Origin: Paragordius varius
Lineage: Eukaryota > Animalia > Nematomorpha
Assembly (NCBI GenBank): GCA_964247055.1
Contig: OZ176052.1
Coordinates: 2,170,001-2,234,000, forward strand
DNA: 64,000 nt
Direction: 5' to 3'
The position numbers and the translations under genes were made by a program. This document shows positions 1 to 64,000 of this stretch, in pieces. Below the pieces are notes generated by a model. The model saw nothing but the letters and a program-made list of their open reading frames with translations. It had not been told where the DNA came from and ran no database searches. Numbering within the stretch: the first letter of the stretch is position 1; every line of letters begins with the position of its first letter.

Positions 1-446
1 TAAATGGCATAGATATGTATATTGTGAAAACTCGTTGTTTGGATATATATATATATATGTCAATTTCAACGATCATTGTATTTTACAGAAAAATAATTTT
101 GGAAAATTTAGACGTAGTATAGAGTAAAGATGAAACATATTTAAAGTTTTATTAGATATACGTAATAAAAAATAAATAAATATACAGTGCCCCATAAAGA
201 TTCAATAATAAAAAAACACTTTTTATATATAGATCCGTAGAAGATAAAAATTTTTTTTATAAAATTAATTAAAAAATTATCTTAAAAAAGTCAGGATACA
301 TTTTAATTATTTTAATACCATTATTCTACATTTTTTATAACTATAAAAATTATATATACAATTCACAATTAAGATTTTGAAATTGCTTATTTATCAATAA
401 AACTATATTGTAGTTTTGCGATATTTTTTTTTAAAAATTTATAAAC

Positions 447-2994
447 CTCTTGTTGATCCGTATATTCAATTCGTAGGAGTTTGGGGTTAGAGGAAGGCCA
501 TTTTTGGTTATTCAAAGCATCATACGCTTTTATGGCAGATTCCATTTCAAGAAACTATTGAGTAATAAATAATTATAGAATCTCAATTATATTTATAAAG
601 TATATCAATGTAATAAAAAACAAATTTTATAGTTTGAGATTTTGATTTTAAACAAAAACAATGTAATAATTAATTATTCCATATATTTAATTTAAACGAT
701 CTAACCTGATCTATAACAGTGAATGATCGTATCAGAAACTTTTAATTAAATGTTTATTATCATTTTGTTTGATATAACCAAATTATTTTTTTGGTTTTTG
801 TAGCAAAAATTAGGATTCACTAAATTATTACAATGTAGATCAGGGGTGTCCAACATAAATGCCCTCGCGTGCTGCACTCATAATATATTATACCATTTAC
901 AGTTCAAATTAACGCTAAAAATACAATTCTAAACTAATTATATATCTTTATGGCATAGTTTATTATTTTTTAAGTATAATTTTTATTTTAAACAAAACTT
1001 TATTCTTTAGAAACTTATTAAAATATAGGTAATTTTATTTTTCCAGAACACATAATTTGAAGGTGAATTCGAATCGCTTAAAGGTGAACTTGAATTGTTC
1101 AAGGATGAATTTGAATTGTAAATGCTATGTATGGGCGTTTATGAATAATTTATTAGATTTCAAACATGAGAATACTGAAACATCTAAACGCAATATAATA
1201 ATTTTTTGTAATTCTTGCCAAATTAATAAAATTGTTTACAAAATATCAATTTGGCAACATTTTGTGACATATTTTTACAAATTATAAATTCCCAAATTTT
1301 TTGGGGGTAGGGGAGCGCGTGTTGAACAACCCCTGATGTAGATTGCTTTAAAATTATTGACAATATCAGTCAAAATAAAACCATTATACTGGTTAATTAA
1401 GTTTTCCAATAGCTAGTTAAATATAAAATATATATTTGAATTTTCAGTTTTAAACCGATAATAATCGTGAATTATTGTATAGATATTTCTCTAACTTTAT
1501 TAGGCCAAAAAAACAAAATTTTTACCTTAACTATACAATGAGATTTTATTTTATCAATCCAAAATCCATCGACCGTATCCTCGAAAGGGCCATACTTTTC
1601 GAATTCCTCTTTCAATTGACGCAGTGTAAATGGTCTTACCTATAATTATAGGAAATAAAAAATATATAAATTGCATAGTTTAATCATTGTAAAAATTTAA
1701 GCCATAATTAAATTTTAGATCAATTCTATATTTGTTTTTCACCGTAACTTTACAGTTATATCATGAATTTTTAAAAAGTTAATATTTAAAAATCATTTTA
1801 TATATATAAATAAATGGTGAATTAATAAAATTAATAAAAAAGCCTTAAAACTACAATTAAAAACGAAAACCTTTATACTATCAAATTTTAAAATATTTAT
1901 ATATAAATATATAAAATATTATTGATAATGTAAATTAAAATGATGTAATACTTTAATTTGCAAATGAAAAATTATATACCAAATTATATATGTGAAGGAT
2001 AGCTGTTTGTGGGGCAGAACGTATTTCAACCTGATCTTTTTCGGAAAGATTCTCATTCGTAACTGTAAGAAGGGTTTAATAAATTAAAAGACAAAAATTA
2101 TTATATAGTTAAATAAAATTCTAAAATCCTAGGCGAAATACTTACTTATAATGCAATTTAAAGTAGCTAATTGTTTTTGACATATTAGCATTTATGTTTT
2201 TTCCGCTCTATGGCTTGTAAATTATGATATTTGGTATTTTCAAAAATTATGGATTTTAGAAGGCCCAGTTTTAAAGAAAATGTTATCAAAATTCAGTTAG
2301 AATTAAAACTAACAAACTAGATTGGCATTACACAAAAGATATGGCAAAAAATACCTAATATCAATAGAAATAGAATCGAAACAAAATTTATATTTACAGT
2401 GAATATGAAATATTAAAAGTTAATTTCAAATTCAAATTGATATATTGGAATCTATATTTTTAATACAAGTTTTTATATTTAAAATCATAAAATAAAGCTA
2501 CCATTATGTATGGTATGAGGTGTAGTTCCTTTAAGGCTAATAACATTATTATTTTGTTGTTGAGTTAAGTTTTCTGTTTTGGTTTGACTGTGGTGGCTTG
2601 TTTTAGACGCCGAGGGCAGTTGTGCGGTATTTGAAACAATATTCTGTCAACATTTTTTTAATCAAAAATTAAATATTTTTAAAAAACCAATAGCTAAAAA
2701 ATTATTTTAACAATCATAGTATAGTGTAGTTTTGGGTTTTTAATTAAATATTTATTAAATAGTCAAATAGATAATAAAAGCGTTGATCTTTAAATCAAAA
2801 AAAGTTGTTGAAAATATCAAAAATTTAATTCATTGTAAAAAAATAATTATATTTATGAATATAAAACTCATTTTCAAAGTTTTAAAATCAATATTTTTTG
2901 TGTTATAGATTTTAACCTTGGGTTCTTCCAAGCTATTGGCTTCATTATCATCGACCCTATATAGGTGGTAAAAATTAAGTTTTGCTTATATAAA

Positions 2995-3037
<43 letters not shown>

Positions 3038-4140
3038 CAATAAATTATCAAGCCAACTATTAATAAAATTAGCCGATTTAAGATAAAAATTTATAATAAA
3101 ATTATTCCATGTATATTATAGAGGTGTTAGGAAAAACTTTTAATCATATGTATATCATTATATAAAATGATGCTATAAAACTTTATTTAATGTAAAAAAA
3201 TGTTATTTCAAATTTGTTATGATATATTTTATTGAGTTATATCAAATTTGATATGGTAACAAAAATTATTTTACATTTGTATTAATGCTAACTCCTTATT
3301 TGTACCTGTAAAAAACCCAATACAATATATAAACTCGAATAAAAAGTAAAACTTAAAAACTACATTGTTTGCAAATCATTAAAGTCATCGGGTTCATCGA
3401 AATGTGGTTGAAATTGTTCTTCCCCAGGTATTTGTTCGTCAAAAAATTTATTTCCAGAAGTAGGAGTTTCTTTTTGATGTGATGGACTATTATTATTTTT
3501 GGATCCTGGTAAAATATCTTGTGTAAAATTTTGCTCATTGGTTTTTTGGTTAACATCTTTTATAGGTGATATATTTGTTGCTATAGTTTGATGATTAGTA
3601 ATAACCATGGTAACAGAATTGTTGAAAGAAAGTTCATCATCTTGAATTTCATTTTCGCTGTGAATTATAACGGCTTTTTCCAAAACATTGGTGGAATGTG
3701 TAACATTTATTGTATTGTCGGAATTAAAAGTTTCTACGATTTCATTATTCTGTAAATGTGTAATAGTTTGAAAAGTTTCATCAATAGATTGGTTTATTTG
3801 AGTATCATTAGATTGTTCTACGTTTAGGATGTTGTTTGACAAAGATTTTTCGACGTTTTCATTTGATTTTTCATTCCCTTCAATAATTTCTTTTTGAATA
3901 TTTAAAGATATATTTTCATCCACTTGATTATAGTTATGGTTAGATATTTGCTCGTTATTTTCTATATTTATATAAAAGACTACCTTCAATCGATTGTGAG
4001 TCGTTCAAACCAATATCTTCACTAGACACATCGGCCTTGTTTTGTTTAGGACGACCTCTTTTTTTCCTGGCTGAAGTAGGGGTATCACCAATATCGCTTT
4101 CATTATAGTTAACAGCATTTGTAGAACGCCGAGTGCGCAT
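447..4140 (-). CDS. ACIN1: Acinus (apoptotic chromatin condensation inducer 1) orthologue, multi-exon, 3' end beyond the window start
   Basis: Hand-spliced minus-strand exons (about 1978-2062, 1527-1640, 447-554) read AILHIYNL|[38 protein letters not shown]|[36 protein letters not shown]. This matches the Acinus RRM signature ([26 protein letters not shown]). Upstream exons 3984-4140 (ATG, KKRGRPK) and 3362-3961 (N/E/S-rich) join in frame. Exon boundaries in the 2480-2950 interval are only partly resolved. Confidence 0.85.
841..1335 (+). mobile_element. hAT-family non-autonomous element (MITE), 495 bp, in an ACIN1 intron
   Basis: Ends CAGGGGTGTCCAAC and GTTGAACAACCCCTG form an imperfect TIR. 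Perfect 8-bp TSD ATGTAGAT at 833-840 and 1336-1343. Confidence 0.9.
2996..3032. repeat. (TA)n microsatellite; similar tracts near 43-56, 9133-9164, 9438-9453, 11271-11291, 24697-24728 and 62197-62223
   Basis: Directly visible TA dinucleotide runs. Confidence 0.9.
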
Positions 4141-4241
4141 TGTATGTAAAATGGCTTAGGTGAATGAATAATCTTTAGTTCAGATGTCAAAATAAAATTA
4201 TCGGGTAAGTGTATATGATCTCTGGTCAATATTTCAATTAA

Positions 4242-4730
4242 CACTTCAATTTAAATGAGGTATCTAAATTCCCCAGACTATATTAATGTTGATATAAAAA
4301 CTACTGAAAAAAACGGTTTCAATTTAATTATGTGCTTCGATCCTGAACTATAAATAAGCTGAAAAATTTAAATAAAGTTTGGTTTTGGAAAAAAAGCTCC
4401 ACATACTACACCCATTTTGATTATACAATTTTCGAAAATATCGTATTTATTTAATTTCAAAGCTAAAATTAAAGATAATAGATAGTACAGAAAAAAAGTT
4501 TTATTTATATTATTTATAAATTTAGCTAATGCATACATGTCATGACTAAATTTTTACTTTTGGGTTGTGTCATAAAATAAATTATCAAGAATTTTTGAAT
4601 GAATTTCTTATATTTCACTATATTTATGTTATACAAGTGCAAACTTTTGTCATGGTTATAAATTCATTCCATTTTTTGAAGTACTTAATAATTAACAGGC
4701 TTGGTGTATCTAATAGCGCCAATTTGAATG
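4242..4730 (-). mobile_element. Diverged copy of the TTAA piggyBac-like MITE family
   Basis: Starts TTAA|CACTTCAATTTAAATGAGGTATCTAAAT and follows the reverse complement of the 14715-15290 copy with many substitutions. Right boundary is approximate. Confidence 0.6.
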
Positions 4731-5359
4731 ATTTAAAAAAATTGTTGTATAATGTTAAATAGATTTAAAGAATATAAATATATTTTTAAATAGATATTAT
4801 CAAACACATTGATTAAATATTTACAAATCGCTATATTTGATATTTTTGTAGACGATAAATATTGGGGTAGATTTAACTTAGCACATCTATTCAAATTAAA
4901 GCATATAGTGATGAAAGTCTATATTCTACTTAATATATTTTTTTAAATCTACTGAAAAAGGTTGCAATTTAAATCTATGCTTCTATACTAATTATTTATA
5001 TAAAAATAACAGATAACGTTATATCAATCTATTTAACGCCATCCATATTATACCGCCTTTTTGCAAAATATTGTGTTTATTTGATCACGATTTTAATCTA
5101 TAAAAATTATATTACGCCAAAATATTTACTCGCCATACATCAGTGTGGCTCCGATATAATTACTTGGTGTTTTACACAATGCGGGGAGTTTCTCACAACA
5201 TAATGTACAAAACATTGTGATTTTCTATTGTACAGTTAAATCTTACTATTTAAAAAAATTTTTCTATCAAAGCTCAAAATTTGTATAACCAATTATTTTG
5301 CATTTAAAACTAGAAATTAATAAAAACCCGAGGAAATACCAATCAATTTAAAATTTAAA

Positions 5360-5865
5360 CACTCTGATACAACACATTCATTTATGTCCTTCGATTCACA
5401 TTGGTATAGTTTGGTACCTCAGGCTTGTTTATTATATACTTCAAATATGGAATGAATTGAAACCATGGACGTTTGCCTTATTACAACATTCAAAAAATAA
5501 AATATAAAATTTTTTTTTCCAAAATCCTTGATAATACTTATTTTAGGTAAAACCTAAATAGAAGAATTGAAAAATAATACAAAATAAACCACATTTTCTA
5601 ATTCTATCAATGTTAGATGTGATTTAAATAAAATTATAATTTTACCTTAAAATTAAATAAACCCGTTATTCAAATGTTCTAAAATAAAAACGGCGCCCAC
5701 GTAGTATGATATAAAACTTTTTTCCAAAACTAAATATTTAGATATTTCGGCTCATTCATATAATATAGAAGCATAAATTTAAATTAGGACCGTTTCTTTC
5801 AGTAGTTTTTTTAGAAAATCAACTTAAATCTGGGGTATGTAGATACCTTAATTTAAAACGAAGTT
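5360..5865 (+). mobile_element. Diverged copy of the TTAA piggyBac-like MITE family
   Basis: CACTCTGATACAACACATTCATTTATGTCCTTCGATTCACATTGG...GGGGTATGTAGATACCTTAATTTAAAACGAAGT, collinear with 14715-15290. Confidence 0.7.
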
Positions 5866-7629
5866 TTAAACATTATCTTCAGTGGCGAGTTATAATAAAT
5901 ACCTTAATATTCGGCAAGACACCTTAACTTTATTGAATAATTAGAAATGGATTTAAAAAGTAAAATCTCAAGGGCAATTAGTTTTATGAAATAACATATT
6001 TATGATAATTTCCTAATGTGTTGTTTTTAGTTTAAGGTTTATATTCAAATAATATAATTTTTCAATCTCACTAGCATTTTTTAACATGGGTTCAATATAA
6101 ATAGTATTGACATATTAATTTAAATTATTCGCATACGCAAACTTTATTGGTATTTTAATGTGCGTTAATCATAGCCTTGTTTATAATTTATGACCCAAAA
6201 AATATTCTTTATAAATAAATTTTGGTCTCTTCTCAATTGTAATTATTTTTTGCGCAAAATTGATTGATTTCATAGTTGTTTATAATCAGTGGATGTTTTG
6301 AGAGAGTTTGCCATGCGTTGCGGTCCGTTGCAATGGCTAACATTGATTGTTAAATTATATTATTGCGTTTTAATTATTGATTAAGGTATCACATAGGTAG
6401 TATGCTTAGTAATCTTTTCACGTCGATTATTAAATGTATGGATGATTAAAAAAGCTCATTTAGTAAGATGTGACCTAAGAAAAACAACATTGGTATTACC
6501 GCAAAAAACTATTATGGACCACGCTCATTAACACCGAACTTATGAAAAAAATGAAATACGCTTTATAGGATATAAATATATATGCGGCTAAAAGGTCTTT
6601 GATGGTATACGATTGTAGGTATTTATTTATTGACACTGTGTCTTAAATACATAATGGGTGTAGGGTTACACAATCTTCGGCTACCTGCCAACCAAGCATT
6701 CCCTCATTCGTAAAGCACTGCATCAGAGCGAGCAGTTATTAAGTTCGGTTGATTCTAGTAGTTAGATACATAGGTATATGCCATTATGTCAGGTTTGTTA
6801 TTGTAAATAACAAGGTTACAAAGGCCAATAGAAAATAAAAATTTCCATATTACCAGGTCTATTTATAACTTAATACCAGTTTAACTAAGAGAAAACATCA
6901 GGAAAAAGTATGCAGACGATTAATTTGATATATATTCCATTTTGTTTATCTCAAGTTAAACGACAAACACACACAAATTAAGTCCACCAAAAACTTGCGA
7001 CTTATTTTTATCAGCAGGTCAAATTTTGTGTCTGAAAAGAATCATCAGCACACATTGTGATCAGAATGCCGTAAAAAATTGTCGTTTGCAGATTGAGATG
7101 ATCTATCATCACATGTGAAACATGGTTTTCGAAGTATTCAAAGTTGGGATTTCATATGGAAGAACTTAATAACAAAAACATTACATATATCGCAAAAAAC
7201 AATCAATAGATATCTACGGGCAAAAAAATGAACCTAACGAAATCGGATCAAATTGATTATTTATAGCATTTATCGTGAATATCCCTTTTAAAAATCGTTC
7301 CCATATCAAAAAAATTATAATTGAGATAAAAATTACGATTTTCCCAACCCTTTTATACAATAATTTTAAGTAAAGGGTTAGTTGTTAGTCTATTTTTTCC
7401 TCCACACTTCTTTTACTTTTTTGATGAATATGATATGGTTAATACCATAGAGCTCTTGTTTTTCCATTCTTTACCAAATATTTATACCCCCAAAAAAAGT
7501 AAATTTTTGATAAAATAAAGTATAAATGACTGTAAGATAACCTATAGGCATCCTCGTGAATACAGTATATAAAATCAAAATGTTGCTCTGTCATGCCTCC
7601 AGGCCTTTGAAGATGAAGTTCTTCATGCA

Positions 7630-8760
7630 ATCAGTGGGTTCCGGTGTGAAAGAGGAACAAAGAGGCTTTTGTATTTGACCTTTATCAAGATAAGTCAGCG
7701 CCACACAGACCCTCTACACATGGGATTCGTCGACATAACTAAGGCTTTCATAAGCTGGAAGAAACTACGTAATGCGTTTGCTGAAGAAAGTTGGCATAAA
7801 AAGTTATGTGCTCCCTCTCATTGTTCGAATTGTCGTCGGGTGTGGTTAAAGCAACAACCTGCATATACTCAAAAAGCCTATGTGGCTTTAGTTTTTTCTA
7901 AAATGGCGATCTCGATAGTTAATAAGTTAAATATCCTGCATTATCCAATGTCTTTCTCCAAGTACTTTTATATGCAATGACCTCTGTGATCAACTAAATA
8001 AACTTAAGGCAAGCACTCGGTCGGCTGATGTCAACTTGTGGCTAGTGGTTTGATGTATTAATTAGCTAATAACGAAGTTATGATAGATCCAGCTGATACT
8101 AAAAAGCTCAAAACTACTGGGAAGTTGTGGATGCCTTTCGTACTTTAGGATTATGGTAGATAAAAGCGGGTGAATTACATCTTTAATCAAATTGAATTCT
8201 GCAAAGCTAGTTTTCGATGGTCTACATTGTTTGAGGCGACAGGAGGTTGGCCATTGAAATTAAAGATATATAAAAGTTTGATCCTTCCTAGATGTATGGT
8301 TTATTGGTATGACTAACCTATAAAGCATACTAGCAAGGCCTAGGTTTTCTTCAACAAATTATTGCCTGTCAACACTGGTGATACCTTCTTGATGAAAACA
8401 CACAATGCCAGCTCGCCACCTAAAAGCTCTACTTAAAACGGATACCCCGCCTCTCGTGCTGTGAATACCTTGGTCAAGTTCTAACGTGGTGGCATTTACG
8501 CCATAATTAAATGCCCGCTTTCTTAATCAGCTCTATAATGGAAACGTGATCAGCCTGGAAATATAAGAAGTCATGACTTGGGCGCATGTGTATTCCTTAC
8601 AGCCTGTTGGCCTTGCAGATACTGATTTTTTGACTTGATGAATGGTAATTAGTTAACTTTAGGCCAGCAAATTAAGAAGAAACGGCTACATCAGACGAAA
8701 CGACAGCGTCGCGAGCGCTCCCTTTAGAAACTAACTGCAAGGAAGGTCGATTTCGTAGAG
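7630..8760 (+). mobile_element. Degenerate RTE-clade non-LTR retrotransposon (RT pseudogene)
   Basis: Frameshifted RT motifs in the expected order: GFRCERGT, PLHMGFVDITKAF, VVDAF..LG, KLKIYKSLILP, MPARHLKALL, KRQRRER. GC content is elevated over the flanks and there are many stops. Boundaries are approximate. Confidence 0.65.
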
Positions 8761-9129
8761 GACAGTTTGTGGTTGTCAAATATTATACTTGTTAGGATTT
8801 TATTTAGCATCAATCTTTATAGTTGCGTTTTACTAAATGTATTCGTTAGAAGCACCGAAAATAGAAGTGGCCCCTGCCCTGAAACAAGTAAAAGCATAGG
8901 AAGGCGATAAGGGTCGTCTTGTGTGGAGAGTCAAACCTTTTGAGGCTACCTAAATAACAAAAATCCTAAGAAAGAGTGTGGATATTAGGAATCCATCCAA
9001 ATTTGAAAATGTTAATACGATGTGACCAGATATTTGGAACTTTGACGCAGTACAAAATTAAAACATACACTGCCTGTTTTTACATCATCGGTGTGGTATA
9101 TTAAACAATTTCCACCAAAAATATCCAGA

Positions 9130-9168
<39 letters not shown>

Positions 9169-9374
9169 GAAAATATCAGGATTATTGGTGTTGGTTTAAA
9201 TTTTTAGATGTGGGCTTAAAAGTCTCAATTTTAGTTCTTTTAAAATGAGCTGTTCTCTTAAAATAAACGCAAAAATTCCAACATTATGCAATAATTTTAT
9301 CTATATGCTAAATTTTGATATTGACTAAATATATTTTTAAAAAAATGCATACTTTCAAAATTTAATTAGCAAAA

Positions 9375-9695
9375 TTTTGTTGAAGCGTACTTCATACTAT
9401 TTTGAGCATGATATAAACGGTTGAGATGTTTACCATTTATATATATATATATACTCCGATAATATTAAACATTTTTCTCACTCAGAATTTGATTAAAATA
9501 TTAGTTCGTTTTCAAATTTATAATAAATAATAATTGTGTTTTTTTACAATTCCCCAAAAATTGCAAGCAAACAAACACCATAAATAAAAATTCTTAACTA
9601 ATTAAACATCATTGAATTTTGGAAAATGGTTTTATTATATAAAGCGTTATACCGTTTCCATCATGCATAATAGTTTGAAGTACGCTTCAACAAAA
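9375..9695. mobile_element. MITE-like element with an imperfect TIR of about 50 bp
   Basis: TTTTGTTGAAGCGTACTTCATACTATT...GCATGATATAAACGG versus CCGTTTCCATCATGCATAATAGTTTGAAGTACGCTTCAACAAAA. No clear TSD, superfamily unassigned. Confidence 0.6.
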
Positions 9696-11479
9696 TATCT
9701 TAAGTTTGTTAAAAAAATAAGAAATCTAATAAAAATTAAAGTTTAGGAAAAAAATTAAGAAATATCATACCTTCCATTTAATGAGTATAGAAAACGTAAA
9801 AAACTCTCAATTTTTTAAACGAAAAAAAGGTTATTTCGAAATCATATACCATAACAAAAAATGAACTTTCTAAAATCTGATCAAAAATTTATTAAAATAT
9901 CATGAATTAATTTTTTAATTTTAAATTTTGAGGCACCCCTTTTTACGGAAGAGTGAAAGAGCCATGAATCTTACGGTGTGGAGTGATAAATTTTTTTTTA
10001 CTTGACATGCAAGAAGTCATGGCTTGCTTTCATGTGATAAAAAAATTAACATTAGAACTTCATTCGGAAGTAATTAAAAATCATATGATTAAGTAAAACT
10101 TAAAGATATTGCAAGTGTGGTTTAGGGCATACTTGACAGATTTAAAAATATGGATATTTTTTTTGGAAACTATTCATAAATATAATTTAGGTTTTATATG
10201 TAATTGAAACCTATGTTAATGCTATAAAATGTTTATTAGATAATTTTTGTAATTAACCTAATAAAATGGGGTGGATATAAAAGAGGATAATTTTTAAAAC
10301 TGCTAATATTTAAAAACAATTCATATAAATATGCTAAACTTATCCTTTCCGTGAACCGGCAAAAAAATTTGATTCTCGAAAATATCTTAAATGAATAATT
10401 AAATAATCTTGTTTAAAATTTTCAAATCTTCGTTTAACATAAAATAATAAATAAAGGTTACTTACTATTAACCAATGTAAAGAATTCATAAATTTATTTA
10501 ATGTAATGTTTATAATCAATTATAAATAATTATGTTATATTGTATAAACATCTTCCCATTATATTTGCAAATGGATTTCTAAACAAAATGTAGTGTGATA
10601 AAGAAAAGGAAAGTGTTTTAAGGGCGAATGGTTTCATCAATCTAAAAGTTATTACCAGGCTCAATATTTAAAAAATTCTTAATATTAAATAAGATACTTG
10701 CCAGTGAGTTTGAAAAGCGTCAATAAATGAATATTGTATTAATTGTTTATCTTTTTGTGTCATATTTCATAAATTTTGGCTGAAAATGATCAAAATAATT
10801 TCTGTAAAATTCGAATTGGGTGGCAAAAAAACGTTACACTCATAAGCAAACTTGACTTAAATGTTTTTTTATCACCGATCTTCAAGTGCTCAACTTGCCA
10901 CGCTTGACTCACGAGTCTAGCTTTTTTTATCACCCCACCCTTTTTTACCGCTAATTGAATCATTTTTCACTAATTAGGGTTATCAGAGGGTACTATATTA
11001 AATTCAAAAATATTTTTGAATAAATAAATGGTAATTAATATATATAAAAAAATTAATTTTATCCTTAGGCGCGTAAAAGCGTAGGAAGGCGGTAAGGGTC
11101 GTCCTGTGCGGACAGTAGCGGTAAGAAGCAAACCTGTCACACCCTTTTCTGGATACCTGGATAAATTTCAAAAAGCAGTACAAAAGTGGGCGAATTACAG
11201 GCGCAGTTTTTCTAAAAACTTAGTACTGGGTCACATAATACGTTACCAGACGCATGATTGATCATTTTAGTATATATATATATATATATATACCATATTA
11301 ACTATACAATGAATCTTCGGAAACCTTAAAAATACCCTGACTCATGAAAATGGTCCTAGATTATTATGAGGATTCATGTCGTCCTAAGCCAAATTTAATA
11401 GCTAATTTCACTGGTTGCTCATAAATGATTATGTTTTATAATTTTAATATATAATTTAAAATATTTAATAGTATCTGCA

Positions 11480-11599
11480 TATTACGACCATATCACGTTG
11501 AAAGCACCGGTTCCCTTCCGAACACCGAAGTTAAGCAACGTTGAGCCCGGTTAGTACTTGGATGGGTGACTGCCTGGGAATCCCGGGTGTCGTAATTTT
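11480..11599 (+). rRNA. 5S rRNA: 5S rRNA gene, single copy in the window
   Basis: ATTACGACCATATCACGTTGAAAGCACCGG...CCGAAGTTAAGCAACGT...GTTAGTACTTGGATGGGTGACTGCCTGGGAATCCCGGGTGTCGTAAT. Helix I (ATTACGAC/GTCGTAAT) pairs and the box A and box C regions are recognisable. Confidence 0.95.
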
Positions 11600-11602
11600 T
11601 TT
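11596..11602 (+). terminator. RNA polymerase III oligo-dT terminator of the 5S gene
   Basis: Run of 7 T immediately after helix I. Confidence 0.8.
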
Positions 11603-12196
11603 ATTTTTTATTATTTTTCTCATGCACAAACTTTGAAACGTTTTAGACAAAATTATCAATTTACTATGAAAATCACGACAGCCTTATAAATCTTCTTCTA
11701 CCCTTAATTTTTTTTTTAATTTACTTATTTGCAACATAATTATCTACAAGTATGTTAACGCTGAGATTTTTTATTTAATATTATATGGGGCTCATGAGAC
11801 AAGGTAAATTTTTTGGCGGCTTTTAAATTTTTGTGAATACCAGACTTATGTAAACCTTTTTTTAAAAAAATATATATTTTTAACCAAATATAATATAGTA
11901 TAGAATTGATTTTGTGGCTTATTTGTTTAAGTATTCCAGCTTTTCGATTTTGCCACAATAAGAAAATCAAACCCAAGTTAGAACCCACAAAAAACAATAG
12001 ACCGTATTTTTTGGAAAAAAACTGGAAGAAGAATATAAAAAATTTTGGACGTTCCTTGATATATGTATTCTAACTTTATTTGTAAATTTTAAAATAAATC
12101 AATAAAAGCGAATCTTATAAATGAACAATTATTTTTGATCCATATATCATTATTAACATTTCCTTACCTTTTTACTTTTTTTCGTATTTTACTTTG

Positions 12197-12592
12197 AGGT
12201 AGTTTTGTAGAGCTCAAATTTGTAAATAAACTAGAGTTTTGGAAGTTATTTTAGTTAAAATTTAATTAAACATTATTCTTATGTATTAGATTAAAAAACT
12301 TATATTTTTTTACAGTTTTGTGACTCCTAGAATCTAAAATTGGGAAGACTCCAATTTACGATTGAAACGAACAGCTGATATCAAAATTAATATATCAAGC
12401 TTTTTATGGTAAAATGTAGTATGAAAGCTTCTTAAAGTTAATTATTTACATTTTTTAACCATAATATACATTTATTTGCATGTTGTAATAGCGATTTTAA
12501 AAAATATATAGAAAAAATAGCGACAAAAAGTTTAAAATGGGGATTTTTTTTATTTTACTTTTTTTATAAAAAAAATTTTGTATAGTGCGCCT
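12197..12592 (+). repeat. Dispersed repeat (probable old DNA-transposon fragment); homologues at about 27800-28172 and, partially, about 32588-32640
   Basis: Collinear similarity, e.g. TACAGTTTTGTGACTCCTAGAATCTAAAAT vs TACAGTTTTGTGACTTCTAGAGTCTAAAAT and TTATTTACATTTTTTAACCATAATATA vs TTATTTACATTTTCTAACCATAATATA. Both long copies end near GCGCCT. Confidence 0.65.
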
Positions 12593-12837
12593 AAAAGGCT
12601 AAAGAAAGCATATTTTTAAATTCGGCTTAATATAATGTGACCAGATATTAATAACCCTGGCGCAGTACAAAATTAAATAACCGGATTTTCGGTGTTTTAT
12701 AATAAATGATATTGTTCGTTACTATTTATAAGCTCATTAGAAACAATTGAAATGTCCAACAATAAAATCATTAAAAATTTAATATAAATGTATGTACATA
12801 TAATATCATATGTTATATATATGGATATATAATAATA

Positions 12838-13372
12838 CTAGCGTAAATCTCGTGCTGCTACGCAGCCCGAGGAAGTCCTTCGGACTGGGGGGCTATTTGA
12901 AAAAAGGGACAATAAAATGATCCACATATGTGGATTATTTCGAAACATTATTTATTAGCTATGATCTCATAGGAATTTCAAAACGGTGCATTCATACTAA
13001 TATATTGTTTGCTTGGGCTAAAAATAGATTCAAAATTACTTTTGAATTTTTTTGAAAAAATGGCATTTTACGGGAGGAGCGGGTAAAAGCCTTAAATGAA
13101 AAAGCGAGCCGATTATGTTCGGCGCAATCGAAAATAAGTAAACAAAAATCATATTTGAAATTGAATGGTCCAACGCGTTTTCCAGAAAATCCTCTCAAAG
13201 ACACGGTTTTTGTGGACTTCTGTTTTTAAAAAAACCGTTTTTTACACGGGGTAGGCCCGAACTGGAAGCCTAAATTTAAAAAAAGGGCGAAGCGATTGTC
13301 GGGACATTCATTAATGATTATATTTTTTCGACATTTGGATTTGAATGGATCTACCGGTTTCCCGGAAATAGA
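12838..13372 (-). mobile_element. Non-autonomous Helitron, about 535 bp
   Basis: On the minus strand, a GC-rich hairpin (CTCGGGCTGC-GTA-GCAGCACGAG, 12849-12871) lies a few nt before a terminal CTAG followed by T. Candidate 5' end A|TCTATTTCC at 13372. The 3' end is well supported, the 5' end less so. Confidence 0.7.
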
Positions 13373-14257
13373 TCACCAAGCCACTACTTTCCATTTTTAT
13401 AATTATATAGATTATAATGGTATGTATGTTTTAAAAAATGCTAATTGTCAAAAACAATATTATTACCAAATATATGATAATAAAAATAGAGGGAAACAAT
13501 ATATCTGGTTTTTATTAGATGTTGCTGTGGAGATAAAATCATTCACACACGATCTTATGAAAGTTCTGTTCAATAGCTTTTTAGTAAATACTATTTGACA
13601 GCAGGTAAAACTATGTGATGAAAAAAAGATAGGTGAATGGATAGAAAATTATTCAAATGCCGACTTTGCTACAGTGTAAAATTCAAAAATAATTCAAGTA
13701 GTTTTGAGTCTACATAATCAATGGTATGTGACTTGACATAATTATTAATAAATAATTATTTTTTTATAATAGTAATAATATCTTAAAATAATAAATTATA
13801 TATATTTTTCAGATTTATGTATTTGTCCCAATAATTTATGGTTTTGCGAAATTTTATCTAAAAAGCTTCACAATTTTCTCTGTATTTTTGAATATTACAA
13901 TTGCTTTCAAGGTATCTATTATTATGAGTTGTGTTTTTTCCATAGTCCATATTTTGTTTATAGGAAAAGGCACAGAGAAGAAAATTAAAATGAAAAGGAT
14001 TAATAAAAAAATTATTATGTGTGTGTTTGTGTATATGTGCCAAAATTAAAATAGGTCTTTTGTTTATGCACAAAAGAATGAAAAGAAAACTGGCTAAAAA
14101 TTAAAGTTTAGGGAAGCAAAAAATTAAGGAACATACCTCCCACCCAAAACTTAAAAAAGTTGTTTTATTCCTAGAAAAAAAAGGTTATATCGAAACCAAA
14201 TTTAATGAATTTTAAAAATAATATGTTGCGGAAATATAAAAATTTTCTGTTTGATAA

Positions 14258-16249
14258 CACTGTGCAACAAATTTTATCCTTTTCTTTTAGACCAGAGTGA
14301 AAATTACGACATCTTATAGAGAATTTTTTTCTGAAAATAATGATATATTTAATATTTTCCTAGCACATTTTCACGAGCCGCTAAAAGGTTTCAAAAATCC
14401 AAAAACCATCAAAAATGCCTGTTTTTGTAACCCTATAACTTCTTGAATTATATAGCTTATTATATTTTTTTTGGGGGATATTACAAATTATATTTTAGAA
14501 TTCATGTAACATTTTAAAATTTTTAAAAGTCTCTACTACTTTTTGATTTATTTGGAAAAAACGAAACTTAGCTCCAAAAAAATAGCGTTTCAAAACAATG
14601 AAAAATTAAGAGACATACTGGCATCATTTGATTGACAGCTTTTCATTATACATTACTAAAATAATAAAATTTAATTGCTTTTTTATAAATATGAAAAATA
14701 GTATATATATTTAACACTTGGATACAACACACTCATTTTAGTCCTTCGATTCAAATTGGGGTAGTTGGATACCCCAGGCCTTTTTAAAAACAAATACTTT
14801 AAAAAGTATGGAAATATTCAAAACCATGGCAAAATTTTGCACTTATATAACATTTATAAACCGAAATATATAAAAAATTTTCAAAAATACTTGATATTAC
14901 TTATTTTAAGCTAAACCCAAAGGTAAAAATTTCGTCAACGTGACATGTGTCAAATTGTAAAATTAAAAAATAATACAAAATAAACCGCTTTTCTATTTCA
15001 ATCAATGTTAGATGTATATTATATAAAAAATTAGCTTTAGTTTTACCTTTAAAATCAAATGAAGACGATATTTTGCAAAAATTTTGTAAAATAAAAATGG
15101 CGTCGAAGTAGTTTGAGATGGAACTTTTTTTTCAAAACAAAATTTTATCAAGATATTTTGGCATATTTATATAATTTTTATCAAGATAGGAGCATAAATT
15201 TAAATTGGGACCGTTTCCTTCTGTATTTTTTAAAAATATTAATTTAAATTTAGTCTGAGGTATTTAGATACCCCAATTTGAATCGAAGTGTTAATGTTAT
15301 AATAATAAATTTAATAAAATGATAATATTTTTAAATTTATTAATGTTAATGGATAATAAACTCTGTGTTTGAATTAATATTATATGATTTTTAAAAATAT
15401 TTCAATTATGTTATTATATATTTTTGTTATTATTTTAAAGTACATTTATTTATAAACTACTAAGGTTTTAAAAAATTTAATACAGAAATGATTTCAAAAT
15501 TATAAATATATTAAAATATTTTTAATTAAGACACAATATACGAATATATTTATTATGAAAGAAAAAAACAAATAAATGCCTTTTTTGCTCTGTTAGTTCA
15601 ACATTTCAGTTTATATTTATTTGCATGTTTATATTTTTATTTGTTGAAAAAAACTTTCGTATATTAAAAAACAAAATATCATGATTTATATAATCACGTA
15701 CAATACATAATAAATAAATTTGCATGTTTAAAAGTATTTCTTATTTATAAATAATATATATCAAATTAATATTATATATTTATTATTTTATTAATTATAC
15801 TATAAATATACTAATTTATTCCTAAAATTAATATTTACATTTTTTAATTAAACATGTAATTTTTCCATTTTGTTATGTATAAAAAATGGTATGGTGCCTG
15901 CACGTCTTTTAATTTTTCATTGTTTTGAAACGCTATTTTTTTGGAGCTAAGTTTCGTTTTTTCTAAATAAATCAAAAAGTAGTAGAGACTTTTAAAAATT
16001 TAAAAATGTTACATGAATTCTAAAATATAATTTGTAATATCCTCCAAAAAATAAATAATAAGCTATAAAATTCAAAAAATTATAGGGTTACAAAAACAGG
16101 CATTTTTGATGGTTTTTGGATTTTTGAAACCTTTTAGCGGCTCGTGAAAATGTGCTAGGAAAATATTAAATATATCATTATTTTCAGAAAAAAATTCTCT
16201 ATAAGATGTAGTAATTTTCACTCTGGTCTAAAAATCGTGTTGCACAGTG
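14258..16249 (+). mobile_element. Element B copy 1: 1992-bp non-autonomous DNA element with about 350-bp TIRs and CACTGTG...CACAGTG termini (Transib-like?)
   Basis: 14258 to about 14607 is the reverse complement of about 15903-16249. The interior holds a piggyBac-like MITE and AT-rich DNA with no ORF. No direct 5-bp TSD. Confidence 0.8.
14715..15290 (+). mobile_element. piggyBac-like MITE (576 bp) nested in element B copy 1
   Basis: TTAA at both ends (14711-14714, 15291-15294) and CACTT...AAGTG termini. Internal inverted repeat CGATTCAAATTGGGG abuts one end but sits about 26 nt inside the other, the asymmetric layout typical of piggyBac. Confidence 0.85.
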
Positions 16250-16914
16250 TTATTGGTCTTCGTTGAGAATATTAAAAAGAAAATTACTGTTCACGTATTT
16301 TTATACAAAGTCTCTATTCTTTTTGGCTTAAATGAGGGGTGAATAAATAATTGTCAAAAATCCCAATATATTACGTTTTAAATGGAAGAACATGGAATTA
16401 AACATAATTGTTTCATTAGAAATTTGGATAAAATACAGTATGCATTTTAATGTCTGTTAAGTAATTTTATTGCCTGCCAAATAACATAAATGGTTTATCA
16501 AAAGCGTAAAATACTGACCCACGAAATTATTTCGTAGTACACATATGAAAGAAGATTGACGCGAGAATTATCATAGGCTTTAATTTGATGGATATTTTGT
16601 AATGTTAAATTTTGGGAATATTATAGCAATTTATGTTAACATTTGTAATATTGTTGTTACGTATTTAGATGCGGAATTTTGTGGGTTTTTATCTTTGATA
16701 AATTAATAAATAGTAAAATACGTATTTTAAGATATTTTATGTTAATTATTCCTAAATTTAATAATAAATATTTTTCAACATGCTAAATACCTGTATTAAT
16801 TAATCTTGGTATCATAATATTATATAATTGTTATTACTAATTAAAAAAACACAGGTAAATATATATTTGTGAAAATTTAAGTAGATTTTTGTCTTTTATG
16901 TTTTGCATTATTTT

Positions 16915-18370
16915 TATCAGGTAAAAATTGCGGTTTTTAATAAATTTCCTAAAAATTAAGTTTTTTTTGTTTTTTAGGTTTTGCATTGTTAATTGAAATT
17001 AATTACTACATATTTTGGACATTATAATAAATAGAGGTAAAAATTGCGGTTTTTAATAAATTTACTAAAAATTTAGTTTTTTAGGTTTTGCATTGTTAAT
17101 TGTAATTAACTACTACATATTTTAAATTTTGGTGGGAAAAAACGAGAAATAGAATTAGAAGAAGGGTGGGTAATAAAAGGTCAGGAAGAATGCAAATATT
17201 TAGGAGCAATATTAGCAGCTGATGGATCTTTAACACTTGATATTAATTTAAGAATTCGAAATAGTTGGGCAAATTACAAAAAGATCTCAAGTGTTTTGTG
17301 CGACAAAAATATTGACCTAAAAGTAAAGGGTAAGATTTACAGTGCTGTTGTACAACCAACAATGATGTACAACTCACAGACATGGGCAATAAAGAAATCA
17401 GAAGAGAGGCACTTTGAGGTTACTGAAATGAGAATGCTTAGATTGATGTGCGGTGTAACGAGGAATGACAAGGTGAAGAATGTCTACATAAGAGGAAGTA
17501 CGGAAATCAAATCGGTAACGCAAAAGATGATGGTAAATCGTTTAAGATGGTTTGGACATGTTGAAAGAAGAGATAAAAATTACATTGGTAAAAAGATTGA
17601 TGATTATATTGTAAAAGGCAAGAGGGGAAAAGGGCGCCCTAAAACGTGATGGATAGATACAGTTAAGAGGGACATGGCAAAACTGAACCTAAAACGCGAA
17701 GTCGCCTTAGACAGGGTTCTATGGCGAAATAGTTTACGGATATGACCGCTCGAAAGAGTGATATCATATAATGTAATTATTATTATTATTATTTTGGACA
17801 TTTTAATAATTACAGGTAAAAATTGCGGTTTTTAACAAATTTAGTAAAAATTTTGTTTTTTTAGGTTTTGCATTGTTAATTGTAATTAACTACTACATAT
17901 TTTGGACATTTTAATAATTACAGGTAAAAATTGCGGTTTTTAACAAATTCAGTAAAAATTTAGTTTTTTTTGTTTTTTTTAGGTTTTGCATTGTTAATTG
18001 TAACTAACTACTGCATATTTTGGACATTATAATAATTACAAAATTTAGTAAAAAGTTAATTTTTTTGTTTTAGAGGATTTTCATTGTTAATTGTAATTAA
18101 TTAATTTTGGACATTTCAATTAATAAAGGTAAAAAATGAGGTTGTTTTTATATTTAATAAAATTTAATATTTTCTTGTTTTTTTATTTAATATTGTTAAT
18201 TGTAATTAATTACTACATATTTGGAAATTTTAATAAATACAGGTGAAAATGGCGGTTTTTAACAAATTTCAAATGTAACATTTTTTGTATCTTGTATCAT
18301 TGTTATTTAATTAATTACCAAGTATTTTGGACATTTAAAAAACTTGTGTAAATTGCGGTTTTTATTAAAT
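16915..18370 (+). repeat. Tandem ~100-bp units inside the left foldback arm (mirrored at about 20000-20570)
   Basis: Unit approximately CAGGTAAAAATTGCGGTTTTTAACAAATTTAGTAAAAATTTAGTTTTTTAGGTTTTGCATTGTTAATTGTAATTAACTACTACATATTTTGGACATTTTAATAATTA, with progressively diverged copies. Confidence 0.8.
17124..17790 (+). mobile_element. 5'-truncated RTE-clade LINE copy
   Basis: Continuous frame CKYLGAIL...LCDKNIDLKVKGKIYSAVVQPTMMYNSQTW...EMRMLR...RLRWFGHVERRD...GKRGKGRPK, an RTE C-terminal signature. Ends in an (ATT)n tail and interrupts a tandem unit with a short TATTTT-like duplication. Confidence 0.9.
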
Positions 18371-21300
18371 TAGTAAATTTTATTTTTTGTTCAACCTTGC
18401 TAATTTATTTATCACTATATATTTGTGATACATTGATATATACAGGTAAAAATTATATGACTTGCGGTTTTTTGAATTTTTTAAAATATTTTTTTTACAT
18501 TGATAACTTATATAATAAATATAGTTAACATATCTGAGTAGGTTAAAATGCATGTTACGGTTTTATGTTTGACATTTTATTTTCCATCAACTATTTATAT
18601 TTTAACAAACAACTTATGTCACCAAAGATTGAAAATAAGATCAAGATATATAAAACATATTTTAAAGTATCTGAATATCGCCAAATATAAATAAATTTAT
18701 TTAAATTATAAATGTATAATTATACAAAATATTCATATTATGTTTGAAATTAACATTCTTCTTATTGATATTAATACAGGTAATTTGTTTATATAAATGA
18801 TGTACGATGCGGTGTGCGTTCATGATGATCATATGGATTCAAGAATAGTATAAGATGTAGATAATCCTGAAAATTTTAATCACCATCATTTTTTAGGTAG
18901 ATTCTATCACCTAAAATATAAGATAATTGATATATTAGAAAATTGATACCTGGATTAAATATTGGGGGAAACATTCATAGTTTGAAAGGGAACTCAAAAG
19001 GTTGACTTGGCTTTTTAACAACTAAATTTGCAAAAAAATATTTTCTTCATGATAAAAAATTCAAAAATGATACCTTATTTTACGTTTTCGTTTTACCATC
19101 CTAAACTATAAATATAAAAAATTATTCTTCACCAAAGCAAACAATGTTAGTGTTGCCTGCTTTTGGAGTGCTGTTGCATTCCAAGCTTTTGAAAAAAATT
19201 ATTTGTTTCTATTTTCTATTTGACGTCATTGGTATGGTGAAATCATATAAGCCTTTTCATATTTATAGTTTAGGATGGTAGAACGAAAAAAAACAAGTAT
19301 CATTTTTGAATTTTTTATCATGAAGAAAATATTTTTTTGCAAATTTAGTTGTTAAAAAGCCAAGTCAACCTTTTGAGTTCCCTTTCAAACTATGAATGTT
19401 TCCCCCAATATTTAATCCAGGTATCAATTTTCTAATATATCAATTATCTTATATTTTAGGTGATAGAATCTACCTAAAAAATGATGGTGATTAAAATTTT
19501 CAGGATTATCTACATCTTATACTATTCTTGAATCCATATGATCATCATGAACGCACACCGCATCGTACATCATTTATATAAACAAATTACCTGTATTAAT
19601 ATCAATAAGAAGAATGTTAATTTCAAACATAATATGAATATTTTGTATAATTATACATTTATAATTTAAATAAATTTATTTATATTTGGCGATATTCAGA
19701 TACTTTAAAATATGTTTTATATATCTTGATCTTATTTTCAATCTTTGGTGACATAAGTTGTTTGTTAAAATATAAATAGTTGATGGAAAATAAAATGTCA
19801 AACATAAAACCGTAACACGCATTTTAACCTACTCAGATATGTTAACTATATTTATTATATAAGTTATCAATGTAAAAAAAATATTTTAAAAAATTCAAAA
19901 AACCGCAAGTCATATAATTTTTACCTGTATATATCAATGTATCACAAATATATAGTGATAAATAAATTAGCAAGGTTGAACAAAAAATAAAATTTACTAA
20001 TTTAATAAAAACCGCAATTTACACAAGTTTTTTAAATGTCCAAAATATTTGGTAATTAATTAAATAACAATGATACAAGATACAAAAAATGTTACATTTG
20101 AAATTTGTTAAAAACCGCCATTTTCACCTGTATTTATTAAAATTTCCAAATATGTAGTAATTAATTACAATTAACAATATTAAATAAAAAAACAAGAAAA
20201 TATTAAATTTTATTAAATATAAAAACAACCTCATTTTTTACCTTTATTAATTGAAATGTCCAAAATTAATTAATTACAATTAACAATGAAAATCCTCTAA
20301 AACAAAAAAATTAACTTTTTACTAAATTTTGTAATTATTATAATGTCCAAAATATGCAGTAGTTAGTTACAATTAACAATGCAAAACCTAAAAAAAACAA
20401 AAAAAACTAAATTTTTACTGAATTTGTTGAAAACCGCAATTTTTACCTGTAATTATTAAAATGTCCAAAATATGTAGTAATTAATTACAACTAACAATGC
20501 AAAACCTAAAAAACAAAAAAAACTTAATTTTTAGGAAATTTATTAAAAACCGCAATTTTTACCTGATAAAAATAATGCAAAACATAAAAGACAAAAATCT
20601 ACTTAAATTTTCACAAATATATATTTACCTGTGTTTTTTTAATTAGTAATAACAACTATATAAAATTATAATACCAAGATTAATTAATACAGGTATTTAG
20701 CATGTTGAAAAATATTTATTATTAAATTTAGGAATAATTAACATAAAATATCTTAAAATACGTATTTTACTATTTATTAATTTATCAAAGATAAAAACCC
20801 ACAAAATTCCGCATCTAAATACGTAACAACAATAATTACAAATGCTAACATAAATTGCTATAATATTCCCAAAATTTAACATTACAAAATATCCATCAAA
20901 TTAAAGCCTATGTTAATTCTCACGTCAATCTTCTTTCATATGTGTACTACGAAATAATTTCGTGGGTCAGTATTTTACGCTTTTGATAAACCATTTATGT
21001 TATTTGGCAGGCAATAAAATTACTTAACAGACATTAAAATGCATACTGTAAATGCCAACTATATTGCAAATTAAAAATTTTATAACATCTATAAAATATC
21101 AGTTTTAATTTTCTTGAAAATTCTAAAGGATACACACTGTACTATTTTGATCTATATATATAAAATCATCTATTTTTTAGATAATTTACTTATACGCATT
21201 TTATGGATAATATAATATTTATCAAATATTTTAATAAATGAATTTTTTCCCCATAAATTCAAATAAATCCACCAATTTTTTGATAACGATATCACTGAAC

Positions 21301-21480
21301 TTAATACCTTAAATATCTAAGCGAACACATTGATATTCAAAAACTGTCAACATATATTATCTCTACTTACCAACTACGTACCACCAATAAAATATAAAAT
21401 AAAAATATTTATTAAAAGCATATGATTGCCAAATAAAAAAGTAGGAAATAAAAAATTGTCTTTATCTCTTTGTTAAATAA

Positions 21481-23472
21481 CACTGTGCAACACGATTTTT
21501 AGACCAGAGTGAAAATTACTACATCTTATAGAGAATTTTTTTCTGAAAATAATGATATATTTAATATTTTCCTAGCACATTTTCACGAGCCGCTAAAAGG
21601 TTTCAAAAATCCAAAAACCATCAAAAATGCCTGTTTTTGTAACCCTATAATTTTTTGAATTTTATAGCTTATTATTTATTTTTTGGAGGATATTACAAAT
21701 TATATTTTAGAATTCATGTAACATTTTTAAATTTTTAAAAGTCTCTACTACTTTTTGATTTATTTAGAAAAAACGAAACTTAGCTCCAAAAAAATAGCGT
21801 TTCAAAACAATGAAAAATTAAAAGACGTGCAGGCACCATACCATTTTTTATACATAACAAAATGGAAAAATTACATGTTTAATTAAAAAATGTAAATATT
21901 AATTTTAGGAATAAATTAGTATATTTATAGTATAATTAATAAAATAATAAATATATAATATTAATTTGATATATATTATTTATAAATAAGAAATACTTTT
22001 AAACATGCAAATTTATTTATTATGTATTGTACGTGATTATATAAATCATGATATTTTGTTTTTTAATATACGAAAGTTTTTTTCAACAAATAAAAATATA
22101 AACATGCAAATAAATATAAACTGAAATGTTGAACTAACAGAGCAAAAAAGGCATTTATTTGTTTTTTTCTTTCATAATAAATATATTCGTATATTGTGTC
22201 TTAATTAAAAATATTTTAATATATTTATAATTTTGAAATCATTTCTGTATTAAATTTTTTAAAACCTTAGTAGTTTATAAATAAATGTACTTTAAAATAA
22301 TAACAAAAATATATAATAACATAATTGAAATATTTTTAAAAATCATATAATATTAATTCAAACACAGAGTTTATTATCCATTAACATTAATAAATTTAAA
22401 AATATTATCATTTTATTAAATTTATTATTATAACATTAACACTTCGATTCAAATTGGGGTATCTAAATACCTCAGACTAAATTTAAATTAATATTTTTAA
22501 AAAATACAGAAGGAAACGGTCCCAATTTAAATTTATGCTCCTATCTTGATAAAAATTATATAAATATGCCAAAATATCTTGATAAAATTTTGTTTTGAAA
22601 AAAAAGTTCCATCTCAAACTACTTCGACGCCATTTTTATTTTACAAAATTTTTGCAAAATATCGTCTTCATTTGATTTTAAAGGTAAAACTAAAGCTAAT
22701 TTTTTATATAATATACATCTAACATTGATTGAAATAGAAAAGCGGTTTATTTTGTATTATTTTTTAATTTTACAATTTGACACATGTCACGTTGACGAAA
22801 TTTTTACCTTTGGGTTTAGCTTAAAATAAGTAATATCAAGTATTTTTGAAAATTTTTTATATATTTCGGTTTATAAATGTTATATAAGTGCAAAATTTTG
22901 CCATGGTTTTGAATATTTCCATACTTTTTAAAGTATTTGTTTTTAAAAAGGCCTGGGGTATCCAACTACCCCAATTTGAATCGAAGGACTAAAATGAGTG
23001 TGTTGTATCCAAGTGTTAAATATATATACTATTTTTCATATTTATAAAAAAGCAATTAAATTTTATTATTTTAGTAATGTATAATGAAAAGCTGTCAATC
23101 AAATGATGCCAGTATGTCTCTTAATTTTTCATTGTTTTGAAACGCTATTTTTTTGGAGCTAAGTTTCGTTTTTTCCAAATAAATCAAAAAGTAGTAGAGA
23201 CTTTTAAAAATTTTAAAATGTTACATGAATTCTAAAATATAATTTGTAATATCCCCCAAAAAAAATATAATAAGCTATATAATTCAAGAAGTTATAGGGT
23301 TACAAAAACAGGCATTTTTGATGGTTTTTGGATTTTTGAAACCTTTTAGCGGCTCGTGAAAATGTGCTAGGAAAATATTAAATATATCATTATTTTCAGA
23401 AAAAAATTCTCTATAAGATGTCGTAATTTTCACTCTGGTCTAAAAGAAAAGGATAAAATTTGTTGCACAGTG
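21481..23472 (-). mobile_element. Element B copy 2, inverted near-identical copy of 14258-16249
   Basis: Same 1992-bp length, same nested MITE and same asymmetric ends, in reverse orientation. Confidence 0.85.
22440..23015 (-). mobile_element. piggyBac-like MITE nested in element B copy 2
   Basis: TTAA at 22436-39 and 23016-19; reverse complement of 14715-15290. Confidence 0.85.
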
Positions 23473-24108
23473 TAATCAAACAGCTATTTACATTAAAATG
23501 GTGTAAAAATCACATTTTTACAATGGTAGATTGTGTGACAGATATCATTATATACAAGACTAGAAATATATTGATAAAAAAGGTCATTGTCTTAAATATT
23601 AATTTAGTCAAGTCGATATAAATATGCATTTTATATAAATAAGGATGCAATTAGTATTTTTCCATCCTTTCTTTAGAAATCAAGTTTTTTTCCGCGGATC
23701 AATCACAATATGAAGCGTTAGGCCATCCATTGTATTTATCGCAGTATAACTATACATAAAATAATATATATATAAAAGAAAATTATTGAATTAGATTAAA
23801 ATAGGGCATTTTTATATAAAGTTTCATAAGTATACCAGGATGCTAAAAGGGTAGTTATTTAACATAAAAGAAATAATTATAAGTTTTATTTATACTTTTA
23901 ACTAAATTGAAAATACAATAGTTGTTAATTATAAATTATTTTAAAATTCTACCAAATATATCGGAAATGTAACAGTTAACGCTTATTAATAGAGCCAAAT
24001 CTCTTTTTATCAATTGTTTACAGATTTTTCCTTACTACGTTTAATTACAATGCCAAGTAATAAATGCTGATGTATTTCCAAAAAAGGGTTAACTTTATAA
24101 AGAAATAT

Positions 24109-24691
24109 CTAAACATTCGACAAATTACTAGGAGCTTTTATAACCATAATTGTTAATTCATTACAGGCGAATATTCCCAAGTTCCTGTAAAAAAGATTTA
24201 TTTTAATTAAAAAAAATATTTTTTTACCTAGTTCCCCGGGGTACAATAAGAGTATCATTCACATTAAGAGTATAATTTGGACCTGCGCCATCTTTTTTAT
24301 TATCTCCTCCAGAAGAGGTATTATTATTATTATTATTATTATTGGCGGTGGTTGTATTAACATTAAGGGAAAGAACACATGAACCTTTGTATTGCCAAAC
24401 AAATATATCTGCTGCATTATTGCGTCCAATGTGTTCACCACTCCCATAAACTAAAACCTTATATTTTAAGGCAAACAAAATTATTAATTAAAACTATAAA
24501 TATTTATATTATTTGTTTTAAATTATGATATAATAAATAGTTAATATTTTTATCTTAGCTCTAGTTTACATTTCATGGTATAATATAATTTAGTTTGATT
24601 ATTAGCACAAATTATAGCTGTAATTTACAACGGTACTTTTAACAAAACTACTATAATCACCCTTTATTTTTGGTTAATACGAGTCTAATTT

Positions 24692-24731
<40 letters not shown>

Positions 24732-27700
24732 AGGATATTGGCTATATTGATGTTATTTTTGAATTAGCTTATAAAAAAAATTTCTTTTTTAAATTAACGT
24801 TGTCCAGGGAAAAATGCTTAATTAAAACCGTTTGCTATAGCATAAATATATAGAATTTGAAACAATGTTATTACATAAAAACAATGAAATATTTTTCCCT
24901 CAAACTTTCAATATTTGGGGCTTATCTGCTAAAGTGCAGAGTTCATTTGATAGGTAAATATAAAAAGATGGTAAAATTTAGATAATAAGATTAAATTTTA
25001 ATAAAAAGCGATAATTTAAACCATATTCCTGTTATTTTATTCTACATAACCTTCACTTTACGCATTTTACGCTCTAGTTTTTATACATCTAAAATTTTTT
25101 GGGTTTTATAATAAAATTTTTCCAAAAATATTTTTTAAACAAAAAAATAATGACACTTTATACCTTAACTTGATAATCATCTTCGTCGAACAAACTAACG
25201 CACCCGGTTGTATTAATTTCAGCCCTTCTTCGGTCAATCCATAAATCAAAAGCTACTGGTGGATGGATATTATCCTCTAAATCTGAGCATGGTTTGTATC
25301 CTAAAAAACGACATATTTTTGGCAAAATTATATGAAATAAAGAGTGTAATTGTATATTTATAAAGGGTTGAAATGAAATATTTTTCAAAGGTATGTAACA
25401 AAATATTATATCCTATATATGCCTAATTTTTATCCTGACTTTTGCATGTAATATCATACAAAATGACAGATGAAAACAACAAAATCCCTGCAATATTTAA
25501 TCTCTTAAAAAAGTTTCGTAAATTTATAATTTTTAGGGCAGAGTTTAGCAGAAAAAATATAGCCTAGAATCCTGTATTAACCGCATATTATGATTAAAAT
25601 GTTAAATATAAAAATCAACTCTGTATAATAAACAATCCAAATATTTTAAAACATTTAATATAAAACTCAAATTTTTTTAAAATATCGGGTAAAAAAAGCA
25701 TATTGTTGCAAAAAAATTTCAAAATACAAAACAAAATAATTATAAATAGTTACCTATGGAAGCATCCACAGGTAAAGCATCTCCAATAAAATTTGGATAT
25801 TTCGTTAGCCGTTCTTCTGGGTGATGAATTGTGCAAGAACCTATAGAACATACCATATTTATCATGTTTTAAATAAAAAAATGAATATGTATTAAGCATT
25901 TTTTAGAGGTTTGTATTTAAAACCTTTTTAACTAATTCATTCAAACGCTATACGCATATTACAATAAATACTTTTGTGAAAGCTGATTTTAATTATTTTA
26001 TATTGCATTATGATAAAAAACAAAGATTTTGGCTAAAAAACCCCTAATTATATATTAAAAAGTTTAAAACTTTAAATATATTAAAACAAGTTTGTCATTG
26101 GACAAATTAAAGATGATATCCGTATTAAAAAACTTTTTATATAAAGTAACAATAACAATTATTAAACAAACACCAATTAATAATTATTTTCACACCTTTA
26201 AAATTATTAAAAATATAAACATGTCGTTTCATGTATTATATATAATCAAAGCTATTAAACTGTCGTAAAACTGTATTTTATGTATATGTTTCCAATTTCA
26301 CGTTTTAGTAACTGAAAATATGTTTTAATACTTTAGTAATATGCAAAATGACAAGCAAGTAACCTGTATTCGTCCCAGTAGTATTGGGTTGTGGATGTTC
26401 AGTAGCGCGCCTAATTTTAAATAATGGAATTTAGTGGTAGGCAAATTTTTTAACACACATGTCCATTATTTTTTTATAAGAATTTATAAATGTATAGTAG
26501 AAAGCATATATTATATGTATAAGAGATAAAATAGTATATCTGTTAAAGTTAAAACAGTTTAAGTAAAATATTTTTCAAGGCCAAACACCAAACTAAAAGC
26601 ATATTATAACAAAATCTTAAACTGTTAATGGAAACCAATTTTTGTTATTATTTCTTATTAATGGTTTGCCCAACAACAAATTCTAATCTATATCACCAAT
26701 CCAAAATGCTTAAATGCAAAATAGAAAAAAATCGATTAAACTCTATATGCTTTTAAACCGTTCATTTCACACACAGCTAGCATATAAATAATTGTAAAAA
26801 TTTTGTTCAAAGGCTTATTTCTTTTTTACTTATTTTCTCTGAGTTTCATGATTTGCAGTGCATGATCAATATCTCGAAACGTATCTATGCAATGAAACCA
26901 AGTTTGAGTCAATAGCTTCATACACGGGCCAGGGGTGCAATGATAATTTTCAGCATTGCTTATGAGTGATGGTGACCGTTTTTTAAGTGCGTTCAAGGGT
27001 ACAAAAGGCGACATTTGATTTTGATTAACGTTAAAATTATACATATTTAGTTGAGTAGTAGAATTTAAAGTTGAACCACCAAAATTTGTCGCAGACTCTG
27101 ATTTTGTCAACAAAGAAAAGTGTGGTGGTTGAGGTTTAAAAAATTTTGTTTGTCCAAATTTTTGGGGCGGTTGAACTGAAGAGCTAATACCAGTCCGATG
27201 GATATTAACAGTAGTTGATTGTAATGATGACGTGGGACTTAAAAATTGTTGAGTATTTTGATGATCAGTACTAATCTAATTAATGTACGAAACGGTTAAA
27301 AGATATAAAAGTAAATGTTTTTACAATTAATATAAATTAAACTACATTTCATTTTACTTTATATTTAGTTAGTTTTTTTGAATAACTTGTGAAAGTGAGA
27401 AAATTAGATTTTAATAAAATTATTTTATTTTCTTCACACTATTCACGACACGTATTTAAAAATCTTTGTTGGTAATACATTCAATTTCGTATTTCACAAT
27501 TTTATAATCATATAGGTTTTATGGAATAATTTATGATAATATATAATATCTAGCTAGCCATTAATTTACATGTTTTGCTTTATTTTGTCTTCTTTTTAAT
27601 TTAAATTTTTAGGGGTAAAATATAAAGACTTACGACTGATGGCTTCGGTGAAGGGGGAAGCGGTTCATTTTCAGGAATTGGCTCACAGAGAATATCAGTC

Positions 27701-30700
27701 CCAATTAAACCAACTAAAAAGGAATGTGTAATAATGCATTATAATAACACAAAATATTAACACTTCATTAACTTTTCACTTTTTTGGGCCTAGTATACCT
27801 TTTGGGGTAGTTTTATATCCCAGAGCTTGATTCTGTAAATAAACTACAGTTTTGAAAGTTGTACAGTAAAATTTGATTATCAAACATTGTTCTCATGTAT
27901 TAAATAGCTTATATATTTTACAGTTTTGTGACTTCTAGAGTCTAAAATAAGGACATCTCCAAAACACGATTGAAAAAAAGCTGATATTAAAATCAAAAAA
28001 TCAAGTTTTTGCTGGGAAAATGTAGCCTGAAAGCTTATTATAAAAAATTATTTACATTTTCTAACCATAATATAAATATGTTTGCATGTTGCATCAGCGA
28101 TTCAAAAAATTTATACAAAAAAGGTTGAGATGAGGATTTTTTACATTACATTTTTTTTTAATTTTTTTGTTTGATGCGCCTCCAATTTTTAAATAATTAA
28201 TATTTAAGTTATTATCGTTCCAAGTCCCATTAAAAGATTAAATTTATATATTATGTAATAATTTTTTTCTCAGAATCCCTGCATTAATTATCAGGATATA
28301 TATTAATTAATATTTTTGAACAAAAAATTTGCAGCCATTTTTATAAAAAAAAGGTTTCAGATGCGAATAATGACCCATATATTTTCCCAAAATAGGGAGG
28401 TCACTTGTACGTATATAATGAAATTTAACCTGTATTATTCAAGAGTGGATTTAACGATTGTGTTTGCTTTAATTTATATGCATTTTGTTGCTGGGTGGAA
28501 AGCATACATCTTGGTTGCGAATATGATTTAACATTCAGATCGCTCCTTACATTTTGTGGTGAAGAATCAGTATTAAGTGCATGGTCTGTGTCAATTAATA
28601 TAGTTTCATTTTTGGCTTGATTATTTTCTAATGTAGCGAAAAAAATATTGTGAAATACCATTCAAATTAACCCTTGAACAATTCGAATTGACCCTAAAAT
28701 AAATTAAGTATTAAATATATTGCCTACATTTTTTTTATTTTTTAACAAAATAAAATTTTATTTAAAAATAAAATAATACTAAAAAAATAATAATTTATGC
28801 CCTATAAAGATAAATTTCATATTAATGATGAGTTATATTAGCCCAAAAACAGATAATTTATTTTTACGGTTGAAATGTTTAAGGGTGAATATTGTAAATG
28901 GTGTATATAACTTTAGTAATAATACATTTTAATATAAATTTAATTTATAAAGATATTAAATGTAAAAACAATTGAATGCATTATTAACAAACTCTGTTGA
29001 CAATGATATAAAATTTATAAAGTAATGAGCCCAGTATATGTAGGTTGTAAAAAACTATGCCCATTTTGAAAAATGACCTGGTTAAAAAATAAAATTATGC
29101 AAAATAAATTAAATTTTTTTAGGCAAGCAACTCTCTAAGGAATGCATTACGATTTCGTTAAAATTTAAAATAACCAAAATTATTGGGATATCTCTATAAT
29201 TATTTAATGTCCAAAAATATTTTAAGATATTTCAAAGACGTGTAAAGAAATTCAAAACTGAAAATAACACAGTTAAGGAACTTCATGTAAAATTTTACTA
29301 AAATATAAAAAATAAATGATTGTAACTAAAAAATAGAAACCAGGTATGTCCATATCTTCATCACTTCCTACTCTAAAATTGGTGGCTAAATTATCTTTTT
29401 TGCGCAAAGGTTGAGAATCACTAAAATGAGTATTCATCTACATAAAATAAAATAATGACATGTAAAATTATATTTATACATTAAAAATAACTATAATAAA
29501 AAAGTAAAATACATTAATTTAAAGATTGGAACCGGAACAACCGTTTTAAAACCAGAAAACAGTCGCTTAAAAATCTGTCCCCAAAATTTGAATTATAGGT
29601 AGTATATTTCTTTACTTTATTATTAAAATTAATTATTTTTCCATATTTTTCTGTATAGAGAAAAGTTACATATATAAATTTTATAATATATATCGTTTTC
29701 AATTTATATTTTTAGGCCAGTTAAATATATTTTAAGGTGTTCAAAGTTTTTTCCATCAAAAAAGTTTACATTACCAAAAACCAAATCAATTTTTTACCCA
29801 AAATTTTCAAAAAAAAACAAAACTGAATTAAAATTTTAAACCATATCTTTTGCGGAACAGAATCCAAAAAAATATCAAATTTATTTAACAATACATTTCG
29901 TGGTGCAGTATCCGCACTTTGTTGAGTTTTATGATCTAACGCTTCAGTACTTTGTGATTGCATGGTATAAGACATGCCATCAGACACAATAGATTTTATG
30001 GTATTTGGATCAGGTGAGGGCGAACGATTAACCAAAGGTGCACCAAATGGTAAACTTTTATCACACGGAACAATATTATCAACACTCTGTAAACATAAAT
30101 CATATATATGTGAATATAGATTTTTGATGTTTAATCAATAAATTTTAATAACACAGATTGTATCCCTATAAAACCATCACAAGGATAGAATTATTGGGAA
30201 AAGGGAAAAAATTGTAATCATTAAAGCTAATTAATTTGACCATTTTAGATGAATGAATTCAATCATTATTCTATTTTGAAAATTTATCCAAACAAAATAA
30301 ATTGAGTCTTTATTATTTGTATATAATAAATTACAAGATTTTATTACAATACACACATTTTTAATTTAATTAAATGATTGATTTTAAATATTTTTAGGTA
30401 AAAAATTAGAAAGTCATGTGCGCAATAAAAAAATGATATATAAAATAATATGTAGCGTAAAAAGAATTTTTAATCAGAATATATGGTACAAATATACAAA
30501 ATAATGTTAGAAGCTAAAAGTAAGCTTGTATTTCCGGAAAATTCAATAATAAAATATATATATTATGAAAAAAACCTGTTTTGTATTATAGGATAAAATA
30601 TCATCACTCAAATTTATTGATGTATTTTTATTGGTATTATCAATTGTATCATTGAATTTGCTATCTTTTTGGTTGCTATTTGGTATTATTGCATACCAGC

Positions 30701-31188
30701 TAAAACGATACATATATGAAATCAAAAAGTTATTTAAACTAAAAAAGTTAATCAATTAAAAAAATTTAAGTGCAAGTTAATACCTAAGATTATCAATTTC
30801 ATTTGTCAATCTTTCACGTTCAATAACTATCGCAGATAAATTTTCACAATATTTTACGGAATGTAGAATTTTAGCAGGTAAAAGAAAAACCTTACATAAA
30901 GAAAAGTATTACTTCACCAGCCATTATGTGTACATCTTTTGACACTCCGGTAGAGTCTAAGCAACGCAAAACAAGTTCTCCACTAAAAACAAAATATAAC
31001 TCTTCCGCTTCTTGCATGTGAAAATAATTTCGTTCGTCACCATCACCAATATAATAAATTTTTATTTGACTATCATTTTTCCTAAACCATTACCCAAGCT
31101 AATACATGATGTTTTGTGTCGTGGCGCGATTTCTGTTTAAATCGACCCATTTTTCCAAATTTGTGACCACTAATTTTGAGATGCTCAT
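24109..31188 (-). CDS. HAAO: 3-hydroxyanthranilate 3,4-dioxygenase homologue (animal two-domain type) with a large internal insertion; about 13-14 exons
   Basis: Hand-spliced N-terminus MSISKLVVTNLEKWVDLNR...QIKIYYIGDGDERNYFHMQEAEELYFVFSGELVLRCLD...GE|VFLLPAKILHSVKY...VIERERLTNEIDNL parallels HAAO (VRAWVKENR, HIEEGEE, IFLLPARVPHSP, VVERRR). Downstream exons TQTWFHCID (about 26880), PVAFDLWIDRRR...SLF (about 25200) and VLVYGSG...IFVWQYKGS...DTLIVPRG (24227-24459) match the HAAO C-terminal half. The last exon and stop at 24109 are uncertain; an in-frame TAA at 24224 is the alternative. Confidence 0.85.
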
Positions 31189-31289
31189 GACAGGTGTTTC
31201 AATACTTTTTAAGGGTAAAACAACTGACAAAACAATAAAGTTTTTGCGCTAAACAAATAAATTTAACTATTATATCTGATCTTTATTAA

Positions 31290-31871
31290 CACTTGGATAC
31301 AACACACTCATTTTAGTCCTTGGATTCAAATTGGGGTAGTTGGATACCCCAGGCCTGTTTTAAATTAAATACTTTAAAAAGTATGGAAGGAATCAAAACC
31401 GTGGCAAAATTTTGCACTTATATAACATTAATAAACCGAAATATAAGAAAAAAATTTATTTAAAAATACTTGATATTACTTATTTTAAGCTAGAACCGAA
31501 AGGTAAAAATTTCGTCAAAGTGACATGTGTGAAATGGTAAAATTAAAAAATAATACGAAACAAACCGCTTTTTCTATCTTTATCAATGTTAGATGTAATT
31601 AAAATAAAAAATTAGCTATAATTCTACCCTTAAAATCAAATGAAGACGATATTTTGCAAAAATTCTGTAAAATAAAATGGCGTCGAAAGTAGTTTGACCT
31701 GAAACTTTTTTTACAAATCAAAATTTTATTAAGATATTTTGGCATATTTATAAATTTTTATCAGGATAGAAGCATAAATTTAAATTGGGACCGTTTCCTT
31801 CAGTAGTTTTTTAAAAATATTAATTTAAATTTAAGCTGGCGTATTTAGATACCCCAATTTGAATCGAAGTG
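31290..31871 (+). mobile_element. piggyBac-like MITE just upstream of HAAO
   Basis: TTAA at 31286-89 and 31872-75; collinear with 14715-15290 with moderate divergence. Confidence 0.85.
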
Positions 31872-33499
31872 TTAATAACTAAAAAAGTATAAAATTTTAC
31901 AATGGCACTAATAATACAAAATCTGAGTTGCTTTAACCAAAGTTTGGTATAAATTTTAGATAAAGTGTTTTGCACAGTAATTTTCTATTTAGTGTTTTAT
32001 TTGTACAAGCTAAGCATAATTAGCAGTAAGAGTACAAGCTTAACATTTTAAAGCCGCGATTACACAATTATTATCATGATTATATCAAATATAACATTGA
32101 AATGAAATATGTAGTATCAATCGTAAAGGATACATTTATCGGTAAATAGGTATTATTAGCATACTCATGCTAATAATACGTATTTTGGGGCCAAACTATG
32201 GTTTAATCTGTCATAATAACTGAAAAAACTTTGGAATTATCGGAATTTTTTATTTTCAACACTTTATTACCTTTTGGCCAAAAAGGTTATATTGTCATCT
32301 CGAAATTGTATTGGCGGGGAAATCCATCTATAAAAAGTTTGTTAATGATACAAGTCATTAGTTGTACACAACGTTTTAAGTACTCCCCAATTAGCCATGA
32401 CTATCAATTTTATTAATAAATTACATAATGACCAAAAAATTTCATACCAGAGGACCTGTCCTATCTTTTCTTCGTTTTGTTTTCTGATCAGAGCGATTTA
32501 ATTTTGATTATCTATGATATTGGGCTCACCACAACTCTATGATACTTATAATTCCATTAGTTTTATTTTTTTTGTAGCCTACATTTTGGGGGTACCCCAG
32601 AGCTCAAATTTGTATATTAAACTGTTATGAAAGTGACTCATTGTTTGTATTTGATAAAAAAGTTTTGATTTTTTATAATTAACTTTTAAAATCAGAAACA
32701 CTGATTCAATAAACAAATTTTGCAAATAAAATGTTCTGGAAATCCAAAAAAACATTTTTAAATCTTTGCCGTTAAATGTTTTTTCTACTTAAAATCTCTA
32801 AAAGAGTAGCATATTATGTTTATGATTTAGAAGTAATTAATTTATAACGCATTTATTTTTGGTAACTATTGATTTTAGTGTTTTTTGATTGGATTTTGGA
32901 GATTAAATTACAGAAGATACAAATTGTCGAAATTAAAATTTATTTAATATGGCTAAAATTTGTGTACTTTTATATTAAGCCCATGGATGAACATCCAAAA
33001 TTTAATTCAAATTAAAAGTAATGAGTTAAAACAATGTTTAAATATTGTAAATATAAAATTGATTTTTAGGATATGTTTTTTGGCTGTCACATTCAATTTT
33101 TATAATTGGGTTATTTACTATTTAATAAAAAATATAATAGTATGAGAATATTATTTGATTAGAAAAAATGAAGTACCGGAATGTTGCCGTTTTAAAATGG
33201 AAAACTAAATCAAAACTAGTAACAAACAATTGATTAGGAATCGGGAGAGGGACCTAAAAACAGTTGTACTGCCATAAAACATAAAATTTTCTGCCGTATA
33301 TCAGAAATTAAATAGTGTGGATTATGTATAGATTAATATAGAGATTTATATAAATGATTTTTTTTTGCATCTACGAATCAAAAATGCTAGATATACCAAT
33401 TTTTATTTATGACTGGATTATATCAATTGGTTTCGAATAAATTGACGAATTTAATATCTATGGTTTTATAAAATTTTAAGATAACAGCTAATTGATAAA

Positions 33500-36400
33500 T
33501 CATTTCTCATCTTCAGTATCAGTGGCAAATCTTGGGTCTAATTCAATGATTTTTAGTCTTTCTTCAGACAAACATGCATAACAAGTTTGCTATTTATTTA
33601 AAATAATATAAAAGAATGAATATAGAAACCAAATTTTTTAATTTAGCCATAATACTGCGAAATATACTTTAAGATCCTGCCAACACTCCTTACAATAACC
33701 GAATGAACATCCCTTATTCCGAGGACAAGGTATAAAATTTTGTGTTTTGGGATTTTCCAGCTCTTGGCACAGAAGACATCGCTTTCTACCGGCTTTCATG
33801 TATTTCACAAAGAAAAAGAAAGTTGGAAAATATCTTCGTAGCGATACCAAAATACCCGTTTTTTGCTAATTAATTTTAGACATATTTATAATTAAAAAAG
33901 TTTGGGACATAAATTGTGACTTATAACATTTTCATGATTTTTTTGGAATTAATTGATATAGAAACCATATATACTAGGTTTCATCGATCAGTATTTATAA
34001 TTAAAAGTTTTGATATAAATCACATCAATTTATAAAAATATTTCATCCTTAAATATAAAACGCATAATATGTAATAATACTTGTAGTTTTTTCATTTTAG
34101 CCTCTGCTATAATTTTTTGTTTTAGATAAAGAAATTGGGTTCGTTTTTTGCGCAAAAGATCATTGTAGAGAAATAGTATCCGTTGTTTTTCGCGCTATTT
34201 ATAAAACACATAATAGAAAATGTTACACAAATTACATACTATACAGAGCCATTATAAAAATTTAATTAATGAAAAAAAATCTTATTAACAAGCAGTTGAA
34301 ATTTATACTTTCGGATAAAAATACGAGCATATTAGTCTCCGAGATCTTAATGCATAAGCCTGAACATATAACATTGATAGGGCACCCACGTTTATAAGTA
34401 TAAGATTAACGATGAATCTAGTTGCTAACTTACGAGGACTTGGTAAGCATTCTTATAAATTTATAAATGATAAATATTACATTAAATATATTAGATAAAA
34501 AATAAAATTATATAGACAAAAGGTAAAAACTATTAGAAAAATATTTTTTTAATATACAGCCATAATTTTTAAATATGAATTTCAAACAAAACAGGGTCGC
34601 AAAAATAGGGAATAGAAGTTAAGTGTTTTTACTCTTAATTATATATTATAAAACTGTAATTAATTAATGTAGGAAAGATGAAAGTTTGATAAAGTATCGT
34701 TGTGTAACACAAATATTTGTCTTTTAGGTTTACATTTTGCCTCTATAATTTTAATTTTTTGTGTATTTTATACTTCATATAATTGGGTATGTTGTTAAAT
34801 AGGGAATTTAATTATAGAAATTTAATATCAATAGGGTAGGTAACGGTAACCTTCATTAGATGTCACATTGTCCAAATGGTGATCTGCCTTAAACCCACGA
34901 AAAAGTTTGCGAAAGATATGTGCCACAACACTATTCCCATACACATGAAACAGAATTTTATGAGTACCTATATTGGATATTGGTATTAAAAATTTTTTCA
35001 TTAATAAAAATAAATAGCGATAAGCATTCCAACCTTTTTGAGCCACATCTAATTTGCTATGATGTTTCACGATGCCCAAAATTTCGTAAAACAGTCGATC
35101 AAGGAATATGACCAACAAAGCCGTAATGAAATCTAAAATAATTTTTATCGATGCAGATGTGACATTTTTTTGTTCGCATTTAGCTATTTTAGGGCTCCAA
35201 ACCCAAACCAGATCGGCGAATTGAAAGGCTTTGCGGGACACCATGATATCAAAATGAGATTTGCCTTGTTTTTTACGTCTCTCATCGATTTTGACAAAGT
35301 ATGAGGTAATGTAGCAATTGTCATAATAAAAATCATGAATGTATCCCCTGGAGTAATCAAATGCCCTTGATATATAAATTGTTATGAAATATTTTATATA
35401 AATGAAACGAATACAAAAAATTGTATGGTTCAAGCGGGTTTACAATAAGCTGATAGCCTTTTTTTGCGTTTATAATGCTTATTTATAATATAAAACTTGC
35501 ATGATATATATAATTAAAATTGCAATTACCCTTTAATTATAATTAATACAAGGAGGGCCATTAATCGTTGCACGATAGATACTATGAATTCAAACCAAAG
35601 TTGACGGAGTCGAAATTCATGTTCAATCTGTTTGGATACATCTTCGGCTGTTTTTAAGTCTAGTGGTTCCGTTTCTGAGGCTAACTAAATTATTTTAATA
35701 TTTTGAAATCATATTTCTATTCAAGAAATATCAATAAAAGTAAATTGCATTATATGTCTTAACTAGGGTATTCTTTAATTTAGTTTTGGATTTTCCTATT
35801 TTTTAGAAGCTATAACTTATAAAAATGGCATAAGAATGGCTATGCTTTAGGTTTAAAATATTACATCGACATATTGGATTGACAATGCAGGAGATATTGC
35901 GGTATAAATAATATTATGAAATCTTAAACAGCAAAAAATTGCTCATAAAATTAGCAAAGGTTATTCTATGATTATTTTTTGAAATTAGTCTTTAATTAAA
36001 GAAATCCATATTTCTATTATTCTGATCTATAAAAAGAGTATGTAATTGATTAATAAATAATGATTATTAGTATAATTATACCAACATTTATATCAGAAAA
36101 ATTAATCGGTAATAAAATTAATGATTAAACAACTCTAACAACTTTAAGTTTAAGCCGATAAAAGAAGAGCAATTTTAAAGCTTAATTATCAACAATCCCA
36201 ATACTATTACAATATTGCGTTCAACATAGAAAATAAGCCATCAAGTGGTCTAATTCAGGTGTCGGTTAAGGAATTTTTTATAAAGAGGTTCTAAAATCAA
36301 TTTTGGTAACATTTGTTTAAGTGGCTAACCGTAATCTTTGGTAGACGATACTAAATACTATCTTAATTTTAATTTTTAAGAACCATAGCATACTTGGAAT

Positions 36401-38949
36401 TTCATATCAACATCAAAATTTTTGTCGAAATCTCGGGCAGTTTTTTCGGCTTCAACGAAACCTTCACCAAAACCCGGACCTACTGCGTCTTCTGATCCAT
36501 CGCAACTCTCGCTTTTATTGGACGTTGAAGGCATTACTTAAAATAAATGTAATACAAAGTTTGTAATTTAAAATTGATACGTTTATCTTAAAATCAATGG
36601 TTTGAACCCTAAGGAAAAAAATGGACGGCTTTTCAATTATAAAACCTTATGCTAATATACGCTTTCCAAAAATATCAATAATAAATATAACTCTAGTTTA
36701 AATGGATCAAAATTACAAAAAAAACTGGGTTAATAGTAAAATAAAACCGTCTGCATGTCAAATAAATTAAAGTTATATATATCTAGAAAATTTAATTTTA
36801 TTATGCACTTATAATCGAGCAAACAAAATGAATACTTAAAAAATTTACGTACATTTTAGCATGTTACATATTTTCCGAACGCGAAATGCAAGACATATGA
36901 CCGATGTTACGCCTAAGACTCCAATCTTTTTAAAACAATCCTTTTCCATATTCTTGAAAGCTTGGGTGCACTTTTCAGCGGCCAAGTTAAATATATCTGC
37001 AACATATAAAGTATAATTTGTCCAATAATATCAATAAGCCGTAATAAAAATATTTATAAACTTCTACACAAATTCTATAAAATGCTGAAATATGTATAAA
37101 TATATTTGTAAAATTCATCACAAAATTAATTCCGTTAAATTTTAGAACCAAAAACAATAAACAACTCCTTAACCGTTCCCTAAATTTACCGCAAAAATAT
37201 TTTTTTATTTTCTTACAATTATAAACATTTGTATTATAAATTTTGCATGCTATATAATTTTTATGAAGGATATTTTTACACGAAAGTAGCTTATTTTTGT
37301 GGCTGTGTATTCACAATTTATAATAATCAGGCTATCTGGATTTTAATAGATTAAACCAAAATAATAACCAATCTAACTAAAAACAATGAAAAACCGCAAT
37401 TTTATTATTAGATATATTGAAAATCGAAATCATACAATTATTGGTAGTCATTAGTTAAAAACTATTACCGTTGCATCGAAATGCCTGTTTCTTAGCATAT
37501 ATATTTTCCACGAAAGAGCCTTTGTGACCCGTTTTAGTTGCCAATTTTGTTTGTTTTTCTTTATATCGCTGTTCAATGATTGCTGCTCGACCCCAACCTT
37601 CAAGTTTATCGTCCATTTCGTTTGTCCTATTTTCGGCTTCTTGAGTCTCTTTTTCATTTTCAACCTTGGTGTTATTACAATAAAAATTAAAATTATAAAG
37701 ACAAAACTAGACTAAAAGACAAATATTTTTTTGAAAATGCAACCATGCTTTTTAATCATTTACATTAGCTTTAAAAAACTATATGATTACAATCGTTAAA
37801 TATGTAATAGATTGTGTAGCCAATTTACATCTCTATTTCATACTCGGCAGTTAAACATGAGTTACATAAAATACAGCGGTCTTTTGTAAAAGTTTGTCTT
37901 TATTTTTACATTTTGTCAATATAATTTTTAGCTTGGTGTTAAAATAGATAATTTTAATAATAAAAAATGGTAAACTTCATTGCCAACCAAACTAAAATTT
38001 TTCTTAATTTCTTGTGACATGGATTTTATATTTGGGGCTTGCATCATTATATCAGTCAGGACATTTTTAATAGGCTTATACTTCATCTCCATAATCTGTT
38101 TCGTAATGTTATAACCGGCTGAAACGGAACAACTCAGCGCCCTTATGGATTCTTTAGCATTGATAACTATATTAGCTACTGGGCCTAAATTAGAAGAGTA
38201 TTACAGTAAAAAAAATGTAAGAAACATAAATACAAATATTTTTTTAAAACACGGTAATAATACTTTTTTAAACCCTGATTTTTACCAATTATACTATTTA
38301 ATTACAATTTTGAAAATTTTATTAATTAGTTTAACAATTTACATATCTGCTCACTATTTTGCATACCTGATATAATCATTCCAATTATAAGGGCACTTAT
38401 AATACTGCGTCCAGATTTACTGAACAAGACTGGGAGAATTAAAATGGCCATACAACGAACTTGTAGGGACAGGCCATATCCAAAGGCTAAAATTAGACAT
38501 AGTATGAGGGTGACATGGAATTTCGTTTTTTCCTCCATTTTCAAATTTTGTATGATCAAATAATGTATACCTAAATTAATTAACTAGATTAGCATTTAAA
38601 AAAATTTAGGCAAAAAATAAATATAATCTTATAGTATAGAAAAATTCAAGGAAGGCGTTGTTGGGGTATATATTTGTTAACATGCTTTTTGTCTATTTTT
38701 TGTCCAGTTTGCACAAGAATGCCAAAAATTTCCATTTTACGGTTTAAAAGAGTTATTTGTGTTTTTAATATCATCTTTAATTTTAACACCAAAAAATAAA
38801 ACAAAATGTATAAATTTATTACCGATGCCCATTGCGAATCCAATCGGAAAGCCACATATGAATTTAATTAAGCGATATTGTTTATGACCACTGTTCCATA
38901 CCTTACAACAAAATATGCAAGGAGCACAAAAACACTTTGAAATTTTCAT
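33500..38949 (-). CDS. DCST1: DC-STAMP domain-containing protein, DCST1/sneaky/SPE-49 type (sperm-egg fusion factor), about 11-12 exons
   Basis: Exons give VRCMAILILP..GRS, GPVANIVINAKE..RALSC, YAKKQAFRC, YDNCYITSYFVKIDERRKKQGK, CLPSPRKL, AYALRSRRLICSYFYPK|REKQRILFLYN, and a C-terminal 8-Cys RING-like CLLC..CPRNKGC..YCKECWQDLK|QTCYAC ending EDEK-TGA at 33500. DCST1 rather than DCST2 rests on the CW.DL motif. Two junctions are unresolved. Confidence 0.88.
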
Positions 38950-39171
38950 TATGTATTAACTAAACATAGTATTGTTTAATCAACAATCGTTTTTACAATG
39001 TTCTAATCATAGTTATTTTAACTTGTTTGTAGTAAGTTATTTAACAAATCATAAATATATTCAACAAAACATTTTAAATTATGAAAAATCGATAAATTCG
39101 CAGTAAAAGGGATATTCAGCTCATGTATGGGACAATAAAGTACTAATACAAGGTAATTATATCGTTTATAG

Positions 39172-39452
39172 CAGCGGTGTTCAACATAAGGACGCTCGGG
39201 CCGCATGCAGCCCTCCAAATTATTCCTGCGGCTTACGAGATATTTCAATTACAAAATTTTACGAAATCTAAGCAAGAATATTTTGTTTAACAAACTTTCT
39301 GAATTAATTTTTCCAAATTATTTAATGAAATAACAAAAAATGATTAATAAATGGTAGTTTTACAGTTTTGTATTTAAAATCTAATAAAATATTTACTAAT
39401 GCCCATTCATTTGCAACTGCGGCTTGTTTACGAATTGTGTTGAACACTGATG
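39172..39452 (+). mobile_element. hAT-family MITE, 281 bp
   Basis: CAGCGGTGTTCAAC and GTTGAACACTGATG (14-bp TIR, 2 mismatches). Perfect 8-bp TSD GTTTATAG at 39164-71 and 39453-60. Subterminal GGGCCGCATGCAGCCC. Confidence 0.9.
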
Positions 39453-40315
39453 GTTTATAGTTTTAATCTGCCAAATTTGATGACACATCCGCTTATATAC
39501 CAAATGTAAATAAGGGCTTATTTGAATCTTGTGGATACTCATTAATATATGCTTTTATAAATTAAAAGATAATAATGCTTTCTATTAATGGGTTTCGCTA
39601 TTATCATATTTTAGAATGGATCTTTGTTAAGTTTTAGTTTTATATTATTTGATAAAAAATGTACTCCATAAATCTAATGTTTGACAATTATATATTATGC
39701 AGTTAATTATATTTTATACATTTATTAAAAAGAATAAAAATTTGAAAATTTCATTACTCTGTAGTTTTATTTAAATAAATGTGAAGTTTCAGATTTGCCT
39801 AAAATTTTTTCTATAGACCAAATTATTATAAAATTTTTTATATGGATTTAATTAAATGGGACTACTCTCAAATGTTGCACACGTTTTAATATTTTATATT
39901 ATAGAAATGAAAAAAGTTATTTCTGGAAACAATATTGGTTGTCAAAATTTATGTAAATCATTAATAAATTTATACTGCATTTTAACTCTCATGAATATGT
40001 AATTTGAAAATATATAACCCATAAATTAATTTAAAATCCATCTATAATTTATATATATATATTTGTGATGTATGTAGGACATATTTTAATATAAATTATA
40101 TCGGGAAAATGGAGTTTAAACAAAGGTGCAACTTTAAAAACGGATGATTTATGTATAAAAGGGAATAAAAGTTTGGAAACATAGTAAATAGAAGGAGAAA
40201 GTAACTTAAGAAATGAAAGAAGTTGTAAAAAACACTATTGGAAAAGGAGGATATGAAAGAAAAAATGTAGGAAAGGGTGAACTAAATTTGAAAAAGGTGT
40301 GAAACTGTAGAGGAA

Positions 40316-43300
40316 GGATGAAGTGGATATGAAGAAGGGTGAAATATTAGAAGAAACGGATGAAGTGGATATGAAGAAGGGTGAAACATTAGAAGAAACG
40401 GATGAAGTGGATATAAAGAAGGGTGAAACATTAGAAGAAACGGATGAAGTGGATATGAAGAAGGGTGAAACTTTAGAAGAAACGGATGAAGTGGATAATA
40501 AGAAGGGTTAAACATTAGAAGAAACGGAGGAAGTGGATATGAAGAAGGGTGAAACATTAGAAGAAACGGATGAAGTGGATATGAAGAAGGGTGAAACATT
40601 AGAAGAAACGGATGAAGTGGATATAAAGAAGGGTGAAACATTAGAAGAAACGGAAGTGGATATGAAGAAGGGTGAAACATTAGAAGAAACGGAGGAAGTG
40701 GATAATAAGAAGGGTAATACTTTAGAAGAAACGGATGAAGTGGATATGAAGAAGGGTGAAACATTAGAAGAAACGGATGAAGTGGATATGAAGAAGGGTG
40801 AAACATTAGAAGAAACGGATGAAGTGGATATGAAGAAGGGTGAAACATTAGAAGAAACGGATGAAGTGGATATGAAGAAGGGTGAAACATTAGAAGAAAC
40901 GGAAGTGGATATGAAGAAGGGTGAAACATTAGAAGAAACGGAGGAAGTGGATAATAAGAAGGGTAATACTTTAGAAGAAACGGATGAAGTGGATATGAAG
41001 AAGGGTTAAACATTAGAAGAAACGGAGGAAGTGGATAATAAGAAGGGTAATACTTTAGAAGAAACGGAAGTGGATATGAAGAAGGGTGAAACATTAGAAG
41101 AAACGGAGGAAGTGGATAATAAGAAGGGTAATACTTTAGAAGAAACGGAAGTGGATATGAAGAAGGGTGAAACATTAGAAGAAACGGAGGAAGTGGATAA
41201 TAAGAAGGGTAATACTTTAGAAGAAACGGATGAAGTGGATATGAAGAAGGGTGAAACATTAGAAGAAACGGATGAAGTGGATATGAAGAAGGTTGAAACT
41301 TTAGAAGAAACGTATGAAGTGGATATGAAGAAGGGTAATACTTTAGAAGAAACGGATGAAGTGGATATGAGGAAGGTTGAAACTTTAAAAGAAACGGATG
41401 AAGTGGATATGAAGAAGGGTGAAACATTAGAAGAAACGGATGAAGTGGATATGAAGAAGGGTGAAACATTAGAAGAAACGGATGAAGTGGATATGAAGAA
41501 GGGTGAAACATTAGAAGAAACGGAAGTGGATATGAAGAAGGGTGAAACATTAGAAGAAACGGAGGAAGTGGATAATAAGAAGGGTAATACTTTAGAAGAA
41601 ACGGATGAAGTGGATATGAAGAAGGGTGAAACATTAGAAGAAACGGAGGAAGTGGATAATAAGAAGGGTAATACTTTAGAAGAAACGGATGAAGTGGATA
41701 TGAAGAAGGGTGAAACATTAGAAGAAACGGATGAAGTGGATATGAAGAAGGGTGAAACATTAGAAGAAACGGATGAAGTGGATATGAAGAAGGGTGAAAC
41801 ATTAGAAGAAACGGATGAAGTGGATATGAAGAAGGGATAAACTTTAAAAGAAACGGATGAAGTGGATATGAAGAAGGGTTAAACATTAGAAGAAACGGAG
41901 GAAGTGGATATGAAGAAGGGATAAACTTTAAAAGAAACGGATGAAGTGGATATGAAGAAGGGTTAAACATTAGAAGAAACGGAGGAAGTGGATATGAAGA
42001 AGGGTAATACTTTAGAAGAAAAGGATGGAGTGGATATGAAGAAAGGATAAACATTAAAAGAAACGGATGAAGTGGATATGAAGAAGGGTTAAACATTAGA
42101 AGAAACGGAGGAAGTGGATATGAAGAAGGGTTAAACATTAGAAGAAACGGAGGAAGTGGATATGAAGAAGGGATAAACTTTAAAAGAAACGGAGGAAGTG
42201 GATATGAAGAAGGGTTAAACATTAGAAGAAACGGAGGAAGTGGATATGAAGAAGGGTAATACTTTAGAAGAAACGGATGAAGTGGATATGAGGAAGGTTG
42301 AAACTTTAAAAGAAACGGATGAAGTGGATATGAAGAAGGGTGAAACATTAGAAGAAACGGAGGAAGTGGATATGAAGAAGGGATAAACTTTAAAAGAAAC
42401 GGATGAAGTGGATATGAAGAAGGGTTAAACATTAGAAGAAACGGAGGAAGTGGATATGAAGAAGGGTAATACTTTAGAAGAAAAGGATGGAGTGGATATG
42501 AAGAAGGGATAAACATTAAAAGAAACGGATGAAGTGGATATGAAGAAGGGATAAACTTTAAAAGAAACGGATGAAGTGGATATGAAGAAGGGTTAAACAT
42601 TAGAAGAAACGGAGGAAGTGGATATGAAGAAGGGTTAAACATTAGAAGAAACGGAGGAAGTGGATATGAGGAAGGTTGAAACTTTAAAAGAAACGGATGA
42701 AGTGGATATGAAGAAGGGTGAAACTTTAAAAGAAACGGATGAAGTGGATATGAAGAAGGGTGAAACATTAGAAGAAACGGAGGAAGTGGATATGAAGAAG
42801 GGATAAACATTAGAAGAAACGGAGGAAGTGGATATGAAGAAGGTTGAAACTTTAGAAGAAACGTATGAAGTGGATATGAAGAAGGGTAATACTTTAGAAG
42901 AAACGGATGGAGTGGATATGAAGAAGGGTTAAACTTTAGAAGAAACGTATGAAGTGGATATGAAGAAGGGTAATACTTTAGAAGAAACGGAGGAAGTGGA
43001 TATGAGGAAGGTTGAAACTTTAAAAGAAACGGATGAAGTGGATATGAAGAAGGGTGAAACATTAGAAGAAACGGAGGAAGTGGATATGAAGAAGGGATAA
43101 ACATTAGAAGAAACGGAGGAAGTGGATATGAAGAAGGTTGAAACTTTAGAAGAAACGTAGGAAGTGGATATGAAGAAGGGTAATACTTTAGAAGAAACGG
43201 ATGGAGTGGATATGAAGAAGGGTTAAACTTTAGAAGAAACGTATGAAGTGGATATGAAGAAGGGTGAAACATTAGAAGAAACGGAGGAAGTGGATATGAG

Positions 43301-46300
43301 GAAGGTTGAAACTTTAAAAGAAACGGATGAAGTGGATATGAAGAAGGTTGAAACTTTAGAAGAAACGGATGAAGTGGATATGAAGAAGGGTTAAACATTA
43401 GAAGAAACGGAGGAAGTGGATATGAAGAAGGTTGAAACTTTAGAAGAAACGTATGAAGTGGATATGAAGAAGGGTAATACTTTAGAAGAAACGGATGGAG
43501 TGGATATGAAGAAGGGTTAAACTTTAGAAGAAACGTATGAAGTGGATATGAAGAAGGGTAATACTTTAGAAGAAACGGATGGAGTGGATATGAAGAAGGG
43601 TTAAACTTTAGAAGAAACGTATGAAGTGGATATGAAGATGGTTGAAACTTTAGAAGAAACGTATGAAGTGGATATGAAGAAGGGTAATACTTTAGAAGAA
43701 ACGGATGGAGTGGATATGAAGAAGGGTTAAACTTTAGAAGAAACGGATGAAGTGGATATGAAGAAGGGTGAAACATTAGAAGAAACGGAGGAAGTGGATA
43801 TGAAGAAGGGATAAACTTTAAAAGAAACGGATGAAGAGGATATGAAGAAGGGTTAAACATTAGAAGAAACGGAGGAAGTGGATATGAAGAAGGGTTAAAC
43901 ATTAGAAGAAACGGAGGAAGTGGATATGAAGAAGGGTTAAACTTTAGAAGAAACGGATGAAGTGGATATGAGGAAGGTTGAAACTTTAGAAGAAACGGAT
44001 GAAGTGGATATGAAGAAGGGTTAAACATTAGAAGAAACGGAGGAAGTGGATATGAAGAAGGGTGAAACATTAGAAGAAACGGAGGAAGTGGATATGAAGA
44101 AGGGTAATACTTTAGAAGAAACGGATGAAGTGGATATGAAGAAGGGTTAAACATTAGAAGAAACGGAGGAAGTGGATATGAGGAAGGTTGAAACTTTAAA
44201 AGAAACGGATGAAGTGGATATGAAGAAGGGTGAAACATTAGAAGAAACGGATGAAGTGGATATGAGGAAGGTTGAAACTTTAAAAGAAACGGATGAAGAG
44301 GATATGAAGAAGGGTGAAACTTTAGAAGAAACGGATGAAGAGGATATGAAGAAGGGTGAAACTTTAGAAGAAACGGATGAAGAGGATATGAAGAAGGGTG
44401 AAACTTTAGAAGAAACGGATGAAGTGGATATGAAGAAGGGTGAAACTTTAGAAGAAACGGATGAAGTGGATATGAAGAAGGGTGAAACATTAGAAGAAAC
44501 GGATGAAGTGGATATGAAGAAGGGTGAAACATTAGAAGAAACGGATGAAGTGGATATGAAGAAGAGTTAAACATTAGAAGAAACGGATGAAGTGGATATG
44601 AAGAAGAGTTAAACATTAGAAGAAACGGATGAAGTGGATATGAAGAAGAGTTAAACATTAGAAGAAACGGATGAAGTGGATATGAAGAAGGGTGAAACAT
44701 TAGAAGAAACGGAGGAAGTGGATATGAAGAAGGGTGAAACTTTAGAAGAAACGGATGAAGTGGATATGAAGAAGGGTGAAACTTTAGAAGAAACGGATGA
44801 AGTGGATATGAAGAAGGGTGAAACATTAGAAGAAACGGATGAAGTGGATATGAAGAAGGGTGAAACTTTAGAAGAAACGGATGAAGTGGATATGAAGAAG
44901 GGTGAAACTTTAGAAAAAACGGATGAAGTGGATATGAAGAAGGGTGAAACTTTAGAAGAAACGGATGAAGTGGATATGAAGAAGGGTGAAACATTAGAAG
45001 AAACGGATGAAATGGATATGAAGAAGGGTGAAACATTAGAAGAAACGGATGAAGTGGATATGAAGAAGGGTGAAACATTAGAAGAAACGGATGAAGTGGA
45101 TATGAAGAAGGTTGAAACTTTAGAAGAAACGGAGGAAGTGGATATGAAGAAGGGTGAAACATTAGGAGAAACGGATGAAGTGGATATGAAGAAGGGTGAA
45201 ACATTAGAAGAAACGGATGAAGTGGATATGAAGAAGGGTGAAACATTAGAAGAAACGGATGAAGTGGATATGAAGAAGGGTGAAACATTAGAAGAAACGG
45301 ATGAAGTGGATATGAAGAAGGGTGAAACATTAGAAGAAACGGATGAAGTGGATATGAAGAAGGGTGAAACTTTAGAAGAAACGGATGAAGTGGATAATAA
45401 GAAGGGTTAAACATTAGAAGAAACGGAGGAAGTGGATATGAAGAAGGGTGAAACATTAGGAGAAACGGATGAAGTGGATATGAAGAAGGGTGAAACATTA
45501 GAAGAAACGGATGAAGTGGATATGAAGAAGGGTGAAACATTAGAAGAAACGGATGAAGTGGATAATAAGAAGGGTGAAACTTTAGAAGAAACGGATGAAG
45601 TGGATAATAAGAAGGGTTAAACATTAGAAGAAACGGAGGAAGTGGATATGAAGAAGGGTGAAACATTAGAAGAAACGGATGAAGTGGATATGAAGAAGGG
45701 TGAAACATTAGAAGAAACGGATGAAGTGGATATGAAGAAGGGTGAAACATTAGAAGAAACGGATGAAGTGGATATGAAGAAGGGTGAAACATTAGAAGAA
45801 ACGGAGGAAGTGGATATGAAGAAGGGTGAATCTTTAGAAAAAACGGATGAAGTGGATATGAAGAAGGTTGAACATTAGAAGAAACGGAGGAAGTGGATAT
45901 GAAGAAGGGTGAAACTTTAGAAGAAACGGATAAGTGGATATGAAGAAGAGTTGAACATTTGAAGAAACGGAGGAAGTGGATATGAAGAAGGGTGAAACTT
46001 TAGAAGAAACGGATGAAGTGGATATGAAGAAGGGTGAAACATTAGAAGAAACGGATGAAGTGGATATGAAGAAGGGTGAAACTTTAGAAGAAACGGATGA
46101 AGTGGATATGAAGAAGGGTGAAACTTTAGAAGAAACGGATGAAGTGGATATGAAGAAGGGTGAAACATTAGAAGAAACGGATGAAGTGGATATGAAGAAG
46201 GGTGAAACTTTAGAAGAAACGGATGAAGTGGATATGAAGAAGGGTGAAACTTTAGAAGAAACGGATGAAGTGGATATGAAGAAGGGTGAAACATTAGAAG

Positions 46301-49300
46301 AAACGGATGAAGTGGATATAAAGAAGGGTGAAACATTAGAAGAAACGGATGAAGTGGATATGAAGAAGGGTGAAACTTTAGAAGAAACGGATGAAGTGGA
46401 TATGAAGAAGGGTGAAACTTTAGAAGAAACGGATGAAGTGCATATGAAGAAGGGTGAAACTTTAGAAGAAACGGATGAAGTGGATATGAAGAAGGGTGAA
46501 ACATTAGAAGAAACGGATGAAGTGGATATGAAGAAGGGTGAAACATTAGAAGAAACGGATGAAGTGGATATGAAGAAGGGTGAAACTTTAGAAGAAACGG
46601 ATGAAGTGGATAATAAGAAGGGTTAAACATTAGAAGAAACGGAGGAAGTGGATATGAAGAAGGGTGAAACATTAGAAGAAACGGAGGAAGTGGATATGAA
46701 GAAGGGTGAAACATTAGAAGAAACGGATGAAGTGGATATGAAGAAGGGTGAAACTTTAGAAGAAACGGATGAAGTGGATATGAAGAAGGGTGAAACTTTA
46801 GAAGAAACGGATGAAATGGATATGAAGAAGGGTGAAACATTAGAAGAAACGGATGAAGAGGATAGGAAGAAGGGTGAAACATTAGAAGAAACGGATGAAG
46901 TGGATATGAAGAAGGGTGAAACTTTAGAAGAAACGGATGAAGTGGATAATAAGAAGGGTTAAACATTAGAAGAAACGGAGGAAGTGGATATGAAGAAGGG
47001 TGAAACATTAGAAGAAACGGATGAAGTGGATATGAAGAAGGGTGAAACATTAGAAGAAACGGATGAAGTGGATATGAAGAAGGGTGAAACTTTAGAAGAA
47101 ACGGATGAAGTGGATAATAAGAAGGGTTAAACATTAGAAGAAACGGAGGAAGTGGATATGAAGAAGGGTGAAACATTAGAAGAAACGGATGAAGTGGATA
47201 TGAAGAAGGGTGAAACATTAGAAGAAACGGATGAAGTGGATATGAAGAAGGGTGAAACATTAGAAGAAACGGATGAAGTGGATATGAAGAAGGGTGAAAC
47301 TTTAGAAGAAACGGATGAAGAGGATATGAAGAAGGGTGAAACATTAAGAGAAACGGATGAAGAGGATATGAAGAAGGGTGAAACTTTAGAAGGTACGGAT
47401 GAAGAGGATATGAAGAAGGGTGAAACTTTAGAAGGTACGGATGAAGAGGATATGAAGAAGGGTGAAACTTTAGAAGAAACGGATGAAGAGGATATGAAGA
47501 AGGGTGAAACTTTAGAAGGTACGGATGAAGAGGATATGAAGAAGGGTGAAACTTTAGAAGGTACGGATGAAGAGGATATGAAGAAGGGTGAAACTTTAGA
47601 AGAAACGGATGAAGAGGATATGAAGAAGGGTGAAACTTTAGAAGAAACGGATGAAGAGGATATGAAGAAGGGTGAAACTTTAGAAGAAACGGATGAAGTG
47701 GATATGAAGAGGGATAATACTTTAGAAGAAACGGATGAAGTGGATATGAATAAGGGTAATACTTTAGAAGAAACGGATGAAGTGGATATGAATAAGGGTA
47801 ATACTTTAGAAGAAACGGATGAAGTGGATATGAATAAGGGTAATACTTTAGAAGAAACGGATGAAGTGGATATGAAGAAGGGTGAAACTTTAGAAGAAAC
47901 GGATGAAGTGGATAATAAGAAGGGTAATACTTTAGAAGAAACGGATGAATGGATATGAAGAAGGGTAAAACATTAGAAGAAACGGATGAAGTGGATATGA
48001 AGAAGGGTTAAACATTAGAAGAAACGGATGAAGAGGATAGTAAGAAGGGTTAAACATTAGAAGAAACGGATGAAGAGGATAGTAAGAAGGGTGAAACATT
48101 AGAAGAAACGGATGAAGTGGATATGAAGAAGGGTGAAACATTAGAAGAAACGGATGAAGTGGATATGAAGAAGGATAATACTTTAGAAGAAACGGATGAA
48201 GTGGATATGAAGAAGGATAATACTTTAGAAGAAACGGATGAAGTGGATATGAATAAGGGTAATACTTTAGAAGAAACGGATGAAGTGGATATGAATAAGG
48301 GTAATACTTTAGAAGAAACGGATGAAGTGGATATGAAGAAGGGTGAAACTTTAGAAGAAACGGATGAAGTGGATAATAAGAAGGGTAATACTTTAGAAGA
48401 AACGGATGAAGTGGATATGAAGAAGGGTAAAACATTAGAAGAAACGGATGAAGTGGATATGAAGAAGGGTTAAACATTAGAAGAAACGGATGAAGAGGAT
48501 AGTAAGAAGGGTTAAACATTAGAAGAAACGGATGAAGAGGATAGTAAGAAGGGTGAAACATTAGTAGAAACGGATGAAGTGGATATGAAGAAGGGTGAAA
48601 CTTTAGAAGAAACGGATGAAGTGGATATGAAGAAGAGTTAAACATTAGAAGAAACGGATGAAGTGGATATGAAGAAGGGTGAAACATTAGAAGAAACGGA
48701 TGAAGTGGATATGAAGAAGGGTGAAACATTAGAAGAAACGGATGAAGTGGATATGAAGAAGGATAATACTCTAGAAGAAACGGATGAAGAGGATAGTAAG
48801 AAGGGTTAAACATTAGAAGAAACGGATGAAGAGGATAGTAAAAAGGGTGAAACATTAGAAGAAACGGATGAAGAGGATATGAAGAAGGGTGAAACATTAG
48901 AAGAAACGGATGAAGTGGATATGAAGAAGGGTGAAACATTAGAAGAAACGGATGAAGTGGATATGAAGAAGAGTTAAACATTAGAAGAAACGGATGAAGT
49001 GGATATGAAGAAGGATAATACTTTAGAAGAAACGGATGAAGTGGATATGAAGAAGGGTGAAACATTAGAAGAAACGGAGGAAGTGGATATGAAGAAGGGT
49101 GAAACATTAGAAGAAACGGATGAAGTGGATATGAAGAAGGGTGAAACATTAGAAGAAACGGATGAAGTGGATATGAAGAAGGGTGAAACATTAGAAGAAA
49201 CGGATGAAGTGGATATGAAGAAGGATAATACTTTAGAAGAAACGGATGAAGAGGATAGTAAGAAGGGTTAAACATTAGAAGAAACGGATGAAGAGGATAG

Positions 49301-52300
49301 TAAAAAGGGTGAAACTTTAGAAGAAACGGATGAAGTGGATATGAAGAAGGGTGAAACTTTAGAAGAAACGGAGGAAGTGGATATGAAGAAGGGTGAAACT
49401 TTAGAAGAAACGGATGAAGTGGATATGAAGAAGGGTGAAACTTTAGAAGAAACGGATGAAGTGGATATGAAGAAGAGTTAAACATTAGAAGAAACGGATG
49501 AAGAGGATAGTAAGAAGTGTTAAACATTAGAAGAAACGGATGAAGAGGATAGTAAGAAGTGTTAAACATTAGAAGAAACGGATGAAGAGGATATGAAGAA
49601 GTGTTAAACATTAGAAGAAACGGATGAAGAGGATATGAAGAAGGGTGAAACATTAGAAGAAACGGATGAAGAGGATATGAAGAAGTGTTAAACATTAGAA
49701 GAAACGGATGAAGAGGATATGAAGAAGAGTTAAACATTAGAAGAAACGGATGAAGTGGATATGAAGAAGGGTAATACTTTAGAAGAAACGGATGAAGAGG
49801 ATATGAAGAAGGGTGAAACATTAGAAGAAACGGATGAAGAGGATATGAAGAAGGGTGAAACTTTAGAAGAAACGGATGAAGTGGATAATAAGAAGGGTGA
49901 AACATTAGAAGAAACGGATGAAGTGGATATGAAGAAGAGTTAAACATTAGAAGAAACGGATGAAGTGGATATGAAGAAGAGTTAAACATTAGAAGAAACG
50001 GATGAAGTGGATATGAAGAAGGGTAATACTTTAGAAGAAACGGATGAAGAGGATATGAAGAAGGGTGAAACATTAGAAGAAACGGATGAAGAGGATATGA
50101 AGAAGGGTGAAACTTTAGAAGAAACGGATGAAGTGGATAATAAGAAGGGTGAAACATTAGAAGAAACGGATGAAGTGGATATGAAGAAGGGTGAAACTTT
50201 AGAAGAAACGGATGAAGTGGATATGAAGAAGGGTGAAACTTTAGAAGAAACGGATGAAGTGGATATGAAGAAGGGTGAAACATTAGAAGAAACGGATGAA
50301 GTGGATATGAAGAAGGGTGAAACATTAGAAGAAACGGATGAAATGGATATGAAGAAGGGTGAAACATTAGAAGAAACGGATGAAGTGGATATGTAGAAGG
50401 GTGAAACATTAGAAGAAACGGATGAAGTGGATATGAAGAAGGGTGAAACATTAGAAGAAACGGATGAAGTGGATATGAAGAAGAGTTAAACATTAGAAGA
50501 AACGGATGAAGAGGATATGAAGAAGGGTGAAACTTTAGAAGAAACGGATGAAGTGGATATGAAGAAGGGTGAAACATTAGAAGAAACGGATGAAGTGGAT
50601 ATGAAGAAGGGTAAAACATTAGAAGAAACGGATGAAGTGGATATGAAGAAGAGTTAAACATTAGAAGAAACGGATGAAGTGGATATGAAGAAGAGTTAAA
50701 CATTAGAAGAAACGGATGAAGAGGATAGTAAAAAGGGTGAAACATTAGAAGAAACGGATGAAGTGGATATGAAGAAGGGTTAAACATTAGAAGAAACGGA
50801 GGAAGTGGATATGAAGAAGGGTGAAACATTAGAAGAAACGGATGAAGTGGATATGAAGAAGGGTGAAACATTAGAAGAAACGGAGGAAGTGGATATGAAG
50901 AAGGGTGAATCTTTAGAAAAAACGGATGAAGTGGATATGAAGAAGGTTGAACATTAGAAGAAACGGAGGAAGTGGATATGAAGAAGGGTGAAACATTAGA
51001 AGAAACGGATGAAGTGGATATGAAGAAGGTTGAACATTAGAAGAAACGGATGAAATGGATATGAAGAAGGGTGAAACATTAGAAGAAACGGATGAAGTGG
51101 ATATGAAGAAGGGTGAAACATTAGAAGAAACGGATGAAGTGGATATGAAGAAGGGTGAATCTTTAGAAAAAACGGATGAAGTGGATATGAAGAAGGTTGA
51201 ACATTAGAAGAAACGGAGGAAGTGGATATGAAGAAGGGTGAAACTTTAGAAGAAACGGATAAGTGGATATGAAGAAGGGTGAAACATTAGAAGAAACGGA
51301 TGAAGTGGATATGAAGAAGAGTTAAACATTAGAAGAAACGGATGAAGTGGATAATAAGAAGGGTGAAACTTTAGAAGAAACGGATGAAGTGGATAATGAG
51401 AAGGGTGAAACATTAGAAGAAACGGATGAAGTGGATAATAAGAAGGGTGAAACATTAGAAGAAACGGATGAAGTGGATATGAAGAAGGGTGAAACATTAG
51501 AAGAAACGGATGAAGAGGATAGTAAAAAGGGTGAAACATTAGAAGAAACGGATGAAGTGGATATGAAGAAGGGTGAAACATTAGAAGAAACGGATGAAGT
51601 GGATATGAAGAAGAGTTAAACATTAGAAGAAACGGATGAAGTGGATATGAAGAAGGGTGAAACATTAGAAGAAACGGAGGAAGTGGATATGAAGAAGGGT
51701 GAATCTTTAGAAAAAACGGATGAAGTGGATATGAAGAAGGGTTAAACATTAGAAGAAACGGATGAAGAGGATAGTAAAAAGGGTGAAACATTAGAAGAAA
51801 CGGATGAAGTGGATATGAAGAAGGGTGAAACATTAGAAGAAACGGATGAAGTGGATATGAAGAAGGGTGAAACTTTAGAAGAAACGGATGAAGAGGATAT
51901 GAAGAAGGCTGAAACATTAGAAGAAACGGATGAAATGGATATGAAGAAGGGTGAAACATTAGAAGAAACGGATGAAGTGGATATGAAGAAGGGTGAAACA
52001 TTAGAAGAAACGGATGAAATGGATATGAAGAAGGGTGAAACATTAGAAGAAACGGATGAAGTGGATATGAAGAAGGGTGAAACATTAGAAGAAACGGATG
52101 AAGTGGATATGAAGAAGGGTGAAACATTAGAAGAAACGGATGAAGTGGATATGAAGAAGAGTTAAACATTAGAAGAAACGGATGAAGTGGATATGAAGAA
52201 GAGTTAAACATTAGAAGAAACGGATGAAGAGGATATGAAGAAGGGTGAAACTTTAGAAGAAACGGATGAAGAGGATATGAAGAAGGGTGAAACTTTAGAA

Positions 52301-55300
52301 GAAACGGATGAAGTGGATATGAAGAAGGGTGAAACATTAGAAGAAACGGATGAAGTGGATATGAAGAAGGGTAAAACATTAGAAGAAACGGATGAAGTGG
52401 ATATGAAGAAGGTTGAACATTAGAAGAAACGGAGGAAGTGGATATGAAGAAGGGTGAAACATTAGAAGAAACGGATGAAGTGGATATGAAGAAGGGTGAA
52501 ACATTAGAAGAAACGGATGAAGTGGATATGAAGAAGGGTAAAACATTAGAAGAAACGGATGAAGTGGATATGAAGAAGGTTGAACATTAGAAGAAACGGA
52601 GGAAGTGGATATGAAGAAGGGTGAAACATTAGAAGAAACGGAGGAAGTGGATATGAAGAAGGGTGAAACTTTAGAAGAAACGGATAAGTGGATATGAAGA
52701 AGAGTTGAACATTAGAAGAAACGGATGAAGTGGATAATAAGAAGTGTGAAACATTAGAAGAAACGGATGAAGTGGATATGAAGAAGGGTGAAACATTAGA
52801 AGAAACGGATGAAGTGGATATGAAGAAGAGTTAAACATTAGAAGAAACGGATGAAGTGGATATGAAGAAGGGTGAAACATTAGAAGAAACGGATGAAGAG
52901 GATAGGAAGAAGGGTGAAACATTAGAAGAAACGGATGAAGTGGATATGAAGAAGGGTTAAACATTAGAAGAAACGGATGAAGAGGATAGTAAAAAGGGTG
53001 AAACATTAGAAGAAACGGATGAAGAGGATATGAAGAAGGGTGAAACATTAGAAGAAACGGATGAAATGGATATGAAGAAGGGTGAAACATTAGAAGAAAC
53101 GGATGAAGTGGATATGAAGAAGGGTGAAACATTAGAAGAAACGGATGAAGTGGATATGAAGAAGGGTTAAACATTAGAAGAAACGGATGAAGAGGATAGT
53201 AAAAAGGGTGAAACATTAGAAGAAACGGATGAAGAGGATATGAAGAAGGGTGAAACATTAGAAGAAACGGATGAAGAGGATATGAAGAAGGGTGAAACAT
53301 TAGAAGAAACGGATGAAATGGATATGAAGAAGGGTGAAACATTAGAAGAAACGGATGAAGTGGATATGAAGAAGGGTGAAACATTAGAAGAAACGGATGA
53401 AATGGATATGAAGAAGGGTGAAACATTAGAAGAAACGGATGAAGTGGATATGAAGAAGGGTGAAACTTTAGAAGAAACGGATGAAGTGGATATGAAGAAG
53501 GGTGAAACATTAGAAGAAACGGATGAAGTGGATATGAAGAAGGGTGAAACTTAGAAGAAACGGATGAAGTGGATATGAAGAAGGGTGAAACTTTAGAAGA
53601 AACGGATGAAGTGGATATGAAGAAGGGTAAAACATTAGAAGAAACGGATGAAGTGGATATGAAGAAGGGTGAAACATTAGAAGAAACGGATGAAGTGGAT
53701 ATGAAGAAGGGTGAAACTTTAGAAGAAACGGATAAGTGGATATGAAGAAGAGTTGAACATTAGAAGAAACGGATGAAGTGGATATGAAGAAGGGTGAAAC
53801 ATTAGAAGAAACGGATGAAGTGGATATGAAGAAGGGTAAAACATTAGAAGAAACGGATGAAGTGGATATGAAGAAGGGTGAAACATTAGAAGAAACGGAT
53901 GAAGTGGATATGAAGAAGGGTGAAACATTAGAAGAAACGGATGAAGAGGATAGGAAGAAGGGTGAAACATTAGAAGAAACGGATGAAGTGGATATGAAGA
54001 AGGGTTAAACATTAGAAGAAACGGATGAAGAGGATAGTAAAAAGGGTGAAACATTAGAAGAAACGGATGAAGAGGATATGAAGAAGGGTGAAACATTAGA
54101 AGAAACGGATGAAGAGGATATGAAGAAGGGTGAAACATTAGAAGAAACGGATGAAATGGATATGAAGAAGGGTGAAACATTAGAAGAAACGGATGAAGTG
54201 GATATGAAGAAGGGTGAAACATTAGAAGAAACGGATGAAGTGGATATGAAGAAGGGTGAAACTTTAGAAGAAACGGATGAAGTGGATATGAAGAAGGGTG
54301 AAACATTAGAAGAAACGGAGGAAGTGGATATGAAGAAGGGTGAAACTTTAGAAGAAACGGATGAAGTGGATATGAAGAAGGGTGAAACATTAGAAGAAAC
54401 GGATGAAGTGGATATGAAGAAGGGTGAAACTTTAGAAGAAACGGATGAAGTGGATATGAAGAAGGGTGAAACATTAGAAGAAACGGATGAAGTGGATATG
54501 AAGAAGGGTGAAACTTTAGAAGAAACGGATGAAGTGGATATGAAGAAGGGTGAAACTTAAGAAGAAACGGATGAAGTGGATATGAAGAAGGGTGAAACAT
54601 TAGAAGAAACGGATGAAGTGGATATAAAGAAGGGTGAAACATTAGAAGAAACGGAGGAAGTGGATATGAAGAAGGGTGAAACTTTAGAAGAAACGGATGA
54701 AGTGGATATGAAGAAGGGTGAAACATTAGAAGAAACGGATGAAGTGGATATGAAGAAGGGTGAAACTTTAGAAGAAACGGATGAAGTGGATATGAAGAAG
54801 GGTGAAACATTAGAAGAAACGGATGAAGTGGATATGAAGAAGGGTGAAACATTAGAAGAAACGGATGAAGTGGATATGAAGAAGGGTGAAACTTTAGAAG
54901 AAACGGATGAAGTGGATATGAAGAAGGGTGAAACTTTAGAAGAAACGGATGAAGTGGATATGAAGAAGGGTGAAACATTAGAAGAAACGGATGAAGTGGA
55001 TATGAAGAAGGGTAAAACATTAGAAGAAACGGATGAAGTGGATATGAAGAAGAGTTAAACATTAGAAGAAACGGATGAAGTGGATATGAAGAAGAGTTAA
55101 ACATTAGAAGAAACGGATGAAGTGGATATGAAGAAGGGTGAAACTTTAGAAGAAACGGATGAAGAGGATATGAAGAAGGGTGAAACATTAGAAGAAACGG
55201 ATGAAGTGGATATAAAGAAGGGTGAAACATTAGAAGAAACGGATGAAGTGGATATGAAGAAGGGTGAAACATTAGAAGAAACGGATGAAGTGGATATGAA

Positions 55301-58300
55301 GAAGGGTGAAACTTTAGAAGAAACGGATGAAGAGGATATGAAGAGAAACATTAGAAGAAACGGAGGAAGTGGATATGAAGAAGGGTGAAACTTTAGAAGA
55401 AACGGATGAAGTGGATATGAAGAAGGGTGAAACTTTAGAAAAAACGGATGAAGTGGATATGAAGAAGGGTGAAACTTTAGAAGAAACGGATGAAGTGGAT
55501 ATGAAGAAGGGTGAAACTTTAGAAGAAACGGATGAAGTGGATATAAAGAAGGGTGAAACATTAGAAGAAACGGATGAAGTGGATATGAAGAAGTGTGAAA
55601 CTTTAGAAGAAACGGATGAAGTGGATATGAAGAAGGGTGAAACATTAGAAGAAACGGATGAAGTGGATATAAAGAAGGGTGAAACATTAGAAGAAACGGA
55701 TGAAGTGGATATGAAGAAGGGTGAAACATTAGAAGAAACGGATGAAGTGGATATGAAGAAGAGTTAAACATTAGAAGAAACGGATGAAGTGGATATGAAG
55801 AAGAGTTAAACATTAGAAGAAACGGATGAAGTGGATATGAAGAAGGGTGAAACATTAGAAGAAACGGATGAAGTGGATATGAAGAAGGGTGAAACTTTAG
55901 AAGAAACGGATGAAGTGGATAATAAGAAGGGTTAAACATTAGAAGAAACGGAGGAAGTGGATATGAAGAAGAGTTAAACATTAGAAGAAACGGATGAAGT
56001 GGATATGAAGAAGGGTTAACCTTTAGAAGAAACGGAGGAAGTGGATATGAAGAAGGGTTAAACATTAGAAGAAACGGATGAAGTGGATATGAAGAAGGGT
56101 GAAACTTTAGAAGAAACGGATGAAGTGGATATGAAGAAGGGTGAAACATTAGAAGAAACGGATGAAGTGGATATGAAGAAGGGTGAAACATTAGAAGAAA
56201 CGGAGGAAGAGGATATGAAGAAGGGTGAAACATTAGAAGAAACGGATGAAGTGGATATGAAGAAGAGTTAAACATTAGAAGAAACGGATGAAGTGGATAT
56301 GAAGAAGGGTGAAACTTTAGAAGAAACGGATGAAGTGGATAATAAGAAGGGTTAAACATCAGAAGAAACGGAGGAAGTGGATATGAAGAAGGGTGAAACA
56401 TTAGAAGAAACGGATGAAGTGGATATGAAGAAGGGTGAAACATTAGAAGAAACGGAGGAAGAGGATATGAAGAAGGGTGAAACATTAGAAGAAACGGAGG
56501 AAGTGGATATGAACAAGGGTTAAACATTAGAAGAAACGGATGAAGATGATAGGAAGAAGGGTGAAACATTAGAAGAAACGGATGAAGTGGATATGAAGAA
56601 GGGTGAAACTTTAGAAGAAACGGATGAAGTGGATAATAAGAAGGGTTAAACATTAGAAGAAACGGAGGAAGTGGATATGAAGAAGGGTTACCTTTAGAAG
56701 AAACGGAGGAAGTGGATATGAACAAGGGTTAAACATTAGAAGAAACGGATGAAGATGATAGGAAGAAGGGTGAAACATTAGAAGAAACGGATGAAGTGGA
56801 TATGAAGAAGGGTGAAACTTTAGAAGAAACGGATGAAGTGGATAATAAGAAGGGTTAAACATTAGAAGAAACGGAGGAAGTGGATATGAAGAAGGGTTAC
56901 CTTTAGAAGAAACGGAGGAAGTGGATATGAACAAGGGTTAAACATTAGAAGAAACGGATGAAGATGATAGGAAGAAGGGTGAAACATTAGAAGAAACGGA
57001 TGAAGTGGATATGAAGAAGGGTGAAACTTTAGAAGAAACGGATGAAGTGGATAATAAGAAGGGTTAAACATTAGAAGAAACGGAGGAAGTGGATATGAAG
57101 AAGGGTTAACCTTTAGAAGAAACGGAGGAAGTGGATATGAACAAGGGTTAAACATTAGAAGAAACGGATGAAGATGATAGGAAGAAGGGTGAAACATTAG
57201 AAGAAACGGATGAAGTGGATATGAAGAAGGGTGAAACTTTAGAAGAAACGGATGAAGTGGATAATAAGAAGGGTTAAACATCAGAAGAAACGGAGGAAGT
57301 GGATATGAAGAAGGGTGAAACATTATAAGAAACGGATGAAGTGGATATGAAGAAGGGTGAAACATTAGAAGAAACGGATGAAGTGGATATGAAGAAGGGT
57401 GAAACATTAGAAGAAACGGAGGAAGTGGATATGAAGAAGGGTGAAACTTTAGAAGAAACGGATGAAGTGGATATGAAGAAGGGTGAAACTTTAGAAGAAA
57501 CGGATGAAGTGGATATGAAGAAGGGTGAAACTTTAGAAGAAACGGATGAAGTGGATATGAAGAAGGGTGAAACATTAGAAGAAACGGATGAAGAGGATAG
57601 GAAGAAGGGTGAAACTTTAGAAGAAACGGATGAAGTGGATATGAAGAAGGGTGAAACATTAGAAGAAACGGATGAAGAGGATAGGAAGAAGGGTGAAACA
57701 TTAGAAGAAACGGATGAAGTGGATATGAAGAAGGGTGAAACTTTAGAAGAAACGGATGAAGTGGATAATAAGAAGGGTGAAACATTAGAAGAAACGGATG
57801 AAGTGGATATGAAGAAGGGTGAAACTTTAGAAGAAACGGATGAAGTGGATATGAAGAAGGGTGAAACTTTAGAAGAAACGGATGAAGAGGATATGAAGAA
57901 GAGTTAAACATTAGAAGAAACGGATGAAGTGGATATGAAGAAGGGTGAAACATTAGAAGAAACGGATGAAGAGGATATGAAGAAGAGTTAAACATTAGAA
58001 GAAACGGATGAAGTGGATATGAAGAAGGGTGAAACATTAGAAGAAACGGATGAAGTGGATATGAAGAAGGGTGAAACATTAGAAGAAACGGATGAAGAGG
58101 ATATGAAGAAGGGTGAAACTTTAGAAGAAACGGATGAAGAGGATAGTAAGAAGGGTGAAACTTTAGAAGAAACGGAGGAAGTGGATATGAAGAAGGGTGA
58201 AACATTAGAAGAAACGGATGAAGTGGATATGAAGAAGGGTGAAACATTAGAAGAAACGGATGAAATGGATATGAAGAAGGGTGAAACATTAGAAGAAACG

Positions 58301-58858
58301 GATGAAGAGGATAGGAAGAAGGGTGAAACTTTAGAAGAAACGGATGAAGAGGATAGGAAGAAGGGTGAAACATTAGAAGAAACGGATGAAGTGGATATGA
58401 AGAAGGGTGAAACATTAGAAGAAACGGATGAAGAGGATATGAAGAAGGGTGAAACTTTAGAAGAAACGGATGAAGTGGATATGAAGAAGGGTGAAACTTT
58501 AGAAGAAACGGATGAAGTGGATATGAAGAAGGGTGAAACTTTAGAAGAAACGGATGAAGTGGATATGAAGAAGGGTGAAACATTAGAAGAAACGGATGAA
58601 GAGGATAGGAAGAAGGGTGAAACTTTAGAAGAAACGGATGAAGAGGATAGGAAGAAGGGTGAAACATTAGAAGAAACGGAGGAAGTGGATATGAAGAAGG
58701 GTGAAACATTAGAAGAAACGGATGAAGTGGATATGAAGAAGAGTTAAACATTAGAAGAAACGGATGAAGTGGATATGAAGAAGGGTGAAACTTTAGAAGA
58801 AACGGAGGAAGTGGATATGAACAAGGGTTAAACATTAGAAGAAACGGAGGAAGTGGAT
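40316..58858. repeat. 18.5-kb tandem satellite, 42-bp unit, about 440 copies
   Basis: Consensus GGATGAAGTGGATATGAAGAAGGGTGAAACATTAGAAGAAAC (19 A, 14 G, 7 T, 2 C). Degenerate units grade into unique DNA at about 40090-40315 and 58859-58950. Confidence 0.98.
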
Positions 58859-60318
58859 TGGAAGAATATTGAAACCTTAGAAACCGACAATTTGGTTGTT
58901 AAAAATGATTGATGTTTAGAAACGGATTAAAAGGTGTTATGAAGGTTCTGCCAAACTAGTTTTGGTAAGATTTTTAAGAATTTATATTCATTATATGCAT
59001 TTGTTTGAGTGTTGTTTAGAATTGTAAAATAAATCATAAGTATAATTTTATAATGGGGCTTTAATAGGACAAAACATTCAAAGGGGGTCTACGACAGTTT
59101 CTTTATTTATGATAACTCATAAAATTATATTCGTCCCTTTATATATCCTTATTTTATTGTATAAGTTTTGAATCTTACCAATCGATATCTGACAGGGCAC
59201 GGCTAGTTTATTTAAATTCCTTTGATATAGTTTAAACATTTATTTTAAAAAATTATATTTTTATTATTTTATTGAATTATTTAAACATATATTCCTTTTT
59301 AAACTAAATATTTCCTAAAGGGGTCACTCTCATTAATGTATACGGATAATGTTAAATATAATTAAAACAGATGTTATTCTCTGTTATGTCTAAATTTGAA
59401 TTCGCTCTTTATATAAAATCATAAACTAGAACACTAATTATTTTTTAAATAATTTTATATTTTGTAACAAATGCGTATGTTGCATAAGTTGATGATAATT
59501 AGTGGGTCAGGTTAAAAATCAACGCATCTCTAACTTTGACTGTCACATAGTGGTGTTAAGGAGAATGCCCGTCATACTTTTTCACGATATCAGATGTCAA
59601 AATATTTAGTTCTATGATACTCATTTGATATAGATAAAACGAAAAAATAATGTTTTACAAATTAATTAAGAAATTGATATTTAATATTCGTCTATCCTTT
59701 GATAAATGGATTTAACGTTTTGACAATTAGATTGCTTTCGTTTTGTGTAATTAAAATTATCAAATATATTTGCATAAATGTGGTATAAGCTCTGAATAAA
59801 CAGGGTGACAGTCATAATAGTGAATATTTTGGTTTTTATTCATAAAAAGGCGCGGTATTTATACCGATTGAAATTAAATTATAGGTAAAATTCTAAAAAT
59901 TTCAACTATTTTACCAAAAAAAATTATGTCTACATTGTTATTTTATTACAGTAGTGTATTGTAAAAACAACAAATGTTTATAATTATCATTATTTCCCTA
60001 TATTTTAACATAACCATTATTAATTTGATTAAGAACAAACTATTTTTACACCATATGTTACTGTATAGATAAAAAATATTACACATATATGTTTTTCATA
60101 AAATGTACGTTGTTTGTTTTATTTCTTACTAACAGGCGTAAACACAACTCCCTCTACATATAAATATAAACGATACGAATGCATAAATATAACAAATGTA
60201 TAGATATTGTTTAGGTACATATATATTTATTTTATATACCATTCTAACATTTTTTGTTTGTTTTCGTTAAATAATTTAAACCACTTTGTATGTTATAATT
60301 TTATACGTTATAATTTCA

Positions 60319-60589
60319 ATGGTCGAGAACAATTGTATGCCCGCCACTTTTTCTAAATTATTGGAAAATGAAATCTCTGATAATAATGATATTACAATGC
60401 AAAGGAAGGCTGAAGTATGCATTGCATCTGCAATTCAAAATCACTATCTTGGTACCAATATTAATGTACAAGAATCTCTAAATTTTCCAACAAATTCAGA
60501 TAATAATGGGACAAAACTTGTATTTACTGCAAACAATAACAACGAAACAGACGCTTCTAATTCCGAAAAACCAAAAACACCAAGAAGAA
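60319..60589 (+). CDS. Putative first coding exon (about 90 aa, N/S/T-rich), unknown product
   Basis: ATG at 60319, open frame ending KPKTPRR at a phase-1 GT donor (AGAA|GTATAC, 60590). No recognisable domain; may be spurious. Confidence 0.35.
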
Positions 60590-61188
60590 GTATACTATTA
60601 TTTTGATATATGTGATCCTCTTACGATTCCCATTTAATATGTGTTGCTAGTTTTTCATTAAATATTGCCGGTAGCATTTACAGTAAAGAGCAATTCTATT
60701 GGCGAAAAAACAGATAATATTCAGCCAAATTTAAACCAATTTTCTTCTCTTAATGTAAATGCTCTCTGGCAATTTTCAATGAAAAACTAGCGCTATTGCT
60801 CTTTAAGGTTTTTTTATTTTTTGTTCAGTATTTTTTTATTTTTATGCCATATGTGATAGCAAAGCAGATGGTTTAATACAGTAGCATATGGTACAAAAAA
60901 TAGTTTGTTCAAAAATAAATGAACAAAACTAATTTTAACACATAAAAAAACTTGTTCAATTGCAACCATTTGTTGTTTTACCAAACTCTATTTTAAAATG
61001 AAAATATTCAAAATTAATGTTGTCATAAAAAATTCATTTTTTAACCTAAACCTATTGTAATAATCTTCGCAGATTTTGCGAATAAATTCAATATTTTGCC
61101 AAGTTCGTCCATCTCTATGTACTATTTTAAAAATAAGCTTTATCCCAAAACATAATAGTATACCACACTATAGTTGGGCAATTTTCAC

Positions 61189-61299
61189 CACAGTAGTGTA
61201 GGAAAAAACAACTAAATGTTGAATAAACATTTTTTCCTTTCTTCCATTACTCTGTTTATTTTATTCAATATTTTGTTGTACATTTCATGCACTACTGTG
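61189..61299. repeat. 111-bp hairpin or tiny MITE with a 40-bp imperfect inverted repeat
   Basis: CACAGTAGTG(T)AGGAAAAAAACAACTAAATGTTGAATAAA versus TTTATTCAATATTTTGTTGTACATTTCATGCACTACTGTG. No TSD seen. Confidence 0.5.
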
Positions 61300-61408
61300 T
61301 TGCGCATTGCCCGATTAGTGTGAAATAAACAACCATAATATTATTATGCTGTAATAAAGGTCTTTCTATAAATAAAATCAATTATTATTATTTATAAAAA
61401 ATTGTTTA

Positions 61409-61969
61409 TAACTTCGAGTCAAATTGGGGTATCTAAGTACCCCAGGCAATATTGAATTTGATATTTTTAAAAAAAAACTAATGAAAAAAACGGTCCCAAT
61501 TTAAATTTATGCATCTTTCCTCATAAAAATTATATGAATAACCCGAAATATCTCAATAAATTTAGTTTTTAAATATGGGTTCCATATCAAACCACTTAGG
61601 CGCCATTTTTATTTTACAACGTTTTGGCAAAATATCCTGTTTATTTGATTTCAAAGCTAAAATTAAAGCGCATATTTTAATTTAATTCACATCTAACATT
61701 GATAGAAACATAAAAAGTGGTTTATTTTGTATTATTAAAACTAATGCACATATGAGGTTGACTAAATTTTTACCTTTGTGTTTCACCTTAAAATAACTAA
61801 TATCAAGTATTTTTGAATATTTTTATATTTCGGTTAAGTAATGTTATATGAGTGCACACTTTTCATGTTTTTACATATTTTTTGAAGTATTTAATTTTAA
61901 GCAGGCCTGGGGTATCAAACTACCCCAATTTGAATCGAAGGACCGAAATGAATGTGTTGTATCCAAGTG
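61409..61969 (-). mobile_element. piggyBac-like MITE, moderately diverged
   Basis: Ends ...GTTGTATCCAAGTG|TTAA (61970-73). The other end ACTTCGAGTCAAATTGGGGTATC has a mutated TTAA. Confidence 0.8.
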
Positions 61970-62193
61970 TTAATGTTGCAAGAATGATCTAAAAAATCAT
62001 CTGACGAGACTTTACAAATTTTATTCCCGAACAAATGATAAAAATGTTTCCCTTGATTCTAAAATAATTTCAAATGATTATATTTCTTAAAACAACATCT
62101 CAAAATACGGAAAAATCTACCTCCATTCTCTCTGGCTATTAATTTAATTAATCCAAATTCTGAGCTTATTAGTTAAGCTTTGCAATTACTATC

Positions 62194-62227
<34 letters not shown>

Positions 62228-62248
62228 TTTTTTCCCACTGACATATAG

Positions 62249-63270
62249 AAAATAATAAATGGAATGAAGAAAAACTCAAACTGGCCTACAACTATTTCGC
62301 CGATCCGGCTTACAATCAAAAGACTAATACCGAACTTGCAAAGTTAATTGGCGTTAACAAAATTAGTCTTGGGCGTTACCGACAAGATTTGGCTAAAGGC
62401 AAGGAAATACATTTAACTAATAGTGGTAGAAGGCCAAACTACGAATTGATGAAGTGGTTGAAAGGCGTTTTCGAAAACGATAATACCATGAATCGAAAAC
62501 AACTTAAACAAATGCTACCAGCTTCGTTTGAGAAAGTTTCCCTAGTCACCATACTAATTACACTTGGTAAAATGGGTATGAGAAGCAAAATGCATCGCAT
62601 TTACGAGGAGGAGATTGTCAATACGCCAGAAATTATTAACCAACGTTACCATTTTGCCGTACGGACCAAAGATGTACCCATGAATAAAATATTTTACATA
62701 AAACAAGTTCAAGTGTTTCCAAATGGATTCATTAAACGAGTATATGTTCACAAAGACGAACCACCTACCCTAAAATATACGAAGGAACGAACAAGCCTTA
62801 TGTGTCTCGTGGGTGTGAATGGTGTCATCCGATATGATATTAAACGGGGTCTTTATGATGCAACTAGTTACGAAACATTTCTCGTCAAATGCTTAAATAT
62901 GCCTCAAACTAATGGTTCATATCTTGTGTTTGATCCAACAAATGTTATGGTAAACTTCGATACTCCAGCCCTAAGTCAGTTTAGGGAGAGATTGATTTTA
63001 TTACCCCTGTATAGTCAACAATTGAATCCGGCACATTTATTCCTTAACAAATTCCTTAAAGAACATAACGTAACGGCTCGTAGCGATACGATTGATTTAT
63101 GCTCTAAAATCGTCGATTTAATTCAAACCATAGATCAAAAACTTATCAAGGGTTATTACAACTTCTCTCATAAACTTTTGTGCAACGTTGCTTTAGCTGG
63201 GAAACCGTTAACAAAAGAATTACATGTTAATCGGCACACCAAACTCAAATATGATTTAAATTGTGATTAA
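62249..63270 (+). CDS. Intact Tc1/IS630-like (DDE_3) transposase-derived ORF with a degenerate catalytic triad
   Basis: Frame is open from 62242 to TAA at 63270. HTH-like NTELAKLIGVNKISLGRY lies upstream of the track start. DDE-fold motifs: IFYIKQ (cf. IFIDES), TSLMCLVGVNGV, SYETFL, YLVFDP (cf. IVMDN), LLPLYSQQLNPAH (cf. LPPYSPxLNPIE). Preceded by a splice acceptor at 62247-48. Confidence 0.8.
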
Positions 63271-64000
63271 AAAATTGTGTTTGAATTTATTTTATATTTG
63301 TTTTGATTAAAATTATTTCTCAATTATATATAAATAATTCTTTATAAATATATGATCACATACGAACTTTGCCTAAAACGAAGCTATTATTTTAATTTAT
63401 CCAAAGTATTGGAGGACATTGTCATTCTTTGATAAAATCGAATTAATTGTGATTGGATCGCTATGTCGAATTACTATACCCCTATAGTTATGTTGAAGCA
63501 ATGAATTATATGTTAGCCTTAATTATTTTGAACCAATTATTCATTTTTAAGATATACCATATTACGGCTAAATTGTATTATCTTATCATGGAGGGATGCG
63601 TTGCTAGAGTCGACGTCGATATTTTGCAAGATTTTAAATATCTTTTACAAATTGCGGTTTATAGTTTTGATATTGAGTTCTATCAATAAATTATTTTTTT
63701 AAATATTGTCCATCCACTTGATTTTATTCGACTTCTTTAACGTATCCAATGACCTTTCTCAACCCTTTAAATTCCTTTGAACTATAATTTTAAGGAAATT
63801 TATCAAATAAAAAATGTCTTGACAGAATTATAAACATTACGATCCCTAATATATCACTGTTTTTCACGTCCATTTTCACCGAATAATATTCATTGACACT
63901 TAAAACGAAATATGTTCCGGGAGGAGCATCTTTTTACTTCCCAAAGTATGTTACCAAAAATGGTCAAATCATTTTTATTTCTTGATTTTAAAGAAGTTAT

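Follow-up and report, generated by a model that had tools for sequence, protein, structure and literature searches.

Host genes derived from Tc1/mariner and pogo transposases are well known, as SETMAR and the CENP-B family illustrate. Human SETMAR (Metnase) is a mariner-type transposase derived from Hsmar1 and fused to a SET domain; its DDD triad has changed to DDN, the first two Asp are kept, and some nuclease activity is retained. CENP-B and the other proteins derived from pogo/Tigger are immobile and catalytically dead, keep the N-terminal helix-turn-helix (HTH), and have arisen repeatedly as paralogous host genes. The CENP-B-type proteins belong to the pogo branch (DDxD), are conserved across wide taxa, and have established targets.

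The gene investigated here lies near the end of a 64,000-nucleotide stretch of DNA from the hairworm Paragordius varius, which we call the window. Like SETMAR, it is a transposase of the Tc1/mariner superfamily with an altered third catalytic residue that is fixed in the host; unlike SETMAR, it has only one of the three catalytic residues and shows no fusion partner. It differs from the CENP-B type in its branch, being Tc1/IS630-like, and in that no orthologue of it was found among 1.84 billion representative proteins. Autonomous Tc1/IS630 elements, represented by the L004 to L006 copies in this genome and by DD34E transposases such as that of Thelohanellus kitauei (KII64747.1), match it in length, in the two HTH units, in the GR(K/R)P linker and the RNase H-like domain, and in the PYSxQLNP motif. 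A phase-1 intron just before a conserved Trp, a candidate one in the window gene, is common to it and the hairworm Tc1-like members. However, the autonomous elements carry D, D and E, are bounded by 226-nt terminal inverted repeats (TIRs) and TA duplications, and occur in several near-identical copies; the window gene, with K, D and H, is present once and lacks TIRs. It has been stated in general terms that domesticated DNA-binding transposases have arisen repeatedly and that a DNA-binding protein with a dead catalytic domain is the usual outcome of transposase domestication (PMC4091102). We conclude that the window gene is probably a domesticated transposase, an example of a kind of event that is already known. 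More specifically, we assign a probability of about 0.7 to the reading that it is an immobilised Tc1/IS630-derived gene of the DD30E hairworm clade whose product, no longer able to cut DNA, is maintained as a protein by the host. The coordinates of the features and of the relatives discussed below are given in Table 1.

Table 1. Features of the window gene (window positions) and its Tc1-like relatives in the genome (contig positions).
Feature	Position	Strand	Remarks
Candidate exon 1: ATG, 84 codons and one base	60337..60589	+	Inferred from sequence
Candidate intron 1, 1659 nt	60590..62248	+	Limits from donor/acceptor reading
Exon 2: whole transposase-like body, uninterrupted	62249..63270	+	340 codons and TAA stop
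First helix-turn-helix (PAI-like), residues 8-50	62266..62394	+	AlphaFold2 helices 8-19, 28-35, 39-50; pLDDT above 90
GRRP linker motif (AT-hook-like) between both HTH units	62425..62436	+	
Second helix-turn-helix (RED-like), residues 66-109	62440..62571	+	AlphaFold2 helices 66-78, 84-89, 100-109
RNase H-like (DDE_3-type) domain, metal-binding triad incomplete, residues 112-316	62578..63192	+	Pfam and Foldseek
Lys153 (AAA), first catalytic Asp column	62701..62703	+	D in 76/80; L002 has N, L003 keeps D
Asp230 (GAT), second catalytic Asp retained	62932..62934	+	D in 79/80
His264 (CAT), catalytic Glu column, NPAH instead of NPIE	63034..63036	+	E in 76/80
Window gene	C3:2232245-2233267	+	100%; K, D, H
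L002	C3:3388607-3389566	-	47% identity to window gene; N, D, H
L003	C3:9587540-9588490	+	31% identity to window gene; D, D, H
L004, L005, L006	C1:12493682-12494671, C4:12551695-12552684, C5:10539215-10540204		Near-identical Tc1-like copies
L007/L008	C11:1383397-1384335, 1386234-1387172		Identical intact Tc1-like ORFs, DDE kept, inverted, 1.9 kb apart

The sequence-only reading had described a candidate domesticated Tc1/IS630-like transposase of about 340 uninterrupted codons, and this length is borne out: on the forward strand 341 sense codons are open from 62245 to 63267, followed by a stop at 63268-70. Its assignment to the Tc1/IS630 group also holds. Alone, the window protein matches Pfam DDE_3 over residues 164-280 at E 0.022, its 15.1 bits falling short of the 28.6-bit cut-off, whereas four of the five aligned clade members match the same family, the best at E 2.2e-22. 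The genome contains a graded series of Tc1-like relatives, and through these intermediates the homology of the window protein to Tc1/IS630 transposases is clear from the sequence comparisons. A profile of the three closest paralogues, searched against 1.84 billion representative proteins, found 317 Tc1-like proteins at E<=1e-3, of which 60 reach E<=1e-10 and the best 3e-20; the same search found no match with E<1e-30 and no orthologue. Among the best 150 library matches, of which the motif pattern could score about 130, Glu occupies the third site in 124 and His in none, and the second Asp and the Glu are separated by 34 residues in 100 of the 112 for which the spacing was measurable. In the PDB the sequence of the single protein returned noise, and the profile gave a marginal match to Sleeping Beauty (E 0.9). 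A word-index protein search with the window protein gave no match at E<=1e-3, not even to itself, which shows that the proteins of this genome are absent from that collection. Exons 1 and 2 were searched separately, and every search and fold reported here concerns the product of one exon.

The scaffold of the transposase is well preserved. In an AlphaFold2 model of the exon 2 protein, computed from an 80-sequence alignment, two three-helix units are followed by an alpha/beta domain, with a mean pLDDT of 90.4 and a pTM of 0.79. Foldseek matches this model to full-length Mos1 (E 9.9e-13), to the catalytic domain of Sleeping Beauty (target-normalised TM 0.63-0.65), and to the transposase domain of SETMAR (3f2k), whose target-normalised TM of 0.70 is the best among the listed matches. 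The bipartite arrangement of HTH units and an RNase H-like fold that characterises the IS630/Tc1/mariner superfamily is thus present in the AlphaFold2 model and its Foldseek matches. Both the preservation of this scaffold and the comparison with Tc1/mariner structures, which the sequence-only reading had respectively claimed and proposed, came out in its favor. In the alignment, the W-x-E-E-K...A motif of the first HTH is kept in all hairworm relatives. The linker between the HTH units reads SGRRPN in the window protein and in L002, and GRK(S/P) in the transposable elements L004 and L007; GRRP-type linkers have a role in minor-groove binding in the paired-like domains of Tc1 and Sleeping Beauty.

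The active site is a different matter. When the catalytic columns are read from the 80-sequence Tc1/IS630 alignment, the window protein has K153, D230 and H264 in place of a complete DDE/D triad, and no acidic residue aligns with the first or third site. These are exactly the residues and positions that the sequence-only reading had named, with 33 residues between Asp230 and His264; the outcome that it had listed as refuting, a profile alignment with intact acidic residues there, was not obtained. His at the Glu column occurs only in the window protein, L002 and L003 within this alignment. Conserved neighbors of the catalytic residues are altered as well (DE to KQ, DN...H to DP...M, and NPIE to NPAH), and the predicted strand that holds column 153 (residues 149-157) is without an acidic residue. 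The earlier comparison with DD34E was right in that two of the three residues are lost; the spacing of the parental hairworm clade, however, is 30 and not 34, since 30 residues separate the second Asp and the Glu in its mobile members. The 33-residue spacing of the window protein corresponds to these 30 residues plus a three-residue insertion after the second Asp, which is common to L002 and L003.

In a maximum-likelihood tree the window gene, L002 and L003 form a clade (SH-aLRT 100), which groups with the mobile L004 and L007 (SH-aLRT 97) and then with a protein from Gordionus sp. m RMFG-2023 (SH-aLRT 96). The three near-identical copies of the first mobile family, L004 to L006, are 2.2 kb long, have 226-nt TIRs at 98% identity with CAGT termini, and are flanked by TA duplications; from its sequence this element is apparently active. 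Its DD30E spacing is rare, occurring in four of the best 150 library matches. Inverted pairs of Tc1-like sequences like that of L007 and L008 are also found on C8 (315528/318691) and C3 (7588367/7591554). A second Tc1-like family (L013 to L019, e.g., C4:1217290-1218283) has at least eight near-identical copies, in which the coding sequence consists of two open frames of about 186 and 160 amino acids; the gap of about 110 bp between them may be an intron or a shared frameshift.

The Gordionus protein (CAK9300787.1, P0007, 364 amino acids) is the nearest relative outside this genome. Annotated Gordionus proteins are included in the library, and this was the only hairworm protein identified among the matches that we looked up. 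This member of the hairworm Tc1-like clade combines a basic N-terminal extension, a W-x-x-x-K start and the 30-residue spacing, and its third catalytic residue is also lost (D, D, A). We considered it as an orthologue of the window gene; however, the replacement is Ala and not His, and the sequences in this genome that it matches best, at 30% identity, are those of the mobile L004 family. No orthologue of CAK9300787.1 was found in this genome. Judging from its sequence, it may represent an independent case of a disabled transposase gene.

The window gene is present once in the 110-Mb genome (one match at 100%), the next best relative being 47% identical; at the level of DNA, an AT run is the only repeated sequence between 61975 and 64000. 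We looked for TIRs by local alignment of the 1.4 kb upstream with the reverse complement of the 1.4 kb downstream, using shuffled sequence as the null. None were found in these flanks: the best score was 17.0, within the range of the shuffles (13.9 +/- 1.5, maximum 19), whereas L004, used as a positive control, scored 213.5. Neither the TIRs with a TA duplication nor the multiple similar copies of an autonomous element were found for the window gene. The expectation of a single copy in the sequence-only reading was therefore confirmed for both protein and DNA, and its failure to see TIRs or TA-flanked ends nearby is corroborated by the controlled test.

L002 and L003 are located on the same contig as the window gene; both are intact, single copy, and without TIRs. 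All three share the NPAH motif with its His, as well as the three-residue insertion. Loss of the active site therefore preceded the divergence of the paralogues, and the simplest reading of the sequences is that the change from Glu to His occurred once, before that divergence. Between the three paralogues pS is 0.75-0.77, i.e., saturated, and pN is 0.34-0.44; between the window gene and L002 the differences at the three codon positions are 0.39, 0.31 and 0.59. The proteins have nevertheless kept 31-47% identity along their full length, and this identity is even over the HTH and RNase H-like parts. Because synonymous sites are saturated and pN is lower, protein-level selection persisted long after the loss of the catalytic Glu; measured between paralogues and not between orthologues, it covers most of the period that followed the damage to the active site. 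Purifying selection after the loss of catalysis and mobility, which distinguishes domestication, is found here between paralogues, and this comparison forms the core of the evidence for the host-maintained gene suggested earlier. The paralogue comparison would be compatible with a recent loss of function in the window copy, at a neutral divergence below about 5%. Of the 3069 single substitutions that are possible in this AT-rich frame, 152 create a stop, and the probability that no stop arises falls to 0.08 at 5% neutral change and to 0.006 at 10%.

The frame that starts at 62245 contains no in-frame ATG before codon 69, and an upstream exon is therefore needed. In every intact relative in the genome the frame likewise opens a few codons upstream of the conserved Trp (W-x-E-E-K) and lacks an ATG at that point. 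The start of exon 2 directly follows a candidate splice acceptor, the AG at 62247-8, which is preceded by a T-rich tract and a branch-point-like CTGAC. Within 2.5 kb upstream, only one frame combines openness, a basic C-terminal cluster and a phase-1 A/GTATA donor. This candidate exon 1 encodes a tail rich in N, S and T that ends in the basic cluster KPKTPRR before the phase-1 donor A/GTATAC; ATGs at 60319, 60337 and 60397 lie in one frame and have the donor at 60590 in common. The sequence is of low complexity and unique in the genome, and no similarity to the N-terminal exons of the relatives was found. Nevertheless, the candidate exon agrees with L003 and the element L004 in phase, donor type, basic ending, and position three to four codons before the conserved Trp. 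In L003 an ATG exon ending in KRKRKHN is followed by a 23-nt phase-1 intron. The 5' part of the L004 transposase gene can be read as three exons with apparent introns of 23-25 nt; the last of these introns, in phase 1, is preceded by basic residues and lies four codons upstream of the Trp. The intron homologous to the candidate intron of the window gene is 23 nt long in both L003 and L004.

The candidate intron of the window gene holds a MITE of about 570 bp (about 61411-61974), and an (AT)14 run (62196-62224) is situated just before the acceptor, which reads ...CTGACATATAG. For L002 a candidate exon of 36 codons ending in KKREK lies about 2.37 kb upstream, separated from the main exon by a presumed long intron in which pieces of this MITE family are likewise found; when this intron was compared with that of the window gene, the common MITE copies and AT runs were the only homology. 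Two other arrangements for the window gene were rejected. A short intron of 33 nt (GT at 62216) would be preceded by an exon consisting of the (AT)n run, with a split codon that reads TAA, and exon 1 candidates within the MITE (ATG at 61848) are located in a repeat of at least 40 copies. The window gene has an (AT)n run directly upstream of its main-exon acceptor, and so does L002 (L021 reverse strand, about 4400-4430), a resemblance that may be due either to common ancestry or to coincidence.

The MITE is a foldback element of about 570 bp with internal inverted arms, CACTT...AAGTG ends, and TTAA (or TA) flanks. At least 40 copies occur genome-wide at about 80% identity, the copy in the intron being about 20% diverged from its family, which we count among the evidence for long-term selection on the adjoining exon; in addition to the intron copy (61411-61974), the window contains copies at 14711-15289 and 22441-23019. 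A separate repeat, an 18.6-kb tandem array with a 42-bp unit (443 copies, 93% matches), occupies positions 40289-58882 and has an extreme excess of G and A on the forward strand, with a GC skew of about 0.74. As 42 bp correspond to 14 codons, long frames are open on both strands of the array: they reach 1836 amino acids on the reverse strand, and encode a KKGETLEETDEVDM repeat on the forward strand. The array may be either a satellite or a repetitive coding exon.

An alternative explanation for the window gene is that it is a dead relic, i.e., a pseudogene, all that is left of an old Tc1-like element of low copy number, with a frame that is still open by chance. The start of the main exon without an in-frame ATG, the swelling of the presumed first intron to 1.66 kb by a MITE, and the lack of an orthologue among the 1.84 billion representative proteins could all be read in this way, and many decayed Tc1-like fragments with stops are indeed found elsewhere in the genome. 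If this were the case, however, one would have to accept that three copies at synonymous saturation all stayed open over 327-342 codons in stop-prone, AT-rich DNA (the genome has roughly 25% G+C), with pN at about half of pS, when only 10% neutral change would leave a probability of 0.006 for an intact window frame; a young copy, on the other hand, should still have TIRs, and none were found. We therefore regard a relic as unlikely. Somewhat less likely again is a role in repression, in which the host would use the protein to bind the inverted repeats of related transposons or of the foldback MITE and to block active transposase. The DNA-binding half is preserved and confidently modelled, and active-looking relatives are present in the genome. 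However, the protein is only 30-32% identical to these mobile relatives, which makes a shared DNA specificity doubtful. The sequence-only reading had named the TA-flanked foldback as a possible target of such a regulator, a suggestion that finds no support: blastn matched this MITE to neither the L004 nor the L007 element, their TIRs included, and the termini differ (TTAA/TA with CACTT... in the MITE, TA with CAGT... in L004).

The remaining alternatives retain some form of DNA cleavage or mobility. RNase H-fold enzymes can use His at the third site, for example in the Asp-Asp-His triad of Argonaute PIWI domains, and the paralogue L003 keeps D-D-H; the window protein might by analogy be a working nuclease in which His replaces Glu as a metal ligand. 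Alternatively, the gene might still be mobile, or be mobilised in trans by the intact DDE relatives with perfect TIRs that coexist with it in the genome. We consider this group of explanations highly improbable: in the window copy the first Asp is replaced by Lys as well, and the conserved neighbors around the catalytic positions are lost, and all three genes occur only once each and lack TIRs. A related idea, to which we give hardly more weight, distributes the functions within the family. L003 (D-D-H) would be a nuclease with Argonaute-like metal ligation, and the window protein (K-D-H) and L002 (N-D-H) would be its non-catalytic DNA-binding partners, in a lineage-specific family whose change from Glu to His preceded its expansion. 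If this were true, the hairworm would possess a host-run, transposase-derived system for cutting DNA and not a simple DNA-binding relic.

Compared with these alternatives, domestication, which is well supported as regards long-term constraint, immobility and the broken triad, accounts for the loss of the triad and of the mobile ends in a gene that has nevertheless stayed intact for a very long time, and this combination suggests that the protein was most likely recruited by the host for DNA binding. According to this explanation, exon 1 would supply the ATG and a basic, NLS-like tail, and would be joined to the main exon by splicing of the 1.66-kb intron that holds the MITE. The protein would then enter the nucleus and bind specific DNA through its paired-like HTH domain, and the dead catalytic domain may serve for dimerisation or as a scaffold, as it does in other domesticated transposases of the Tc1/mariner/pogo type.

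What this family adds to the known cases is a series within a single genome, which leads from mobile DD30E elements with perfect inverted repeats, through a D-D-H paralogue with a short ancestral intron, to two paralogues in which the first Asp is also lost and long first introns have been acquired. The series shows the order of steps from a transposase to a small host gene family in Nematomorpha, a barely studied phylum. If expression and orthologues are confirmed, the three genes would provide three candidate sequence-specific DNA-binding proteins of recent origin for hairworm biology.
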